A DNA stretch of 64,000 nt from an uncultured Acidobacteriaceae bacterium (GTDB lineage Bacteria; Acidobacteriota; Terriglobia; Bryobacterales; Bryobacteraceae), in NCBI GenBank assembly GCA_963845995.1, contig CAWJUO010000028.1, forward strand, positions 46,405 through 110,404, given 5' to 3'. The translations under genes were made by a program, and so were the position numbers. Of the stretch, positions 1 to 64,000 are shown in pieces; within the stretch, counting starts at the first letter, position 1, and each line of letters opens with the position of its first letter. Below the pieces are notes generated by a model. The model was not told the origin of the DNA. It did not search any database and saw nothing but the letters and a program-made list of their open reading frames with translations.

Positions 1-1154
1 AATTGCGCGATCACCTTCCGGCGAGAAGCTCCGAGCGCGAAACGAATGGAGATTTCGCGGCTCCGCTCGGTCGTGCGGGCTAGCAGCAAGCCCGCAATGT
101 TGGTACAGGCAATCAGAAGAAGCAGAGATACCGCACCGAATAGCATCCAGAGCGACCGGCGCACGCCGCCGACCGTGGTCTCTTTCAGCGGCTGAATTTC
201 GACTGTTAGATCCGCGTCCGTTTTTGGATACTCGCGGCCGAGTCGAGACTGAACCGTGGCAAGGTTAGCGCGGGCTTGCGCCGGCGTGACACCAGGCTTC
301 AGGCGGCCGATACCCCAATACCAGGTTGCATCGCGGCGCTGGGCGAACTTCGAATCGGGAGGAACCGGCGCCCATAGATCTACGTCGTGATCGGGAAATC
401 CAAAAGACGCCGGCATCACGCCGATGATTGACACGGAATTCCCATACAGCCGAAGCCTTCGTCCGATCGCCTGCGGATCGCCGTGAAAACGCCGCTGCCA
501 TAGACGATAGCCGATGATCACCGCGGGTGGGCCGCCGGCATGTTCTTCGCTCACTGAGAAATCCCGGCCAAGCGCGGGCGAAACGCCCAATGTCTGCAGG
601 AAGCGGGGAGCCACCCAGGCATTCGTCAGCTTTTCCGGAAGCGCGCCAGACGTCTCCGAAACGTCTTCTGTGTAGTACCCGGTAATCGACTGGAAAGTTG
701 AATTCAGACGGTTCCATTCCTCAAGCCGGACCGGCGCAATAGGACTCTCCGGGCTTTTCTGCTTCGGGAAGTACTCGTGTAACGTCATCAACTGACTGGC
801 GTCGGGAAAAGGAAGCGGCTTAAGAAGAATGGCGTCAAGAGCGGAAAAAACCGCGCTGTTTGCGCCGATTCCAAGCGCCAGTGTCAGGATCACCGCGATC
901 GAGAAAGAGGGCGATTTGCGGATGAAGCGAAGCGCCGAGGTGAAATTGGAGACCGCCTCGTCCCAGACCGGAAGGCGGCGAACATCGCGCAGCTCTTCTT
1001 TGATCTGTTCCTTGCCGCCGAATTCCAGCATCGCCTTCCTCCTCGCGTCCTCGGCTGAAAATCCAGCCGCAATATTTTCGTTGATCAGGTTTTCTATGTG
1101 AAACCGCAGCTCTCTATCCAGCTGTTCATCGGCGATGCGCTTGCGGAATTTCAC
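1..1154 (-). CDS. ADOP/MacB-like FtsX-family permease, N-terminal part (gene runs off the window at position 1)
   Basis: Own minus-strand translation from GTG 1154..1152: KFRKRIADEQLDRELRFHIENLINENIAAGFSAEDARRKAMLEFGG, then TM 'SFSIAVILTLALGIGANSAVFS', a MacB-type periplasmic domain, and 'LLLIACTNIAGLLLARTTERSREISIRFALGASR'. It lies directly downstream of PadR. It is absent from the ORF track because no stop lies inside the window. Confidence 0.85.
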   Translation of the reverse strand, partial: MKFRKRIADEQLDRELRFHIENLINENIAAGFSAEDARRKAMLEFGGKEQIKEELRDVRRLPVWDEAVSNFTSALRFIRKSPSFSIAVILTLALGIGANSAVFSALDAILLKPLPFPDASQLMTLHEYFPKQKSPESPIAPVRLEEWNRLNSTFQSITGYYTEDVSETSGALPEKLTNAWVAPRFLQTLGVSPALGRDFSVSEEHAGGPPAVIIGYRLWQRRFHGDPQAIGRRLRLYGNSVSIIGVMPASFGFPDHDVDLWAPVPPDSKFAQRRDATWYWGIGRLKPGVTPAQARANLATVQSRLGREYPKTDADLTVEIQPLKETTVGGVRRSLWMLFGAVSLLLLIACTNIAGLLLARTTERSREISIRFALGASRRKVIAQ

Positions 1155-1162
1155 TTTGAAAT

Positions 1163-1498
1163 CTATTGAACGGCTTCAAGGATCAAACCAACCGCGCCAG
1201 AGAGCCGATGCCAATTAGCCTCCTCCGCAGTCAGCTGCTTACGGCCTTTTACCGACAGCTTGTAGAACTTGGCTTGACGGCTGTTATCGGATTCACCCCA
1301 CGTCGCCTCCAGCCATCCGCGCGCTTCCAGCCGGTGCAGAGCCGGGTAAAGCGAGCCTTGCTGAACGTTTAAAACCTCGTTCGATATCTGGCGAATGCGC
1401 TGCGAAATGGCATATCCGTGGACCGGCCCGAGAGCGACGATCTTCAGGATGAGCATGTCCAACGTGCCCTGCAACAAATCCGAGTTCTCAATAGGCAT
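1163..1498 (-). CDS. PadR family transcriptional regulator
   Basis: 111 aa. 'LLQGTLDMLILKIVALGPVHGYAISQRI...GSLYPALHRLEARGWL' is the classic PadR winged-helix signature. Followed 8 nt later by the permease gene. Confidence 0.93.
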   Translation of the reverse strand: MPIENSDLLQGTLDMLILKIVALGPVHGYAISQRIRQISNEVLNVQQGSLYPALHRLEARGWLEATWGESDNSRQAKFYKLSVKGRKQLTAEEANWHRLSGAVGLILEAVQ

Positions 1499-1511
1499 GT
1501 GACCGTCCCTG

Positions 1512-1583
1512 TGTCAATCTACATATACGGCAACGATGTGTAGATTGTCAAGGGGGAAACGATGTAGACAAAACTTCGTCTAC
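1512..1583. promoter_or_regulatory. Two palindromes in the PadR / small-ORF divergent intergenic region (candidate PadR operators)
   Basis: TGTCAATCTACA (1512-1523) and TGTAGATTGTCA (1539-1550) form an 11/12 inverted repeat. GTAGAC-N8-GTCTAC lies at 1564-1583. Both lie between the PadR start (1498) and the ORF start at 1592. Confidence 0.5.
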
Positions 1584-1591
1584 TGTTCAGC

Positions 1592-1774
1592 ATGAGCCAT
1601 TTACAGAAAGTCTCGTACCTCTTGGGAGCATTGCTCCTGGGCATTTCCGCAGCCTTGGTGTTAGGCACAAATGAAAAAAGCGCCCGCCGCCCCAGGAGAT
1701 CCGAAAGAACGCTCCCGGTGGAGCAACTTACGGAAAACCTGAAGCAGGCGTGGGCGCCTTATCACACACCGTAA
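1592..1774 (+). CDS. Small hypothetical membrane-anchored protein (60 aa)
   Basis: ATG ORF with an N-terminal hydrophobic helix 'VSYLLGALLLGISAALVLG' followed by a basic/charged tail. No clear SD and no family recognised. Confidence 0.4.
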   Translation: MSHLQKVSYLLGALLLGISAALVLGTNEKSARRPRRSERTLPVEQLTENLKQAWAPYHTP

Positions 1775-1780
1775 TTGAAT

Positions 1781-2159
1781 TTACTGCGGAGTTTGTGCCG
1801 TCCCGGAAGAGCCTGCACCCGCAGTGCTGGACGTATCGGTGTTAGTCCCCTTGTGATGGCGTCTGCTCTTCTTGGACGATTTCGAGTTCTGGCTGCCAGT
1901 GTCGCTAGTGCCATTTTGTGCAGATTGACCCGACTGTCCAGCGGATCCAGACTGCCCAGCCGATCCAGATTGTCCGGCCGATGCCAGACTGTCCAGCCGT
2001 TCCCGACTGCCCAGCGGAGCCAGTCTGTCCGGACGGGGCGCTACCCGCACCACCGCCCTGTCCGCCAGCTCCACCCGACCCTGCCTGCACTGGCACCGCG
2101 AAACCAATCATTGGAATCGACACCGCCGTTAAAAGTAGTGAATAGAAAGTGTTCTTCAT
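1781..2159 (-). CDS. Secreted Gly/Ser/Gln-rich repeat protein, reading frame broken inside the repeat
   Basis: Signal peptide 'MKNTFYSLLLTAVSIPMIGFAVPVQA' then (S/T)AGQSG hexapeptide repeats (ORF 1905..2159). The repeats continue in another frame (ORF 1781..2107: SAGQSGSAGQSGSAGQSGQSAQNG...TAQTPQ*). A one-base shift near 1981 joins them. Confidence 0.6.
1931..2038. repeat. Six imperfect tandem 18-nt units encoding (S/T)AGQSG
   Basis: Read directly: cgactgtccagcggatc / cagactgcccagccgatc / cagattgtccggccgatgc / cagactgtccagccgttc / ccgactgcccagcggagc / cagtctgtccggacgggg. Confidence 0.8.
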
Positions 2160-2275
2160 ACTAGGAATGCTTTACCCTCCGCCATTTGGACATGTATCGT
2201 GTGAATTACATTACCTAGGCGTACTACGTGCCGTCCCGCTCGTGAGAGAAAAGTTCTAACCACGAACAAAGGAGC

Positions 2276-5050
2276 GTGAATACTATGACTGCGGATCCAC
2301 TTCTTGCTCTCGAACGTCGAGACTTCCTCAAGCTCGCTGGTGCAATGACGGCGTTCGGCTCCGGTACCACTGCTCAAGGCGTTCTTCGCGGTCGAGTTGC
2401 TATCGTGATCGATGCGAACGATCCGGTCCCCTCCGCCGGTCCCGTGAAGTGGGCTGCCGGACAGCTCCTTCAAGCGCTCTCGGCCAAGGGTTCGCCCTGC
2501 GGCATCTTTCCGTCTCTTGAGTCAGGCCGAGGGTTCTGCGTTCTTCATCCTGGTGGCGAATCCCGCCTCCGATTTGGCCAGAGGGTTCTCCGCGCCCTGT
2601 ACACCCCTCGAAGCGCCCGAAAGCATCCGAATGACTCCTGGGAAGGTCGCGGAATCACCCGCAATCCTGATATCCGGAAGTGATGCCGCGAGGCTTTCTG
2701 TACGGTCTGCTCGAACTAGCTGAGCGCGTTCAGTTCGGAGATAATCCCTCCGCCGCATTGTCCTTGAGCAAGGCCGTCGAGGAGAAATCCGCCAATGAGG
2801 TCAGGAGTGTAGCGCGCGCCTTCTGCAGCGAAATCGAAGATAAGACCTGGTACTACGACAAGAACTTCTGGCGGGGATATTTGGATGTGATCGCCGCAAG
2901 CCGGTTCAATCGATTCAACCTTGCCTTTGGTTTCGGATACGATTTTCCACGCGGCGTCACGGGAGACTACTTCCACTTTGTTTATCCATATCTAGTCGAT
3001 GTTCCCGGCTATAACGTCCGGGTCGTCCGGCTCACCGCCGGCGATGGTCAAACTCCCGGGCCGCTTTCGAACGAAGAAAGAGAGAGAAACTTCGACATTC
3101 TGCGCTTTGTCGCCGCCGAAACCGGCGCTCGCGGCCTTCAATTTCAACTGGGTATTTGGACCCACGCCTATCAATGGACAGATAGCCCTCGCGCCGATCA
3201 TCGAATTGAAGGGCTGACGCCGGAGACTCACGCCGCCTATTGCCGTGATGCTCTAGCGATTATTTTGAAGGCCTGCCCCCAAATTCAAGGACTCACCCTT
3301 CGAGTTCATGGCGAGAGTGGGATTCCTGAAGGGAGCTATCCGTTCTGGAAAACTCTCTTTCAAGCGATCTCCGGCAGCTGGCCGCAAGATCGAAATCGAG
3401 ATGCACTCTAAGGGCGTCAACAGCACCATGATCGACATAGCCGCGGGCACCGGCATGCCAGTGAAATTGGGCGCCAAATACTCAGCGGAGCACCAGAGCC
3501 TTGGCTATAACCAGGCGGATATCCGCGAACTGGAAATACCGCGGCCGAGCCGCATGGAAACCGGCCTCTTTAGCGTCAGCAACGGCGCGCGCCGTTTCAC
3601 GCGCTATGGATACGCCGATTTTTTTCAGGAGGGGAGCCGGTATAAAGTGCTCTTCCGCCTATGGCCCGGAACACAGCGCCATTTGCTCTCGGCCGACCCG
3701 GAGATGGCGGCGGCCTTCGGACGAACATCTAATTTCTGTGGAGCCGCCGGACTGGAACTCTGCGAACCCTTGACCTTCAAAGGCCGTGAAGGTTCGGGGC
3801 TGCCAGGTGGCCGCTGTGCCTACGCGGACGAATCTCTCAACCCCAAGGACGACTGGAGAAAATTCGAATACTACTACAGGGTTTGGGGACGCCTCCTGTA
3901 TAACCCCGGTGCGGATCCGGACACTTGGCGCAGATATCTAAGGAGCGATTTCGGGGCAGGCGCGGACTCGGTGGAAACTGCCGTTGCCAATTCCTCTCGC
4001 GTTCTTCCATTGCTGACCTCGGCCCACCTTTCCTCCGCCTCAAATCACTCCTTTTGGCCCGAGTTATACACCAACATGCCAATCGTGCTGGGCAGCGAAC
4101 CTTCGCCCTATAGCGACACGCCCACGCCTAAATGCTTTGGAACCGTCAGCCCCCTCGATCCGCAGCTATTTTCGACAATCGTCGAGCACGCCGCCGATCT
4201 ACTCGCTGCCCGTTCCAATCCAAAATATTCTCCGGTGGAAGTAGCGCAATGGTTGGACGGCTACACGGCGGCAGCGGCAAAGGCACTATCTGCTGCCCAT
4301 CGTCAGACGAAATCGAACACTTCTCCTGAGTTCCGCCGGATTGAAGAGGATGTCCTCATCCAGAATGGCCTGGGACAATTCTTCGCGGCGAAGTTACGGA
4401 GCGGAGTACTCTTTGAAATCTATCAGCGGACCGGCGATTCCGATGCCGGCAAACTGGCTTTAGAGCAATATCTCAAGGCGCGCGATTCTTGGACAGCTAT
4501 GGCGCGCCGGGCTCAAAATATTTACCGCGCCAACATCTCTTACGGGGATGTCCCGATCCGGCAAGGCCACTGGATAGATCGCGTCTCAAGCATCGAAAAG
4601 GATCTCGACGCCATGAAGGCAGCTTTGCAGCAGAAGCCCGGCGCAGAAGCGGGATCGCAACAAAAAGCGCGGCAGGCGATACAAGCTGTCATGCAACCAA
4701 CCCGGCGTCCTTCTATTCGCTGCAGCCATACGCCGCCTCAGACCTTTCAACCAGGTAGATCGCTTTCTCTGTCGCTCTCCCTAGCTGAGACGAATGGGCA
4801 TGCACTTCCTTCTTCAGTTCTCTTATGTTATCGGCATGTGAACCAGGCGGAGCGCTGGCGTTCTGTCGAAATGCGGTATGCGGACCGCTCTTTCGAATCC
4901 GCTATTGCGGGTGATTACACGAACTCCCCCTTCCCCCTGCAATACTATTTCGAGCTCAGGCGCGGGAATTCCGAAGCGTGGTTCTATCCAGCGTTCAACG
5001 CGGCGTTATCTAACCAGCCTTACTACGCAGTTTTCAAAAGGGAAAAATAG
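2276..5050 (+). pseudogene. Tat-exported large hydrolase-like protein (alpha-glucuronidase/GH-like N-terminal module), split over four frames
   Basis: Twin-arginine signal 'ERRDFLKLAGAMTAFG'. The sense continues across ORFs 2276..2683, 2517..2723, 2680..3411 and 3308..5050: 'SAFFILVANPASD...ILISGSDAA/RGFLYGLLELAERV' and 'FWKTLFQAISG/GRKIEIEMHSKGV'. Shifts lie near 2490-2530, 2688 and 3380. The functional family is only loosely recognised. Confidence 0.6.
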
Positions 5051-5075
5051 AGCCTCCGGATCAGCTCATAAATTT

Positions 5076-5570
5076 TCAATGACCGTTTCCGCACGAAACC
5101 GGTTTGCTTCCCCACGGTGCGCCCAACCTCACCCATTTCGTTAAGGTATCGATATCTTGCACCGGCAGTTTACTTCCGGGAGGCATCGTGACATCTCCAT
5201 CTTGCCGAATCACGTGAATGAGGATGCTTTGTTCAGGCTTCCCGGGGACAATCGTCGCTCCGTTCTTGCGTACTGCGACCAGCCCTTCGCGGTGTAAGAA
5301 TGATACGTTGCCATTCTTCAAGCCATCGTTGTGACACATAATGCAGTGCTCGCATAGAATCGGCTTGACCTCACTTTCGAAAAACCAACTGTGCCGCGGT
5401 TCTTTGCCCTGCGCGTGCATCTGAGCACTGAACGCCACAAGAGCCGCCAGAAATACTCTCGACTTATTGCACCGCGCCGACTGCGAACTGGCTACCCGCC
5501 CGAACAGCTTTGCTGCCGTTAAAGTCAATCTCAAGTAGTTTCTCACTCTGAACCTGTTGCCCGTTCTCAT
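5076..5570 (-). CDS. c-type cytochrome domain protein (planctomycete-type cytochrome c domain)
   Basis: 'KPILCEHCIMCHNDGLKNGNVSF...TMPPG' contains a CxxCH haem motif, preceded by a signal-like 'VFLAALVAFSAQMHA'. The start is uncertain: the only start codon in frame overlaps the upstream gene by ~100 nt. Confidence 0.65.
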   Translation of the reverse strand: MRTGNRFRVRNYLRLTLTAAKLFGRVASSQSARCNKSRVFLAALVAFSAQMHAQGKEPRHSWFFESEVKPILCEHCIMCHNDGLKNGNVSFLHREGLVAVRKNGATIVPGKPEQSILIHVIRQDGDVTMPPGSKLPVQDIDTLTKWVRLGAPWGSKPVSCGNGH

Positions 5571-6594
5571 CTTGTAATGTATTCACAATCTGCCGTGTAC
5601 GCCTGTCGATAATGTCGCCGCTTGATGGAATCACATACCGGCCGTCTATGCTCAGTGTTATCCAACCGGGCATGTCTCTGGTCTTGATGCTCGCGATCTG
5701 TTTAGGTGGCATAACTGTGCTGTCGAAAACATGCACATAGTTATTGGCGCCGTCCGCTAGCCAGAGTTCTTTCTCGTCCGGCGTCAATGCGATTCCGTGA
5801 CTCGGACACCCGTGACGTTTAGTAGGACCTTTTTCGTAGCCTTGAACCTGTACCTTGCAAACTTCTTTCCCGGTTTTTATATCGCCGACCTCGAAGCCGA
5901 GAAGATCGTTTACGTTAACAAAGCACAAAGTGTTACTTCCGTTCACCGTGAATGGGCGTATCACATTTGAGAACGGCCCGACTCGTTGAACCACGCTGCG
6001 CGTTTTCGGATCTGCAACCAGAAGATAGTTGAGGTGGAGACCAGCTAAATAAACGCGGCTCCCATCCGCGGCATAGATCGTATTGTGCGAACCCGAGTTG
6101 GTCTGGACTTTCGCTAGTACGTCTCCGCTTAACGCATCCACCACAGTCCAAAATGGCCCTTCAAAGGAAGGTACGTACAGGATTTTGCCATCTGGTGAGA
6201 TCGCCATCCGGTCACACCCGCCCTCGTAGGTTTTATCCCAAAGCATTTTGTCCGTCGCCAGGTCAAAAGAAGCCAAACGATTTTGCGTGCTTACGTACAA
6301 TCGGCCCGTCTTCGCGCTGGCAACAATGCCTTTGACGTTTTCCGGCTTGCGTCCAGGAACCAGATTCCAAGTTGGGATGCGTTTCACAAACTTGTACTGC
6401 TTATCCATGTCGAAAACAATAATTCCGATGCCCCCGTATTCAAGGTAGTTCCGGATGCCGGGAACGGCTACATACAGTAAGTGCCGGCTCGTGCCGTTAG
6501 CGCCATCCGCGCGCGCCGGCATCGAAATACAACCGCAGACAATCAGAACTGCGCACACTCTTACAATCCGGGAATAGAAATAATTGAGTTCCAT
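5464..6594 (-). CDS. Secreted beta-propeller repeat protein (YncE/YVTN-like)
   Basis: 376 aa with a signal peptide 'VCAVLIVCGCISMPARA'. Repeated 'DG..LYV', 'ISPDGKILYV' and 'LTPDEKELWLAD' blades. Confidence 0.7.
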   Translation of the reverse strand: MELNYFYSRIVRVCAVLIVCGCISMPARADGANGTSRHLLYVAVPGIRNYLEYGGIGIIVFDMDKQYKFVKRIPTWNLVPGRKPENVKGIVASAKTGRLYVSTQNRLASFDLATDKMLWDKTYEGGCDRMAISPDGKILYVPSFEGPFWTVVDALSGDVLAKVQTNSGSHNTIYAADGSRVYLAGLHLNYLLVADPKTRSVVQRVGPFSNVIRPFTVNGSNTLCFVNVNDLLGFEVGDIKTGKEVCKVQVQGYEKGPTKRHGCPSHGIALTPDEKELWLADGANNYVHVFDSTVMPPKQIASIKTRDMPGWITLSIDGRYVIPSSGDIIDRRTRQIVNTLQDENGQQVQSEKLLEIDFNGSKAVRAGSQFAVGAVQ

Positions 6595-6618
6595 AACTTT
6601 CTCGCGATTTGCTCTTCC

Positions 6619-6888
6619 TTACATCGCTGCAGCAGCGCTAGTGAAAGTGCCCTCCGCGGAGCTGCCAATTTGCAAATCCCGTGAGATTCTACTTTCGTAC
6701 GTCCGCGAACCCATGACATAGCAGCCGATCGTCCTGAGAAACCGTGTCATCATTTCGGGATCCATACCCTTCCCGTCATCGAACGTGTCAGTGGTTTCGA
6801 GCCAGTCCACACTTCCGTCTCTTCGAGCAATGAAGCCGTCCAGGCTGGCTACCATGTGGATGGTTACGCGAGACTCTGCTTCCTGCAT
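6619..6888 (-). pseudogene. Truncated dihydrofolate-reductase-like (RibD C-terminal family) remnant
   Basis: 'VTIHMVASLDGFIARRDGSVDWL...CYVMGSRTYE' matches the first ~65 aa of the family, then diverges and stops. The next gene starts 25 nt downstream, so there is no room for the missing ~110 aa. Confidence 0.5.
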
Positions 6889-7015
6889 ACGGCAACCCGG
6901 GAGGACATTGGCATTGCTCCAGTGTAAACGTCACCCATTGTAAAAAATGTTTGACACGCATCCCCTAAGATGCTATCTTCCCTATGTCAAATATTTTTTA
7001 CACGGAGCCGCCCCC

Positions 7016-7444
7016 ATGACTACAAGCCTTTCCTACCGCGAAAAAACTCTCTACGCCTCGCTTGCGGCGGAACTCGTCGTGTACTGCCCTTACTTCTTCC
7101 TGCACCAGCAAAACTCCGTCAACAAGGTGGCAGGCATGATTGTCGCCATCATCGTGCTGCAAATAATCCTGCAGTCGATCATTGCCGCACTGACTCGGAA
7201 CCGTGTAACGGATGAGCGCGACAGGTTGATCGAGCTACGAGGCTATCGCGCCGGTTATCTGGTGCTCGCCTCACTCATGGTAATCGGGCTGGGCATGTTG
7301 TGGTTTCACGCGACCGTCGGCCACCTTCGATTGGACAGCCGGATCATAGGACTTCATTTCTTGAACGTCTTTTTCGGCATGTTGGTCATCGCGGATATAA
7401 CGAAGACCGTCACGCAGATCGTGGCTTACCGGAAGACGCTCTGA
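7016..7444 (+). CDS. DUF2178-like four-TM membrane protein
   Basis: ATG 7016 with GGAG 8 nt upstream. A hydrophobic four-helix protein whose stop overlaps the start of the XRE gene (TGATG), the usual DUF2178/HTH pairing. Confidence 0.7.
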   Translation: MTTSLSYREKTLYASLAAELVVYCPYFFLHQQNSVNKVAGMIVAIIVLQIILQSIIAALTRNRVTDERDRLIELRGYRAGYLVLASLMVIGLGMLWFHATVGHLRLDSRIIGLHFLNVFFGMLVIADITKTVTQIVAYRKTL

Positions 7445-8089
7445 TGCCCGCCATACGCAATCGGATTCGAGAACTCCGGGCCCTCCGCGAGATGACCCAA
7501 CAGGAACTCGCCGATCGAGTCGGCGTCACCCGGCAGACAGTCATAGCCATCGAACAAGACAAGTATTCGCCTTCCCTCGAGACTGCGTTCAAAGTGGCAA
7601 TCGTGCTGGGTGTGCCCCTTGACCAGTGTTTCCAGTACGACCCACGCGGTAAGCGCTGAAAAAACGAACCCAACCCAATTCGTTTGGCAAAATCAACTCG
7701 GGGGTGGCGCGGACGGTCTTGCCGTCTGCGCCTGCCTGCGAGCTGCCACATAAAGATCAGCAGCACAAATTACACTACAAAACAACTTTTGAGCGTTCTT
7801 TCCGGCGGTCCCTCCGTAACATCGAGCAGTTCGGTCACGCCGCTCCGCGAAGCACAAGCCGCCGAGCGCCTCGTCCCGCTACGCTTCACAAAAACGGCCT
7901 CGACTACAAACCATTTATGGCGTGGGCCTGCCAGGCCAATTGATACTGGCTTACGACGATCGGCCTCGGATCTGCGCCCATCCCGCCGTGCTCGCGCCTA
8001 TCCATAAACGTCAGATTTTAGCGCTGATGTTGGAACCTGAAATCGATCTACCTGCGCGGCTTTTGATAACGCGCGTCAGGCGCGTGACC
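7436..8089 (+). repeat. Left copy of a direct duplication: intact XRE gene plus a collapsed, decayed copy of the two genes found intact at 14522-15972
   Basis: Manual alignment gives three blocks. 7436-7745 matches 14119-14415 with about 15 substitutions and 4-5 single-base indels. 7740-7915 matches 14831-15045. 7916-8089 matches 15511-15778. About 415 and 465 nt are missing between blocks, plus a further ~100 nt inside block 3. Confidence 0.85.
7444..7659 (+). CDS. XRE-family helix-turn-helix transcriptional regulator (71 aa)
   Basis: 'IRELRALREMTQQELADRVGVTRQTVIAIEQDKYSPSLETAFKVAIVLGVPLDQCFQY' is a typical short Cro/C1 HTH. Confidence 0.9.
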   Translation: MPAIRNRIRELRALREMTQQELADRVGVTRQTVIAIEQDKYSPSLETAFKVAIVLGVPLDQCFQYDPRGKR

Positions 8090-8165
8090 GTTGGCTCCTC
8101 TTTTTCAGAATCCTGCCAGAGAGCATTATGCCGAATTTGCTACAAGGTAAAATACAGAGGAACGC

Positions 8166-8351
8166 ATGCCTGATTTCGAAGAAATTATTCCCGATATTCC
8201 CGGTTCCGATCCGGTTGGGAAACAACCCGAGAAGGCGTCTTCCCTTCCGGTCTGGCATAAGCCCGAGCTTTCGCGCATTTCCATCGCGGCTTCCTCCGGG
8301 CCTCACACCCGCGCGGAAACGGGTGACGATGCCGGTATCTTTGTCTCTTGA
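8166..8351 (+). CDS. Candidate RiPP (lasso-type) precursor peptide, 61 aa
   Basis: SD AGAGGAA at 8156-8162. The TGA overlaps the next ORF. It contains the 'WHKPEL' aromatic-xxPxL leader-like motif, has an acidic core and ends in Ser. It sits immediately 5' of PqqD and the B2 peptidase. Confidence 0.55.
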   Translation: MPDFEEIIPDIPGSDPVGKQPEKASSLPVWHKPELSRISIAASSGPHTRAETGDDAGIFVS

Positions 8352-8371
8352 TTTGCGGAAACGGTGCCGGA

Positions 8372-8653
8372 ATGTCTGTGAACTCGCAATCGATTGTGAA
8401 GAGAACGCCTGGCCTGATGAGCACGCGGGTAGAGAACGACACTTACATTTTGAATCCCATGCGGGATCAATATACCGGCCTGGACGAAATCGGACGCCGC
8501 ATCTGGGATTTGCTCGAAGCGCCAAGCCGGGTGGATCGCCTCTGCGATCAGGTCTTGCACGAGTATCAGGGAGATGCGCAACAGATTGCGAGTGAGCTTT
8601 TCGAGTTCCTGAACGAACTGGAGACTGAGGGTTTACTGGAAGTCGGTAAATAG
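8372..8653 (+). CDS. PqqD-family peptide chaperone (RiPP recognition element, lasso B1-type)
   Basis: 93 aa. 'RTPGLMSTRVENDTYILNPMRDQYTGLDEIGRRIWDLLEAPSRVDRLCDQVLHEYQGD...FLNELETEGLL' is the canonical PqqD pattern. An alternative TTG start lies at 8348. Confidence 0.85.
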   Translation: MSVNSQSIVKRTPGLMSTRVENDTYILNPMRDQYTGLDEIGRRIWDLLEAPSRVDRLCDQVLHEYQGDAQQIASELFEFLNELETEGLLEVGK

Positions 8654-8674
8654 CGTAGCCGCGGAATTCTCAAA

Positions 8675-9178
8675 TTGCGAAAACCCGATTTCTCCAAGCT
8701 TCGGGGGCAAAGCGGCGCGGACCTGCGGTTGCTCGTCGAAGCGTTCTTCTGGCTGGCTCTGGCTCGCTTCGCCCTACTGGTTATGCCCTTCCGCTGGACT
8801 GCAACTCTACTGGCTCTTCAGCCCGGCGACGGCACCGTCCGGGAGTATCCTTTCCGCGGTCTGCATACAGAAGCTTTTGTGCGCCGTGCAAGCCGGGCTT
8901 TAACGCTTGCCGCTGCCCGCACTCCCTGGAAAAGCAACTGCGCCGCGAAAGCTGTAGCGGGTGCCGGAATGCTGCGCTGTCGGAAGATCCCCGCCACCGT
9001 GGCGCTCGGTGTAAATACCCCGCTGCGCCCGGTGGCAGCGCACGCATGGTTGTCGGCCGGCGGAATCGTCGTCACGGGAGCGCCAGTGCATAAGAAGTAC
9101 CGCGTCATTGCAACATTCGCTTACAACCCAAAGTGTCCCGGCTCGTCGAAATGTACCACTACTCAGCCTTTTCTCTAA
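8675..9178 (+). CDS. Lasso-peptide B2-type transglutaminase-fold cysteine peptidase
   Basis: 'LLVEAFFWLALARFALLVMPF' N-terminal helix, 'PWKSNCAAKAVAGAGMLRCRKIPATVALGV' (catalytic Cys context) and 'AAHAWLSAGGIVVTG' (His context). TTG start. The 3' end overlaps the kinase gene. Confidence 0.75.
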   Translation: MRKPDFSKLRGQSGADLRLLVEAFFWLALARFALLVMPFRWTATLLALQPGDGTVREYPFRGLHTEAFVRRASRALTLAAARTPWKSNCAAKAVAGAGMLRCRKIPATVALGVNTPLRPVAAHAWLSAGGIVVTGAPVHKKYRVIATFAYNPKCPGSSKCTTTQPFL

Positions 9179-10020
9179 ACATCGATTCTGAGGTGGAGTT
9201 GCCCGAACTTCCGCGCGGCTCTGGCGTTCCGGACGTGGCAATCCGCCTCGGCACGGTAAGCAGAACCGAAACGCCGGCCCGGATTGACGAAGAAAGAGCC
9301 TTTCCGCGGAATGTCGGAGGATTCCACATCAGGGGCGGCCGCGAGATCGTCGTCGATCTGCTTCCCCACGCTGAAATGGGAGTCGTGCGAACCCTGCTCG
9401 CGGGCAGGTTTATGGGCTATCTCCTGCGCCAGCGCGGCTGCCTGCCTCTTCATGCGAGCGCTGTCGCCATAAACGGACAAGCTGTGCTCTTCCTTGGCGA
9501 AAGCGGAGCGGGAAAATCGACTACCGCGGCCGCCTTTTATCGCCGCGGCCACAAAGTGCTGGCGGACGATGTTGCGGCCGTGCGTCCAGCGAACTCCGGC
9601 CTGGAGTTACAGCCCGCATGGCCTGGGCTTCGTCTCCTGCAAAATAGCCTCGATGCAATCGGCGCAGAAACCCCGCCTTCGGATTTCTGTGACGAAAAGC
9701 ACGTGTACCGATTGAAAAGCCCCGTCCTGGCCGGGCCGTTACCCGTGAAAAGGATGTACTTTCTGGATTATCACCCTTCCGGCGGCTCGTTAGCCGTCCG
9801 TTCCTCGGCCCTCTCCGGACTGTCTGTTGTCGCGCTTCTAAATGCCCACTCGCTGCTCAGAAGTTGGCGCGCGGATCATGCGCTTCGGCAAATAAATCTG
9901 GATCGCGCAGCCGCGGTGGGAACCGCTGGCCACGTCCGCCGGCTAACCCGGGCCCGGTCTTTGGATCTCTTGCCCCGCCTGGTTGATTTTGTCGAAGCGG
10001 ATGTGATGGCCGATGACTGA
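9151..10020 (+). CDS. HPr-kinase-related serine kinase (HprK-related kinase A / lasso precursor kinase type)
   Basis: 'MYHYSAFSLNIDSEVELPELP' N-terminus and 'LHASAVAINGQAVLFLGESGAGKSTTAAAF' P-loop, as in the HPrK C-terminal domain. The ORF track start at 9133 is an upstream GTG. Confidence 0.8.
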   Translation: MYHYSAFSLNIDSEVELPELPRGSGVPDVAIRLGTVSRTETPARIDEERAFPRNVGGFHIRGGREIVVDLLPHAEMGVVRTLLAGRFMGYLLRQRGCLPLHASAVAINGQAVLFLGESGAGKSTTAAAFYRRGHKVLADDVAAVRPANSGLELQPAWPGLRLLQNSLDAIGAETPPSDFCDEKHVYRLKSPVLAGPLPVKRMYFLDYHPSGGSLAVRSSALSGLSVVALLNAHSLLRSWRADHALRQINLDRAAAVGTAGHVRRLTRARSLDLLPRLVDFVEADVMADD

Positions 10021-11149
10021 ATGCCTGTCCCGGCTGTTGGCTCCTATGAGCACAGACTTGTTCCTGAAGCACTACCAGGCAAGAGAACATTTCTACGTCG
10101 CCAGATCGTGTCCTGGTTACTACGCCGATTTGCTCAGCGTCGGTGATATCGACACGGTTCTGCAATCCAGCCAATTGCCGGCTGCCGTGCTCAATGTAGT
10201 GAAAGGTGGCGTGCGATGTCCGCTCGAAGATTGGTCCCGTTTCGTATCCTCTTCGAGGGGTCCGCTTCAGATCGCCGTTCCAGAGAAGCTTCTAAGCTTG
10301 TATGCCGATGGCGCCACTCTTATCCTGAATCAGGCCCATGCAGTGCTGCCGGCGCTCACCGAAACCACCCGGATGTTAACGCTGGAGCTAGGCTTCCCGA
10401 CGCAGACGAACATCTATATAACGCCCCGTGATTCGACTGGCTTCAGCAAGCATTCAGACGAGCACGACGTGCTGATCCTGCAGATAGCCGGCAGCAAATC
10501 TTGGAGAGTATACCCGGCCGATACCAGCCAAGCTGAATTCGACCTGAAATCCGGAGAGCTTCTGTATATTCCGCGCGGAATGTTTCACGATGCCCGATCG
10601 CGCGATGAAGACTCGATCCATATCACGCTCGGTTTAAGGCCGCCATACGGTTTTGAACTGATCCGGGACCTTGCCGCTCTGGCAGCTGAACGCGTAAGTT
10701 TTCAGAGGCCTGCACCACCACGTTTCGCGGGCGCTGAAGCGATGGCGCTATTCGAGGCCGATCTACTGGCGGACTTACAGGCCTTCGTCGGCGAACTAAG
10801 GCCCTCGAACCTCACCATCCTCCGCCAGGGCTTGCTGACACAGCAGGCTGAGACTTGGCCCGGCCGGTTCGCCGACCTTCGCGTTCTTAGCCGGATGACT
10901 CCGGATACCGTCGTGTGCCGGCGTCCCGAAATTCCGGCTGCGATCAAAGAGGACGGAAAGTTTCTGCACGTTGCCTTCGGCGGTAGACAAGTGACGATAC
11001 CAATTTTCATGCGTGAGCAGCTTGCGCGAATTTTCGGAGACGGAGATTTCGCGATCCGCGAAATTGAGGGAATGATCACCAGTTCGGGCAAGATAAAACT
11101 CGTTGCGGAATTCGTGAGAGCCGGCTTCCATCGGATCGTCAAAATCTGA
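10013..11149 (+). CDS. JmjC/cupin-4 family Fe(II)/2-oxoglutarate-dependent oxygenase
   Basis: 378 aa. 'GFSKHSDEHDVLILQIAGSKSWRVY' (HxD facial-triad context) and 'LYIPRGMFHDARS...SIHITLG' (distal His). Overlaps the kinase stop by 8 nt. Confidence 0.75.
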   Translation: MTECLSRLLAPMSTDLFLKHYQAREHFYVARSCPGYYADLLSVGDIDTVLQSSQLPAAVLNVVKGGVRCPLEDWSRFVSSSRGPLQIAVPEKLLSLYADGATLILNQAHAVLPALTETTRMLTLELGFPTQTNIYITPRDSTGFSKHSDEHDVLILQIAGSKSWRVYPADTSQAEFDLKSGELLYIPRGMFHDARSRDEDSIHITLGLRPPYGFELIRDLAALAAERVSFQRPAPPRFAGAEAMALFEADLLADLQAFVGELRPSNLTILRQGLLTQQAETWPGRFADLRVLSRMTPDTVVCRRPEIPAAIKEDGKFLHVAFGGRQVTIPIFMREQLARIFGDGDFAIREIEGMITSSGKIKLVAEFVRAGFHRIVKI

Positions 11150-12119
11150 TTTTCCGTGAGCTCAACTCTGAGTACAGCGCCAGAAGTTCAGGCTGCACCG
11201 CGGGTTCAGAATCGATCGGCGCAGCAGGATGGGATGAGCGGAGGTGATTCGACTTTGCGTCCCACCGGAACTCGGCCCGCATCAACTCCAAATCACCGGG
11301 GGATGGATCAAGCTGGAAAAAATCCAGAATAGCCGGCAGCTTCTGTGGGGTCAAATCCTCGTAATCCAGACATTTCAAACTCTCGCCGGCGCGGAGGGCC
11401 TGCTGGAAGAAGTCGGCGATTGCCCTTTCAGCCGAATGCCAGATTGTCCCAATACCGGTATCCCTACCCATCCATCCCGGCATGGCGCGCCGGTAGGATG
11501 CGAGGATCTCCGCCGGGCGCCGGAAGAGGAACAAAGCGGGAACCTCCGGAAAGGCGGTCCGGACAATTTCAAACTGCGCAATAGTGAACGAAGTGAACTT
11601 CACAATGTGTGCCCGGTACGATTGCAGACGCGGTCTGCCGGTGTGTAAAAGCAGGTTCCGAAAAAGCGTCACCGCCGGATCGCACCCGGCCGCGATGACG
11701 GGCCAGATGTCGTTATGGGGACCACCTTCGCCAAACACCATATGCTCTTGGGAACAGGCAATTACTTTCGCGAGCAGCGTCGATCCGCAACGGCCCGCAT
11801 GGAATATGAAGCCCGTGGGACCCAGGCAGTCGGAGGCGTCGGGGGCTGAGCGCAGAAAATCAAGAGAGGAAATACATCGCCACGGTTCCGACGGTCTGGG
11901 CGCACCTGCCCGGAGCGCCGCATAAGTGGCAAGCGAGCGGCGGAAAGAACCGTCGTGGCAGTGGTACTGGTTCAGGTCCAGCCACAAAGCGGTGCGCTGA
12001 AATGCGTCGAGTTCAATGGGAATAAGGCCGCCCCTCGCCGAATGTTCGGCTCGAAATTGGTCTTCGGTTAGTCTCAAGTTCCTTTCGGGGTACTTCGTCA
12101 TAATCATCGCTCTCCCCAT
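11139..12119 (-). CDS. Sulfotransferase-family protein
   Basis: 'GFIFHAGRCGSTLLAKV' resembles the PAPS 5'-phosphosulfate-binding loop (PxxGSTxL). The size and position match sulfotransferases seen in kinase-type lasso clusters. Converges on and overlaps the JmjC gene by 11 nt. Confidence 0.6.
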   Translation of the reverse strand: MGRAMIMTKYPERNLRLTEDQFRAEHSARGGLIPIELDAFQRTALWLDLNQYHCHDGSFRRSLATYAALRAGAPRPSEPWRCISSLDFLRSAPDASDCLGPTGFIFHAGRCGSTLLAKVIACSQEHMVFGEGGPHNDIWPVIAAGCDPAVTLFRNLLLHTGRPRLQSYRAHIVKFTSFTIAQFEIVRTAFPEVPALFLFRRPAEILASYRRAMPGWMGRDTGIGTIWHSAERAIADFFQQALRAGESLKCLDYEDLTPQKLPAILDFFQLDPSPGDLELMRAEFRWDAKSNHLRSSHPAAPIDSEPAVQPELLALYSELSSRKIRF

Positions 12120-13384
12120 AAAACGTGACGGTTGAATAAGCCGGCCGCACGCGCAACCGGCATGCCGAGCAGCAGGACCGGATGACGGTACAGAGCCTGG
12201 TTATCTTCAAACAGCCAGAAGCTCAACCGATAAGCAAGCCGGTTCAACAACGAATATCTGGTCTCGAAGTTTGCCAGATACCGGAGCTGCGCCCATCCCT
12301 CGCTGACGGATCGTTTACGGCAGATATCAGGCGCGCTCATCTCGGCCACCGCATACTCCGCCAGAGCGCCAGCCTGCGGCTCTTTCTTCACGAGCCGGGC
12401 AGCGTGCTCGTCAGGTTCCATACCGAACAGAAGTTGCAGCAGGAGAATCGTCTGAGCCGATGCCAGTTCCAGCCCCAAGACGGCGGAAGTTGCTTCAGAA
12501 GCATGCCAGAACTCAGGCTGGCGGTCGACGATCGCCGCCAGATCGCCCAGCCACTTCAACCGGCTCCAGCCATGGATTGCGCCATGCAGGCACAGGTGCA
12601 GGCTGTCGGCATGTGTCAGTCCCGATCGCTCCTCAGCCCAATACGACCACCACTTTGCATCCAGATCCCTGCTGCGCGCCTGTTCGATTCGCCAGTGCAG
12701 TTCAAGACTGACTTTCTTCTCCTCGTGAAAGAAATGCAGATGCCGAAGACGGAGTTCGGTAAAGCGTCGATACATTCCGCCTCTCAGCCACATGTCCGCA
12801 TTCCGAGGCTGCCAGCCGCCCGCCCGCAGAACATCTACTGCGGAAGCAATCTGCTCCGGCTTTATCGCCAGATCCAGGTCCTTACTGTGGCGCAAAGACA
12901 CATCCCCATAAATCCTTTGCGAGAGCATGGGACCCTTGAAAAAGTGATACGCGATTCCGGCACTGGACAGCGCTGAGGAAATCCCCATCAATGCGGAGAC
13001 TAGCCGAAGATTCATCAGCCGTACCTCGCGAGCGCGGCGTTGCAGCGGAGCCTCGAAATCGCCCAGAACATGCTGCATGCCGTGTTCACGCAGAACACGT
13101 TCCGCCAATGCAAAAATGCGATGCCGCTGAATACCCGTCCACAGGCCTTCCGGACTCTGCCCCGCTCGCAATGCCGCTTCGAGTTGACGTTTTTGCCGGG
13201 TAAACCCGTCCGGACCTGCCGGAATGTAGGAACACGCGGCAAGGAAGCGCAACCTCGGATCGATCGTCATCGGCTTTTTGATCGTGTATCTCGCTTCTGC
13301 ATTCGCTTCTTTAGGAGAGTGCCGCAATCGGGCAAACATTCTAAAGATTTCCCGGCGAGCAGATCCGCTCGTTCTGGCGATCAT
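12104..13384 (-). CDS. Nucleotidyltransferase family protein (NTP_transf_5-like)
   Basis: 'FFKGPMLSQRIYGDVSLRHSKDLDLAIKPEQIASAVDVLRAGGW' is a G-x-motif plus DxD of the uncharacterised nucleotidyltransferase family. Overlaps the sulfotransferase start by 16 nt. The true start may be an internal Met. Confidence 0.7.
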   Translation of the reverse strand: MIARTSGSARREIFRMFARLRHSPKEANAEARYTIKKPMTIDPRLRFLAACSYIPAGPDGFTRQKRQLEAALRAGQSPEGLWTGIQRHRIFALAERVLREHGMQHVLGDFEAPLQRRAREVRLMNLRLVSALMGISSALSSAGIAYHFFKGPMLSQRIYGDVSLRHSKDLDLAIKPEQIASAVDVLRAGGWQPRNADMWLRGGMYRRFTELRLRHLHFFHEEKKVSLELHWRIEQARSRDLDAKWWSYWAEERSGLTHADSLHLCLHGAIHGWSRLKWLGDLAAIVDRQPEFWHASEATSAVLGLELASAQTILLLQLLFGMEPDEHAARLVKKEPQAGALAEYAVAEMSAPDICRKRSVSEGWAQLRYLANFETRYSLLNRLAYRLSFWLFEDNQALYRHPVLLLGMPVARAAGLFNRHVLWGER

Positions 13385-13484
13385 GGGCTTATCGGAAACC
13401 GGCTAAAACTGTGCCTGCTCTCGGCTGTGCTCGTCCCCCCGCCGAAATCTGCAAAAACGCTAGGATGAGAGGAGGGCTGTCGCA

Positions 13485-13751
13485 ATGACTTCAACTCTTG
13501 ATTGGTCCCAATGTCCTGCCGTGGAGAGCATCCCTGGCAAAGTCAGCGGCGCATGGGTGTTTAAAGATACCCGCATGCCGGTTGCTACCGTGTTCGAGAA
13601 TTTGGAAGCTGGCTTGACCGTGGAAGAGGTCATGGAAGAATTCTCCGTTACACGCGAACAAATCAACGCTGTGTTGCATTTCGCCGCTCGGAGCTTGGGA
13701 ACGCCCATCCCGCCCCCGGCGCATGCTGCCGCCGATGCTCATTCTCTTTGA
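13485..13751 (+). CDS. DUF433 domain protein (antitoxin-like)
   Basis: 'IPGKVSGAWVFKDTRMPVATVFENLEAGLTVEEVMEEF' is the typical DUF433 core. Strong SD GAGGAGGG upstream. Confidence 0.8.
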   Translation: MTSTLDWSQCPAVESIPGKVSGAWVFKDTRMPVATVFENLEAGLTVEEVMEEFSVTREQINAVLHFAARSLGTPIPPPAHAAADAHSL

Positions 13752-14060
13752 CCACGGCACACCCCGCAGCATTGCCCGCTGGCTTCAGGGTCACAACGTT
13801 GTGGAAGCGATAGCAAGAGGCTGGGTCAGATTAAGAAACGGCGCATTGCTGAAGGCTGCAGAGGAAGCCGGGTTTGATCTTTTACTATCGACCGATAAAA
13901 ACATCCAGTATCAGCAAAACCTCAAAGGCGTCGTATTGCCATCGTGATACTTGGCAACCCGCAACGGCCAGCAGTGCACCGTTACATTGATAGAGTTGTC
14001 GCAGCAGTGAACGCGGCAACACCCGGCAGTTTTGCTGAAGTGGAAATTCCTTATGAATAG
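13735..14060 (+). CDS. DUF5615 (PIN-like) protein, one-base frameshift
   Basis: 'MLILFDHGTPRSIARWL...LLLSTDKNIQYQQNLKG' then, after a missing base at GG 13927-13928, 'RRIAIVILGNPQRPAVHRYIDRVVAAVNAATPGSFAEVEIPYE*'. Overlaps the DUF433 stop. Confidence 0.7.
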
Positions 14061-14125
14061 TCCGTGCGTCTTGGGCTGGGACGGTATCGGCCGCAGCGCC
14101 CTCGAAGTGTCAATTTACCGCTCCG

Positions 14126-14339
14126 ATGCCGCCATACGCAATCGGATTCGAGAACTCCGGCTCTCCGCGAGATGACCCAACAGGAACTCGCCGAATCGGG
14201 TCGGCGTCACCCGGCAGACGGTCTAGCCATCGAACAAGACAAGTATTCGCCTTCCCTCGAGACTGCGTTCAAAGTCGCAATCGTGCTGGGTTGGCCCCTT
14301 CGCCAGTGTTTCCAGTACGACCCTCGCGGTAAGCGCTGA
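14126..14339 (+). pseudogene. Decayed duplicate of the XRE regulator gene at 7444-7659
   Basis: Same ATG context and C-terminus ('AIEQDKYSPSLETAFKVAIVLGWPLRQCFQYDPRGKR'), but several indels break the frame in the HTH region. Confidence 0.8.
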
Positions 14340-14521
14340 AAAAACGAACCCAACCGAATTCGTTTGGCAAAATCAACTCGGGGGTGGCATGGACGCTCTT
14401 GCCGTCTGCGTCTGCCATGGCGATGACAAATTTCAAAAAACCTCGATCTCCCCCAGATCCAAACACTTACACCTTTTCCCGCCGCCCCCCGCGAACGCCG
14501 CTAATTCATACTCGCGGACAA

Positions 14522-15058
14522 ATGAGCAATACTCCACCGCGAAAACCCGGCCCCAACACAATTGCTGGAAAAGCGAATTCCAGCAAAAATTCCACTAAAC
14601 ACAGTTTGCGAAGCAACCCGGATAACCTCCTTCCCGGCGAAACAGAAGAAGACTACAACGCCATCTGGGACATCTGGGCCGCCGAATACGATTCCGCCAG
14701 CCCCGCCACCGAGCGTCTGATCGAATTCATAGTGAACGACGACCGTCTCGTACGCTTCTCCGTAGCCGCCGTCATCAACGCGCAAATCGCTCTCGCCAAA
14801 GCCGAAATGTTAGGCGATCAAACCCAAATCGAGCTGCTACATAAGGATCTGCAGAACAAATTCCGCTACAAAACAAGCTTTGAGCGTTCTTTCCAGCGGT
14901 CCCTCCGCAACATCGAGCAGTTCGGCCAGCGCCGCGTCCGCGAAGCACAAGCCGCTCTGCGCCTGGTTATCCTTGAAAATAAAGCCGCTTGCCTCGTGGC
15001 AGCTCACACTTCACAAAAACGGCCTCGACTACAAAACAGTTCTCCCCTTGTCAACTGA
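14522..15058 (+). CDS. Hypothetical protein (conserved N-terminal 'GKANSSKNSTKHSL' motif family)
   Basis: ATG 14522. 'RKPGPNTIAGKANSSKNSTKHSLRS' resembles a widespread uncharacterised family, followed by a helical region. The ORF track start at 14384 lies inside the duplicated intergenic sequence. Confidence 0.55.
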   Translation: MSNTPPRKPGPNTIAGKANSSKNSTKHSLRSNPDNLLPGETEEDYNAIWDIWAAEYDSASPATERLIEFIVNDDRLVRFSVAAVINAQIALAKAEMLGDQTQIELLHKDLQNKFRYKTSFERSFQRSLRNIEQFGQRRVREAQAALRLVILENKAACLVAAHTSQKRPRLQNSSPLVN

Positions 15059-15153
15059 ATTCGTCCCCGAAACAGCGGAAACCGACGAAACGCCGCCCAG
15101 CAGAACCGCGCGCGTAAGCAAGCGGCTACCGCGCCAGTGATAAGCTATCTCGC

Positions 15154-15972
15154 GTGCGGCGCTTGCTGGATGCTCTGAAGAATGAGCGCTCGGAAGTTTC
15201 ACTGGATATCGCGTCTCTTGAGCTAGCCAGTATCGAATTTCCCCGGTTGGACTTTGAAGCGTCCCTATTCCGGCTCCAAAACATAGCGGAGCAGATTAAG
15301 TCTCAGCTGACGGAAGACGCGACGCCCCTCGAGTTCATCAAGGGTCTTAATGAATTGCTGTTCGACACCTTGCAGTTTCGCGGCAATGACGAAGACTATT
15401 ACGATCCGCGGAATAGCTGTCTGAACTCTGTATTAAGCCGTCGCGTCGGAATTCCGATCACGCTTTCAGTAATCTACATAGAGGTTGCCCGGAGGCTCGG
15501 TCGTCCCGTATATGGTGTCGGCCTTCCCGGCCACTTCATCGTCGCTTACGACGATGGCAACTCGTGTTACTGGATAGACCCGTTCCATGCCGGGCGGCTG
15601 CTGTCCTTTGCCGATTGCGCCGCGCTTGCAAAGGAAACGTCGGGAGTCGATCTGCGCGCGAATCCCGCCGTCCTCGCGCCTGTCCATAAACGGCAGATTC
15701 TCGTCCGGATGTTGAGCAACTTGAAAGCGATCTACTTGCGCGGTCAAGCTTTCGATAAAGCGCGCCAGGTGCTTGACTTGCTCATTGAAGCCATGCCCGA
15801 GTACGCGGAGGAGTACCGGCATCGTGGCTTGATTCACCTTCGGCAGATGAATCATCGCGCGGCCAAATCGGATTTGGAGGCTTATCTAAGATTGGAGCCG
15901 AACGCGCCTGAGCGCGAACAGGTGCAGAAACAACTTCTGCTGATTGAGCGTTGGAAGGCCGGACTTAACTGA
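15154..15972 (+). CDS. SirB1-like transglutaminase-fold + TPR protein
   Basis: 'NSCLNSVLSRRVGIPITLSVIYIEVARRLGRPVYGVGLPGHFIV' followed by a TPR-like C-terminus 'EYRHRGLIHLRQMNHRAAKSDLEAYLRLEPNA'. Confidence 0.8.
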   Translation: MRRLLDALKNERSEVSLDIASLELASIEFPRLDFEASLFRLQNIAEQIKSQLTEDATPLEFIKGLNELLFDTLQFRGNDEDYYDPRNSCLNSVLSRRVGIPITLSVIYIEVARRLGRPVYGVGLPGHFIVAYDDGNSCYWIDPFHAGRLLSFADCAALAKETSGVDLRANPAVLAPVHKRQILVRMLSNLKAIYLRGQAFDKARQVLDLLIEAMPEYAEEYRHRGLIHLRQMNHRAAKSDLEAYLRLEPNAPEREQVQKQLLLIERWKAGLN

Positions 15973-17312
15973 GTTCGTGGACTTTGTCCGCAATCAGTTT
16001 CAGATCGCGCACAAATAGGCCATACTCTTCTTCGTACCTGTCCGGCATCCGGAGAATGGCGGAGGGGTGAATCGTGGCCACCAGTTGTTTGGCCCAGCGG
16101 TGTGGAAAGAAAATGCCGCGTTCCGTGGTGATTCGGAAATCGCGGCCCATTAGAGATTGCGCGGCCGTTGCGCCCAGGCAAACCACCAGTTCCGGTTCGA
16201 TGGCCGCAAGTTCGGCTTCGAGCCAGGGTCGGCAGGCCGAAATCTCCATCCCGTTCGGCTTGGCGTGAATGCGCCTCTTGCCGCGCTCGATCCACTTGAA
16301 GTGTTTGACGGCATTGGTGACGTAAATCTTTTCGCGGTCGAGTCCCGCCTCGTGCATCGCTTTACCCAGCAGTCGTCCGGCTGGACCGATGAAGGGGTGG
16401 CCGCGCTGGTCTTCTTCGTCGCCCGGCTGCTCGCCGACCATCACCACCTTGGCGTCCTGCGGCCCTTCGCCAAATACGACCTGGGTGGCGCGTGCATAGA
16501 GTTCGCATCCTCGACAGGCAGGCGCAGCCGCTTGAAGAGATTTCAAATTGTGAGAGGCTGGAACCCATTCCGCCGCCGAAGTCTTCTGATTGCTGGCCAT
16601 CTGAAGTACTCGACTGCCGGCCTCTGAAAGAAGTTTCGGGATGATCTGCGCTTCGGGTAAGGTGGCCCAGTGCCGTACGGGCATTTCGGCTTTCATGGCC
16701 TTCAGGTTCACGCGGGCTGGGTTGAAAATGGAGGCGTAGTAGTTCTGCCAAAGGTCTTCGAGCGCATCGCCGTCCGGCGCGGCGGATGCTGGGGACGCCG
16801 GGTCCAAAAGTGAGCTTCTCGCAATCCCAATGGGCGCTCCGATCGGGTGTCAGGATCGCCCAATTCATGCTTCCGAATCGGCGCGTGAACCAGGGCGCCA
16901 CCGCTTCGACAATGTAGTGGTCGGGCGCGTACCAGGCGGCAAACTGTTCCGGATCGGAACCTTCGATCCGCCGGAAGCGCACAAAGGCGGTCATCTTGTG
17001 CATGTCGCGTTTCACGGCCTTGCTCATCAACTCGAGCGAGCGGACATCGTCGTCGATATCGATCTTCAGCAGGTGCCGTTCGCCGTGTGTTAGCCGGTAC
17101 AGCACGCGATAGAGCAGTGGCCAGCGGTTTTCATCGCGATGCAAAGCCACAGTTCTTGCGAGGGCAAGGAAGTCCTTTGGGACGGACGGCGAGTTCGCGG
17201 ATGATTCGGGCGTTTCACGTTCAAAAAGCGACGGACCCCAATACGCTTCCTCCGGAGGAACATTCGCCGCCAGAAGCCGCCGTGCTTCTTCGCGCCAGCT
17301 TGCAAAGTTCAA
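15965..17312 (-). CDS. udgX: UdgX-family uracil-DNA-binding protein fused to an N-terminal DUF4130 domain, one frameshift
   Basis: N-terminal part (ORF 16362..17312): 'RWPLLYRVLYRLTHGERHLLKIDIDDDV...HKMTAFVRF'. C-terminal part (ORF 15965..16807): 'GEQPGDEEDQRGHPFIGPAG', 'KRRIH' (16265-16279) and 'HPSAILR'. The frames join between 16770 and 16807. Confidence 0.85.
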
Positions 17313-18550
17313 AGTTCGCCCGTTCTCGCTGTCTCTGCCGTTTCGAAAAGAGAGAGCTGTTCGACTTTCTTCGGAAGCCGTTGCGTATCAATTTGCTGAG
17401 CCGCCGGATTGTGATCCGCGGTCACGATAAAGAACCGGCTGCGATTGACCGGAACTCTCAACTTCGCAAGGTCGGCCAGCGTGAGCGCCCGGTAGCGGCG
17501 AATCTGCAGAATGCGCTTCACGTTCCGGACGCCGAACCCTGGCACCCGGAGCAGCGCAGCCTTTCCGGCCTTGTTCACATCGACGGGAAAGAACTCGCGA
17601 TGCCGCAGCGCCCAACCGAGCTTCGGATCTTTGTCAAGGGGCAGATTGCGATCCTCTTCGGTTGTGAGTTCATCGGCGGAAAAGCCGTAGAAGCGCATCA
17701 GCCAATCGGCCTGATAAAGCCGGTGTTCACGAACCAGCGGAATCTTCTGAATCGGCAGGGTAGGGTCGGCGTGCGGAATCGGGCTGAATGCGGAGTAGTA
17801 GGCGCGCCGCAGTCCGTAGTTCTTGTAGAGGCTCGCGGACTTTTCGAGCAGAACGGAATCAGGAGCCGTTGTCGCCCCTACAATGAACTGCGTGCTCTGG
17901 CCGGCCGGTGCGAAGCGCGGAGTCTTGCCGTTCCGTGTCGTCTTGTCCTTTGCGTCGAGTATTCCGTTTGCGATCTGCTGCATAGAAAGCTCGATGACAG
18001 AGTGCGTCTTCGCCGGCGCAAGCTGGGCCAGGTCCTTGTCGCGCGCTAATTCGATATTGGCGCTGATGCGGTCGGCCAACCGTCCCGCTTCAAGCAGCAG
18101 TTCTTCCGATGCGCCCGGGACGGCTTTCAAATGAATGTACCCGCCGAACTTGTGTTCGCCGCGCAGAAGGTTCGCTACCCGGATCAACTGCTCCATCGTG
18201 TAATCGGGGCTTTGGATGATGCCGGAACTGAGGAAAAGCCCCTCGATGTAGTTCCGCTTATAGAACTCGACCGTGAGGAAAGCCACTTCTTCCGGAGTGA
18301 ATCGAGCGCGTTCGGTGTCGCTGCTGATACGGTTCACGCAGTAGCTGCAATCGTAGATGCAATAGTTGGTTAGGAGTAATTTGAGGAGCGAAACGCAGCG
18401 CCCGTCGGGCGTATAACTATGGCAGATCCCAACACCGGTAGTGTTCCCCAAGCCGCCTTCCGCGCGAGCCCGTTTTGAGCCGCTGCTGGCGCAAGAAGCA
18501 TCGTACTTTGCGGCATCGGCGAGCACGCGCAGCTTGGCCTGAATGTCCAT
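17309..18550 (-). CDS. Radical SAM protein, putative DNA modification/repair type (partner of UDG-family gene)
   Basis: 413 aa. 'LLTNYCIYDCSYCVNR' is a CxxxCxxC cluster motif. C-terminal helix-hairpin-helix-like 'LLRVPGFGVRNVKRILQIRR'. Overlaps the udgX start by 4 nt. Confidence 0.85.
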   Translation of the reverse strand: MDIQAKLRVLADAAKYDASCASSGSKRARAEGGLGNTTGVGICHSYTPDGRCVSLLKLLLTNYCIYDCSYCVNRISSDTERARFTPEEVAFLTVEFYKRNYIEGLFLSSGIIQSPDYTMEQLIRVANLLRGEHKFGGYIHLKAVPGASEELLLEAGRLADRISANIELARDKDLAQLAPAKTHSVIELSMQQIANGILDAKDKTTRNGKTPRFAPAGQSTQFIVGATTAPDSVLLEKSASLYKNYGLRRAYYSAFSPIPHADPTLPIQKIPLVREHRLYQADWLMRFYGFSADELTTEEDRNLPLDKDPKLGWALRHREFFPVDVNKAGKAALLRVPGFGVRNVKRILQIRRYRALTLADLAKLRVPVNRSRFFIVTADHNPAAQQIDTQRLPKKVEQLSLFETAETARTGEL

Positions 18551-18636
18551 TTACTCTATTAGATGCAGCATTTTTCCAAAGGATGGAACCACTCGCCCGG
18601 AATTCCCGTATAGATAGAGGCGACCCGTCCATCTAA

Positions 18637-19884
18637 ATGACTTCTTCTAGCGCCTCGTTCTGGGAATCGGCCAAAATCGCCATTGATTCTCTTCGCAAGA
18701 GCAAACTCCGCAGCTTTCTCACGCTTCTTGGCATCATTCTCGCTACAAGTACGCTGATCGCGGTCACTTCGTTCATCCACGGGATGAATCTCTACATAGC
18801 CACCAAGCTGTCCGATATGGGTTCGGACGGATTCCGGGTAGTGCGGATTGCTTTCATCGGAAACTGGGACCCGAAGAAGTATCTGGAGATGCAGCGGCGC
18901 AATCCGCAGATCCAACCGGCGGAGTACGAATTCATCAGGACGAACGCCCGCATGTTGAGCGATGTCGGACTTGAGACTGACAAGAGCGTCACCATCTCGC
19001 ATGCCGGACAGACAATGCAATCGGTGGACCTGAACGGGGTGACCGCGAACATTCCTGCGCTCAGCGATATCGAAGTGGATAAGGGCCGCGCGATTTCGGA
19101 ATCCGAGGTCCGCCGCCACGCGCCGGTTGCGTTCATAGGACCCGATATTCGGGATCATCTGTTTCCCGATACCGATCCTATCGGCAAGACGATCGGCGTG
19201 GACGGCGTCTCCTATGAGGTGATTGGGATTGCTAAGGCGAAAGGCAGCGTCTTCGGGCAGTCACAAGACAAGTACGTAATGGTGCCCGTCTATTCGTATT
19301 TCAAGACCTACGGCAACGGTGTTCACAACAACGTGGCGTTGTTTGCTAAAGCGATCGATCCGGAGCACACGGCGGAAGCTGAAGACGAGGTCCGAATGCT
19401 GTTGCGCGCTTACCGGCACATCCGGCCGGGCGAGGACGACACCTTCAGCATGTTCGGTTCCGATACGCTCTCTCAGGCTTGGCACAATCTGACGGGGGCT
19501 ATTGCCGGGATGGCTTTTGGTGTGGTCTCTGTCTTTCTAGTGGTGGGCGGAATCGTAATTATGAACATCATGCTGGCGGTTGTGACGGAGCGCACGCGCG
19601 AGATCGGAATTCGCAAAGCCGTCGGCGCGCGGCGGCAGGATATTCTGAATCAGTTTTTGGTGGAATCGGCGGTGCTCTCGGGAATCGGCGGACTGATTGG
19701 CGTGTTCCTTTCCTACCTGCTTACGATAGCCGTAAAGAGCACAACGCCTCTACCCATGGAGATGCCGCTTTTTTCGGTGATTCTTGGAGTCGGCCTTTCA
19801 GTCGTGGTCGGTCTGTTCTTCGGAATTTATCCGGCGCGGCAAGCGGCCAAGCTGGACCCGATCGTTGCGCTCCATGCGGACTAG
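18637..19884 (+). CDS. MacB-type ABC transporter permease (MacB periplasmic domain + FtsX)
   Basis: 'LRKSKLRSFLTLLGIILATSTLIAV' and 'IMNIMLAVVTERTREIGIRKAVGARRQDILNQFLVES'. Confidence 0.88.
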   Translation: MTSSSASFWESAKIAIDSLRKSKLRSFLTLLGIILATSTLIAVTSFIHGMNLYIATKLSDMGSDGFRVVRIAFIGNWDPKKYLEMQRRNPQIQPAEYEFIRTNARMLSDVGLETDKSVTISHAGQTMQSVDLNGVTANIPALSDIEVDKGRAISESEVRRHAPVAFIGPDIRDHLFPDTDPIGKTIGVDGVSYEVIGIAKAKGSVFGQSQDKYVMVPVYSYFKTYGNGVHNNVALFAKAIDPEHTAEAEDEVRMLLRAYRHIRPGEDDTFSMFGSDTLSQAWHNLTGAIAGMAFGVVSVFLVVGGIVIMNIMLAVVTERTREIGIRKAVGARRQDILNQFLVESAVLSGIGGLIGVFLSYLLTIAVKSTTPLPMEMPLFSVILGVGLSVVVGLFFGIYPARQAAKLDPIVALHAD

Positions 19885-19887
19885 CCG

Positions 19888-21126
19888 ATGAACTTCTTCA
19901 ACTCTGTTCGCAACAACACGATGCTGGCGTTCGATACCATTCGGGCGCACAAGCTCCGGAGCTTCCTCACCATGTTGGGCGTCATCATCGGCACAGGTAC
20001 GATTATCGGCGTCGGTGCGCTACTGACGGGCTTTGATGGAGCCGTCACGAATGTGTTTAAAAGCTTTGGGCCAAACGCGATCATTGTTTCCCGCGAGCCG
20101 GCGTTTCGTACTTCCGATCTGACGGCGGAAGAACGCGCGCGCAAGCAGCTGACGTATGAAAACGAAGTCACGATAAGCGCCGATTGCACGGCCTGTGCGC
20201 GGGTGTCGGCGATGCTCTGGCCTAATCACGGCCCGATTGTGACGAAGTATAAGGGCAATGCCGTCTACCAAAGCCGGTTGCAAGGCGTGGAGGAATCCTT
20301 TGCGGAAAGCGGGCAGATCGACATCAGCCACGGCCGGTTCTTCACGGAATTTGAGGATCGCCATCGCGCGCCGGTTGCGGTAATTGGCGCGGATGCCGAG
20401 AAGGCGCTTTTTGGCGGCGAGAACGCCATCGGCAAGTTGATCAACGTGGATGGCGAGCAGTTTCAGGTGATCGGGACGATGCACCGGCCAACCGCCAGTT
20501 TCTTCGACAGCAGTGATAACCGTGTTCTGGTACCGTTCTTCACGATGAGGAAGGTATATCCGAATGCGCAAGACATGGCAATCAGCGTGACGGCTTACAA
20601 CGGGATGTTGCCGCAGGCCATCGACCAGGTTCGGACCATACTGCGCATCCAACGGCATATCGCGCCGAACAAGCCGGAGAATTTCGCGATGTCCACGGCG
20701 GAGCAACTCGTGGAACAGTTCCGCAACATCACCGCCATGACGTTCATGGTGATGATCGTGTTGAGCTCGATCGGTCTGCTGGTCGGAGGCATCGGCGTGA
20801 TGAACATCATGCTGGTCTCGGTGACGGAGCGGACGCGCGAGATAGGCATTCGCAAAGCGATTGGGGCGCGCCGGTTCGACATTGTTGTGCAGTTTCTGCT
20901 GGAAGCGTCGGTCTTGACGGGGCTGGGAGGAGTTGCCGGGCTTGCATTCGGGTGGACGATAGCGATGGTGAGCAAATTGGTGTTCACTTCTTTGCCGATT
21001 GCGGTGCCCGCCTGGGCCGCTATCGCCGGAATTGTCGTGTCGGTAGGCGTGGGGTTGTTCTTTGGAATCTGGCCTGCGAGCAAGGCGGCAAAGCTCGATC
21101 CGGTTGAGGCGCTGCGGTTTGAGTGA
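19888..21126 (+). CDS. MacB-type ABC transporter permease, second paralogue
   Basis: 'IRAHKLRSFLTMLGVIIGTGTII' and 'VMNIMLVSVTERTREIGIRKAIGARRFDIVVQFLLEA'. Starts 3 nt after the previous gene. No ATPase gene is adjacent. Confidence 0.88.
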   Translation: MNFFNSVRNNTMLAFDTIRAHKLRSFLTMLGVIIGTGTIIGVGALLTGFDGAVTNVFKSFGPNAIIVSREPAFRTSDLTAEERARKQLTYENEVTISADCTACARVSAMLWPNHGPIVTKYKGNAVYQSRLQGVEESFAESGQIDISHGRFFTEFEDRHRAPVAVIGADAEKALFGGENAIGKLINVDGEQFQVIGTMHRPTASFFDSSDNRVLVPFFTMRKVYPNAQDMAISVTAYNGMLPQAIDQVRTILRIQRHIAPNKPENFAMSTAEQLVEQFRNITAMTFMVMIVLSSIGLLVGGIGVMNIMLVSVTERTREIGIRKAIGARRFDIVVQFLLEASVLTGLGGVAGLAFGWTIAMVSKLVFTSLPIAVPAWAAIAGIVVSVGVGLFFGIWPASKAAKLDPVEALRFE

Positions 21127-21132
21127 TCCCGG

Positions 21133-21433
21133 CTACTTGCCGGGGAATGGAAGCCAGCCGCGCGTGACGTAATCGCCGAGCGTGTTGGTCAGGAGAATCA
21201 AAAACCACAGCACGCCCGCGCCGATGACGACGTGAACCAGTTTTGATTCCAGCTTCGCCTGCATGAAGAAGGCCACGATCAACGCGGCTTTTGCCGTGGC
21301 GATAATGACTGCAATCGGCATATTGAACGGGCCTAAATCCAGCCGCCCAATCAGAGTGGTTGCCAGTGCCAGCACCAAGCAGCGTGATCCAGGTGAACAT
21401 ATACGTTTTGCGTGAAATGGCAGGCTGGCTCAT
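21133..21433 (-). CDS. ctaF: Cytochrome c oxidase subunit IV (bacterial aa3/caa3 type), one frameshift
   Basis: '[19 protein letters not shown]' (ATG 21433 overlaps the ctaE stop as ATGA) continues in another frame as 'VLALATTLIGRLDLGPFNMPIAVIIATAKAALIVAFFM'. The shift is at CTTGGTG, about 21375-21378. Confidence 0.75.
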
Positions 21434-22072
21434 TTGAGATGTAATCCCGGGATGTAGAAGATTGCGTAGAGGAAGACCCAGACGATGTCGATGAAGTGCC
21501 AATAGAGCCCTCCGAGATCGATCGGGGTGTGATACTCAGCCGTAAAGCTGCCGAGGAAAGACCGGAACAGCAGAACCGAGAGAATGCCCAATCCGATGGT
21601 CATGTGGATGGCGTGCAGGCCCGTCATGATGAAGTAAAAGACGAAGAACATCTGCACCTTCCCCGCGTTCGCGCCGTGGTAGTCGAACCAGATGCCGGGA
21701 ACTTTGTGCTCCTGGTAATGCAAGTAGTACTCGGTGAACTTGATGCCGAGGAAGATGGCGCCGATGATCATTGTCAGCACCAGAAACATCATGAGAAGCT
21801 TCTGATTGCCGACTTCCGAGCTATAGACCGCAAGAGCCATGGTGAAGCTGCTGCAGATCAGAACGGCGGTATTGATCGCCCCGAGCGTAGACTCCATGTG
21901 CGCGCTTCCGGCATCGAAGGCCTGCGGATTCGTGAAGCGATAGACGGTATACGCCATGAACAGGCCTCCGAAGAGCATCACCTCCGTCATGAGGAAGATC
22001 CACATGCCGACGCTGGAGGTTTGACGCTGCTGATCGGGCGTGGCGAATTGTTCGCGTAGTTCGAGGCTGATG

Positions 22073-22080
<8 letters not shown>
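21430..22080 (-). CDS. ctaE: Cytochrome c oxidase subunit III
   Basis: 216 aa. '[20 protein letters not shown]', '[12 protein letters not shown]' and '[13 protein letters not shown]' are canonical subunit III motifs. Confidence 0.93.
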
Positions 22081-23699
<1,619 letters not shown>

Positions 23700-23700
23700 G

Positions 23701-24750
23701 TCAGCGCGCCTCCATTGTGGACTCGGAGTTCGATGTGGCTCCGGGGCCGGCGATGCCCGGCTGTGTTCCGTACGTTTTCGAGGTCGAGCCCGAACTGGAC
23801 GGCTCCTGTGTGCCCGGCTGCGGCCCGAGAGCCTTGATGTAGGAGATCAAAGCGAGGACCTGTTCTTCCTTCAGCTGTCCGGTGAAGTTGGGCATTATGT
23901 TCGGCCGGAAACCGTAGACGATTTTTGCGTTGGGGTCGAGGATGGATTCGCGGATGTAGGAATCGTCCGCGAGAACCGTCCGGCCATCCGCGATCTGAAC
24001 GGGATGATTGTATAGGTCGCGCAAGTTCGGGCAGCGGCCTTGATTGTCGAAATGATGGCAGTTGGAGCAGCCGAACTGATGGAAGTATTTCTCACCTTGC
24101 GAGGCGAGCGAGCCTTCCGCCGCGCCTTGCGTAAGCCATCGTTGGTAATCGTGAGGTTCCATGGCATAGATCCAGCCGATCATGCCTGAGTGCTTTGTAC
24201 CGCAGTACTCGGCGCAGAACAAATGATACTTGCCAGGCTTTGTCGCTTCGAACCATGTCATTGTGTAACGGCCGGGAAGCACATCCTGTTTGGTGCGGAA
24301 AGCGGGGACGAAGAAGCTGTGAATGACGTCTTCAGACGTCATCAGGAGTTTGACCGGCTGGCCGACGGGAATGTGTAGTTCGTTGATTTCGCGCTGCCCT
24401 TCGGGATGCTGGAGTTTCCACATCCATTGCTTTGCCACGACGTACATCGTGATCGCATTGTCGGGCGGCCTTTCGATTTCGAAGTATAGTTTCGCGCCCC
24501 AGGCAAACATTCCCATGAACAAAATGAAAGGAATGACGATCCAGGCGACCTCGGCAGGGATGTAGTTGCGGCGCTGATTCCCCATTTCGTTTTCATGCTT
24601 CCGCCGGTAGCGGATAGCGGAGTAGATGAGGAAAGCGGCGATGCCGACTGCAACCGTGGTGCAGACGATGAGCATCACGATGAAGAGGAAGTTTACCTCT
24701 CCAGAGACCGATGACGCTGAATCCGGCCACAGCCGTAGGACGGTATTCAT
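23701..24750 (-). CDS. ctaC: Cytochrome c oxidase subunit II with C-terminal cytochrome c domain (caa3 type)
   Basis: CuA motif 'HSFFVPAF...[12 protein letters not shown]' and haem c motif 'CSNCHH'. ATG 24750 overlaps the SCO1 stop (ATGA). Confidence 0.92.
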
Positions 24751-25556
24751 GTGCGCGGCACTTCCTTGAAAGCACGGTGATATCGAATGTCGCGCCGCCA
24801 CAGGAAAAACATGGCGGAACCAAGCAGAACGAGAGTCAAAACGGCAGCGAACCGGAGCAGGTTGATGACGGCGGCTCCATATTTTCCGGTCGTCGGATCG
24901 TAGTGATAGCAGAAGAGCAGCACGGCGTCTACGGGCGAACCGATACGGTCGTGCGAGGCCTCGATCAATCCGAGTTTGAGATCTTTGGGTTCGTAGTCTA
25001 CGCCGTAGAGGTAGCGTGCGACGCGGCCTTCGGGCGTTAACAGCATTACGCCGCTGGCATGCACGAACATCTTGTTCTTAGGATCCCAGCGGTAATGAAA
25101 GCCTATCGCCTCGGTGACGGCCTTGATCGAGGCTGGATCTCCGGTCAGGAAATGCCAGCCGTTTGTACCGGCCCTGCTGGAGTAACTGCGCGAGTATTGA
25201 TTGCGCTTGGCAGCGGCTGACTGGGGCGTGTCCGAAGGATCGAAACTGATGGCTACGATTTCGAAGTCGCGGCCCGGCTTTAACGATAGGGGACGAAGGC
25301 CCGAAACTACGCCGCTGAGAATCTGGCTGCAAAGCATGGGGCAGGTGTAATAGACGGGCGCGAGCAGCACGGGTTTTTGCCCGAAGAAATGGCGCAGCGG
25401 GACGGAAGCGCCCGTCTCGTCGCGGAACACGGTGTCGAGCGGGACTTGAGCGTTGAGCTTCTGCTCGATTCCAATTCCGTTCAGGCTGGGAGGAACCGGG
25501 CGGGCAGCGCCATAGACAGAAGCGGAGATGAGGAGTGCGAACGCGCAAAGTTTCAT
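24747..25556 (-). CDS. SCO1/SenC copper chaperone
   Basis: 'KPVLLAPVYYTCPMLCSQIL' is a thioredoxin-fold CxxxC. Signal peptide and C-terminal TM. Confidence 0.88.
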   Translation of the reverse strand: MKLCAFALLISASVYGAARPVPPSLNGIGIEQKLNAQVPLDTVFRDETGASVPLRHFFGQKPVLLAPVYYTCPMLCSQILSGVVSGLRPLSLKPGRDFEIVAISFDPSDTPQSAAAKRNQYSRSYSSRAGTNGWHFLTGDPASIKAVTEAIGFHYRWDPKNKMFVHASGVMLLTPEGRVARYLYGVDYEPKDLKLGLIEASHDRIGSPVDAVLLFCYHYDPTTGKYGAAVINLLRFAAVLTLVLLGSAMFFLWRRDIRYHRAFKEVPRT

Positions 25557-26017
25557 CGCGGCTCCGGTTGCACCTTTCCCTCAAACCCGGTTAAGCGGGT
25601 GCCTTCCGTTGGAGGCGTAAGCGTTGGGTTGGGAGGCGTTTTCGCTGGAGGAATGCCTTTTTGGGCGACGATTTGGATTGCCTGTTCAATCGGAATGGAG
25701 ACGATGCCGTTGCTCTTGTCGATCCAGTGGGAATGTGTGAGCTCCCAATTTTCCCGCTCCAAATAAGCCTTCAAATCCTGGTGTGGAGATTTTTGAAGAC
25801 GCGGCTCAGGCGGCAGAGGTTGTCCATGCAAAGCGAGCGGAAGGGGCGGCGGACTGAGGCGGGCGCTACGGTGCGCAAGGTATGTAAACACGAAGAAGAT
25901 CACGCCAACGGTGATCCAGGTTCCGACGATCACGCCGACACCGGTGATGAAGGTTCCGCGCGGACTGATATCGGAGTGTTCGTAACGGACGTCTTCATGG
26001 CGCTCAGTGGTCGGCAT
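25553..26017 (-). CDS. Single-TM membrane protein of unknown function between actF and SCO1
   Basis: 154 aa with TM 'FITGVGVIVGTWITVGVIFFVFTYL' and a Pro-rich linker. Its ends are translationally coupled to both neighbours (4-nt overlap downstream, 2-nt gap upstream). Confidence 0.6.
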   Translation of the reverse strand: MPTTERHEDVRYEHSDISPRGTFITGVGVIVGTWITVGVIFFVFTYLAHRSARLSPPPLPLALHGQPLPPEPRLQKSPHQDLKAYLERENWELTHSHWIDKSNGIVSIPIEQAIQIVAQKGIPPAKTPPNPTLTPPTEGTRLTGFEGKVQPEPR

Positions 26018-26019
26018 GC

Positions 26020-27207
26020 TTATTCATCCTCCCCGTGATGGAGCGCTCGTTCGAGGTTCGGAGCTTGCAAAGGAAGCAGTGGACGATCTTTCAAGTACCA
26101 CACGAAAGTTGCAATCCAAAGGCCCCCAAGCGCCAGAGGCACGGAGAAATTCAGCCAGCTGAGCCGGAAGCCGTGCTGATAGTAACCGGGCATGACGATC
26201 CACATGAGATCGACGAACCGCATAAAGATGATCAAGCCGACGACAGCGCAGAGGGCGGTTACATTTCGTTTGAGCGGGCGCGACAAGAGCAGCAGAAACG
26301 GCACGATGAACTCGAGCACAATCAGCATGACGCCCAGCCAACCCCAGGAAGTGGCGAATCGTCGAAGATACCAGGGTATTTCGTCGGTTAGATTGCCGGA
26401 CCAGATGATCAAAAGCTGAGAGAACGCGAAGTAGGCCCACAACATGACAAACGTGAGCAGCAGTTTGCCGAGATCGTGCAGGTGCTTGGGCCTGAAGTAG
26501 CTGGCCATCGGTTCGCGTTTTGAGAGTAGCGCCAAAACGATGATCACGAAGGCGAAAGCGGTGAGTCCCTGGCGCGCGACGAAGAGAAAGCCCCAGATGG
26601 TGGAATACCAATCTGTTTCGAGAGATTGCGCCCAATCGATGGAGGAGAACGTAACTGTAAAGACGTACAGGATGAGACCGGGAGCGCTGATCGCGGCGAG
26701 GCGCTTTTCGAAGCCGCCGTGTATGTCTTGCGCGGCGGACCATTTGTTCAAGAAATAGCTGAAGACGATCCAGATGGCAAAGTACAGGATCGCGCGGGCG
26801 ATGAACATCGTCGGGTTCATCCATCCGGCGCGGTGAGAGAGAACGTATTCGTGCTTGACCAGATCCTTGTGGGCCCAATCGTAGAGCGTGGGGATTCCGA
26901 TAGCAACTGGAATGAATAGTACGGCCAGCAAGGGCAATGTTCTTGTCGCCGATTCGAGAGTCCGGCGGGTCATAACGCCCCAGGCTCCGGCGGTCAGGTA
27001 CTGCATCATGACGATGCCAAGCGCGCCGAGCGTAAGGCCGAGCCAGAAGAGATAGCCCATCAGGTAGGACCTGAAGAAGTCGCCGGGATCGAAGAACGCT
27101 CCGATGATCGAGACGATCGATAAGAGTACACCAGCACCCAGGGCCTGCGTGAACAGGCGCTTTAGATCCTGTTGAAGCTCCGGCGATGGTAGGAAGTTGG
27201 CTGTCAT
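26020..27207 (-). CDS. actF: Alternative complex III subunit ActF (polytopic membrane subunit)
   Basis: 395 aa, about 10 TM, in the position after actE. ATGA overlap with actE. Confidence 0.8.
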   Translation of the reverse strand: MTANFLPSPELQQDLKRLFTQALGAGVLLSIVSIIGAFFDPGDFFRSYLMGYLFWLGLTLGALGIVMMQYLTAGAWGVMTRRTLESATRTLPLLAVLFIPVAIGIPTLYDWAHKDLVKHEYVLSHRAGWMNPTMFIARAILYFAIWIVFSYFLNKWSAAQDIHGGFEKRLAAISAPGLILYVFTVTFSSIDWAQSLETDWYSTIWGFLFVARQGLTAFAFVIIVLALLSKREPMASYFRPKHLHDLGKLLLTFVMLWAYFAFSQLLIIWSGNLTDEIPWYLRRFATSWGWLGVMLIVLEFIVPFLLLLSRPLKRNVTALCAVVGLIIFMRFVDLMWIVMPGYYQHGFRLSWLNFSVPLALGGLWIATFVWYLKDRPLLPLQAPNLERALHHGEDE

Positions 27208-27773
27208 TGCTGACCTAACTTCTGCCGTGATTCAGGCGATAGATCGGAGACATTCGCGTGTCTGCTTAACTGTAAGGCCCGGAGATAGGCGACAATCGCC
27301 CAGCGGTCGCGAACGGGAACTTGGTCTCGATAGTCGGGCATGGCTCCGTAGCCGTTGGTTATCACCTGATACAGATAGCCGGGCGGTACGGAACGAAGCC
27401 GGTCGGTGTGGAGATTTGCGGGAATCCAGAAGCCGCGGCGATGAATCATGCCGTCGCCATCGCCCAGCGGCCCGTGACACGGTGCGCAGTAGATGTTATA
27501 TCGATCCTGGCCGCGATGTAGAAAAACGCTGTTGATCGGCATCGGAATAGTCTCGGCAAAAGTGCCGTTTACATTTCCGGTGTGCAGTACATCGTCATCG
27601 TTTAGCTCGTCGCGGGCTATTGTGCCGGGGGGAATCGGACGCGAGTTCCGGCCATCTGCAAAGAATCGATTTTGCCCAAGCGGTTTGTACTTCGGCTGAT
27701 CCTGCATGTCTTGCCGGCAGGAGGCAAGCAGCAGCATTGCGAGGACGGCCGCAACTGAGCTAAGAGTTTTCAA
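27204..27773 (-). CDS. actE: Alternative complex III subunit ActE (monohaem cytochrome c lipoprotein)
   Basis: TTG 27773 preceded by AGGAG. Lipobox 'LLLASC' and haem motif 'CAPCHG'. The longer ORF-track version (to 28160) is an out-of-frame read through actD. Confidence 0.8.
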   Translation of the reverse strand: MKTLSSVAAVLAMLLLASCRQDMQDQPKYKPLGQNRFFADGRNSRPIPPGTIARDELNDDDVLHTGNVNGTFAETIPMPINSVFLHRGQDRYNIYCAPCHGPLGDGDGMIHRRGFWIPANLHTDRLRSVPPGYLYQVITNGYGAMPDYRDQVPVRDRWAIVAYLRALQLSRHANVSDLSPESRQKLGQQ

Positions 27774-28299
27774 CTTCCCAAACTCCTGTAGGGCGAAGCC
27801 CGCGAAGAAACTCCGCCGTGAAGCGAGTGTCGTACATCGGGTCGCGGCTCTCGATGCAGAGGAAGAAGCGGCTGCTGGTGGCGTCCCGGAATTCGGGCAG
27901 GTCAAACAGCTGGAAATGAGGGGCGGGAAATCCGCACAGCGCGAGAGTTCCAAAGAATGCGCCGGCTGACGCAAGCAAGACCGTAAGTTCAAACAGAATC
28001 GGAATGAACGATGGCCAGCTATAGAGCGGACGGCCGCCGACGTTGATGGGGTAATCGATGGCGGCGATGTAGTACTGCAGCACCCAGGCGGTCGCCGCGC
28101 CGAGAAAGCCCCCGAGAAGCACGATGAGCGGAACCAGATTACCGCCGGGTACGATTTCATCGAGGTCCTTGATCGGGTAAGGTGAGTAGGCTTCGAAGCG
28201 AAGATAGCCGTGATCTTTCACCTGCCGCGCTCCTTCGACGAGCGTTGTTGGATCGTCGAATTCGGCGACCAGACCGTAGATGGTTTCGGTGTCGGTCAT
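27760..28299 (-). CDS. actD: Alternative complex III subunit ActD (DUF3341)
   Basis: 'IYGLVAEFDDPTTLVEGARQVKDHGYLRFEAYSPYPI' then two TM helices. ATGA overlap with actC. Confidence 0.85.
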   Translation of the reverse strand: MTDTETIYGLVAEFDDPTTLVEGARQVKDHGYLRFEAYSPYPIKDLDEIVPGGNLVPLIVLLGGFLGAATAWVLQYYIAAIDYPINVGGRPLYSWPSFIPILFELTVLLASAGAFFGTLALCGFPAPHFQLFDLPEFRDATSSRFFLCIESRDPMYDTRFTAEFLRGLRPTGVWEVENS

Positions 28300-29699
28300 T
28301 TCTCAGTGCCCCCACCAGGTTTTGAGAATGGCAGCAACTCGCGAACCTCCGACATAGAAATCATGGGAAGGAAGCGGACGAAGAGCATGAACAATACGAT
28401 GAACAGGCCCACCGAGCCGTAGAGTGTGGCATTGTCCCAAAACGTCGCGACGAAGTTGGACCACGAGGATGGGAGAAAGTCACGATCGAGGGCGGTGATG
28501 ATGATCATGTAGCGCTCGACCCACATGCCGACTAGAACCACCATGGCGATTGCGAAGAGCGGCTTCGGGTTGGTCCGGACTTTGTAAAACCAGAGCGCTT
28601 GCGGAATGGCGACGTTTAAGAGAATGACAAGCCAGAAGGTCCACGACTGCGGTCCGAAGGCGCGGTTGTGCACCGTGTACATTTCGAAACCGTTTCCGCT
28701 ATACCAGGATGTGAACGGCTCGATGAGATAGGTGTAAGCCAATACGAGCCCGGTCGCGAGCATCAACTTTGCGCAGTTATTCAAATGGCGCACGGTGATG
28801 AGATTGTGAAGTCCATAGACCGCGCGCAAGGGAATGCAGAGGACGAGCACCATCGCGAAGCCCGAGTAGATTGCCCCAGCGACGAAATAGGGCGGGAAGA
28901 TCGTCGAGTGCCAGCCCGGCAGAATGGCGATGGTGAAGTCGAAGCTTACGACAGTGTGGACAGAAAGCACCAGCGGCGTTGCAAGCCCGGCAAGCATGAG
29001 GCAGGCCGATTGATGCCATCTCCAGTGTTTAGACGAGCCGCGCCACCCGAACGAGAGCACGCCGTAGAAGGCGTACTTGAAGCGGGTTTTCGAACGGTCG
29101 CGCAGCGTGGCGAGATCCGGGATCATGCCGAGATACCAGAAAAGGATGGAGACCGTTGCGTAAGTAGAAACCGCGAAAACATCCCAGACAAGAGGACTTC
29201 TGAACTGTGGCTGGACAGTCATCGTGTTCGGATACGGGAGCAGCCAGAAGAAGACCCAAGGGCGTCCGAGATGAAGAAGGGGGAAGATTCCGGCGCAGGC
29301 GACGGCAAAGATCGTCATGGCTTCGGCAAAGCGGTTGATGGAGTTGCGCCAGGTTTGATTGAGCAGCAGGAGGATGGCGGAAATGAGCGTTCCGGCATGC
29401 CCGATTCCGATCCACCACACGAAGCTAGTTATGGCGAAAGCCCAGGCCACGGGAATTTCGACGCCCCAGATGCCCACGCCTTTGCCCACCAGGTAAGTGA
29501 CGGCGACTGTGAAAACGAGGAACAACAGAGCGCCCGTTCCGAACGTGCACCACCAGAACAGCGGAGTTTTTCGATTCAGAACAATGTCGCTGATTTGAGC
29601 GCTGACCGTCTCAAAAGTCTGGCTGGGCGCGATCACCGTAAGGGGATTGTTCGGGTCGAGCTCCCGGGCTGTGTGGCGCTGCCGCTCTTCTACGGTCAC
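28296..29699 (-). CDS. actC: Alternative complex III subunit ActC (NrfD/PsrC-like quinol-interacting membrane subunit)
   Basis: 467 aa polytopic protein. NrfD-family architecture at the expected position after actB. Confidence 0.85.
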   Translation of the reverse strand: MTVEERQRHTARELDPNNPLTVIAPSQTFETVSAQISDIVLNRKTPLFWWCTFGTGALLFLVFTVAVTYLVGKGVGIWGVEIPVAWAFAITSFVWWIGIGHAGTLISAILLLLNQTWRNSINRFAEAMTIFAVACAGIFPLLHLGRPWVFFWLLPYPNTMTVQPQFRSPLVWDVFAVSTYATVSILFWYLGMIPDLATLRDRSKTRFKYAFYGVLSFGWRGSSKHWRWHQSACLMLAGLATPLVLSVHTVVSFDFTIAILPGWHSTIFPPYFVAGAIYSGFAMVLVLCIPLRAVYGLHNLITVRHLNNCAKLMLATGLVLAYTYLIEPFTSWYSGNGFEMYTVHNRAFGPQSWTFWLVILLNVAIPQALWFYKVRTNPKPLFAIAMVVLVGMWVERYMIIITALDRDFLPSSWSNFVATFWDNATLYGSVGLFIVLFMLFVRFLPMISMSEVRELLPFSKPGGGTEK

Positions 29700-29732
29700 G
29701 AAGAACTGCCCTCCTTCAGCTCGGGATTCGGA

Positions 29733-32597
29733 TTACGCAGCTCCGCGAGATAGGTGGTGCGGGGGCGCGTGTTTAGTTCCGCCAAGAAGAGAATAGTCGA
29801 GTTTCTCAGATTTCAGTTTGGCGACTTTGTTGCCGGAGTTGTTGATGTCTCCGAAGACGATGGCCTGGGTTGGGCAGACTTGCTGACAGGCGGTTTGAAT
29901 TTCACCGTCGCGCACGGGGCGGTCTTCGGTTTCGGATGTTATTTCGGCTTCACGAATGCGCTGCACGCAGTAACTGCACTTCTCCATAACGCCTCGGCTG
30001 CGAACCGTGACGTCGGGATTGCGCTGCATTTTCAGCGTCTCGGTTGTCCAGTCCTGGAAGAGAAGAAAATTGAAGCGGCGTACTTTATAGGGGCAGTTAT
30101 TCGAGCAGTAACGCGTTCCGACGCAGCGGTTGTAGACCATATCGTTGAGGCCTTCGCTGCTGTGATTCGTGGCTTGTACCGGGCACACCAATTCGCAGGG
30201 CGCGTTTTCGCATTGCATACACGGAATGGGCATGTAGTGAGCGGTGGGAAGTTGATAGCCTTCTTCGTAGTAGGTATCGATCCGGAGCCAGTGCATGTTG
30301 CGGCGCGCGAGCACCTGTTCTTTGCCCACCACAGGGATGTTGTTTTCAGCCTGGCAGGCGATCACACACGCCTGGCAGTTGACGCAGGCGGTGAGGTCGA
30401 TTGAGAGACCCCATTTGTAGCCCTTGTAGTTCCAGTGCGGATAAAGCGTGAGATTGTTCTCGGGCGCATGGTTCTTGGCTTTGGCGAAATCGGGGTACTG
30501 CTTGTAACCGTCGAGGGTGTTCCAGATGACGATGTCCCGATGTTCCATGGCCTGCTGCATTTGCGTGGTGGCCAACGGATACGGCGTGTCGAGCTTGTGA
30601 AGTTCGGCTCCGGTTCCGCTCCATAGCGCATCGGACTTGCGCAACAGATACGCATTGAACCCGGCGCCGTTGCCAGCGCGCCCTGAGTGAGTGCGGCCAT
30701 AGCCGAGATCGACACCGATCGTCTCATCGGGATGTCCGGGCAGTATCCAAACCGATCCCCAAACTTCCTGTCCGTTGTACTTCAACGCGACATGTTGCTG
30801 ATTGTCGAGATCAAGCCGCTTCGCCGTGCGGGGGCTGAGGAAGACGGCGTTGTCCCAGGTCAGCTTGGTCATGGGATGCGGCAGTTCCTGGAGCCAGATG
30901 TTGTTCGCGTAACGGCCGTCATACATGTAGACGTCCGGGCGGAAGACAATTTCGAGACCGCTGGACTGCTGCGGACTGGGCGCGAGTTGCATCGCCGTAC
31001 TAGGCGTTGGCGTTAAGTGAGGGAGCGCGGTTCCAGCGATCAGGCCGTCGTGGACGGACTTGCGCCACCACTTTTCAAAGTCATTCGCGCCGCTTTGCTT
31101 CTGCCAGTACGCGCGAACAATCTCGTAGGAGGAGCGCCCGGGAAATTGAAGGATGGCGTCGAGAAGCTTGAGATGCGAACAGGAATCGTAGAGCGGCGCG
31201 ATGAGTGGCTGAACGATGCTGGTGGTTCCATCGAAGGATCGGGTGTCACCCCAGTCTTCCAGGAAATGCGGTTCGGGAAGATGCCAAGTGGTTTTAAGCG
31301 ACGTCTCGTTGAAGTGCAGGCTAACGTGTACGGAGGTTTTTACTTTGTCTAACGCCTTGGTGAATGAGAAATCGAGCGGCGCCGAGTAAACGGGGTTGCC
31401 GCCGAGAATCAGCAGCATCTCCACGTGGCCCGCGTTCATGTCATCCGTTAGTTGACGTAGCGAGGCGATCTGGTTAACTGAATCGACTTCTATCGGATCT
31501 GTGTAGAGGACTGTCTTCCCGATGTTTCCGAGCGCTGCATTGATGGCGTGAGCGAGCGCGTGTACGTTGGGCGATTGGTGTTCCCCGGGAATCACGAGCG
31601 ATGCACCCTTATGGGCGGCCAAGTCGCGCGCCACGGGTTGAAGCCAGGGCCGGGCAGCTGCCGCACCGGAAGCGCCGACAGCCGAGGCCAGTTCCCGGGC
31701 ACACGCTTCAACTTCGGAATACCGGACAGCGAGGCGGTGATCGGCTTTACCGCCGGTCGCCGTCATGGTGCTCTCGATGGCATACAAGCGATTCATGTCG
31801 AGACGATCGCCGCGCCGTCTGCGGGTTGAGAAATCGCGGGCGTACCTGGTGGAACCTGTTCCGCAAGCGAGGAAGTCGGAGTCGAGAGCAACCACGACAT
31901 CGGCATCCGCGAAATTGTAGAAAGTGTTCAACGGTTTACCGAACACAGTTTGCGCGGCGGCGCGGGCCGAGTGAGGTCCGGCGGGCTCAAACTGATGCCA
32001 CTTGGCCGCCGGAAACATCTTCAAAATAGCCGCGATTTGACTGCCGAGAGCCGGTGAGGTTACGGTCTCGGTGAGTATACGTAATCCGCTGCCGTTCGAA
32101 GCCCGTACTGGAGCAAGCGCGTTGGTGAGTGCAAGCTGAAAGTCTTCCCACGTGCGCTGCTCTCCGAGATACAAGATTTGCCTCGCGCGATCGGGATCGT
32201 AGAGGTCCATCAGACAGGCCTGCGAATGCACGCTGGTCGCACCGAGGCTCGCCGGGTGGTCCGGATTTCCCTCCACCTTCGTCGGGCGGCCGAGATGGCT
32301 TTCGACGAGGACACCTTGCGCGCTGCCCGGACCGGGAACCGCCGTTGCGTAGTATTTTGGCTTGCCGGGAATTACATTTTCCGGTGGATCGACATACGGC
32401 AGGATGGTCTCGGGAGGCTGGCGAGTGCAGCCAGTCAATCCCGCCAGAGCGAGTGAGCCCGCCATCAGAGAGACGAAGCGGCGGCGGCTGCTCTCGGAAA
32501 TTTCTACGCCTTCTTCACTGAACTGCTCTCCCTCGTCCTGATGGGCGGTGAGCGCCTCCAGCGGAATCAGACCGTTCTGTGATGCCGTGTTCTTCAT
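29733..32597 (-). CDS. actB: Alternative complex III subunit ActB (Tat-targeted molybdopterin-like domain fused to a 4Fe-4S domain)
   Basis: 'SRRRFVSLMAGSLALAGLTGC' Tat signal/lipobox. C-terminal ferredoxin motifs 'CVNCQACVIACQAEN', 'CMQCENAPCELVCP' and 'CVGTRYCSNNCP'. ATG 32597 overlaps the actA stop. Confidence 0.9.
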   Translation of the reverse strand: MKNTASQNGLIPLEALTAHQDEGEQFSEEGVEISESSRRRFVSLMAGSLALAGLTGCTRQPPETILPYVDPPENVIPGKPKYYATAVPGPGSAQGVLVESHLGRPTKVEGNPDHPASLGATSVHSQACLMDLYDPDRARQILYLGEQRTWEDFQLALTNALAPVRASNGSGLRILTETVTSPALGSQIAAILKMFPAAKWHQFEPAGPHSARAAAQTVFGKPLNTFYNFADADVVVALDSDFLACGTGSTRYARDFSTRRRRGDRLDMNRLYAIESTMTATGGKADHRLAVRYSEVEACARELASAVGASGAAAARPWLQPVARDLAAHKGASLVIPGEHQSPNVHALAHAINAALGNIGKTVLYTDPIEVDSVNQIASLRQLTDDMNAGHVEMLLILGGNPVYSAPLDFSFTKALDKVKTSVHVSLHFNETSLKTTWHLPEPHFLEDWGDTRSFDGTTSIVQPLIAPLYDSCSHLKLLDAILQFPGRSSYEIVRAYWQKQSGANDFEKWWRKSVHDGLIAGTALPHLTPTPSTAMQLAPSPQQSSGLEIVFRPDVYMYDGRYANNIWLQELPHPMTKLTWDNAVFLSPRTAKRLDLDNQQHVALKYNGQEVWGSVWILPGHPDETIGVDLGYGRTHSGRAGNGAGFNAYLLRKSDALWSGTGAELHKLDTPYPLATTQMQQAMEHRDIVIWNTLDGYKQYPDFAKAKNHAPENNLTLYPHWNYKGYKWGLSIDLTACVNCQACVIACQAENNIPVVGKEQVLARRNMHWLRIDTYYEEGYQLPTAHYMPIPCMQCENAPCELVCPVQATNHSSEGLNDMVYNRCVGTRYCSNNCPYKVRRFNFLLFQDWTTETLKMQRNPDVTVRSRGVMEKCSYCVQRIREAEITSETEDRPVRDGEIQTACQQVCPTQAIVFGDINNSGNKVAKLKSEKLDYSLLGGTKHAPPHHLSRGAA

Positions 32598-33253
32598 CGG
32601 TGACACGTCGAACAACTTGTAAGATCTCTGACGCTCTTGACGTGATAGTCATGCACCAGACGGGTTCCCAAAGAGATCTGATCGGGCGGCGGAGCGTAGT
32701 CCATGGCAAAAACCTGATCGCGGGGACGCACGTACCTTTCAGGGTGGCGATGGCAGTTCAGACACCACTCCATGGTGAGTGGCTGGGCTTGCCAAGTGAG
32801 AGGCATTTTATCTACGCGGCCATGACACTCGGTGCAGCCCACGCCCTTATGAATATGAATGCTGTGGTCGAAGTAAACGTAATCGGGCAGGTCGTTGACG
32901 CGGGTCCATTCGATGGATTTCCCCGTGCGGTAACTTTCACGAATTGGTTCAAGCATAGGACTGGTGGCCCACATCTCGGAGTGACAGTTCATGCAGATCT
33001 TGGTGGCCGGGACATTAGCGAACGACGAGTATTCAACTGTCGTGTGACAGTAGCGGCAATCGAGGCCGAGGCCTCCCACGTGATGCTCATGGCTAAACGG
33101 CACGGGCTGCTCGCGCGGAACGTTCTGCATAGTTTCGTAGGGCGATCTGACGATCAGATAGGACACCACGATCACGGCGGTGAGGGCGCCGACGAGAGCG
33201 AGAATGCTCAGTCTTGCAAAAGTGTTCGCACTGCGCGAAAAGTATTGAGGCAT
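32594..33253 (-). CDS. actA: Alternative complex III subunit ActA (pentahaem cytochrome c)
   Basis: Five CxxCH motifs (CRYCH, CMNCH, CTECH, CLNCH, CSTCH) after an N-terminal TM anchor. Confidence 0.9.
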   Translation of the reverse strand: MPQYFSRSANTFARLSILALVGALTAVIVVSYLIVRSPYETMQNVPREQPVPFSHEHHVGGLGLDCRYCHTTVEYSSFANVPATKICMNCHSEMWATSPMLEPIRESYRTGKSIEWTRVNDLPDYVYFDHSIHIHKGVGCTECHGRVDKMPLTWQAQPLTMEWCLNCHRHPERYVRPRDQVFAMDYAPPPDQISLGTRLVHDYHVKSVRDLTSCSTCHR

Positions 33254-33358
33254 CGTCGCCGGAATTCAATTTGAGCCGTTTGCGATATGGGGACTCAGGC
33301 AAGTACAAAGAATGTTTCGGGCTTCTCTGCACACGCGTAAAACTAACGGTGTCCTGTG

Positions 33359-34448
33359 TCATGGAGTATCGTGTGCCGCGCCGTGACCGGCTCTTTGCTG
33401 ATGAAAGGACGCGCGCGCATCTCGAGCGGAAGCGTCTCCGGCCCGCTCTACGGTGAAGCGCAGCAGGAGCGATCCAAGCGTCCCGAGCACTCCGGCTGTT
33501 ACGCGCTTTCTCCTGGTTTGACCTGGGAGAACTGAGACGAGTAAGCTGGCGGCCATCAGAAGTTCGGAGGATCTCCACATGAGACCGCTCAAGCCGTGCT
33601 TCAATGGCCTTCCCACACGCGGAACAACGGAGGCTTGCCGCTCCATAACGATTTCCGAGGCGAGTTCGGCAACCCGGCCCACATTGCCAAATAGATTCGT
33701 GATGCGGCGCTGTTTTTCGTTCTCCCAGAAAATGTCGAAGGTGCAGCCTACGCTGGCGATAGCGGAAGCACCAAATAGCGCGGGAAGAACTTTACGCGAC
33801 TCCTGCCAAAGCGGGACGGCAGTGTTGGCAACCAGCACGCCCGTGTAGGTGGCGAGCCCCAAACCGAAAACCCCGGCGGCAAATCCGCAGGCGGTACCAA
33901 GTAAGCGGAGGAATCTGGAACGCCGCCGTCGTGAGTAAAACTGCGCCGGTGGCGGTCGCGGCGGTAGCCGAAAGAATCCAGGCACCCATATTCATGGGTG
34001 AGGTTGGCCGGAACACTCGCAGCATGTTCAAAAAGCGCCCGGGACGTCCGAGATCGTAGACCAGCAGTCCGCCGCTTATGGTCGCACCGATGAAGCCCAT
34101 CAGATGGCAGCGGTCGACTAGCGTTTCCAGTTCTGGATCGCGCCTAAGCATGACGGCGGCTCCGAGAGCGAGCGATGCTCCAGTCAGTCCGCCGACGTAG
34201 TAATAAGTAGGAATCGCCCATCCCCAGATGGATTCCTGTAACATGGGCCGGTCATAGTAAGTGGGATCGGAGGTTTGGGGTTCGGGGAGTTGCTTCCAGG
34301 TTTGTGCAAGCTTCTGTATGTGAATGTCGCTCGAACCCGATGATTTTTGATTTCCAGCTTCCCCGGTAAGCTCGCCAACGTCAAGGTCGATATCGCGGCC
34401 GTCGGTGTAGACGGGCTCAACGGAATGCTGGTAACGGGCAACGCTCAT
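33359..34448 (-). CDS. NrfD/PsrC-like membrane anchor subunit of formate dehydrogenase, one frameshift
   Basis: 'YYDRPMLQESIWGWAIPTYYYVGGLTGASLALGAAV' (ORF 33792..34448) continues as 'FLRLLGTACGFAAGVFGLGLATYTGVLVANTAVPLWQ' (ORF 33359..33985). The shift is near 33915-33925. The start overlaps the fdhB stop (ATGA). Confidence 0.8.
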
Positions 34449-35239
34449 GCGCGAGAATCCTTGCCGGTGAACAGAGCCGTTCCGACAGCGATGAACGCCA
34501 TAGTTGCGGCGCTGGCGGCCATCGATAACCAGGCTGCTTTCACTTTCTTGGTGGGGACAACCGGGTCCGGAGGAAGATTGTAGACCTCCGGTTTGTCTAC
34601 CAGCAGGAAGAACGCGTTCAAGCCCTCGGTTCCGGGCTGATCTTCTTTACTTGCGCCATACAGATAGGCATCGGTCAGACCCTGATCATGCAGCTTTTCG
34701 ACGCGGTCTTGCGCATGGCCGCGCAGCTCTTCAAGATCGCCGAATTGAATCGATTCGGTGGGACAGGCTTTGGCGCAGGCGGGCTGCATGTCGTCTTTCA
34801 GACGGTCGTAACAGAGCGTACACTTCCAGGCGCGTCCATCTTCCTCGCGGCGATCGATCACACCGAACGGGCAGTTGACGATACAGTAGCCACAACCATT
34901 GCAAATGTCGGGTTGAACATAGACCGAATCGAACTCAGTGCGTATGATGGCCCCGGTAGGACAGCTTTCGAGACATCCGGCTCGCGCGCAGTGCTTGCAG
35001 ACATCGGATGAAAAGAGCCAGGAGAACGCGCCATCCTGGTCGGGCTTCAGCGGTACGGGACGTTCGACGAAGGCGACGTGACGCCAGGTAGACGCCCCGA
35101 GATGCATGGTGTTGTCGTACGACATTCCAGAGAAGATGAGGCCGTCGTCCGGTAATTGGTTCCACTGCTTGCAGGCGACCTCACATGCTTTGCAACCAAT
35201 GCAGAGCGTCGTGTCTGTGAAAAACCCTTTTTGAGCCAT
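34445..35239 (-). CDS. fdhB: Formate dehydrogenase iron-sulfur (beta) subunit with C-terminal TM anchor
   Basis: From ATG 35239: 'MAQKGFFTDTTLCIGCKACEVACKQWN', 'CKHCARAGCLESCP', 'CNGCGYCIVNCP' and 'CTLCYDRL...CAKACP' (four ferredoxin-type Cys clusters), plus C-terminal TM 'AAWLSMAASAATMAFIAVGTALF'. Confidence 0.88.
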   Translation of the reverse strand: MAQKGFFTDTTLCIGCKACEVACKQWNQLPDDGLIFSGMSYDNTMHLGASTWRHVAFVERPVPLKPDQDGAFSWLFSSDVCKHCARAGCLESCPTGAIIRTEFDSVYVQPDICNGCGYCIVNCPFGVIDRREEDGRAWKCTLCYDRLKDDMQPACAKACPTESIQFGDLEELRGHAQDRVEKLHDQGLTDAYLYGASKEDQPGTEGLNAFFLLVDKPEVYNLPPDPVVPTKKVKAAWLSMAASAATMAFIAVGTALFTGKDSRA

Positions 35240-38200
35240 GCCTACACGTTCCCTTCTTTGGTCTCTTCCGCTTTGAAGCCGTGTTTGCTTTGCTGGCTTA
35301 TGTCTGGCCTGCGGCAGATCGCGCTTCTTGCCGTCTGGATACGTACGGTTACCGAACCAGCCGCTGGTGATGTGCCGCCGCCCCTTGCTATGACGTCCGG
35401 CTTCGATCATGCCGGTGAAGGCTTTCGATTCCTGGATGGAGACGTTCGGGTCGGCGACAAAGCCGATGAGATCGTTTGCGGCGTCGCCCCGGACCAGACC
35501 TTTGCTCGACCAATGGTAGGGCAAGCCGATCTGATGAACGATTTGCCCTTTGATCTTTAGAGGACGTATACGTTGCGTGACAAGAACGCGTGTTTCGATT
35601 TCGCCGCGTGCGGTCCGGATGGTTGCCCAGCCACCATTTTTCAGGCCGCGCTCGGCGGCGAGTTCAGGTGACACCTCGCAGAACATTTCCGGCTGCAACT
35701 CCGAGAGCCATGTGAGCCACCGGCTCATACCGCCCGCGGTGTGGTGTTCGGTCAAGCGATAAGTAGTGATGACATAGGGGAACTTCGGATCGTTATAGGG
35801 CCGATGGTAAGGATTGTCATCACGGCGCCATTCCATCCGCTCCGGATTACATTGCTGTCCATATAAAGGGTTCTTTACGATCGATTCCTGCGGCTCGTAG
35901 TGAGTTGGCAAAGGGCCGTCTTGCAGCCCAGCGGGTACGTAAATCCAGCCTTTTCCATCGGACTGCATGACGAACGGATCGATGCCGGAGATTGTGTCCT
36001 TGCCGCGAGCGTCTTTGGAAGGGCGGTAAGAGGGCGGCCGCTCCACAATGAAGTCGGGTGTGTCGATTCCCACCCACTCCTTCTTTTCTTCATCCCACCA
36101 GACCAGCTTCTTGCGTTCGGACCAAGGCTTGCCTTCGAGATCCGCGGACGCGCGATTATAAAGAATGCGCCGGTTGTGCGGCCACGCCCAAGCCCATTCC
36201 GGGGCGATGTAGTTCTGTTCCCAGTAAGGCTTGCGCCGGGCGGTCATGTTGATGCCGTCCCGGTAAGCGCCTGAATAAATCCAGCAGCCGCAGGCGGTGG
36301 ATCCATCTTCTTTTAGAGAAGTGAACCCTTCGACGGGCTTGCGGTCCGCCACGGTGTATCCGTTGATTTCGTGAAGCACGGCCTCGGCGCTCGGCTCGTT
36401 CAGCGGGCCGTGGGTTGGATAATCCCAGGTCACGTCACGGATGGGCCAGTTTCGCTTTTGATCGAACTCGTTAGCGTAGAGTTTCTTCAGCCGCTGCCCA
36501 AGTTTGAAGACGAAGTCGAGTTCGCTGCGTGAGTCGCCTTTCGGTTCGACGGCTTTGTGGTGCCATTGCAAGAGCCGTTGAGTGTTGGTGAAGCTGCCGT
36601 CTTTTTCGGTGTGCGCCGCCGCCGGAAAGAAGAATACTTCGGTGCCGATCTGTTCAGGCTTGACTTCACCACGTTGGATTTCGGGCGCTTCCCGCCAGAA
36701 GTCGGCGGTTTCGGTGAGTTGGAAGTCTCGAACAACCAGCCAATCGAGCGCTCGCAATCCTTTCCTCTGGAAGGGACCGTTCATCGAACCAACCACCGGG
36801 TTTTCGCCCATCACGAAGTAGCCCTTGACCACGCCATCAGCCATGTCGGCCACGGTGTTCATGTGCGAATGATCGCCGGTGATCATGGGCAAGTAGTCAT
36901 AGCACCAGTCGTTTTCTTTGGTTGCCGCTTTGCCGTACCAGGCTTTCAGGAAAGACACGGCGTACTTCGGATACTCGCCCCACCATCCGGAAGGAGACGT
37001 GTTCAGTTGAACCCAGGTTTTGAAGTCCTTATCGTGTTTCGCTTTCGGCATCGGAAGATAGCCGGGCAAAAGGTTATACAGGGTCGGGATGTCCGTTGAA
37101 CCTTGAATGGACGCGTGGCCGCGCAGAGCGATGATGCCGCCGCCCGGGCGTCCCATATTGCCAAGCAGCAATTGAATGATGGCTGCCGAGCGGATGTACT
37201 GCACGCCAACTGTATGCTGCGTCCAGCCCACCGCGTAAACAAATGCTCCGGTACGCTCGCGGCCGGAATTGCGGCAAAGTGTTTCGGCGACTTTCAAAAA
37301 CAGATGCGGTGGGATGCCGCAGACTTCTTCCACCACCTCCGGCGTGTAGCGCGAGAAGTGCTTTTTAAGGATTTGAAAGACGCAACGCGGGTGCTGTAGC
37401 GTGGGATCTGTTTTCTCGGCCTGGATGGGCTGGCGCTGAATCGCGTCACCCTTGCTGCCGGCTTCCGATTCGCGTGCGCCTCCGGCAGGCTCAGGGTCAA
37501 CACCCTCGTACATCCAAGTCCGCGATTCGTACTTACCCTTTTTCTTGTCCCACCCGCTGAACAGGCCATCCAGGTCTTCGGTGTCCGTGAACTCTTTGCC
37601 AATGATGGCGGGGGCGTTGGTGTAGTTTACGACGTATTCCTCAAAGTAACGCTTGTTCTCGATTATGTAGTGGATGATGCCGCCGAGAAACGCAATATCG
37701 GAGCCGGGCCGAATGGGCACGTGCACGTCAGCGACTGCACTCGTCCGAGTGAAGCGTGGGTCCACATGGATGAGTGTCGCCCCGCGCTCGCGAGCCTTCA
37801 TGACCCAGCGAAAAGCAACTGGATGGCACTCCGCCATATTGGAGCCTTCGATGACGATGACATCCGAATGCATCAAGTCTGCCGGATAGTCTGTCGCACC
37901 GCCTCGGCCAAATGAGGTCCCCAAACTGGGGACCGTGGAGGAGTGTCAAATACGAGCTTGATTCTCTATCTGGACAATTCCGAGGCTGTTGAACAACTTT
38001 TTGATGAGATAGTTTTCTTCGTTATCGAGAGTGGCGCCGCCCAGGTGAGCGATGCCCATGGTGCGCCGAAGCGGATGGCCGTCTTTATCTTTGTCTTCCC
38101 AGTTCTCGTCGCGGGTTTTCTTTACACGCGCCGCGACCATGTCCATGGCCTGTTCAAGCGGGATTTTCTCCCAGGCTGTGCCGTAGGGCTTCCGATAGAG

Positions 38201-38521
38201 AACGTCAGTGACGCGGTGCGATCCCGTTACCAATTGAAAGGTCGCCGCGCCCTTGGGGCAGAGACATCCGTTCGAGATGGGTGAAGCGGGATCGCCTTCA
38301 ATATCGATGATTCTCTCGTTTTTGACGTAGACGAGTTGAGCGCAGCCGACCGCGCAGTACGGGCAGACGGAGCCTACGACCTTGTCCGCTGATTTCGTTC
38401 TTGCTGAAAGCGATTCGGTACGGCTGGACGCAGCCGATTCACCGAGGCCAAACAGATCTTTGTTTTTGATCTGCCGCGCAACAGGCCAGTTCAGGGGAGA
38501 AAAGTCGCCGGGTTTTGACAT
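35240..38521 (-). CDS. fdhA: Formate dehydrogenase catalytic (alpha) subunit, selenocysteine-containing; the 3' end is unresolved (no in-frame stop before fdhB)
   Basis: 'VCPYCAVGCAQLVY' N-terminal FeS motif. '...IENQARI-TGA-HSSTVPSLGTSFGRGGAT' matches the FdnG/FdhF Sec site. The molybdopterin oxidoreductase body runs through to '...PNVSIQESKAFTGMIEAGR'. An alternative TTG start lies at 38548. Confidence 0.88.
37916..37948 (-). promoter_or_regulatory. In-frame UGA (37946-37948) plus candidate SECIS hairpin (37916-37934)
   Basis: Minus strand reads TGA CACTCCTCCAC GGTCCCCA-GTT-TGGGGACC. This is a perfect 8-bp stem starting 11 nt after the UGA, with GU in the apical loop. Confidence 0.75.
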
Positions 38522-38571
38522 TGCCGCTTTGTAGACGAGCTTTGTCAAAAAGAGATTCGCCGGAAAAAATT

Positions 38572-39303
38572 CTAGTGTGGCCCCGCTCCAGGGAGTGCAT
38601 TGCAGGATTTGAACTGGTAGTCCGAGTATTCAATGACGATATCGGCTTCCCCCGCCAACTTAACGTCAGTCACGGACCGGTTGTAAGATGGCATCCAAAA
38701 GCCCTGGTATTTCGCAAAATCCTGCTCCACTTCCGGACGGCTTAACCAGAATGAAATGCCTTTCGAAAGCTTGCCGCGGATGCGGACGACAGCGTAATCG
38801 GTGGCGTCGATCCAAACTTCACCGTCAACCAGAAGTTTGCTCGATCTTCTCGGATCGATTTTGAAGTGGTAGGTAGAGCGGCCCCGCAGCAGTTCCTGCC
38901 CCAGGAAGGTGAACTTGTAATTGGCCTCGTCGATGATGCCGTTTTCCCCGCGTTCACCCTTCACCTTCGGTTCCGCGCCGACTACGTCGAGCATGGCGCG
39001 CCGGATGAAACCGCTCGCGTGTTCGGAAGAAATCACTTTGAGCGTCTTGCCGCTATTTTTGTCGTAAGTCAGAAGTACCGTCACTTCGGCATCGTGCGCC
39101 AGATGTTTGTTGTGAAGCGTGTATCGCCGCTGCACTGAATAGCCGCACAACTCCGCGCTTTGACGGTCAGTCGCCTGTTGCAGTTTCTTGATGATCGTTT
39201 CGGCGTCTACTTCGCCGTTTTGGCTGGGCAGGGCTTGAACGGGCGCCGAAATAGCCAATGCTGTCAGGGCGGTGGATGCAAGAAAGATGTGGAGAGCCAA
39301 CAT
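38572..39303 (-). CDS. LolA-fold outer-membrane lipoprotein-sorting-like secreted protein
   Basis: Signal peptide 'ALHIFLASTALTALAISAPVQA'. 'GRSTYHFKIDPRRSSKLLVDGEVWIDATDYAVVRIRGKL...FWMPS' is typical of the LolA-like/DUF1571-type family. Confidence 0.6.
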   Translation of the reverse strand: MLALHIFLASTALTALAISAPVQALPSQNGEVDAETIIKKLQQATDRQSAELCGYSVQRRYTLHNKHLAHDAEVTVLLTYDKNSGKTLKVISSEHASGFIRRAMLDVVGAEPKVKGERGENGIIDEANYKFTFLGQELLRGRSTYHFKIDPRRSSKLLVDGEVWIDATDYAVVRIRGKLSKGISFWLSRPEVEQDFAKYQGFWMPSYNRSVTDVKLAGEADIVIEYSDYQFKSCNALPGAGPH

Positions 39304-39353
39304 GAACGAGAGCGCAGAGCGCTAACAAGAGAATCGCATGTTGCGCAGACTTG

Positions 39354-40451
39354 TCAGGGTTTTCGATTCGCCGGAGCGGGCTGGGTGATGAAATTAGCGA
39401 TGTCCTTGGCAGCCTTGGTTTCGACGTCAGGCTTCTGAAGGAACCCTAGATCGCGGAACCAATCGATAAACCGGTATTGCCACGTGCCGTATGGTGTGTT
39501 GTTGCGGTCGGTCAACCCGCCGGTCATGTGGCTGCCATCGGGCAACGGGTCGCCGGGGTGCCGCCCATTGCCATAGATATGCATTTCGATGTTCGGTATG
39601 CCTGCCGCCAGCATCGCGCTGAAGTATTCGATGGCCCAGACCGCATGGACGCGGTCGCCCGATCCGCCGCAAACTACAAACGCGGGCGGAACATTGCGCG
39701 GAATAGGCGGGGGCGTCCGGTTCCGGGCGAACGGCGACGGGCCGGGATAGATAATGCCCGCAAAATCGGGACGCGAGCTGATTCCCGCCAGAGCGTCACT
39801 CGGATCCCCGTTCTTTTTATCGAAATCGTCAAACAAGACTGCCGCCGCAGCGGCCAGTTCAGCGCCCGCGGAAAATCCCATGATCCCGATCTTGTGCGGA
39901 TCGATGTTCCATTCTTTGGCATAGGCGCGCACTAACCGGATGGATTGCAGGGCATCGTTCACTTCGTCCGTTTGCGGATTGTAACCGTCGCGGCGCAAAC
40001 GGCTCCGCAGAATGACGGTGTTGACGCCGTAGTTGTAGAAGAAAGGAACGAAATCGGCGGCCTCACTGCCGACGTTGAGAGTGTTGTGGCCGCCTCCCGC
40101 TACCAGGATCACGGCAGCGCCGGTGTTAAGGCTGCGATCAACCGTGTGAACTTCGATAGAGGGGTTGTGAATATTGACAATGCTGTTGATGCGCCCTGGG
40201 ACCGATTGGCTCATGTTGTATTGTTCAGGCTCCCGAACGCGCTTTTGATTGAGAAAAGGCGAGCCGGGCGGATATAGCGGCACCACCACGCCCCCTTGCA
40301 AGATCGGCAGCGGAGCATAGGGAGCATCTGTGGCCGGGCCCGGTTTCGGAACGGCGAGAGGGGCGGGAAGCGGAGGCAGGGGGGCGCGGGTGTTTTGCGC
40401 ATTTACTATCGTGAGCGCCGACAAGAGCAGCGGGCCGAAAGTTGAACACAT
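39354..40451 (-). CDS. Secreted alpha/beta hydrolase (esterase/lipase-type)
   Basis: Signal peptide from ATG 40451 'MCSTFGPLLLSALTIVNA', nucleophile elbow 'GIMGFSAGAELAA' (GxSxG) and 'GGSGDRVH'. Confidence 0.75.
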   Translation of the reverse strand: MCSTFGPLLLSALTIVNAQNTRAPLPPLPAPLAVPKPGPATDAPYAPLPILQGGVVVPLYPPGSPFLNQKRVREPEQYNMSQSVPGRINSIVNIHNPSIEVHTVDRSLNTGAAVILVAGGGHNTLNVGSEAADFVPFFYNYGVNTVILRSRLRRDGYNPQTDEVNDALQSIRLVRAYAKEWNIDPHKIGIMGFSAGAELAAAAAVLFDDFDKKNGDPSDALAGISSRPDFAGIIYPGPSPFARNRTPPPIPRNVPPAFVVCGGSGDRVHAVWAIEYFSAMLAAGIPNIEMHIYGNGRHPGDPLPDGSHMTGGLTDRNNTPYGTWQYRFIDWFRDLGFLQKPDVETKAAKDIANFITQPAPANRKP

Positions 40452-40548
40452 TCTTTTTCCGGCTTTGCTTCCGGCCTTCAATCCAAAGATCACGGCTTTA
40501 TCATACATTCGACGGTTTGCCTGCCGCTTTCGGATCTAAGATGAAGGC

Positions 40549-41031
40549 ATGGATCTCGTAGTGAATGGTTCACGTCTGCGGGTGGATACGGACCCCGAGC
40601 GGCCGCTTCTTTGGGTGCTCCGGAATGAGTTGGATCTTACGGGCGCAAAGTACGGCTGCGGGGAAGGGCAGTGCGGCGCTTGCACGGTTCTGATTGGCGG
40701 AGTGGCTCACCGGTCCTGCGTCACGCCTGTGGGCACAGTGGCGGGCCAGGAGATTACGACCATTGAGGGCCTCGCCGATGGAGAGCGGCTGCATCCTTTG
40801 CAGCAGTCCTTTATAGAGTGCGATGCCATGCAGTGCGGCTATTGCACGCCGGGCATGATCCTGCAATCCGTGGCTTTGTTGCGAAGACATCCGATGCCTT
40901 CGGAGGCGGAGATCAAGCAGCAGATGGAAGGAAACATCTGCCGCTGCGGAGCTTACAACCGGATAGTGGCGGCAGTGCAACAAGCGGCGCATTCGATTGC
41001 CGCGGAGGCCAAGAATGAGCATCATGTTTGA
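40549..41031 (+). CDS. (2Fe-2S)-binding small subunit of an aldehyde-oxidase/xanthine-dehydrogenase-family enzyme (IorA-like)
   Basis: 'CGEGQCGACTVLIGG' and 'QCGYCTPGMI...NICRCGAY' are the two canonical 2Fe-2S motifs. Confidence 0.92.
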   Translation: MDLVVNGSRLRVDTDPERPLLWVLRNELDLTGAKYGCGEGQCGACTVLIGGVAHRSCVTPVGTVAGQEITTIEGLADGERLHPLQQSFIECDAMQCGYCTPGMILQSVALLRRHPMPSEAEIKQQMEGNICRCGAYNRIVAAVQQAAHSIAAEAKNEHHV

Positions 41032-43076
41032 GACGGACCGGCGCAGTTTCTTGCAATTGTTAGGCGGAGGGTTCCTGGTGCTCTTTTCGCTTAATGAGAC
41101 CGGCGCGGCGCAGGAATCGGGCCATGCTGGACGGCACGGCGATCACGAACTCCCGGAAGATGTCGCGGCGTGGCTGCATATTGCGCCCGATGGTACGGTC
41201 ACCGGATTCACAGGCAAAGTAGAATTCGGACAGAATATCCGCACTTCCCTAACGCAAGCTGTCGCCGATGAACTGCGGTGCGATCCCGGAACGGTAAAAC
41301 TGGTGATGGGCGATACGTCCTTAACGCCTTGGGACGCGGGAACGTTCGGCAGCCGGACGACACCGACGATGGCTCCAGAGCTTCGAAAGATGGCTTCGAG
41401 CGCGCGGGAATCTCTGGTTGACGAAGCTGCCAAAGATTGGAATGTCGATCGGACGCGGCTGGAGGTAGGCGGCGGTTGCGTAAGCGACAAAGCTTCCGGG
41501 AAGAAGGCGGGATTTGGTGAACTCGCCGCCAAAATAAATTGGGTAACCGTGATCGGCAAAACCGATTACGTAACTCCGGCTGTACGCTGGCAAGTGGCGG
41601 GAACCAGTTTGCCTAAGGTGAACGCGCGGGAGATCGTCAGCGGAAAACATAAATATACGTCCGACCACAAACTGCCTGGGATGCTTTACGGGCGGGTTCT
41701 GCGGCCACCCAGTTTCGGCGCGAAACTGATATCCGCGGATACGAGCGCGGCCGCAAAACTTCCGGGCGTAACCGTGGCGCGCGATGGCGATTTCATTGCA
41801 GTCGCGGCGACAGATGAACAAAAAGCCCAGAAGGCGCTGCTGAGTATAGAGGCGAAGTGGGAGCAGCAGAAGCAACTCTCGGCGAATGAACTGATCTCTT
41901 ATATCAGGGAAAACGCGAACGGCGAGGCGTTACAACCTGCCACCCCGGAAGAAGCCCATGCAGTGCAGAGCAGTTACACGGTTGCTTACATCGCCCACGT
42001 TCCGCTGGAGCCGCGCGCTACCGTTGCCGAGTTTCAGAACGGCAAACTGACGGTCTGGACCGGCACTCAACGGCCATTTGGAGTGCGGGGGGAACTGGCG
42101 AGCGCCCTGCAAATGCCAGAAGAACAGATACGAGTGCTGGTGCCCGATGCGGGCTCCGGTTACGGGGGTAAACACAGCGGCGAATGCGCGGTTGAGGCGG
42201 CGCGGATCGCGAAGATCGTCGGAAAACCTGTAAAGATCATCTGGACCCGTGAGGAAGAGTTTACGTGGGCGTACTTCCGCCCGGCCGGAATCATCGATGT
42301 TCGCGGTGCGGTTCGTCAGGACGGAACTCTGCAGAGTTGGGATTTCCACAACTATATGTCCGGTCCGTCGGGACGGGAAACGCCGTATGAAGTTCCGAAG
42401 AAGAATGAGCAATTCCACCCGGTAAAGTCTCTACTGCGGGATGGGTCGTACCGGGGTTTGGCCTCAACGGCGAACCACTTTGCGCGTGAGTCTCACATGG
42501 ATGAGTTGGCTTCGGCCGCAGGGATGGATCCACTTGCATTTCGACTGAAGAATCTGAAGAACGAGCGGTTAGTGGCAGTCTTGAAGGCGGCTACCGACCG
42601 TTTCGAGTGGCCGGCGCAAAAAGCTTCCGCTAACCGTGGCTTTGGGCTCGCCTGCGGCACTGAAAAAGGCGGCTACGTTGCGTGTTGTGTTGAGATTTCC
42701 GTCGGTTCCGGTAAGCAGTTGCGAGTGGAACGTGTCGTGCAAGCTTGGGAATGCGGCGCGATTGTGAATCCAGAGCATTTGAAAAATCAAGTGGAAGGGG
42801 CAATCGTGATGGGGCTCGGCGGAGCGCTTTTCGAAGCCATAGATTTCGCCAACGGACGCATTCTGAATCCGCGCCTCTCACAATACCGGGTACCCCGGTT
42901 CAGCGACGTGCCGAAGATTGAAACTAATCCTTATTGATCGAAAAGACATTCCGTCGGCGGGGGCTGGCGAGATACCGATTGTGGGAATTGCTCCGGCGAT
43001 AGCGAATGCGATCTTTAGTGCGACGAAGGTGCGTATCCGGTCGATGCCCATCCTGCCTTCGTTCCGGGAAGCTTAA
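41015..43076 (+). CDS. Molybdopterin-binding large subunit (IorB-like) with Tat signal, one frameshift near the 3' end
   Basis: 'DRRSFLQLLGGGFLV' Tat motif and an aldehyde oxidase/XDH family body. '...VPKIET' then, after an extra A at 42926-42927, 'ILIDRKDIPSAGAGEIPIVGIAPAIANAIFSATKVRIRSMPI' (typical C-terminus). Confidence 0.85.
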
Positions 43077-43084
43077 GATCATCA

Positions 43085-43122
43085 AAAAGCGCAAAGAGAA
43101 GGCGGTCAAGCCCTCTCTTTGC
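43085..43122 (-). terminator. Hairpin between convergent genes; with a U-tract on the minus strand (intrinsic terminator for the SDR gene)
   Basis: GCAAAGAGA (43091-43099) pairs with TCTCTTTGC (43114-43122) plus two extra G-C pairs. On the minus strand the stem is followed by TTTTT (43085-43089). Confidence 0.55.
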
Positions 43123-43141
43123 TTAGCTGCAGGGGAAGAGG

Positions 43142-43945
43142 TTATTTTTTGTTTGCCGAGCCCGGTTCGGCCATGCTGGCGTGTGCGGAAGCGACAAGAG
43201 GATCGGGCAGAGCGTATCCCGCCGCCGCTTGCAGTTTGTTCTTGAACGCGCCCGCGACGACGTGATCCTTGCCCGCCATCAGCGCTTCATAACCTTCCTT
43301 AGCCACTTCAGCGGGATCATCCTTTTCACTTGCTCCTAGTTTGGTGTCATCGGCACCGGCGCGATGGAAGAAGTTGGTTTCCGTTGCGCCCGGCATCAAC
43401 GCGGTGACGGAGACGCCAGTGTCCTTCAGTTCCTCGCGGAGACTTTGCGAAAGCGAGCGGACGAAGGCTTTGGTGGCGCCGTACACAGCCTCATACGGAG
43501 TCGGCATTGTGCCCGCGATTGAAGCTGTAAACAGGATGCGGCCGCTGCCCCGAGCCACCATCTGTTTGACGATGTACTTGGCGAGATGGAGAGTGGAGAC
43601 GACGTTCAACTCCACCATATTTATCTCTTCCGCGAGGTCCGTTTCAAGAAACCGGCCGCTAACTCCAACGCCTGCATTGATAGCAATCGCATCGACCGGG
43701 CGACCGCTTGACTGAATTGCCTCCTGAAGCTTGTGCACGCCTTCGTGACTGGCGAGATCTACTTGCGCGACCTGGACGTTTGCCCCCAACGCCTCGAATT
43801 CGCGAGCGGCAGTGTTTATCCCCTCGCCTTCCGAGGCCACCAGAAGATCGAAACCATTTTGTGCAAACTGCTTGGCCAGTTCGTAACCGATACCGCTAGA
43901 CGCGCCGGTTACCACGGCAAACTGTTTGGTAGAAGATGTAGCCAT
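43142..43945 (-). CDS. Short-chain dehydrogenase/reductase (SDR) family oxidoreductase
   Basis: From ATG 43945: 'FAVVTGASSGIGYELA' (TGxxxGIG) and 'YGATKAFVRS' (YxxxK). Confidence 0.9.
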   Translation of the reverse strand: MATSSTKQFAVVTGASSGIGYELAKQFAQNGFDLLVASEGEGINTAAREFEALGANVQVAQVDLASHEGVHKLQEAIQSSGRPVDAIAINAGVGVSGRFLETDLAEEINMVELNVVSTLHLAKYIVKQMVARGSGRILFTASIAGTMPTPYEAVYGATKAFVRSLSQSLREELKDTGVSVTALMPGATETNFFHRAGADDTKLGASEKDDPAEVAKEGYEALMAGKDHVVAGAFKNKLQAAAGYALPDPLVASAHASMAEPGSANKK

Positions 43946-44052
43946 GTGTTTTCCTCGCGAGTTAGACGCGGCGGCCCAGGAACCGCGCGGTAGGAGTTTT
44001 TCGGGGTGTCCGGAACGGCGCTCGTGACAAACTGAAGTGGATATCACTCCCC

Positions 44053-45276
44053 ATGCTGGCAACCAATTTGACAGAGGCGTTGAACGCACTGGTACCCGAC
44101 CGGGCGCTCTCGACACCCGCCGAACTGCAGCACCTGTACGTTGCGCGCCCTAGCAGCCCGCTGAAACGGCTGGAAATGCTCCTGCGCTCTTCTCAGGACC
44201 CGCAGAAAGTTCTCTTTACGGGGCACCGTGGGAGCGGAAAGACCACTGAACTTGCAAAACTGAGCTATAACCTTGGAAATCAGTTCTTCATCTTCAGATA
44301 CTCCGTTATCGACCGTTTGAACATTTACGACATCACCTACGTGGACGTGCTGCTGGCGCTCGGTTTGGAGATGTTCGACATCGCCGCAGCCCGCAAATTG
44401 CGATTGAGCGATGCGTTGTACGCGCAAATGCTGGCGTTTACCAGGGAAGTGAGCACGACTGTTACCACGGGGTCTCCTTTCGGCGGCGAAGTGGGCGGGG
44501 AAATCAACTTTGCCATCGCGAAACTGAACGCTAAGTTGAAGATCGAGGATCAGACGCGGAAAGAAGTTCGTGAAAAGGTCAGTCCCCGGCTATCCACTTT
44601 GCTCGAAACGGTCGATCAGGTCGCCAGAGCAATCGAGGCGGAAACAGGCAAGCGCATCTTGGCGATTGTCGAGGATCTGGACAAACTCGATCCGGCAACC
44701 GCAAAGCAACTGTTCTACGATCACGGCTCCTCGCTCGGCGCACCCAGGCTCTCGATCATCTACACCTTCCCCATCGCGTTGCGCCACGACAATAACTTCG
44801 TGCAGGTCCGGATGAGCTTTCCCACGACGTATGTTCTGCCGATATTCAAGACCCGTACCAGGGGCGGAGAAACCAACGAGGAAGCTATCCCGAGGTGCGA
44901 AGAGATCCTGACGCGGCGGGCCGAGGGGAAGCTGTTTGGACCGCTGGCAACGCGCACGCTCGCGGAGGCTTGCGGAGGGGTGCCGCGCCTTCTGATAGCG
45001 TACGCCCGGCAGGCTTGTTTAGAAGCAATGGTGGACGATAAGCCAATCATCGAGGTCAGCGCCGTAGAGGCCGCGCTTCGAAGTGCGCGGCGAGATTACG
45101 AAGTGCTCTTGAGTAGGAATCAGATTGCGGTACTCAAGAAAGTTCACAGGACCAAGCAAGTAGACAACGATGAAGAACATCGTGAACTGCTGCATAATCT
45201 GAGTTGCCTGGAGTACTGGAACGATGACGTTTGGTACGACGTTCATCCGGTTGTGCTGCCGCTGCTTGAGGCTTAA
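44053..45276 (+). CDS. P-loop NTPase (AAA/STAND-like ATPase), function unknown
   Basis: 'VLFTGHRGSGKTTELAKL' Walker A and 'RILAIVEDLDKLD' Walker B, with a helical C-terminal domain. Confidence 0.7.
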   Translation: MLATNLTEALNALVPDRALSTPAELQHLYVARPSSPLKRLEMLLRSSQDPQKVLFTGHRGSGKTTELAKLSYNLGNQFFIFRYSVIDRLNIYDITYVDVLLALGLEMFDIAAARKLRLSDALYAQMLAFTREVSTTVTTGSPFGGEVGGEINFAIAKLNAKLKIEDQTRKEVREKVSPRLSTLLETVDQVARAIEAETGKRILAIVEDLDKLDPATAKQLFYDHGSSLGAPRLSIIYTFPIALRHDNNFVQVRMSFPTTYVLPIFKTRTRGGETNEEAIPRCEEILTRRAEGKLFGPLATRTLAEACGGVPRLLIAYARQACLEAMVDDKPIIEVSAVEAALRSARRDYEVLLSRNQIAVLKKVHRTKQVDNDEEHRELLHNLSCLEYWNDDVWYDVHPVVLPLLEA

Positions 45277-46464
45277 TGGCCTCGCAAGTGGAAGCGAATT
45301 TCGGACGCGAGCTAAAGGCGCTTCGCGTGCTGATTGAACAGACCCGCGAAGGCCTACTTGCCTTCAGCTTGTATTCCGATACAGCTACACGTAAGGATGC
45401 TACGGTCTGGTTACAGAACCAAAGCACGGTGCCGGTAGAAGTTGTCCCGCTCTCAAAAGGGTCCACCGATCTGGCGGAAATCATCCGATCCGTTCCTCCC
45501 ATTCCACGCCGCTGTTTCGTTTTCCTCGACATTGAAGCTGGCTTTCCGAAAATGTTGGGCTATGTCAACTTTCACCGTGAGGTGTTGTTGCGACTCGGCC
45601 ATGCTCTCGTATTCTGGATTCGCGAGGAGGGTTTGCGCCGGCTGGCGGAAGGCGCGCCGGATTTCTGGGCCTGGAGTTCGCGCGTGTTCGACTTCCGGAT
45701 TGATCAGGATGTAGAACTCGGACCGGCCGGGCCGCACGATGCCACTATTGGCCACTACTCTTCAGCGCAGATTGCGGAGCAGGCGCAGGCTTTGGGAGAA
45801 TCCGGCGGGTCGGACTTCGTTTCGCAACTCGCATTAGGACGGCGCCAGCGTGTACTTGGGCGATTTGAGGAATCGGAGAATGCTTTTCAGCGAGCGATTG
45901 CAGAGGCGGAGCGGCAAGGCGATCAACGTGGCTTGGCGGAAGCGCTGTTGCTTCTCGGTAACAGCAAGCTCGCACAGGGGCGTCTGGACGAAGCCGGCCC
46001 ACTCTATCGGCGCAGCTTTGAAATCGCGACGGAACTCGGATCAAAAGAGCAGATTGTGAGGGCATTGGGGCAACTCAGTTTACTTGCACAAAAGGGCGAA
46101 GACCCGGATTCAGCTTATCAGGCTCGCGCTCAGGATGACAGACATTGCCCAAACCGTGGGCGACCCATCCTCTCTCGCAAGCGCCTACGACCTATTAGGA
46201 ACTGTTCTCTTCGCGAGAAAGGATTTTCGTGGAGCGGAGCAGGCCCTTCTCACAGCCGCGAAACACGAAGAGCAACTGAACCACCGTTCCGACCTGGCGT
46301 TCACCCTCGCAAGGCTAGGAAGGGTATATGAGGAAATGGGCGACGTATCGCAAGCGGAAACTGTCCTGAGGCGGGCCGCATTGCTGTTCCGGGAATACGG
46401 TCTCGAATCAGAAGAGGCGCAAGCGGCAGCCGTTCTGCAACGGATCGGAGCGCAGTATCCCTGA
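45276..46464 (+). CDS. TPR-repeat protein with a conserved non-TPR N-terminal domain, one frameshift
   Basis: The start overlaps the NTPase stop (TAATG). N-terminal domain '...CFVFLDIEAGFPKMLGYVNFHREVLLRLGHALVFWIREEGLRRLAEGAPDFWAWSSRVFDF'. TPR units 'AEALLLLGNSKLAQGRLDEA' continue in ORF 46084..46464. The shift is near 46095-46112. Confidence 0.65.
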
Positions 46465-46470
46465 ATCAAT

Positions 46471-47113
46471 TCAGTTTTCCTTGTCGCCTCCAGTAGAAGA
46501 CCGGTGTACTTGCCACATTGGGTATGGCAGGCCAGCCAGGCGATTGATTGCGAACGCCTGGACGGCTAGCAGCACGACTGCGATTTCGATAATCGGTAGA
46601 TATTCAGGCTTTGCGAGGATGCCCAGAGATACGATCATGGTGGTCGCTCCCGCAGGTGGATGGTTGACATGCAGCAGCACCATGACGGCTCCGGTCAACG
46701 AGAGAGCAAGGGCCGAGGCCAGGATGCGGGGCCAGTAGACTTCACCGGCGAAGCCCTGAGGAAACGCATGCATGCCCGTGACGCTATAGGCGAAAAATCC
46801 GCAGAGCAGCCCGATGGCATGACCATACACCGCGTTCCGTGGAGTTGAGGATTCCGCCAACGGCGTAAAGAAGAACAGATAAGCCGTCGGACCAAGTGAG
46901 GGAAAGACAAACGGGTTGTGCGTGACCAAGCGCGAGAGACGTCAGCAGCGCAATCGTTATAAAGCTGTTCAGAAAGACGTACACCGCCCAAACGATCTTC
47001 GGCGGGAGGTGTGCCAATAGCCAGTTGAGCCTGAGCCGGTCGATCAACGAAAGCACATGCCCGGCATGGCGATGATGGGGCGACGGGCTGGTGGGCGGCT
47101 GCGGTGAGTTCAT
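46471..47113 (-). CDS. HPP-family membrane protein, one frameshift
   Basis: 'KIVWAVYVFLNSFITIALLTSLAL' (ORF 46784..47113) continues as 'VTHNPFVFPSLGPTAYLFF...HPPAGATTMIV' (ORF 46471..46929). The shift is at CTTGGTC, about 46927-46931. Confidence 0.75.
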
Positions 47114-47122
47114 GACGAGAGG

Positions 47123-48790
47123 CTAAATATTCGGAAGCAGATCGAAGTACTCGTCGTCCTCATTGATCCCGCCTTCCCCTTCGCCGATGAGCTTCTCGGA
47201 TTCGACGAACTCGATCCGCTCGATCCACTTCACCATTTTGTAGCCAAGCTGATTTTCGACCCGAAGGCGGAGGGGCGCTCCGTAGACCAGTGACAGAGGC
47301 TCGCCGTTCATGGAGAGCGCGAGCAGGCACTCGGGTTTTAAGGCATTGTAGATCGTCTGCGTATCGTAGTAGAGATCCCCATAAAGGGAGCCGCCGAAGG
47401 AATAGAACGCGACCGTCTTGGCTGAAGGCAGCGGTCTGACATGCTCAATGAGCTTGCCCATGGAGACCCCGCCCCATTGAGCGATCCCGGACCATCCCTG
47501 GATGCAGTGATGCATGGTGATGTTCTCTTCTTCGCCAAGCGCGCGGAGATCGTCGAGAGAAAGCTCGACCGGATTCTCGACAAGCCCAGTCACCTTGAGC
47601 CGGAAATCCTTGAAATTGCCGGCTGCAAGCTGCTTCCAGTCTTCGCGAACCGGCAGCTTGCCGTTCGGCCAAAAATGGGGCGAGATGTCTTTGGCTGTGT
47701 AGGTTTCCCTTGGAATCAGCCGGTCGAGGGTGACTAGCATGACGGGCTGAGTGACTAGCTTTCGGACATGCTGAAGCGCTCGCGGGAAGAACCACGAGAT
47801 ATAGTGCGCGGCTATCCACGACCCCGCGACGATGGCGATCCCGATCAGGCCAAGGATCATGCCGCCGGGCGCAGTATCGTCAGTCCCCAGAACGATGTGG
47901 TTCATGTTCCGCTCAAAGCCGGTTAACGCGACGAGGGTCACGTGAACCACGATGAAGCCAACAAATCCCAGAAGATTCAGGAAGTGAAGAGACCGCGCCG
48001 ACTGTCTGCCGCCGAAGATTTTCGCATAGGCCGGGAAGCGATTCACCAATGCCGGCGACATCGCCATCCCCGTCAAAATTGCGAGCGGAGCCATGAAGAA
48101 AATGGTCGCAAAGTAAGCGAGCTGTTGAAGTGCGTTGTATCCATAGAAGCCGTTTGGCTCGGGAGGAAGATGGAAGTTCGCGTAAACAACGAACGTGTTC
48201 CATGCCTCCGCGAAGACGTGAGGCGAAGTAGGGACCAGCCGCTGCCATTGCGTGCTCGTCAGAAGTCCAATGACGAAGAAGACGCCCGTGAGTACGAATC
48301 CATATACCGTGATGAAGTGCCAGGACCGTGCAATCCCAACCGTGTGGCGATAGCCAGGGGTTGAAACTATGGGCGAGATGTAGCGGGCGTCGTCCTTCGC
48401 GGTCCAGAGGCGGTTTTGAGGGACTTGAAGCGGAGTGAAGCGCATCCACTCCGTCCCCGGCGTGCAGTGGTCATTCCAATAAAGCCGGGGGTGGTCCATC
48501 AGGATGGATAACCCACTCCGGATCAGCATAAAAAGGAAGAACAGGTTTGAGAAATGGCTCCATCGTATCCAGAAAGGAAAGCCATGCGGCCCGCTTGGGG
48601 TGCCTTCGGCCGAGGCAGTCGAAGGGCCGATGTGCGGGAGCCCTACAAGAGCATGCTGCAACCATGCGAGCACCAGCGGTCCGAAAACCAGAATCAGAAG
48701 CACAATCAAGGTGCGTCGATTGATCCAGATGCGGAAACGGCGGTCATCGGGAAAGTGGACGGCTCGATGTGCGGCGTCAAAGGGGATCAT
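47123..48790 (-). CDS. Fusion of a cytochrome b-type membrane domain and a sulfite-oxidase-family molybdopterin oxidoreductase domain (MsrQ/MsrP-like arrangement in one polypeptide)
   Basis: N-terminal ~330 aa polytopic region with conserved His-containing helices ('SWHFITVYGF', 'SLHFLNLLGFVGFIVVHV'). C-terminal 'NITMHHCIQGWSGIAQWGGVSM...GAPLRLRVENQLGYKMVKWI' (Mo-ligand Cys context). Confidence 0.75.
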   Translation of the reverse strand: MIPFDAAHRAVHFPDDRRFRIWINRRTLIVLLILVFGPLVLAWLQHALVGLPHIGPSTASAEGTPSGPHGFPFWIRWSHFSNLFFLFMLIRSGLSILMDHPRLYWNDHCTPGTEWMRFTPLQVPQNRLWTAKDDARYISPIVSTPGYRHTVGIARSWHFITVYGFVLTGVFFVIGLLTSTQWQRLVPTSPHVFAEAWNTFVVYANFHLPPEPNGFYGYNALQQLAYFATIFFMAPLAILTGMAMSPALVNRFPAYAKIFGGRQSARSLHFLNLLGFVGFIVVHVTLVALTGFERNMNHIVLGTDDTAPGGMILGLIGIAIVAGSWIAAHYISWFFPRALQHVRKLVTQPVMLVTLDRLIPRETYTAKDISPHFWPNGKLPVREDWKQLAAGNFKDFRLKVTGLVENPVELSLDDLRALGEEENITMHHCIQGWSGIAQWGGVSMGKLIEHVRPLPSAKTVAFYSFGGSLYGDLYYDTQTIYNALKPECLLALSMNGEPLSLVYGAPLRLRVENQLGYKMVKWIERIEFVESEKLIGEGEGGINEDDEYFDLLPNI

Positions 48791-48909
48791 CGGTCAACCT
48801 CCCGAAGAGAGATGTAGTCTCAGTACATCTTATATAAAGGCCGGAATCGAACGTCTTACCGAGCTATTATGGCGGAGTAGGGACTCGCTTTTGATGTCGC
48901 CTCGCCTCT

Positions 48910-50623
48910 GTGAAGCCCAGCCGCCGCGAACTGATTGGAATACTTGCCGCTCCTCTGTTGTTGCGTGGTCAGGGTTCGGCTTCGCGTAATATTCAAGCGG
49001 CGCCCCGGTCGAAGCCGTCGGGAATTCCTTTCCACGCCCATTTCACCGACATCGGGCGACAGGCCGGGTTACGCTATCCAACCATTTACGGCCCGGCGGA
49101 TCACAAAGACTACATCATCGAAACCATCGGTTGTGGCTGCGCGTTCTTCGACTACGATAACGATGGTTGGATGGACGTGCTGGTGCTCAGCGGGTTGCGG
49201 GTTAGCGGGACCAACGAAGATGTCAGCAGCAGGCTTTACAAGAACAACCGCGACGGCACTTTTACCGACGTTACGGAGAAGGCCGGTCTATTGCGTAAGC
49301 TTTGGGCGTCCGCCGTTACAGTAGGCGACTATAACAACGACGGATTCGAGGACCTGTTCATCACCGCTTATGGGCAGAACGTCCTCTACCGGAATAATGG
49401 CAACGGCACTTTCACCGACGTCACGAAAGAAGCCGGGCTACTCGAAGCGCAGACGCGGTGGGGCGCTGGATGTTCCTTCGTGGACTACGACCGCGACGGC
49501 CACCTGGACCTCTTCGTCTCGAATTATCTCGATTTCGATTTGGCCCATGCCCCGAAACCCGGTGCTAACGCGAACTGTATCTGGAAAGGCGTTCCGGTAC
49601 TTTGCGGGCCGCGCGGGCTGCCGTACTCTCATCATTCGCTGTACCACAATGACGGTCATGGCTCGTTCAAAGACGTGAGTAAAGAGTCCGGGATTTCGAA
49701 GTCGCGTCCGGGTTATGGCATGACCGTTGTCGCGGCGGATTTCGACAATGACGGCTGGCCCGATATTTATGTCGCCTGCGATTCGAGTCCCAGTCTTCTT
49801 TTTCACAACAACCACGACGGGACATTCGAAGAGATCGGCCTGGTTGCGGGGTGCTCGCTCAGCGACGATGGCGTCGAGCAGGCGGGAATGGGCGTCGGGA
49901 TCGGCGACGTTAATCTCGACGGCAATCTCGACATTTTCAAGACGCACTTCATGGACGATACGAATGTCCTTTACGTGAATAGCGGAAAGGGATATTTCGA
50001 CGACCAGACCATGGCTGCGGGACTTGGGGGTTGAGACGCGCTTTGTGAACTGGGGCGCGGGAATCGTAGACCTCGATAACGACGGATATCCCGACCTCTT
50101 CTACACGACCGGGAACATGTACCCGGAAGTCGAGCGCAAGAATCCGCAATACCCTTTGAAGACGCCGAGAGTGATTTTTAGAAATCTCGGAAACGGCAAG
50201 TTTGAGGAATTGATTGACGCGGCGGGCCCGGGTATCTCAGCTCCGCACTGCAGCCGCGGCTGTGCGTTTGGAGACTTCGATAACGACGGCGACATCGATA
50301 TTCTGATCGTGAATCTGAATGAGCCTCCATCGCTCTTACGCAACGATCTCAGCGGAAACAACCGTTGGCTCAAGGTGAAGCTGATCGGAACAAAATCAAA
50401 CCGCAGTGCTATTGGCGCGCGCGTTACTTGCTTCTATGACGGCAAACGTCAGGCGCAGGAAGTGATGGCGCAATCCAGCTTCTACTCGGCGAACGATCCA
50501 CGGCTTCATTTCGGGCTCGGTGAAGCTACGGTGGCGGATCTGGAAGTGCGCTGGCCGTCGAGTCCCGCGCAAATGCTGCGGGGTGTCAAGGCGAACCAGA
50601 TCCTCACGATCAAAGAACCATAG
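48910..50623 (+). CDS. CRTAC1-family FG-GAP/VCBS repeat protein with ASPIC/UnbV C-terminal domain, one frameshift
   Basis: 'FFDYDNDGWMDVLV', 'VGDYNNDGFEDLFI', 'FVDYDRDGHLDLFV' and 'AADFDNDGWPDIYV' repeats. Joined at GGGGG 50026-50030 to 'VDLDNDGYPDLF...NRWLKVKLIGTKSNRSAIGARV'. Confidence 0.85.
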
Positions 50624-50628
50624 GACTG

Positions 50629-51801
50629 TTAACGCGGAAGGTCGGCTTCTTCCTGATCGGGTTTGGTCTGAAGCCGCATTTCCTTATAGACTTCCTTCAT
50701 CTGCTCTTTCAAACGCTTGAGCCGCTGAAATTCCGCAAGCTCTCGGCGCGCGTCGTCGCTGCGCCCGATCTTCCGGTAAAGCGTACCCAAATGATAGTGA
50801 ACCACCGCATCGGACGGGTCCAAGCGGGCCGCTTTTTCGAGCAGAGGCTGGGCTTTTTGCGGTTCGTTCATGGAAAGCAGAACTTTCCCCAGACCGAGAT
50901 TGGCATCGGGGTCGTCGGGCTGCAATTCCAGAGCCCTGGAGTAATCGGAGAACGCCGTCTTCAGATCGGACCGGCCGAGTGCGATCCGGCCAAGAGCGCA
51001 TTCGGATTTTTCATCGAACGGGTTTTGCGCGAGCGCGGCCTGGTACTCTTTCTCCGCCTGTTCTTTATCGGCGGCCGATGAAGAATCGCTCAACACTTCA
51101 GCCAATTCAAAATGCAGGCCGGGAATACGGTCGTTACTCTTAAGAGCCTCGCGGTAGTGCATGATCGCGGCTTCATTATTGCCCTGCCTGATCATCTCTT
51201 CGGCGATGAGTTCATGCATCCAGCCGGATTTGGGAGCAGCCAAGGCGATGTCCAGTGTAGTCTCGTCGGCTTGCTCGGAGTAAATCCGATGGGCCGTATA
51301 CAAGATTGCGGGATCGCCGGGCCTGAGCTTTCGGAGAACGCTTAGAACGTCCGCGGCCTTGTCCAGATCGCGTGAAGCGTAATAGAGCTCGGTGAGTTCC
51401 ATGCCAGCCTGAACGCGTAGCTTCTCCTCTGTCAATTGCGGAAAGGCCCGCTCCAAATCGGCGCGCGCGGCGGCCAAATTACCGAGCCGCTTTTCGCACA
51501 TGCCCAGCAGCGTGACCGTTTTCCAAAGTGAGGGCTGGATTTTCACTGCCGCGCGAAGGTTTTTTGCGGCCTCTTCGAAGTCGCCGCGGAAGTATTGCAG
51601 GGTTCCCAGATCGCCGAGCGCAACGATGTTGTCGGGGTCCAACGCCAGAACCGCCTTCAATTCGCCGATTGCGAGATCCGGCCTGTTGGCGCGGAGATAT
51701 TCCTGAGCTTGGCGCGAATGGGACGCGGCCGATTGGGAGAAGGAAGGACGCCCCAAGAGCACGAAGCACACGAAGGCACAAATAAGAAGCTTGGGGGGCA
51801 T
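50629..51801 (-). CDS. Secreted tetratricopeptide-repeat protein
   Basis: Signal peptide 'LLICAFVCFVLLGRPSFS' followed by multiple TPR units. Confidence 0.8.
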   Translation of the reverse strand: MPPKLLICAFVCFVLLGRPSFSQSAASHSRQAQEYLRANRPDLAIGELKAVLALDPDNIVALGDLGTLQYFRGDFEEAAKNLRAAVKIQPSLWKTVTLLGMCEKRLGNLAAARADLERAFPQLTEEKLRVQAGMELTELYYASRDLDKAADVLSVLRKLRPGDPAILYTAHRIYSEQADETTLDIALAAPKSGWMHELIAEEMIRQGNNEAAIMHYREALKSNDRIPGLHFELAEVLSDSSSAADKEQAEKEYQAALAQNPFDEKSECALGRIALGRSDLKTAFSDYSRALELQPDDPDANLGLGKVLLSMNEPQKAQPLLEKAARLDPSDAVVHYHLGTLYRKIGRSDDARRELAEFQRLKRLKEQMKEVYKEMRLQTKPDQEEADLPR

Positions 51802-51840
51802 GCTCTTCAGAATAGCGTTAGCCGCGCGACAGTCGAGGGT

Positions 51841-52536
51841 TTATTTGACCACTGGTATGAAATCAAAATAGGCGAGATTGTTGCCTTGCTTGTAGTGCAG
51901 AGTCAGCAACTGAAGTCCGGCCTGGGGAAAGGTGATTTCGCCGCAATCCGCTTTGTTCCATTTGTGAAAGATCATCCAAGCGGGAAGGTGGAGTTCCGGG
52001 TATAGATAGCCGGTCTCCATCGGAAGCTTGCAGTCGGCGGCGGGCTTGTCGTTGAGCGAGAACTGAACGGTTTGCGCCACATGCGTATAGAGCACGGCGA
52101 TTTTGTAGGTGCCCGCTTTCTTCACGTCTACTGTGTAATTCACCCATTCGCCGTTTTCTTCCCAACCGATGTAAAGCTGCTGCCAGTCCGGGACAACAGG
52201 ATTAGGATGATTCAGATCGGCGCCTTTCTTTACGTAAGATATGTCTACTCCTTCGTTTTCGCGGAAGTGGCAGATGCTAACCGGGACGCCTTCCTCGCAG
52301 TGTCCCTTCGTATAATTCAGTTCGCCGCTGCCGTGGTTAATTGCGTCCACGTCGTGATAGGCGACTCCTTCACCCCCTAAGTCGTAAAGCGCCGCTTGCA
52401 GACGGCCTGGTATTACCTGTGGACCACCGGTGTGCGTGGCATCTTGGAATGGCTTGCCCTTATAGGATTCGGGAACCTGTCCTCGTATTAGCGGACAGAG
52501 GGCGAGTAGCAGGATGTATCCGGGGATAGTTTTCAT
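51841..52536 (-). CDS. Secreted carbohydrate-binding-module (CBM6/35-like) protein
   Basis: Signal peptide. 'LYDLGGEGVAYHDVDAINHGSG', 'GEWVNYTVDVKKAGTYKIAVLY' and 'HYKQGNNLAYFDF' follow the usual CBM6-like beta-sandwich pattern. Confidence 0.6.
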   Translation of the reverse strand: MKTIPGYILLLALCPLIRGQVPESYKGKPFQDATHTGGPQVIPGRLQAALYDLGGEGVAYHDVDAINHGSGELNYTKGHCEEGVPVSICHFRENEGVDISYVKKGADLNHPNPVVPDWQQLYIGWEENGEWVNYTVDVKKAGTYKIAVLYTHVAQTVQFSLNDKPAADCKLPMETGYLYPELHLPAWMIFHKWNKADCGEITFPQAGLQLLTLHYKQGNNLAYFDFIPVVK

Positions 52537-52594
52537 GTTTACAAATACATCGGGGGCTGCTCCAGCGAGGAGCAGCCCCCGATTTTATTTAGCC

Positions 52595-55500
52595 TTAGAA
52601 CGAGAACCGGGCGCCCAGTTGGAAGAAGCGGCCGGGAACGGTGGTGCTCGTGATTTGGCCTACGCTCGGGTTCGGAACACCCGAGGCGAGCGCCGCGGAT
52701 GTCAAAGAGGCGTTGGGTTGGCCAAAGCTTGGATGGTTGATGATGTTGGTGGCGTCCATACGGATTTGCAGGCCGCCCCGTTCGAATTTGGGTATGCGGA
52801 ACGTCTTCGCTAACGAGAAATCAATATCCGTCAGATCCGGACCGCGAAGCGTGTTCCGTCCATTGTTACCGAAGGTGTTGGTCTGTGGCGTCGCATAAGC
52901 GAGCTGATTGAACCATTGATTGATGGTTGGATTAGAGATGTGAGGATCGCCGACGAGGTTTGGATACCACGCCCCATCGAGCGCGCCGGAATTAGTGCTT
53001 GAGGCCATTGTCACCGTGAACGGGGCTCCAGACTGAGCTTCGAACAGAGACGACGCCTGCCAGCCGCCAAGAATTGCATCGCCTATCCCATGGCTAAGCA
53101 ACGAGTGGCCCCTCCCGAGAGGTATCTGATAAACGACGAATCCCTTGAACGCTTGCGGGATCGAAAAATTCGAAAGCCCATAATTATTCGAAGGATTGAA
53201 CGCATCCTGGTAAGGCGCGCTGCCGTAATGGCTGCCCCAACCAGATGTGTCCTGGTCATCCAGCATCTTGGCCCAAGTGTAGTTGACCTCGGCGCTGAGG
53301 CCGTGGCTCAATCGCTTCTTCATCGACAGCTGCAGCGAATCGTAATTCGAAATGTTGTTGAAGGATCCTGTCAAGCCACCGGGAACGCTTGGCCCTATGC
53401 CGAGGTACTGAGGATAGGGGCGCGCCGCTTGCCCTTGGCCCAGCTTGTTGGCCGGGAGTTGGTTGATATCCGACTGGAACTCCAGACCGTTGCCGTGGCT
53501 GCCCACATACGCGGCTTCTGCAACCAGCCCGTTGCCTAGCTGCCGCTGTACGCTCGCCGACCATTGGTAAATGCGTCCGACGGGCGTGTGATAAGGCATG
53601 TAAGGGATGTTCCCGCCGCCTTGTCCGTTGTATGCCGCTGGATTCCTGGAGGCCATCACAAACGGCAAGCCCGCGCCTGTGCCAGAGAGGGTAGCAACAG
53701 GGGCCTGGCCCGGATTAGCCGAGATACTTCCGCCGTCCGCGGTGCCGAAGCCAATCGGCGATCCGTCCACGTCCATGCTCCACAGGCTGGCGTAGGTGCC
53801 AAAACCCGCCCGAATGGACCAGACATCTTTCGGCGCCCAAGCGATGCCGATGCGCGGCAGGAAAACCTTGTAATCCGTCGCCATAACTTGGCTTCGTCCG
53901 TCGTTGCCCGCAAACCAAATCGCTCCAAGAGTGTTCGTTGCCGGATTCGTGATTGTGGGGTCGAAGCTGCCCGCTTGGTTATGGACTTCGCTGAATCCGC
54001 CATGAATCTCCCAGCGAAGACCGGCGTTCAGAGTAAGGTTCGGGCGAAGCTTGATATCGTCCTGGAAGAACATGGAAGGATTCTTGGAACGCATACCCGC
54101 TTCCCCTTGGTTCAGCGCGCTCCAGGCCTGGGCCTGTCCCAACAGGAAATCCGCATAACCGACATTGCTTTGAGTGAACTGACCGTTGAACGTAAAGCTC
54201 GCCGATGTCAGGTTGCCCCAAGGTGTGGAGTTGTCCTGATAACTCAGAAGCTCACCACCGAAATGCAAGATCTGCTTGCCCCGGATCATGGTGACTACGT
54301 CCGATGGGCTGAAGGAGTTTTCAATGTAGATCGCGGAAGTTTGGGGGTTAAGAACATTGTTGCCAGCCGTTCCCGTCAAGTTGATGTTTGGAAAAACATC
54401 CGCCTTTGCGTACTGAAAGCCGAGCTTTGCCGGATATCCCAGGTCCAGGCTACCGGGTGAGAACCAGTTGCCCTGCCGGGCAAATCCAAACCGGAATTCG
54501 TTGACCACTGTCGGGCTAAACGTGTGCACATCAGTGACTTGCGCATCATACGCGCCGGCAGTGCTGTGCTGACAATTGACCGGGCAGCTTGTGCCGCCGC
54601 TGACGCTATGGGTGCTGTGTTCGTCAATTGAGAAGGTCAGCCGGTTGTTCGAGGTGATATTGAAATCCAAGCGCCCGAACTCTCTGAGAGCCGGGTTATT
54701 GCCCACCTGTAGATATCTGTAGTTGTTGCTGATGCCGGGAAGGTTCGCCGCCGGATAGTACTGTTGAATGGCGGCCGCGACAGGATCGAATTGCGAAGAG
54801 GGGATGGTGTTGTTGAGATACGGGAGGCCGGTGGTGGGGTTATGAATAATCCCAAAGATCGCTGGGTCGAAGTATCCCTGCCTCATCGCCGCCGTCGGCA
54901 CCGTAACTGTTTGGGTGCTTGAATTCGGATTTATGATCTTATCCAGATCAAAGTAGAAAAAGAATTTATTCTTCAAAATCGGTCCGGAAACCGCTCCGCC
55001 GAAGTTGTCGTACCGTACCCGCGCCGCGCTGGCTCCGTCAAAGAAGCTTCGTGCATTCAGATCGTTGTTCTCAAAATATTCGTAACCTGCGCCATGCCAT
55101 TGATTGGCGCCCGACTTGGTGATCACATTGAAGATTGCGCCGCCGCCGCCGTATTCCGCGGAGAAGGTGGACGTATTCACCTGGACCTCGGATTCCGTTT
55201 CTGAAATCTGCGCGGAATCATCGATATTCGCACTATGCGGGAGCCGAATGGAGGCTCCGTCCACCAGGAAGTTCGTGTAATAAGGCAGGGTTCCGTTGAT
55301 CGAGAGACCGACGCCCGGGTTCACCGCGCCGGCGTTGGACATGGGCGTGCCGGACGAGCCGGGCAGTAGCTTTAGGAAATTCTCCCAGTTCTGACCGACA
55401 TTCGGCAGCTGCTCCATAGTCGCCGATTCGAGAGTGGTCGATTGTTCGGCGTTCTCCGTCTTCAATAGAGGAGTCTCCGCCGTGACCTCAATTTGTTGCT

Positions 55501-55876
55501 GGGTATTGCCGATACCTAGCTGCGCATCGACGCTGATCTGTCCTACTTCCAGCTTGATTCCGCTGCGCACCTGCTTCTCAAAACCTTCCTTGGAGAAGGT
55601 GATGGTGTAGTTGCCCGGTAGAATCGAGACTGCATCGTAAAGACCGGACGAGTTCGTGACGAGTTCTTTCACCACGCCCGTGTCGGTGTTTAGCAGCGTG
55701 ACCTTGGCCTCGGGGACAACGGCTCCCGACGCATCGGTGACCGTTCCGCGAATATCGCCAGAATTGGTGTTCTGCGCCAAGCCGATACCGGCCATGCACA
55801 ATATAAGGATGAGTGACAGCAGCGGATAGAATGCCCAAGGGGGTAATCCGCTCCTTGGAACGCTTTTTACAGACAT
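52595..55876 (-). CDS. TonB-dependent receptor with N-terminal carboxypeptidase-regulatory-like domain
   Basis: ATG 55876 with AGGAGAA SD. Signal peptide, 'GDIRGTVTDASGAVVPEAKVTLLNTDTG...GNYTITFSKEGF' (CarboxypepD_reg), a long beta-barrel and terminal '...FFQLGARFSF'. Confidence 0.9.
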   Translation of the reverse strand: MSVKSVPRSGLPPWAFYPLLSLILILCMAGIGLAQNTNSGDIRGTVTDASGAVVPEAKVTLLNTDTGVVKELVTNSSGLYDAVSILPGNYTITFSKEGFEKQVRSGIKLEVGQISVDAQLGIGNTQQQIEVTAETPLLKTENAEQSTTLESATMEQLPNVGQNWENFLKLLPGSSGTPMSNAGAVNPGVGLSINGTLPYYTNFLVDGASIRLPHSANIDDSAQISETESEVQVNTSTFSAEYGGGGAIFNVITKSGANQWHGAGYEYFENNDLNARSFFDGASAARVRYDNFGGAVSGPILKNKFFFYFDLDKIINPNSSTQTVTVPTAAMRQGYFDPAIFGIIHNPTTGLPYLNNTIPSSQFDPVAAAIQQYYPAANLPGISNNYRYLQVGNNPALREFGRLDFNITSNNRLTFSIDEHSTHSVSGGTSCPVNCQHSTAGAYDAQVTDVHTFSPTVVNEFRFGFARQGNWFSPGSLDLGYPAKLGFQYAKADVFPNINLTGTAGNNVLNPQTSAIYIENSFSPSDVVTMIRGKQILHFGGELLSYQDNSTPWGNLTSASFTFNGQFTQSNVGYADFLLGQAQAWSALNQGEAGMRSKNPSMFFQDDIKLRPNLTLNAGLRWEIHGGFSEVHNQAGSFDPTITNPATNTLGAIWFAGNDGRSQVMATDYKVFLPRIGIAWAPKDVWSIRAGFGTYASLWSMDVDGSPIGFGTADGGSISANPGQAPVATLSGTGAGLPFVMASRNPAAYNGQGGGNIPYMPYHTPVGRIYQWSASVQRQLGNGLVAEAAYVGSHGNGLEFQSDINQLPANKLGQGQAARPYPQYLGIGPSVPGGLTGSFNNISNYDSLQLSMKKRLSHGLSAEVNYTWAKMLDDQDTSGWGSHYGSAPYQDAFNPSNNYGLSNFSIPQAFKGFVVYQIPLGRGHSLLSHGIGDAILGGWQASSLFEAQSGAPFTVTMASSTNSGALDGAWYPNLVGDPHISNPTINQWFNQLAYATPQTNTFGNNGRNTLRGPDLTDIDFSLAKTFRIPKFERGGLQIRMDATNIINHPSFGQPNASLTSAALASGVPNPSVGQITSTTVPGRFFQLGARFSF

Positions 55877-56199
55877 TGTAAGTTCTCCTAACCTCAAATC
55901 AAGTCCCACAAACGCTCAACCAGGCCGGAGCCAAGCGAGCCACCAGAGCAGTCGGGCAAGCCGATTGTGGAACCTGTTAGTTAGGACAGTATCACGATAA
56001 TGTTGAGTTCTCAGGGGTACAGTCTGAGGTACTATCGGGTACTGTACGTGAACATTCAGGCCCTAACCGATTGATTCGCCGGCATCTTCTATCCGATAAT
56101 AGGCGAGGGCGCGATTATCCCGCTTCAGCCCTGGTGCGGCGCGCTGCTCCGCAGCCGAACTCACATCTGTTGAGTCATTCCGCATCAGCTACTACTTGA

Positions 56200-57307
56200 A
56201 TGAAAACTGCTTTCTCTGCTTTCCCGATCGCGGTGTCGCTTGCGCTGTTTTTAGGCGCCGCCGCTTTCTCCCAAACGCCTGCACCGGACGGACTCGTGTC
56301 GCCCGAGGTACACCATGATCGAACGGTCACATTCAGGATTCGGGCGCCCAAAGCGGGCGAGGTTACACTCTATGGCGATTGGATGCCGCCCGGCAAGCCA
56401 GAGCCAATGACAAAGGATCCGGATGGCGTTTGGAGCGTGACGACCGCGCCACTCGAAGCCACCGGGCACCTATATTGGTTCAACCTGGACGGCGTAGCTA
56501 TTGCCGATCCGGTCAATCCGGTCATCAAACGGCGTCAGCGCACTTCCGCCAGTTTGGTCGAGGTGCCGGATGCTTCACCCGCCGTGTGGGAACTGCGCGA
56601 TGTCCCTCATGGAACCGTCGTAACGGAATGGCGCAAATCGAACGTGTTGAACCGGACTGAGCGGATCGTTTTGTATCTGCCGCCTGGCTACGAAAAGTCG
56701 AAAACACGTTATCCAATCCTGTACCTGAACCACGGAAGCGGAGATATTCCGGAGTCCTGGGTCGAGGTGGGTCATGCCAATCTGATTCTCGATAACCTGA
56801 TCGCCGAAGGCAAGGCGAAGCCCATGATCGTGGTCATGCCGGCTGGGCACGCTGTTCCGTTTGGCGTGAGATCGAACGGCGGGGTCAGCAACGATGAGCT
56901 GTTTGACCGGTATCTGACCACTGAAGTGATGCCGGCGATGGAGGCTAAATACCGGGTTGCGCCTGGCTCTCGAAACCGCGCACTGGCAGGGCTTTCCATG
57001 GGGGGCTCGCATACGATTTACACCGGCTTCCACCATCCCGGCGACTTTAGCGCGCTTGGGATTTTCAGTCCGGGCCTGTTCCATGTCGATTCCGAGATGA
57101 GGGGCGCTCAACCGGCTCTGATCTGGATATCCTGCGGCGACTGTGGACACCACCGTTCAGTACCCACGAGTAAAGGCGTGGGCCGAATCGCTTGATAAGG
57201 CCGGCATACGCGAAACATTCAGGACCTACCCGGGCGGACACACCTGGCCAGTATGGCGCGAGAGCCTTGCGGAATTCCTTCCACTCATCTTCGATGGCGG
57301 AAAGTAG
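56200..57307 (+). CDS. Secreted esterase (enterochelin-esterase-like 'putative esterase' family with N-terminal Ig-like/CBM48-like domain), one frameshift
   Basis: 'VTFRIRAPKAGEVTLYGDW' N-terminal domain. 'PILYLNHGSGD' and 'ALAGLSMGGSHT' nucleophile elbow. After an extra G at about 57145 the frame continues 'DTTVQYPRVKAWAESLDKAGIRETFRTYPGGHTWPVWRESL...*'. Confidence 0.8.
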
Positions 57308-59717
57308 ACCGGGCTACGTGAAATTTGTTATCGCACTGCTTTCGATGGCGCTCGCGTGCTGCGCGCAGAGTGACCGGGCAGACGCCCAAAAGAACCCATT
57401 CAGCGGAAGAGCCCAGGCGGTCGCGGCGGGGCGTAAGCTCTATAGCCAAGCTTGCGTCGCCTGCCACGGAGCGGATGCGCACGGTGACCGCGGGCCTTCA
57501 CTTGTCAGCGGCAACCTGAAACATGGCAATGCGGATGGCGAGATTTTCCTCACCATCCGCAGCGGCGTGCGAGGAACGCAAATGCCGGCGTTCTCGTTTT
57601 TCACGACAGACCAGACCTGGCAGATTATTTCTTACCTCCGCAGCTTGTCCAGTCCAGCAAGTTCCGAGACTGCGGCCAACGTGACCACGGGCGATGCCAA
57701 GGCGGGAAAGATCACCTTCGAGGGAAAAGGCGGTTGTACCGGCTGCCATGTCGTTAACGGAGTGGGCACACCGGTCGGGCCAGATCTTTCGGCGGTGGGA
57801 AGGAACACCGCGGGGCAGTTACGAACGGAGATCGTTAGCCCTAACCAGAGGGGCGGGCGAATAGGACGCGGGTGGGGCATTCCAAGCCCGGCGACGGTGA
57901 TCGCGAAAACGTCCGGCGGAAGCGAGTATCGCGGTGTTCTGAAGGGGCTCGACTCGTTTTCGGTGCAGATGATAGATACGGCGGGCAAATTTCATTCCTT
58001 CGAAAAAACGCAGCTCGCGAGCTTCAAGATCGAAGCAAAATCACTGATGCCGGGCGATTACAGCAAGTGTCTGACAGAGGCCGAAATTCAGAACGTGGTG
58101 GCCTATCTGAAGACGCTGGACGGCTCGGCTCCATCAAAGCTGCCGTTGGGTGGTGGATTGACTTGGGACCGCATCGTTCATTCGGAAAAGGAGCCGTGGA
58201 ACTCTCTGATGTATTGGGGAGACCTTGGCGGGAAGCGCTTTTCCGCGCTCGATCAGATCAACGCGGGGAACGTGAAGAACCTGCAAACGAAGTGGGCGTT
58301 ACAAATGCCGGGCGATGGAATCGTCGAATCGATTCCGCTGGTGGTGGACGGCATCATGTACACCACGGGACCGGTTGGCAACACGGCCGAGGTATTGGCT
58401 CTCGATGCGAAGACCGGCCAGGAGATTTGGCGATACGACCGCAAACAGAAATTGACGAACCCGTATGAGATCAACCGGGTGAGCCGAGGCGTGACGATTC
58501 TTGGGAACCGGCTGTTCTTCGGGACCTTGGATGCGGCTTTGGTAGCGCTAGACTCGCGTACCGGCGCGCCGCTTTGGGAAACGCAGGTAGCGGACGCGAA
58601 GTTGGGCTACAGCATTACGTCTCCCCCAGTTGTAGTGAAAGATAAAGTTATCACCGGGGTGAGCGGCGGCGAATTTGGCGTCCGTGGATTTATCGATGCC
58701 TATGACGCGGTCACCGGGAAACGGCTATGGCGGGTGTATACGGTACCGGGCAAAGGTGAGTTCGGCAACGACACTTGGGAAGGCGATAGCTGGAAACACG
58801 GCGGCGCGCCAACTTGGCTCACGGGCAGTTACGACCCGGAGTTGAATTTACTGTACTGGGCGACAGGGAACCCCGGCCCCGATATCAACGGTGACGTTCG
58901 CAAGGGCGACAATCTATTTAGTTGTTCGGTTCTGGCGATCGATCCAGATACGGGCGAGCGTAAGTGGCACTATCAGTTCACGCCGAACGATACGCACGAT
59001 TGGGATGCGGCCGAGGATCTGGTGCTGGTGGACCGCATGTGGCACGGTCAGATGCGCAAACTGCTGCTGCAGGCCGACCGCAACGGCGTGTTTTACGTCC
59101 TGGACCGCACAACTGGCAAATTGCTTTCCGCTTCACCCTTTGTGCGCGCCACGTGGGTGAAGGGCTGGGATGCGAATGGACGGCCAATCACCACCGCGAA
59201 CTGGCGTGCCAGTCCAGAAGGCGCGACGGTATATCCATCGCTCGGCGGCGGCACCAATTTTCAATCGCCTTCCTATAGCCTGCAGACCGGCTGGATGTAT
59301 CTTCTGTACTACGACGGACCGGGCCGTTACACGAGTGGACCCGCGCCTTATGAGCCCGGCAGGATGTACCAGGGAAGCGGCGCCGATGACTGGTCGCTTC
59401 CGCAGCCAAAAGGGCAGGCGCCCCCATCAGCGGGTATTCTGGCGCTTGATCCTGAAACCGGCAAGGCGCAATGGCGGTTCGAACTGGCGGAGGCAAGCCT
59501 TCAGCCAGGATTACTCTCAACCGCGGGAGGGCTGGTGTTTACGGCCACGCCCGAGGGGAACTTCATAGCCCTCGACGCGAGGACCGGAAAAGCGCTGTGG
59601 AGATTCGGGGCTGGGGCTACGATCCCGTCCTCTCCAGTGAGTTACTCGGTTGATGGGAAGCAATATGTGGCGGTGTCGTCGGCGAATGTGCTGTATAGCT
59701 TTGCGCTGCCGGATTAG
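57294..59717 (+). CDS. PQQ-dependent dehydrogenase (methanol/ethanol family beta-propeller) with two N-terminal cytochrome c domains
   Basis: ATG 57294, signal 'FVIALLSMALACCAQ', haem motifs 'CVACH' and 'CTGCH', then 'DNLFSCSVLAIDPDTGERKWHYQFTPNDTHDWDA' and repeated W-motif blades. Confidence 0.85.
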   Translation: MAESRPGYVKFVIALLSMALACCAQSDRADAQKNPFSGRAQAVAAGRKLYSQACVACHGADAHGDRGPSLVSGNLKHGNADGEIFLTIRSGVRGTQMPAFSFFTTDQTWQIISYLRSLSSPASSETAANVTTGDAKAGKITFEGKGGCTGCHVVNGVGTPVGPDLSAVGRNTAGQLRTEIVSPNQRGGRIGRGWGIPSPATVIAKTSGGSEYRGVLKGLDSFSVQMIDTAGKFHSFEKTQLASFKIEAKSLMPGDYSKCLTEAEIQNVVAYLKTLDGSAPSKLPLGGGLTWDRIVHSEKEPWNSLMYWGDLGGKRFSALDQINAGNVKNLQTKWALQMPGDGIVESIPLVVDGIMYTTGPVGNTAEVLALDAKTGQEIWRYDRKQKLTNPYEINRVSRGVTILGNRLFFGTLDAALVALDSRTGAPLWETQVADAKLGYSITSPPVVVKDKVITGVSGGEFGVRGFIDAYDAVTGKRLWRVYTVPGKGEFGNDTWEGDSWKHGGAPTWLTGSYDPELNLLYWATGNPGPDINGDVRKGDNLFSCSVLAIDPDTGERKWHYQFTPNDTHDWDAAEDLVLVDRMWHGQMRKLLLQADRNGVFYVLDRTTGKLLSASPFVRATWVKGWDANGRPITTANWRASPEGATVYPSLGGGTNFQSPSYSLQTGWMYLLYYDGPGRYTSGPAPYEPGRMYQGSGADDWSLPQPKGQAPPSAGILALDPETGKAQWRFELAEASLQPGLLSTAGGLVFTATPEGNFIALDARTGKALWRFGAGATIPSSPVSYSVDGKQYVAVSSANVLYSFALPD

Positions 59718-59734
59718 TTGATCTCTACCCTCGC

Positions 59735-62176
59735 TTACTCGTACCTGAGGGCCGTGACCGGATTTATTTTCATTGCTCTCCGCGCGGGCAAATAGCTGGC
59801 GAACAGAGCGACGGCGGCCAACAAAACAGAAGCGCTTATAAGTGTTAGCGGATCGGTTGGCGAAATTTCATAGAGGTAACCAGCCATCACGCGGCTGAGG
59901 GCCAACGCCGCGATCAACCCGATACCGACTCCGAACGCCGTCACTTGAAGCGCTTCGCTCAAAATCAACCGCAGAACATCGCCTCGGCTTGCGCCTAATG
60001 CCAGGCGAATTGCCATTTCCTGTGTTCGCCGGCTAACCGTGTACGACATCACGCCGAAGATTCCGATCGCCGAAAGGACAAGGGCGAGCGCCGCAAAAAT
60101 CCATAACAGCATCATGGGGAAACGTATCGAGCCATAGGTCTGCGAGACGATGTCGCTCATGCTTTTGATGTCGTTCAGCGGTTGTTCTTTGTCGAGTGCG
60201 AGCACCTGGGCCCGCACACTCGCGACAGCACTCGCCATCGCTCCCTCACTCTTCACAACCAGCATTACGGAAGAGACGGGATGCTGCTCAAAAGGCACGT
60301 AGACATCGGCTTCAGGAGTCCAGAGACTCTCGTTTCTTACGTCCTTCACCACGCCAACGATCTCGAGGGGTTGTGCCGTGCCCGCGCTCTGACCTGAATA
60401 GACATGCGACAGAAGCGTGAGATGACTGCCCACCGGGTTCGAATGCGGCCAGTAATGCCGGGCCGCGGTCTCACTGATAATTGCAACTTGCTTCGCGCCC
60501 GCCCCATCATGCGCCGAGAACTCGCGGCCTTCCATCAAATGCACTCCCATGGTTTTGAAAAAATAAGGCGTGACGATTTTGTAGGACGCGGTCGGCTCTT
60601 GTCCGGGTAATGCGGCAGGCTGCCCCTGCGGCTGGAAGAATACGTTGGAACCGCCGCCTTCCGCTCCGGCGCTCTTGATACCAGGCGCGGTATTGAGATT
60701 TTCAAACAATTCCCGGTAGAAGACCGCTTGCTTCTCCGCCGATGGATACTTGTAATCCGGAAGGCTGATGCCCATGGTCATCACATTCGCCGGATCGATG
60801 CCGAGGTCAATATCGGCTAATTGAACGAACGTCCGCACGAGCAGGCCCGCACCGGTTAACAGAACCAGCGCGAGCGATATCTCGGCAATCACAAGAGCAT
60901 TGCGCAGACGGCGGCGTCCCGAATCGGTGGTCGTGCTCGTTCCGCCTTCTTTCAGGGCTTCATTGCAATCGACCTTCGTCGTGATCCATGCGGGCGCGAG
61001 GCCGAAGATCACTCCGGTCGCAACGGTGACCACAAGGCTGAACAGCAGCACACGCCAATCGATCTCAATTACGCTGGCATTCGGAAGGGTAAGATCGTAA
61101 CGCGTCATCGCAAACGTCAGCAGCCGGTCGCCCGCATAAGCCAGGACAAGCCCCAAGCCACCGCCGATGCCGGCAAGCAGCAGGCTTTCGGTAAGCAACT
61201 GTTTCATCAGTTGGCCCCTGCCAGCGCCGATGGCGACTCGGATGGCGACCTCACGTCTACGGCCGGTGGCGCGCGCCAGAAGGATGTTGGCCACATTAGC
61301 GCAAGCGATCAGCAACACAAACAGCACCGCGCTCAGCATGATTAGCAAGGGCGTTTGCATATGGCGGTGATAGGCGGCGTGCAGAGGCTCTACTTTGAAG
61401 CCCCAGCCTTGATCGGCGATTGGATATTGCTTGCCCAGATTTGCCGCCAACACATTCATCGCCGCCTGGGCTTGCGCGAGGCTGACTCCGGCCTTCAGCC
61501 TGGCTTGCGCCTGCAGATCGCGGGATGTGCCTCGGCCAATCTCACTGCGCTCTTCCGGCGAGAGCACCAGGGGTGTAAAGACGTCGATTTCCTGGTCCCA
61601 GGTGAACCGGAACGAAGCGGGCATGACGCCTACGACGGTGTAACGCCTTTCATCTAAATCGATGGTCTTGCCGAGAATGCCGGGGTCTGAACCGTACCGC
61701 ATTTGCCAGAGGCGATGCCCAATCACCGCGACCTGATCGCGCCCCGCATTCATCTCGGCAGGGAGAAGATAGCGGCCCAACTGCGGCGCTACCCCGAACA
61801 TGGGCAGCAGTTCAGCGGATGCTTTGATTGCGCGCAGTCTCTCCGGGCGGCTCCCCTCGGTAAGGTTCAATCCCGCCCAGCGATAGTATGCGACGTACTG
61901 AAAGACGCCCGATTTCGCGATGTCATCCAGATTAGGAGCGGAGACGCCGGTTTGAATATAGCCTTGGCCCTGTTGATTACGCCACTGGCCAAGTCCGACG
62001 AGCTGCTCTGGGTTCGGATAGGGTAGGGGACGTAGGATGACTGCATCCACCAGACTGAAAATCGAGGAGTTGAATCCGATGCCCAGTGCCAGCGTCAGCA
62101 CGGCGACTGACGCGTAGCCCGGATTCTTCATCAACACGCGGCAGCCGTAGATAAGATCCTGCAGTATCGTTCCCAT
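59735..62176 (-). CDS. ADOP-family duplicated MacB/FtsX-like permease (813 aa)
   Basis: Two MacB_PCD+FtsX modules: 'LLIACANVANILLARATGRRREVAIRVAIGAGRGQL' and 'GVMSYTVSRRTQEMAIRLALGASRGDVLRL'. Confidence 0.9.
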   Translation of the reverse strand: MGTILQDLIYGCRVLMKNPGYASVAVLTLALGIGFNSSIFSLVDAVILRPLPYPNPEQLVGLGQWRNQQGQGYIQTGVSAPNLDDIAKSGVFQYVAYYRWAGLNLTEGSRPERLRAIKASAELLPMFGVAPQLGRYLLPAEMNAGRDQVAVIGHRLWQMRYGSDPGILGKTIDLDERRYTVVGVMPASFRFTWDQEIDVFTPLVLSPEERSEIGRGTSRDLQAQARLKAGVSLAQAQAAMNVLAANLGKQYPIADQGWGFKVEPLHAAYHRHMQTPLLIMLSAVLFVLLIACANVANILLARATGRRREVAIRVAIGAGRGQLMKQLLTESLLLAGIGGGLGLVLAYAGDRLLTFAMTRYDLTLPNASVIEIDWRVLLFSLVVTVATGVIFGLAPAWITTKVDCNEALKEGGTSTTTDSGRRRLRNALVIAEISLALVLLTGAGLLVRTFVQLADIDLGIDPANVMTMGISLPDYKYPSAEKQAVFYRELFENLNTAPGIKSAGAEGGGSNVFFQPQGQPAALPGQEPTASYKIVTPYFFKTMGVHLMEGREFSAHDGAGAKQVAIISETAARHYWPHSNPVGSHLTLLSHVYSGQSAGTAQPLEIVGVVKDVRNESLWTPEADVYVPFEQHPVSSVMLVVKSEGAMASAVASVRAQVLALDKEQPLNDIKSMSDIVSQTYGSIRFPMMLLWIFAALALVLSAIGIFGVMSYTVSRRTQEMAIRLALGASRGDVLRLILSEALQVTAFGVGIGLIAALALSRVMAGYLYEISPTDPLTLISASVLLAAVALFASYLPARRAMKINPVTALRYE

Positions 62177-62211
62177 GGCGCGGCAACTGCCTTATTGTAT
62201 GCTCATCAGTC

Positions 62212-63495
62212 ATGCGGTCTTCACTTCTCGTGTTTCTGATTGTCTGCACTGCGTACGGCGCGCAAAACACCACTTACGTTCTGAAAGCCGCTCGTCTTTT
62301 CGACGGCACATCCGACCGTCTGATTGAGCCGGGAGTCATTGTTATCTCGGGAAATAAGATCGCCTCCGTCGGAGGGCAGATTCCATCTGGCGCAACCGTG
62401 CTCGATCTCGGAGACGCCACGCTGCTGCCCGGCTTCATCGACTCTCACACGCATCTCAGCTACGATTTCGATCCCGACTACAACGGAGCACGTTTGAAAG
62501 CGCTCGATCTCACGACGGCGGAACAGGCAATCGATGCAACGGTGAACGCCCGCAAGACTCTGATGGCTGGGTTCACAACCGTTCGCGATGTCGGCTCGAA
62601 CGACTTCGTTGACGTGGGCCTTCGGAATGCGATCAACAGCGGCGTGGTACCCGGTCCGCGAATGTTGGTTTCCGTTCACGCCATTGGAGCGACTGGGGGC
62701 CATTGCGACGATGGAGCGGGATTCAAGTTTGGATTGCTGAATCATGAATCCGGTCCCGAAGATGGCGTCGTCAATTCGCCGGACCAGGCCCGCTTCGCCG
62801 TTCGCTTCAATATCAAATACGGAGCCGACGTGATCAAGACCTGTGCCACGGGCGGGGTCCTTTCACTTACCGATGCGGTGGATACACCGCAATTGACGCA
62901 AGCTGAACTCGACGCTCTGGTTGCCGCCGCGCACGACCTTGGACGCAAAACCGCGGCGCACGCCCACGGAGCTGAGGGAGCCAAACGAGCCATTCGCGCC
63001 GGAATCGATTCGGTCGAGCACGGAACATTTCTCGACGACGAAGGCTTGCGCATGATGCGAGAGCGCGGAACCTATCTCGTCCCGACACTCTCCGTTCGCA
63101 GCGGCATCAATGAATCGAAATTCCCGCCTTTGGTGCAGCAAAAGGCCGACGTCGCACTGAAGGCACAGGATAGCTTGATGCGCCGGGCGCTTGCCATGGG
63201 AGTCAAGATCGCGCTGGGAACCGATGCGGCTGTTTACCCGCATGGCAACAATGCGCTGGAATTTGTGCTGATGGCGAACGATGGAATGACACCGGCACAA
63301 TCCCTGCGTGCGGGAACCTCCGTTGCCGCCAATCTCCTTGGATTGCAGAACAAGATCGGCACACTCGAACCTGGCAAGCTCGCCGACATCGTCGCGGTCC
63401 CCGCCAATCCCCTAAGCGACATCAAGGTAACGCAAAGCGTTTTCTTCGTCATGAAAGAAGGCACTGTTTATCGGAACGATAAAGCGATACATTGA
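62212..63495 (+). CDS. Secreted amidohydrolase-family metallohydrolase
   Basis: Signal peptide and 'LLPGFIDSHTHL' (HxH metal site). 'AAHAHG', 'VEHG' and 'LGTDA' are conserved amidohydrolase motifs. Confidence 0.88.
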   Translation: MRSSLLVFLIVCTAYGAQNTTYVLKAARLFDGTSDRLIEPGVIVISGNKIASVGGQIPSGATVLDLGDATLLPGFIDSHTHLSYDFDPDYNGARLKALDLTTAEQAIDATVNARKTLMAGFTTVRDVGSNDFVDVGLRNAINSGVVPGPRMLVSVHAIGATGGHCDDGAGFKFGLLNHESGPEDGVVNSPDQARFAVRFNIKYGADVIKTCATGGVLSLTDAVDTPQLTQAELDALVAAAHDLGRKTAAHAHGAEGAKRAIRAGIDSVEHGTFLDDEGLRMMRERGTYLVPTLSVRSGINESKFPPLVQQKADVALKAQDSLMRRALAMGVKIALGTDAAVYPHGNNALEFVLMANDGMTPAQSLRAGTSVAANLLGLQNKIGTLEPGKLADIVAVPANPLSDIKVTQSVFFVMKEGTVYRNDKAIH

Positions 63496-63523
63496 GAGCA
63501 GTTTGAAGGGAGAACTCAAACCT

Positions 63524-63823
63524 ATGGCAACGAAGAAGAAGTCCTCTTCGGGAACTAGTCCCAAATCGAAGCGGATTGTTAAGAAGAAGATGGAAACGAC
63601 GATGCACGAGTTCAAGCATCACGAACTCGAGTCGGGCCGCAGCGGAAAGAAAGTGAAGAACCCGAAACAGGCCATCGCCATCGGGTTAAGCGAAGCACGG
63701 AGAGCGGGCGCGGACGTTCCGCCCCCGCCCAAGAAAAAGTCAGCTTCGAAGAAGCGGGCTACGAAGAAGACGGCGGCAAAGAAAACGGCAACAAAGAAGA
63801 AGGCTACTAAGAAGAGCCGTTAA
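63524..63823 (+). CDS. DUF6496-like small protein with Lys/Ala-rich histone-H1-like tail
   Basis: 'METTMHEFKHHELESGRSGKKVKNPKQAIAIGLSEARRAG' then 'KKKSASKKRATKKTAAKKTATKKKATKK'. Confidence 0.6.
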   Translation: MATKKKSSSGTSPKSKRIVKKKMETTMHEFKHHELESGRSGKKVKNPKQAIAIGLSEARRAGADVPPPPKKKSASKKRATKKTAAKKTATKKKATKKSR

Positions 63824-64000
63824 AGAGTGTAGTATTCGTAGACACTCTTCCACGTAAACTCAGCGCCAGGCTCAACCGCGACTGAAATGAACGGTTCGAC
63901 CGCGACGACCGTGCGAATAGACCACAGGTTCTCACTGAGTAGCGGTCGATCCGATTCGACTTTCATGCCCGCGCCGAGTTTTTGTTTTCGATGCGAATCT
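63820..64000 (-). CDS. 3' end of an unidentified gene running off the window
   Basis: Own translation of the minus strand: '...KLGAGMKVESDRPLLSENLWSIRTVVAVEPFISVAVEPGAEFTWKSVYEYYTL*'. The TAA overlaps the convergent stop at 63821-63823. The family is not determined. Confidence 0.35.
   Translation of the reverse strand, partial: DSHRKQKLGAGMKVESDRPLLSENLWSIRTVVAVEPFISVAVEPGAEFTWKSVYEYYTL

Follow-up and report, generated by a model that had tools for sequence, protein, structure and literature searches.

A lasso-type gene cassette, composed of a precursor peptide, the leader-processing proteins B1 and B2, an HprK-like kinase, and JmjC, sulfotransferase-like and nucleotidyltransferase enzymes, is present without a cyclase in the stretch of DNA analysed here (64 kb, referred to as the window), as a sequence-only reading of the same DNA had claimed. 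The cyclase is absent both locally and in 11 orthologous loci. The cassette is best explained, at a probability of roughly 0.5, as the product of a lasso-derived lineage that does without the cyclase and makes a linear peptide bearing several decorations, probably of an as yet undescribed type.

Organisation of the cassette

ORF calling in the window recovered the seven cassette ORFs at the coordinates first assigned to them (Table 1), all intact, of full length and tightly coupled. The JmjC and kinase genes overlap by 8 nt and the NTP_transf_5 and sulfotransferase genes by 16 nt, while the JmjC and sulfotransferase genes are convergent with an overlap of 11 nt. No transporter gene was found in the cassette. 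The host is a soil acidobacterium. A repeat search in the window showed the left flanking repeat (families D1-D8) to be 78-100% identical to 14129-15555, and the copies on either side of the cassette are backed by ORF translations and by blastn against L151, the closest relative (L numbers denote related loci). A duplicated target sequence bounds the cassette in the window and in L151.

Table 1. Cassette genes and flanking repeats, numbered by position in the window.
Feature	Coordinates	Strand	Evidence and remarks
Precursor peptide, 61 aa	8166..8351	+	ORF; AGAGGA 6 nt upstream of ATG as ribosome-binding site
B1 / PqqD-type RiPP recognition element	8372..8653	+	PF05402; alternative TTG start at 8348
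B2 leader peptidase, transglutaminase-fold Cys protease	8675..9178	+	NF033537, PF13471
HprK-like peptide kinase	9151..10020 (alternative start 9133)	+	PF07475; PF27840 'ScmC'
ROX-type JmjC Fe(II)/2-oxoglutarate hydroxylase (predicted)	10013..11149	+	PF08007; C-terminal winged-helix domain
Sulfotransferase-like protein	11139..12119	-	PF13469 below cutoff; motifs
NTP_transf_5 nucleotidyltransferase, accessory gene	12104..13384	-	PF14907
Flanking direct repeat, left copy	7448..8087	.	Intact XRE HTH gene (7444-7659); the 224-aa and Transglut_core2/TPR genes as fragments
Flanking direct repeat, right copy	14118..15972	.	Frameshifted XRE copy (14064-14339), intact 224-aa gene, intact Transglut_core2/TPR gene

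Absence of the cyclase and phylogeny of the related loci

The motif SGGxDS does not occur in the six-frame translation of the window, and no Asn_synthase domain was detected among its five largest unassigned ORFs. An HMM derived from the lasso cyclases of related loci (53 sequences) found no match in the window (best E-value 0.12 with filters off), and tblastn of three cyclases against it returned only noise (E >= 0.15), in agreement with the earlier statement that these 64 kb hold no cyclase. The window forms part of a 125-kb NCBI contig bearing the identical kinase. Neither a cyclase nor a remnant of one was seen in the other cyclase-less loci, searched up to +/-10 kb as far as the contigs reach; the lack of a pseudogene remnant indicates that the loss is old, though the other genes persisted. 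It had been envisaged that the cyclase might always be present in orthologous loci, but the 11 closest ones lack it too. The cyclase gene directly adjoins the precursor in every cyclase-bearing relative with an identified precursor (16 loci).

Neighbour-joining analysis of the kinases of 40 related loci united 11 cyclase-less loci in one clade (the window, L151, L001, L005, L006, L007, L154, L146, L149, L008, and L150), and a twelfth, L157, with a kinase 70% identical to that of the window, was found after the tree. The cyclase-less clade is monophyletic, and all of its members derive from Bryobacteraceae-like Acidobacteriota. Its sister group consists of the cyclase-bearing loci L002, L152, and L084, with L156 grouping with L002, and both sister groups are nested among cyclase-bearing Acidobacteriota loci. 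The sister loci combine the kinase-JmjC-sulfotransferase module of the clade with a cyclase adjoining the precursor. Within the cyclase-less clade, the cassette occupies unrelated genomic contexts in L001, L146, L149, L150, L154, and L157.

Precursor and core peptides

The leader of the window precursor contains WHKPELSRISIAASS, with Ser at position -2 in the family register, and the predicted core is GPHTRAETGDDAGIFVS, ending in Ser, with the leader/core boundary of all precursors assigned by alignment. Precursor homologues lie directly upstream of PqqD in L001, L005, L007, L146, L149, L150, L151, L154, and L157 and adjoin the cyclase in L002, L084, and L152; the leader motif and T/S at -2 are kept in all precursors compared. 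All 16 precursors from cyclase-bearing relatives carry Asp/Glu at core position 7-9 followed by at least seven residues, whereas 8 of the 10 cores from the cyclase-less clade have no D/E at these positions. Their conserved DD motif (in L007 a lone Asp, position 12) occupies core positions 10-14 and leaves a tail of just 1-6 residues. Judged from the aligned cores, the ring-acceptor geometry is lost in most of the clade, although an alternative register that follows the canonical YxxPxL spacing would place the DD motif of four of the ten cores at positions 8-9. The window and L151 retain G1...E7 (or S...E8/E9) with a tail of 10-12 residues, a geometry that is compatible with a lasso if the cyclase were supplied from elsewhere.

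Such a split cluster, with the cyclase encoded elsewhere in the genome and a threaded lasso bearing phospho, hydroxy, and sulfo decorations as the product, is a possible but doubtful alternative. It would accord with the geometry of these two cores and with the lasso-typical leader motif, residue at -2, and B1/B2 proteins; the search of the source genome spanned the 64-kb window, and tailoring from outside the cluster has a precedent in the citrulassin PAD (PMC8498205). Against it stand the strict adjacency of cyclase and precursor in the relatives, the cyclase-free 64 kb around this cassette, a loss common to the whole 12-locus clade, the displacement of the cassette to other genomic contexts without any cyclase, and the acceptor-free cores with their short tails. 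This comparison of core peptides favours the linear decorated peptide, which the sequence-only reading had offered as one of its options.

Selection and integrity

Comparison of the window with L151 yielded dN/dS values of 0.12-0.32 at a dS of 0.17-0.26 for the six enzyme genes (PqqD 0.12, kinase 0.19, sulfotransferase-like gene 0.25, B2 0.26, NTP_transf_5 0.29, and JmjC 0.32), several-fold above those of the flanking genes (0.02-0.05). The cassette enzyme genes are under purifying selection, and the clade members have kept the catalytic or cofactor motifs in B2, the kinase, JmjC, and the sulfotransferase. The two precursors share 75% identity overall and 61% in the core, with a dN/dS of approximately 1.4; RiPP precursors normally combine a fast-changing core with a conserved leader.

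These values bear on the proposal that the cassette is a decaying remnant, that is, a lasso cluster minus its cyclase whose product is no longer made. The elevated dN/dS relative to the flanking genes and that of the precursor could be read in this way, as could the duplication scars and frameshifted XRE copy flanking the window cassette and the damaged clade members L008 (truncated B2) and L149 (without B2, beside an IS66 fragment). Nevertheless, all seven window ORFs are undamaged, the dN/dS of the enzyme genes lies well under 1, and the catalytic motifs are invariant though the clade kinases share only 58-70% identity. Simple decay, also raised by the sequence-only reading, is therefore unlikely in view of the shared cyclase-less clade, purifying selection, conserved motifs, varied genomic contexts, and the core comparison, as well as the persistence of the other genes long after an old loss that left no cyclase pseudogene.

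Processing and tailoring enzymes

The earlier domain assignments were substantiated by HMM for five of the enzymes, with the sulfotransferase finding support at the level of motifs. The window PqqD scored 52.1 bits against PF05402 (cutoff 23.4) and 50 bits against NF033536 lasso_PqqD_Bac, under the cutoff of 80. It is the orthologue of the B2-adjacent PqqD in L002 (54% identity); orthology to the second PqqD of L002, upstream of the precursor, was rejected at only 21% identity. B2 matched Transglut_core3 PF13471 (76.8 bits) and lasso_biosyn_B2 NF033537 (80 bits, cutoff 33), with the Cys of SNCAAK kept in 18/18 aligned homologues and the His of AHAW in all except the truncated L008 copy. The kinase (289 aa; the exact protein is in a public collection as P0001) scored 35.2 bits against Hpr_kinase_C PF07475 (cutoff 33.3) and carries a precomputed Pfam assignment to PF27840. 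All 43 homologues compared share its H101, G121-K122-S123-T124, and D139-D140, which correspond to residues essential in BsfK (PMC10368454).

The JmjC protein matched JmjC_2 PF08007 at 77.6 bits (cutoff 22), and H147, D149, and H192/H203 show no variation among 42 homologues. Its best PDB matches by sequence were NO66, MINA53, YxbC, and YcfD, and the AF2 model (pLDDT 90.9) had NO66 as its top Foldseek match (TM 0.76). The coupling of JmjC and kinase genes, flagged at the outset, is not peculiar to the cyclase-less cassette, the adjacent pair being found in at least nine cyclase-bearing loci (L002, L012, L015, L021, L023, L025, L077, L084, and L152). The JmjC protein thus appears to be a conserved lasso-associated tailoring enzyme, and an apparently undescribed one: in the literature consulted, nothing linked this subfamily to lasso peptides.

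The sulfotransferase-like protein scored 20.7 bits against Sulfotransfer_3 PF13469, below the cutoff of 27. The best PDB matches of a 12-sequence profile were the CurM ST, OLS ST, and TPST1 (E 0.03-0.5), which align at RCGSTLL (5'-PSB) and LFRxPxxxLxS (3'-PB); RCGSTLL and FLFRxPxxxLxS are invariant among the homologues, and orthologues occur in cyclase-less and cyclase-bearing loci alike. The nucleotidyltransferase matched NTP_transf_5 PF14907 at 145 bits (cutoff 31.2). The window, L151, and L150 carry its gene, which most other clade members lack; as the orthologue in L151 was called at 403 aa, the window gene may in fact start internally.

That these enzymes modify another target, such as a protein substrate, with the 61-aa ORF being incidental, is highly improbable: ribosomal proteins are the usual targets of ROX-type JmjC enzymes and no product is known so far, but the position and leader of the small ORF are conserved in 13 loci of both clades, it bears a lasso-type leader motif, T/S at -2, and mostly a C-terminal Ser, and leader processing is the dedicated role of B1 and B2.

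Proposed pathway

For the linear decorated peptide, the chemistry at each stage and the linearity of the product are inferred, as follows. The cassette descends, on this reading, from phosphorylated lasso-peptide gene clusters of Acidobacteriota, in a lineage that probably lost the cyclase once, along with the second PqqD gene, and retained the remaining genes as a compact unit occupying different genomic places. By analogy with lasso B1 biochemistry, B1 would bind the conserved WHKPx[LIV]SRI leader, and the HprK-like kinase, aided by B1, would phosphorylate the C-terminal Ser, as suggested by paeninodin-type kinases and BsfK. The ROX-type JmjC enzyme may hydroxylate a side chain of the core, with an Asp within the conserved (T)TxDD motif, an Arg, or a His as the candidate residue, and the sulfotransferase-like enzyme may O-sulfate a hydroxyl group. 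Where present, as in the window, NTP_transf_5 might add a sugar or nucleotide to the phosphate, as PsmN does in pseudomycoidin. Cleavage by B2 would follow the T/S(-2)-x site. As no macrolactam would be formed, the product would be linear and carry several decorations on its roughly 17 residues, on the best reading phosphorylated, hydroxylated, sulfated, and possibly glycosylated. In vitro, leader cleavage by BsfB1 plus BsfB2 proceeds with no cyclase present, and kinase activity is stimulated by B1 (PMC10368454); linear precursors are likewise substrates of lasso kinases, CanE, and a methyltransferase (PMC8498205).

Comparison with known systems

A closeness to the HPr-rel-A system (HprK-related kinase A, TIGR04352) had also been suggested. 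The likeness is confined to a distant HprK-like P-loop kinase and a PqqD-family protein, and the window kinase, which scores 38 bits where TIGR04352 membership demands 200, does not belong to that family; cyclase-less Dyadobacter and deltaproteobacterial kinases also fall below this cutoff. The predicted activity of the window JmjC is shared with CanE, the lasso hydroxylase of canucin A, and with BpmG/PbsQ, JmjC hydroxylases of biphenomycin-type RiPPs (PMC12257519), all being Fe(II)/2OG hydroxylases with a known or predicted action on a ribosomal peptide precursor. Unlike these, the window JmjC has the ribosomal-oxygenase build, composed of JmjC, helical, and winged-helix domains, with NO66 as its nearest match.

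With the paeninodin/pseudomycoidin-type clusters (PadeK, ThcoK, SyanK, and BsfK; PsmN), the cassette shares a Ser-ending precursor, split B1 (PqqD) and B2 proteins, an HprK-like kinase in which the motif H...GxSGxGKS...DD is present, and, as optional members, genes for NTP_transf_5 and a putative sulfotransferase (PMC8498205, PMC10368454). It differs in having neither cyclase nor ABC exporter, in the translational coupling of a ROX-type JmjC gene to that of the kinase, in a leader (WHKPxLSRI) of shorter spacing than the canonical YxxPxL...T(-2), and in the missing ring acceptor of most clade cores.

The sister acidobacterial lasso loci (L002/L003, L084, L152, and L156), themselves uncharacterised, differ in their approximately 625-aa Asn_synthase-type cyclase beside the precursor, in a second PqqD (L002, L084, and L156), and in cores with Asp at 7-9 and tails of 7-8 residues. 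Nonetheless, their precursor leader, PqqD, B2, kinase (identity 58-60% for L002 and L152, 51% for L084), and JmjC are orthologous to those of the window, as is the sulfotransferase of L002 and L084, and gene order and overlaps agree.

Gene organisation and domain content

All seven ORFs of the cassette were recovered where the sequence-only reading of the window had placed them. Of its domain calls, five were upheld by Pfam and NCBIfam profiles, namely PqqD (52.1 bits against the Pfam cutoff of 23.4, with the narrower NF033536 model reaching 50 bits, under its cutoff of 80), B2 (80 bits, cutoff 33, with lasso_biosyn_B2, and 77 bits with Transglut_core3), the kinase (35.2 bits, cutoff 33.3), JmjC (JmjC_2, 77.6 bits) and NTP_transf_5 (145.2 bits, cutoff 31.2, spanning profile positions 6-249 of 249), while the Sulfotransfer_3 call (PF13469, 20.7 bits) stayed under its cutoff of 27. 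The features that place the cassette among lasso-type systems, a precursor with the leader motif, a B1 and a B2 with its Cys and His, are all present. Consensus scans of the cassette for promoters and terminators yielded no excess of sites over shuffled sequence.

Genes of the lasso-type cassette in the window
Gene	Position	Strand	Profile	Remarks
Precursor	8166-8351	+		61 aa; AGAGGA ribosome-binding site 6 nt upstream
PqqD (B1)	8372-8653	+	PF05402	
B2 leader peptidase	8675-9178	+	NF033537, Transglut_core3	
HprK-like kinase	9151-10020	+	Hpr_kinase_C PF07475	
JmjC	10013-11149	+	PF08007	8-nt overlap with kinase gene
Sulfotransferase-like	12119-11139	-		16-nt overlap with nucleotidyltransferase gene; 11-nt convergent overlap with JmjC
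Nucleotidyltransferase NTP_transf_5	13384-12104	-	PF14907	

Absence of the cyclase

The asparagine-synthetase-like cyclase (PF00733), reported missing on first reading, is indeed absent from the 64-kb window: no SGGxDS motif occurs in its six frames, an HMM trained on 53 lasso cyclases from related loci gave zero matches in it, and its largest unassigned ORFs encode molybdoenzymes, cytochrome oxidase and similar proteins. Searches for a cyclase pseudogene in the window and the cyclase-less loci, using filterless hmmsearch and tblastn with three cyclases, returned noise only (in the window at E >= 0.12), and no cyclase remnant was found in any cyclase-less locus examined. At least locally, the in-cluster cyclase by which a lasso cluster is recognised is lacking.

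Related loci and the kinase tree

About 1,900 homologues of the kinase can be detected, and those with a name come mostly from Bryobacteraceae or Bryobacterales MAGs. A set of 157 loci was gathered via gene-context look-ups and collection scans and annotated with HMMs of all seven protein families; among the matches listed in a metagenome contig scan, L084 and L085 were useful relatives. In a neighbour-joining tree of the kinases of 40 loci, one clade contains zero cyclases and comprises the window, its closest relative L151, and L001, L005, L006, L007, L154, L146, L149, L008 and L150. The L001 locus belongs to assembly GCA_035573215.1. With L157, a locus found after the tree was built and carrying a kinase 70% identical to that of the window, the question of whether the cyclase-less layout is conserved among kinase orthologues is answered by a clade of 12 loci, all without a cyclase. 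In the sister clade (L002, L152 and L084), the precursor, PqqD, B2, kinase and JmjC genes all have their orthologues, accompanied by an Asn_synthase gene of ~625 aa adjoining the precursor and, in L002 and L084, by an orthologous sulfotransferase; both clades are nested amid cyclase-bearing acidobacterial kinase-lasso loci (L009-L019, L021, L023, L025).

The L002-type sister loci (L002, L084 and L156) encode two different PqqD proteins (at 6791-7084 and 9216-9527 in L002), one ahead of the precursor and cyclase and one ahead of B2, of which the cyclase-less clade retains only the B2-adjacent copy. The PqqD of the window is the orthologue of the latter (54% identity vs 21% to the other copy). 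The most economical reading of these sequences is a single cyclase loss, in which the second, upstream PqqD of L002-type ancestors would have disappeared with the cyclase.

The L156 locus, whose contig carries a cyclase and whose kinase fragment (P0102) is 73% identical to the kinase of the window, was considered as a counter-example and rejected because the fragment is 81% identical to the L002 kinase; it is an L002-type locus in a frameshifted nanopore assembly. Accessory genes vary between loci. In L152 (4523-9118), five consecutive genes without a Pfam match (250, 257, 330, 341 and 328 aa) replace the sulfotransferase downstream of JmjC. A different set adjoins the precursor in the cyclase-less cassettes of L146 (6471-8888), L150 (7165-8858) and L157 (5650-8028), consisting of two conserved genes (~340 aa and ~230 aa) without a Pfam or NCBIfam match, in most cases accompanied by a Sulfotransfer_2 gene; a P-loop-like LCASIGRVAST motif is present in the 230-aa product.

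Precursor and core peptides

All precursors share the leader form W[HQR][KR]Px[LIV]SR[IV]x[IV]xx[T/S]x. The 61-aa ORF of the window has WHKPEL and, in the family register, Ser at -2, and is homologous to the cyclase-adjoining precursors of L002, L084 and L152. The T/S at -2, the element recognised by the leader peptidase, is retained in all precursors of the cyclase-less clade. Core boundaries were set in the T(-2) register, with the cleavage site inferred by alignment. The cores of the cyclase-bearing sister clade are AGPSGSSD8GDTLAAS, NTQNPGSVD9MDTGNGPS and SGGDGFD7D8GDGCSNSG, and 13 more distant cyclase-bearing acidobacterial precursors, in the canonical register, all have D/E at 7-9 and tails of at least 7 residues, most with a terminal Ser.

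In the same T(-2) register, the cyclase-less cores are GPHTRAETGDDAGIFVS in the window, GPHPRAEAGTTDDFINVIS in L151, and GGRSRLRPTTSDDLRVS, GGHPRLKPTTGDDIAS, GSRRPLHPANSDS, HRRFASHACDDIHV, FASPGSGRGDDTAG, KLGGKPFKSATTDDFPPASV, KLGIKFATTDDFVS and GARPRLRPTADDFVS in the remainder. No acidic residue stands at core positions 7-9 in eight of these ten, and the cores share a conserved (T)TxDD motif at positions 10-14, probably derived, with a shift in position, from the DxD acceptor region of the ancestor and followed by 1-6 residues, a tail thus too short to be threaded. When the canonical YxxPxL register is used instead, the DD motif falls at positions 8-9 in 4/10. The precursor of the window ends in ...GIFVS, and a terminal Ser is found in 7/10 of the clade. 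Taken together, the core pattern fits a lineage that would have been freed from macrolactam geometry with B1/B2 processing still in place.

The main alternative is that a cyclase encoded elsewhere in the genome completes a true lasso peptide. It is more plausible for this window than it would otherwise be because Glu is retained at core position 7, within the cyclase-less clade only here and in L151; the window core (GPHTRAE7TGDDAGIFVS), as delimited by the aligned cleavage site, is compatible with a small residue 1, D/E at 7-9 and a threadable tail. The 120 best matches of the L002 cyclase included no protein attributable to a cyclase-less genome. Overall, a cyclase encoded elsewhere is considered the less likely explanation.

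Selection, integrity and mobility

The kinase of L151, a locus recovered from an independent metagenome, shares 92% identity with that of the window. Between the two loci, dN/dS amounts to 0.12 for PqqD, 0.26 for B2, 0.19 for the kinase, 0.32 for JmjC, 0.25 for the sulfotransferase and 0.29 for the nucleotidyltransferase (dS 0.17-0.26), against 0.02-0.05 for flanking genes, a pattern that points to weaker constraint on the cassette than on its flanks, yet still clearly purifying. The precursor alone evolves fast (dN/dS ~1.4, core 61% identical), as is usual for RiPP cores. Across the clade, B2 retains its Cys and His, except for the His missing in the truncated L008 copy; the alignments show no variation at the kinase H101, G121-K-S-T124 and D139-D140, at the JmjC H147, D149 and distal His, or in either putative PAPS-binding motif of the sulfotransferase. 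That the cassette is a non-functional remnant is improbable given the dN/dS range of 0.12-0.32 and the conserved catalytic motifs, in spite of two damaged clade members, L008 with its truncated B2 and L149, which is without B2 and has an IS66 fragment alongside; on decay, the comparative sequence evidence says no.

The cassette occupies unrelated neighbourhoods in L001, L146, L149, L150, L154 and L157 and is bounded in the window and L151 by a duplicated insertion-site stretch (window copies 7448-8087 and 14118-15700); the genes are hence mobile as one block, with no cyclase among them. The flanking direct copies in the window, diverged at 78-100% identity, contain an XRE regulator, a 224-aa gene and a Transglut_core2/TPR gene; on the left the XRE is intact and accompanied by gene fragments, and on the right it is frameshifted (14064-14339) and the downstream genes are intact. 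The same insertion in L151 has a shorter duplication. A segment of the window (13355-14336), missing from the otherwise collinear L151, holds a partial XRE copy together with two overlapping reading frames, a DUF433 gene (13485-13751) and a 74-aa ORF (13723-13947); this pair may be a toxin-antitoxin-like insertion. Further downstream, on the minus strand (15965-17312), a DUF4130/uracil-DNA-glycosylase gene is divided between two overlapping ORFs in different frames, corresponding to a single 449-aa ORF in L151, a split that reflects either an error of assembly or a frameshift that makes the gene a pseudogene. In the cassette (8118-13276), synonymous divergence from L151 (dS 0.17-0.26) reaches about half the level seen in the flanking chromosomal genes (14337-21017, dS 0.33-0.49), and the cassette may have been exchanged between lineages more recently than the genomes diverged.

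Tailoring enzymes

A profile of 12 sulfotransferase-like orthologues gave CurM ST, OLS ST and TPST1 as its best matches in the PDB (E 0.03-0.5), with the alignments falling on the invariant RCGSTLL (5'-PSB) and LFRxPxxxLxS (3'-PB), which backs the sulfotransferase call indirectly. By sequence, the nearest solved structures to the JmjC protein are NO66, MINA53, YxbC and YcfD, and its structural model (pLDDT 90.9) matched NO66 best, with a TM of 0.76 over the whole chain including the C-terminal winged-helix domain; model and sequence identify it as a predicted ribosomal-oxygenase (ROX)-type hydroxylase with helical dimerisation and C-terminal winged-helix domains. The coupling of JmjC to the kinase had been noted on first reading as not known to be a described lasso tailoring step. 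No paper describing it was found. It is not special to the cyclase-less state: nine or more loci that do have a cyclase, among them one of a cyanobacterium (L077), also carry the kinase-JmjC pair. Literature searches on cyclase-less lasso clusters, HprK-related kinase A and JmjC in lasso clusters yielded no relevant account. PF08007 JmjC proteins were reported in a 2025 survey, those of bacteria in RiPP-like contexts and eukaryotic ones with recognition-element-like folds (PMC12710340), and JmjC hydroxylases also occur in biphenomycin-type RiPPs (PMC12257519). The ROX-type JmjC and the sulfotransferase appear to be a conserved, uncharacterised tailoring pair of acidobacterial lasso clusters and could be a source of new enzymes acting on linear peptides.

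Proposed maturation pathway

A linear decorated peptide is taken to be the product with a probability of roughly 0.5. All chemical steps are proposed by analogy, each with backing from published work. The leader would be bound by B1 and the C-terminal Ser phosphorylated by the kinase, after which JmjC would hydroxylate a side chain, be it an Asp of the DD motif, an Arg or a His; a hydroxyl would then be O-sulfated by the sulfotransferase and the phosphate decorated by the nucleotidyltransferase, before cleavage by B2 released the linear product. In lasso clusters, HprK-like kinases act on the precursor while it is still linear and place a phosphate on its C-terminal Ser; PsmN, a nucleotidyltransferase, attaches hexoses to this phosphate, and CanE hydroxylates a linear precursor (PMC8498205). 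BsfB1 was shown to stimulate its kinase, and BsfB1 and BsfB2 together take off the leader in vitro with no cyclase present (PMC10368454). The invariant residues of the window kinase correspond to the essential residues of BsfK. The wider proposal, held somewhat more tentatively, is that a lasso lineage shed its class-defining cyclase and became a separate RiPP type, in which the sole remaining role of B1 and B2 would be the delivery and release of a linear peptide bearing a C-terminal phosphate (possibly glycosylated), JmjC hydroxylation and O-sulfation.

Other kinase-containing groups and significance

PqqD-B2-kinase loci without a cyclase were also observed in 10 Dyadobacter genomes (L051, L052, L055, L056, L059, L066, L067, L071, L078, L080), where NTP_transf_5 is present as well, and in three deltaproteobacterial MAGs (L022, L032, L038), several loci of these two groups being on megabase-sized scaffolds of isolate genomes. 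No cyclase was found within up to 10 kb of them, nor any convincing precursor ORF upstream of PqqD; should these loci be functional, the cyclase would have been lost more than once. Haloarchaeal genomes (Halosimplex, Natronobiforma, Halorubrum and others) harbour kinase-containing lasso loci with cyclase, B2, PqqD and often NTP_transf_5 (L024, L027, L028, L030, L036, L041, L043, L044, L048), of which L027 and L036 have two cyclases each and several kinase copies.

The cyclase is what defines a lasso peptide, and tools for genome mining depend on its presence. According to the RRE-Finder authors, around half of ~8,000 lasso-type discrete recognition-element proteins are without peptidase and cyclase, and they treat these as possible false positives (PMC7470986). 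The 12-locus clade indicates that at least some such matches belong to conserved, selected and self-contained peptide-maturation systems. Were the product linear, it would represent a RiPP scaffold uniting phosphorylation, JmjC hydroxylation and sulfation, and would illustrate clearly how a RiPP class evolves by giving up its signature step.

Comparison with known systems

The sequence-only reading had described a cyclase-less lasso-type cassette, possibly decaying and close to the HPr-rel-A system. Its first element stands and decay is disfavoured; the closeness to HPr-rel-A is not supported, the kinase scoring 38.1 bits against the TIGR04352 equivalog cutoff of 200, and membership of HprK_rel_A was rejected on that score. 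The kinases of the other cyclase-less groups likewise fall under this cutoff. Compared with paeninodin- and pseudomycoidin-type clusters, the cassette would work alike, minus cyclase and exporter. The His, P-loop GK(S/T) and DD residues of the paeninodin-type HprK-like kinase and the C-terminal Ser are both found in the cassette, and phosphorylation of that Ser is predicted on this analogy.

Follow-up and report, generated by a model that had tools for sequence, protein, structure and literature searches.

Lasso B1/B2 proteins and HprK-like kinases are usually treated as accessories of the cyclase, and both RODEO and the antiSMASH rules need a cyclase. Because genome-mining rules require this enzyme, cassettes like the one described here go unseen or are filed as broken. 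The closest described systems include those of the paeninodin type, represented by PadeA/PadeK, ThcoK and also SyanK (described by Zhu et al., 2016; see the summaries in PMC8498205 and PMC5067487). HprK-like kinases act at the C-terminal Ser of linear precursors (PMC8498205; PMC10368454), a residue for which lasso-associated kinases are specific (PMC8498205). For pseudomycoidin, the kinase PsmK is paired with the nucleotidyltransferase PsmN (Zyubko et al., 2019, via PMC8498205); PsmN, a homologue of the NTP_transf_5 protein found here, adds a hexose to the pseudomycoidin phosphoserine (PMC8498205). The Bsf lasso peptide is associated with BsfK, BsfB1 and BsfB2 (PMC10368454), and canucin with the Fe/2OG hydroxylase CanE (via PMC8498205). 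Cyclase-less, linear phosphorylated relatives of lasso peptides have a precedent in Bacillota, where they were described as linear polyphosphorylated peptides (LPP; Popov et al., Nat Commun 2026, PMC13381572), and to which their authors consider them restricted (PMC13381572).

Here we analysed a 64-kb stretch of DNA from an Acidobacteriota genome (the window) which carries a precursor gene (A) followed by genes for B1, B2, an HprK-like kinase and a JmjC enzyme, and then, on the opposite strand, by genes for a sulfotransferase-like and an NTP_transf_5 protein (Table 1). We propose, with a probability of about 0.55, that this is a lasso-derived RiPP cassette without a cyclase, in which the translated precursor encoded at 8166–8351 is converted to a linear, C-terminally phosphorylated peptide. 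The product would most likely be a leader-free linear peptide with a phospho-Ser at its C-terminus, possibly hydroxylated or glycosylated.

Table 1. Features of the precursor gene and its neighbours, with positions in the window.
Feature	Coordinates	Strand	Remarks
Xre-type HTH gene, upstream	7447–7659	+	PF01381 at 7e-18; synteny limited to subgroup Ia (present in L161–L164, absent from Ib loci)
Shine-Dalgarno-like AGAGGAA	8156–8162	+	3 nt before the peptide ATG; read from the sequence
Precursor peptide gene (A), 61 aa	8166–8351	+	leader residues 1–44 (8166–8297), core residues 45–61 (8298–8348), stop 8349–8351
Leader recognition motif WHKPELSRISI, residues 30–40	8253–8285	+	W30, H31, P33, S36, R37, I38 and I40 invariant in alignment A4
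Predicted B2 cleavage site, Ser43-Ser44/Gly45	8292–8300	+	homology with Type II ...AQTL/X
Glu51, core position 7, ring candidate of the initial annotation	8316–8318	+	not conserved outside subgroup Ia
Asp54-Asp55, core positions 10–11, DD motif	8325–8330	+	D54 invariant in A4, aligned with the Type II ring Asp
C-terminal Ser61, predicted phospho-acceptor of the HprK-like kinase	8346–8348	+	invariant in A4
B1/PqqD-family RRE, 93 aa	8372–8653	+	PF05402 at 8.5e-14; best NCBIfam match lasso_PqqD_Bac
Lasso B2 leader peptidase, transglutaminase-like cysteine protease	8675–9178	+	NF033537 lasso_biosyn_B2, 80 bits (cut-off 33); PF13471
HprK-like peptide kinase, 289 aa	9151–10020	+	PF07475; motif H..G..G.GKS..DD
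JmjC_2/ribosomal-oxygenase-type Fe(II)/2OG oxygenase, putative peptide hydroxylase	10013–11149	+	PF08007 at 7.8e-22
Sulfotransferase-like protein, putative	11139–12119	−	weak PF13469 match, below cut-off; in Type I and Type II cassettes
NTP_transf_5 nucleotidyltransferase	12104–13384	−	PF14907 at 3.4e-42; subgroup Ia (window, L161), absent from Ib cassettes

The precursor ORF starts with ATG and its translation is identical to that given in the initial annotation, which had also pointed correctly to the Shine-Dalgarno sequence ahead of it. GGAGG-type sites precede the orthologous peptide genes of L165, L168, L082, L169 and L171, and weaker sites those of L001, L161 and L002. The overlap between the TGA of the peptide gene and a possible PqqD start was likewise seen, the TGA sharing bases with the TTG at 8348–8350 in the PqqD frame; the true PqqD start is more likely to be the ATG at 8372, judging by the start called in orthologues (92–93 aa), and would leave a spacer of 20 nt between the two genes. 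An NCBI assembly (P0001, 125-kb contig) lists this exact peptide among its called proteins, and JGI, ENA and Logan assemblies contain called relatives. We gathered relatives through a metagenome scan with the kinase alignment, exact-protein look-ups and an exhaustive profile search. Every relative with enough sequence (L001, L002, L004, L161–L168, L174, L175 and the P0164 contig) has a small ORF directly 5′ of PqqD, with a spacer of 5–22 nt. Aligning these ORFs, a check suggested in the initial annotation, revealed that they are conserved in Bryobacteraceae-like Acidobacteriota (host names include Bryobacteraceae, Solibacteraceae and Terriglobia), and the family alignment A4 has 10 invariant columns: W30, H31, P33, S36, R37, I38, I40, A41, D54 and S61. 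The dN/dS of the peptide is 0.17–0.57 in most pairs (0.23 for the window versus L002), and frame and motif are retained at dS>1. Promoter and terminator scans found sites no commoner than in shuffled sequence, and an Rfam search of positions 6000–15000 gave no match. Judged by its conservation, ORF 8166–8351 is a genuine precursor gene of a predicted RiPP family.

We found no Asn_synthase-type cyclase in the 64-kb window, using jackhmmer with four verified cyclases, tblastn (all E>0.1) and Pfam scans of the large ORFs, in agreement with the earlier impression that none is nearby. None was found within 10 kb on each side in L005, in L165 or L161, or in the 10 kb upstream in L175; the search covered 64 kb of the window genome and, for each relative, about 20 kb at most. 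In L082, L169, L170, L171 and one contig without DNA, homologues of the peptide (WH[RK]PVISRIEIAQTL/...) do lie directly 5′ of a lasso cyclase of the Asn_synthase type. These cyclase-containing clusters, which we call Type II, have the gene order PqqD-A-cyclase-PqqD-B2-kinase(-JmjC) in L082 and L169–L171, and the cyclase-less Type I cassettes the make-up A-B1-B2-kinase-JmjC-sulfotransferase-like, with or without the NTP-transferase. The window PqqD is orthologous to the B2-adjacent PqqD of Type II (52–60% identity), and the second, upstream PqqD (RRE) paralogue of Type II is absent from the window cassette as well. A neighbor-joining tree of the kinases groups the cyclase-less cassettes in a single clade, whose sister is the cyclase-containing L081–L083. 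Gene content and tree together indicate that the window clade has lost the cyclase and the second RRE paralogue of a lasso-type cassette. A possible deletion scar was considered and dropped: the window spacer tttgcggaaac resembles the spacer between the cyclase stop and PqqD in L171 (9/11), but in the MAFFT alignment they are 9 nt out of register. Cyclase-less PqqD-B2-kinase-NTP loci also occur in Dyadobacter; no precursor was identified upstream of their PqqD genes, where the small ORFs, conserved in appearance, proved to be read off-frame from the 3′ end of a gene of 514 aa.

The leader of the window peptide, WHKPELSRISIAASS, contains WHKPEL at residues 30–35 (nt 8253–8270), whose W, H and P do not vary among 19 homologues. 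Discrete lasso RREs bind the motif [Y/W]xxPx[L/V/I/A/F/Y] (PMC13381572), which WHKPEL fits, as it should if it is the lasso-type leader motif that the initial annotation took it for. Also borne out were a spacing of 12 from Pro33 to Gly45, with Ser at position −2, and the comparison with paeninodin: the same spacing is found in paeninodin-like precursors next to cyclases (Firmicutes loci L027, L038 and L046) and is common to all Type II relatives. The predicted cleavage site is backed by homology, with Ser or Thr at −2 in 46/47 family members (Ser/Thr in 20/20 Type I, Thr in 26/27 Type II), a position that in both types invariably follows the Pro by 10 residues, and with Gly occupying +1 in the window and in the Type I peptides nearest to it (10/11). 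At −2 the window carries Ser and not the Thr typical of lasso precursors; natural non-Thr residues (Ile/Val) at this position are documented (PMC10368454).

The predicted core comprises 17 residues, GPHTRAETGDDAGIFVS, with a linear monoisotopic mass of 1728.807 Da, to which one phosphate would add 79.966 Da. The initial annotation saw evidence for a lasso in a ring-compatible Glu, and this did not hold up in the family. Outside the shallow subgroup Ia, whose 4 peptides are near-identical, Glu51 is not retained, and core position 7 is taken by Lys or Arg in subgroup Ib. Among Type I cores, 6/20 carry an acid at positions 7–9, which is at chance level given an expected fraction of 0.36 from composition, compared with 27/27 Type II cores (p=1e-7 for the contrast, Fisher, with related sequences treated as independent). 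Three alternative N-termini had been allowed for the ring, which made such an acid easier still to find. The conserved acid of the cyclase-less clade is, from the alignment, the DD motif, a hallmark of Type I cores that is present in 18/20 of them and in 3/27 Type II cores (p=7e-8, Fisher, again treating related sequences as independent). The Type I lineage thus no longer seems constrained to form a macrolactam. The description of the peptide as lasso-competent holds for its descent, given the homology to cyclase-linked Type II precursors, but not for its likely product: with the cyclase lost and the macrolactam constraint seemingly gone, it describes ancestry.

A true lasso precursor could still be at hand if a cyclase encoded elsewhere in the genome closed a seven-residue ring between Gly45 and Glu51, giving a C-terminally phosphorylated, paeninodin-like peptide. 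We regard this as unlikely. The window peptide and its three closest relatives do combine Gly at +1 with Glu at core position 7, a legitimate geometry for a 7-residue ring, and in these four the ring segment GPHxRAE is better conserved than the tail; both B1 and B2 are intact, cyclase-linked precursors are the ancestors of the family, and the cyclase search of this genome spans the 64-kb window. Against this stand the chance-level frequency of the ring acid in the clade, with Lys/Arg in subgroup Ib next to the same enzymes under the same purifying selection, and the loss of the second RRE, the companion of the cyclase in Type II. Moreover, all other kinase-type lasso loci that we fetched and that were resolved well enough have the cyclase adjoining either the precursor or the kinase, and no cyclase lies within 64 kb here or in the 10-kb flanks of the relatives.

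The catalytic residues and selection pressures of the enzymes bear on a further alternative, which we consider more doubtful still, namely that the cassette is an evolutionary relic whose genes and small ORF are unused and decaying after the loss of the cyclase. Its defining enzyme is missing, and the cassette encodes no exporter, the nearest transporters in the window being MacB/FtsX permeases at 18.6–21.1 kb. In L005, B2 is truncated and the peptide gene is displaced and ends in Thr, the ribosome-binding sites of L001, L161 and L002 are weak, and the peptide dN/dS is 1.4 in the closest pair, though this value rests on just 21 changes. Yet B1/PqqD, B2, the kinase and the JmjC enzyme are under purifying selection in the cyclase-less clade, with dN/dS of 0.12–0.24, 0.20–0.31, 0.14–0.26 and 0.16–0.32, respectively (0.12–0.32 overall), over divergences of dS>1 since the loss. 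The sulfotransferase-like and NTP_transf_5 proteins also belong among the neighbours under purifying selection. The catalytic residues of B2 (Cys of W[KR]SNC, His of AHAW) are conserved in the clade, and H101, G116, G119, G121, K122, S123, D139 and D140 of the kinase are invariant in alignment A1, in agreement with the lasso-kinase motif H..G..G.GKS..DD (PMC10368454). The leader and DD motifs are invariant or nearly so, and the subgroup Ib cores are alike among themselves (DGGxPRLKP...DD..S). Several unrelated genomic neighbourhoods also contain the cassette, suggesting that it has been transferred and kept.

The idea that the frame of the ORF is open by chance, the DNA being GC-rich, with the real substrate of PqqD, B2 and the kinase encoded elsewhere, is effectively refuted already: the window does hold 1164 stop-to-stop segments of 30–130 aa, 2 of which combine the motif, the right stop distance and a terminal Ser, and two other long ORFs overlap the gene (8128–8595 on the + strand, 8076–8525 on the − strand), but these two have no Pfam match, position, frame, start and motif are conserved across relatives with saturated synonymous sites, and the ORF is homologous to precursors adjoining cyclases. 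As the motif/terminal-Ser pattern alone occurs about once per 64 kb, it is the PqqD adjacency and the conservation that lift the ORF above chance.

We thus favour a linear, phosphorylated product, for which we infer the following biochemical steps. By homology, PqqD/B1 would bind the leader motif W30-x-x-P33-x-L35, and the HprK-like kinase would phosphorylate Ser61 on the still-linear precursor, possibly repeatedly, as known lasso-associated kinases suggest. The NTP_transf_5 protein may then decorate the Ser61 phosphate, and the JmjC enzyme may hydroxylate a core side chain, with the DD motif or Arg/His residues as candidates, both speculative assignments. The B1/B2 pair would finally cut between Ser44 and Gly45, as suggested by the Ser/Thr at −2 and the Type II alignment. 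With no cyclase to act, the 17-residue core would stay linear.

A lasso-type leader peptidase is present as a split B1 RRE and B2 cysteine protease, the latter above the NF033537 cut-off, and no signal-peptidase domain was detected in any cassette ORF scanned. The nearest solved structures of the JmjC enzyme are the His/Arg hydroxylases NO66, MINA53 and YcfD, and HxD...H is seen in its translation; our literature search found no report of hydroxylation by a ribosomal-oxygenase-type JmjC enzyme in RiPPs. The sulfotransferase-like protein has orthologues in L002, L003, L005, L082, L161, L165, L167 and L168 and no sequence relative in the PDB, and its single-sequence AF2 model is unusable (pLDDT 35). 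The Xre-type HTH gene upstream may encode a regulator, its membership of the cassette being uncertain. We considered the JmjC, sulfotransferase-like or NTP-transferase protein as a replacement for the cyclase and rejected this as the main reading, because Type II has the first two alongside a cyclase and subgroup Ib lacks the NTP-transferase. We disfavour a tailoring enzyme that installs a different, non-lasso crosslink, since in Type II these very enzymes occur together with the cyclase.

The terminal Ser, noted earlier as the residue expected of a kinase-linked precursor, is present in the window peptide, and in kinase loci the precursors next to cyclases as a rule end in Ser or Thr (15 Ser, 3 Thr and 7 noise in an unfiltered count). 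In the wider Type I set it is found in 14/20 peptides, the others ending in residues including Val, Ala and Thr, and C-terminal phosphorylation may therefore not be the defining modification. We also offer a broader reading, tentatively and at somewhat less than even odds: the Type I cassettes would be a distinct Acidobacterial RiPP family that arose from cyclase loss, independently of the Bacillota LPPs, and that uses B1/B2 for leader removal only, with [ST][TA]DD[FI] and the C-terminus as the real targets of tailoring (phosphorylation, JmjC hydroxylation, possibly sulfation or glycosylation).

Retention of precursor, RRE, peptidase, kinase and oxygenase by a whole clade after cyclase loss, while the ring acid drifted, amounts to a natural experiment, and indicates that a lasso pathway's tailoring half can persist alone. 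Type I without and Type II with a cyclase are close sister systems and a good pair in which to study how the lasso fold contributes to the function of these enigmatic phosphorylated peptides. Further assets of the system are its B1/B2 pair, potentially able to release linear peptides, and its putative JmjC-type peptide oxygenase.

Type II clusters, of which we found no characterisation in the literature, have orthologous A, B1, B2, kinase, JmjC and sulfotransferase-like genes and a WH[KR]PxxSRIxI leader with the same cleavage register as the window. They differ in having a cyclase and a second RRE, Thr at −2, an Asp at core position 8 or 9 in 27/27 precursors and no DD hallmark (3/27). Paeninodin-type systems share the W-x-x-P-x-L leader, in which 12 residues separate the Pro from the core start, the split B1 (PqqD)/B2, the HprK-like kinase, which in those systems acts on the linear precursor, and the Ser-terminated precursor. 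In contrast to them, the window cassette lacks a cyclase and an ABC exporter, has Ser instead of Thr at −2, adds JmjC oxygenase and sulfotransferase-like genes, belongs to a clade with an unconstrained ring acid and resides in an Acidobacteriota host instead of Bacillota or Proteobacteria.

Pseudomycoidin resembles the window in its pair of a kinase and a PF14907-type nucleotidyltransferase, which there decorates the C-terminal phosphoserine, but is a threaded, cyclase-made lasso without JmjC or sulfotransferase-like genes. The Bsf and canucin systems are relevant in that a non-Thr residue at −2 is tolerated, B1 aids the kinase and the peptidase, and Fe/2OG hydroxylases tailor linear lasso precursors; both have a cyclase, however, BsfK targets Ser3, and CanE is not of the JmjC_2/ribosomal-oxygenase type.

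The LPP clusters, the nearest precedent for the predicted product, are, like the window cassette, related to phosphorylated lasso clusters, with a [Y/W]xxP leader motif and with an RRE, an HprK-like kinase and an NTP-transferase but no macrolactam cyclase, and the Type I relative L175 adjoins a polysaccharide locus, as LPP clusters do. The LPP leader peptidase is an SpI-type (SipW-like) signal peptidase, with no B2, whereas the window encodes a lasso B2 cysteine protease; the LPP leader is YxxPxVLxHQxIxFETxxS, with phosphorylation at core Ser3, whereas the window leader is WHKPELSRISIAASS and core position 3 is His; and LPP clusters encode an MsbA-like exporter, whereas the window cassette has no ABC exporter. 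Most likely, the window cassette is a second, independent example of the linear phospho-lasso relatives first described in Bacillota in 2026, its clade pointing to a separate loss of the cyclase in an Acidobacterial lasso lineage that also carries JmjC and sulfotransferase-like genes.

Translation confirmed the precursor ORF proposed in the initial annotation, together with its Shine-Dalgarno-like sequence (see the table). As claimed, the peptide TGA (8349-8351) overlaps a possible PqqD start, a TTG in frame with the downstream PqqD ORF, but gene callers begin orthologous PqqD genes at the position of window ATG 8372, leaving a 20-nt spacer after the peptide stop. We fetched related loci with the kinase instead of the peptide because circularity had to be avoided; this gave 79 genome loci and at least 80 metagenome loci, with more added by exact-protein look-ups. 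Profile searching followed by an exhaustive HMM search brought the peptide family to 47 non-redundant members, grouped as Type I, the cyclase-less clade that includes the window peptide, and Type II, a sister group with a lasso cyclase. One metagenome protein (P0163, 156 aa) contains two tandem precursor-like units, each with leader motif and core, in one ORF; either two precursors are fused here or a pair of neighbouring precursor genes was called as a single ORF.

Features of the precursor cassette and of related Type II loci
Feature	Position	Strand	Remark
Precursor peptide ORF	8166-8351	+	reads MPDFEEIIPDIPGSDPVGKQPEKASSLPVWHKPELSRISIAASSGPHTRAETGDDAGIFVS
Shine-Dalgarno-like AGAGGAA of peptide ORF	8156-8162	+	read in sequence
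PqqD-family RRE	downstream of peptide ORF	+	best NCBIfam match is the lasso PqqD chaperone
Lasso B2 peptidase	downstream of peptide ORF	+	NF033537, above cut-off
HprK-like kinase	downstream of peptide ORF	+	
JmjC_2 oxygenase	downstream of peptide ORF	+	
Sulfotransferase-like protein	convergent with cassette	-	weak match
PF14907 nucleotidyltransferase	convergent with cassette	-	
Second, divergent PqqD/RRE gene upstream of Type II precursor	L082 2-286; L169 2106-2387; L171 642-935		

The catalytic Cys and His of B2 and the kinase motif H..G..G.GKS..DD are intact, and the nearest solved structures to the JmjC protein are the ribosomal oxygenases NO66, MINA53 and YcfD. The reported lack of a nearby cyclase extends to the whole 64 kb, in which Pfam scans of large ORFs, jackhmmer (four cyclase queries, each verified by Pfam and NCBIfam) and tblastn (all E>0.1) found no asparagine-synthetase-like cyclase. 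A 580-aa ORF at 3308-5050 (+), examined because of its cyclase-like size, has no Pfam match at E<=0.001 and no Asn_synthase homology.

The cleavage site was anchored on the invariant leader, and the core was therefore taken to start 12 residues after the Pro. Paeninodin-like precursors at three Firmicutes loci (L027, L038 and L046) have the same distance, in agreement with the paeninodin-like spacing noted initially, and the proposed site with Ser at -2 is supported by Ser or Thr at this position in 20/20 Type I peptides and Thr in 26/27 Type II peptides. The Glu presented as ring-forming lasso evidence did not survive the comparison: core positions 7-9 hold an acid in all 27 Type II peptides, nearly always Asp8 or Asp9, versus 6/20 in Type I (0.36 expected by chance from composition; p=1e-7 for the contrast, with related sequences counted as independent). 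The conserved acid of Type I is instead a DD motif (18/20 versus 3/27 in Type II), which falls opposite the Type II ring Asp in the MAFFT alignment and which in the window peptide occupies core positions 10-11, beyond the reach of a 7-9-membered ring from the N-terminus. Because it is this motif that is conserved, and not an acid at 7-9, Glu51, common only to the window peptide and its three nearest relatives, is probably a leftover or a coincidence. In subgroup Ia (the window peptide and its nearest relatives) a cyclase encoded elsewhere in the genome might close a lasso between Gly45 and Glu51, which we consider unlikely; subgroup Ib of Type I has Lys or Arg at core 7 (DGGxPRL[KR]P...DD..S), with enzymes and selection as in Ia.

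Since there is no cyclase, we expect a linear product, by analogy the 17-mer GPHTRAETGDDAGIFVS (computed mass 1728.807 Da before tailoring) carrying a phosphate and possibly a hydroxyl or sugar. In characterised systems B1, the PqqD-family RRE, binds the WxxPxL leader and hands it to B2 (PMC5067487), and the window B1 would likewise bind its leader and present it to the peptidase. HprK-like kinases place a phosphate on the last residue, Ser, while the precursor is linear and refuse the threaded lasso, PF14907 enzymes are able to put hexose on the C-terminal phosphate, and linear precursors are also substrates of Fe/2OG hydroxylases (PMC8498205, PMC10368454). On this model the HprK-like kinase would phosphorylate Ser61 of the unthreaded peptide, the PF14907 enzyme could add hexose to that phosphate, and the JmjC oxygenase is a possible source of a hydroxyl on the linear peptide.

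Within the cyclase-less clade, dN/dS was 0.12-0.32 for the four enzymes, including pairs with dS>1, and 0.17-0.57 for the peptide, with frame and motif preserved; one very close pair gave a peptide value of 1.4, from 21 changes only. Fast evolution is usual in RiPP cores. Decay of the cassette into a relic would fit L005, a Bryobacterales MAG locus (8868-9900) whose B2 gene is truncated 3' of the catalytic Cys codon by true decay or rearrangement, or by long-read indel errors, but the selection on the four enzymes makes a relic distinctly improbable. A related, Thr-terminated peptide gene (...LPIWHRPQISRLALARTSRLRPHIHLNDHAFTQDDGGPST) lies between B2 and kinase at this locus.

The leader motif with terminal Ser occurs in 2 of the 1164 stop-to-stop segments of the window and is by itself poor evidence for a precursor, so the case rests on context and conservation. 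A called protein identical to the window peptide is present in an NCBI assembly, a JGI contig has an 85%-identical peptide in equivalent gene context, and all close relatives with enough sequence carry a homologous small ORF 5-22 nt 5' of PqqD. W30, H31, P33, S36, R37, I38, I40, A41, D54 and S61 are invariant in a 19-sequence alignment. The terminal Ser claimed initially holds in this alignment and matches the Ser or Thr end that is the rule in kinase-linked precursors, but 6/20 peptides of the wider Type I set end in other residues. These data uphold a precursor gene with a lasso-like leader, and a chance ORF is effectively excluded.

Type II peptides (...WH[RK]PVISRIEIAQTL/X...) are encoded directly 5' of the lasso cyclase, the peptide stop overlapping the cyclase TTG start, in the order PqqD-A-cyclase-PqqD-B2-kinase(-JmjC) in four independent contigs; the Type I order, window included, is A-PqqD-B2-kinase-JmjC. 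Among Type I loci, no cyclase was found within 10 kb either side in L005 or 10 kb upstream in L175, nor in the stretches of 5.8 kb before and 4.8 kb after the L165 cassette. In a kinase NJ tree the cyclase-less cassettes form a single clade whose sister is the cyclase-containing L081-L083, and more distant kinase loci (Terriglobia, haloarchaeal, cyanobacterial, Firmicutes) mostly retain a cyclase beside the precursor or kinase; a single loss in the Type I lineage is the parsimonious reading. Of the two Type II PqqD proteins, the one encoded next to B2 is the orthologue of the window PqqD (52-60% identity); the upstream paralogue, 23-26% identical to the window PqqD, was lost along with the cyclase. 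No cassette without the cyclase has this second PqqD, a hint at a cyclase-dedicated RRE.

Type I cassettes lie in unrelated neighbourhoods (HTH and UDG/rSAM genes in Ia; PIN, HSP20 and TonB receptor genes in Ib; an exopolysaccharide locus in L175), which argues for a self-contained, retained unit. In L175 (1-12116, Logan SRR23479354), peptide-PqqD-B2-kinase directly follows an exopolysaccharide locus (Wzy, several glycosyltransferases, WecG, Bac_transf) and an NTP_transf_5 gene, echoing the capsule-locus association reported for LPP (linear polyphosphorylated peptide) and paeninodin clusters (PMC13381572). The entire window cassette is flanked by a 208-nt direct repeat (91% identical) at 7544-7751, the 3' half of an HTH gene, and 14224-14431, in a degraded HTH fragment (14064-14339). 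The roughly 1 kb preceding the right copy (insert 13276-14337) has no counterpart in the syntenic relative L161 and contains a DUF433 ORF (13485-13751) overlapping a 74-aa ORF (13723-13947), two genes that resemble a toxin-antitoxin pair; repeat and insert may be traces of recombination or mobility. Beside a radical-SAM gene, a frameshift near 16791-16807 breaks a UDG/DUF4130 gene (15965-17312, -) into two ORFs that overlap, whereas L161 has it as a single 449-aa gene, pointing to a pseudogene or an assembly error. A COX1-like gene (22073-23699, -) likewise consists of two long ORFs that overlap (22149-23699 and 22073-23095), its Pfam COX1 match ending after 159 of the 436 positions of the profile, and may reflect a further assembly frameshift.

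Thirteen Dyadobacter loci (L043, L047, L048, L051, L057, L058, L062, L067, L069, L074, L077, L078 and L080) carry PqqD-B2-HprK-like kinase-NTP_transf_5 at about 9270-12050 each. The 10 kb on either side hold no cyclase, no precursor could be recognised beside PqqD, and the loci may represent a further lineage without cyclase, this one in Bacteroidota. In the RRE-Finder study, peptidase and cyclase were reported to be lacking for about half of the hits to discrete lasso RREs.

Our literature search found no earlier description of the Type I clade. Among characterised systems, phosphorylated lasso peptides of the paeninodin type come nearest; because their defining cyclase is absent we do not class the window cassette as a lasso cluster. 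Conceptually closest is the LPP family, published in 2026, which likewise combines an RRE, an HprK-like kinase and an NTP-transferase without a cyclase and whose product is presumed linear (PMC13381572). LPP precursors differ in their leader, which is removed by an SpI-type signal peptidase and not by B2, and LPP features phosphorylation on core Ser3 and an MsbA exporter, whereas the window peptide has His at core 3 and its cassette encodes no ABC exporter. The LPP authors confine the family to Bacillota (PMC13381572); the Type I clade is an independent cyclase loss in Acidobacteriota.
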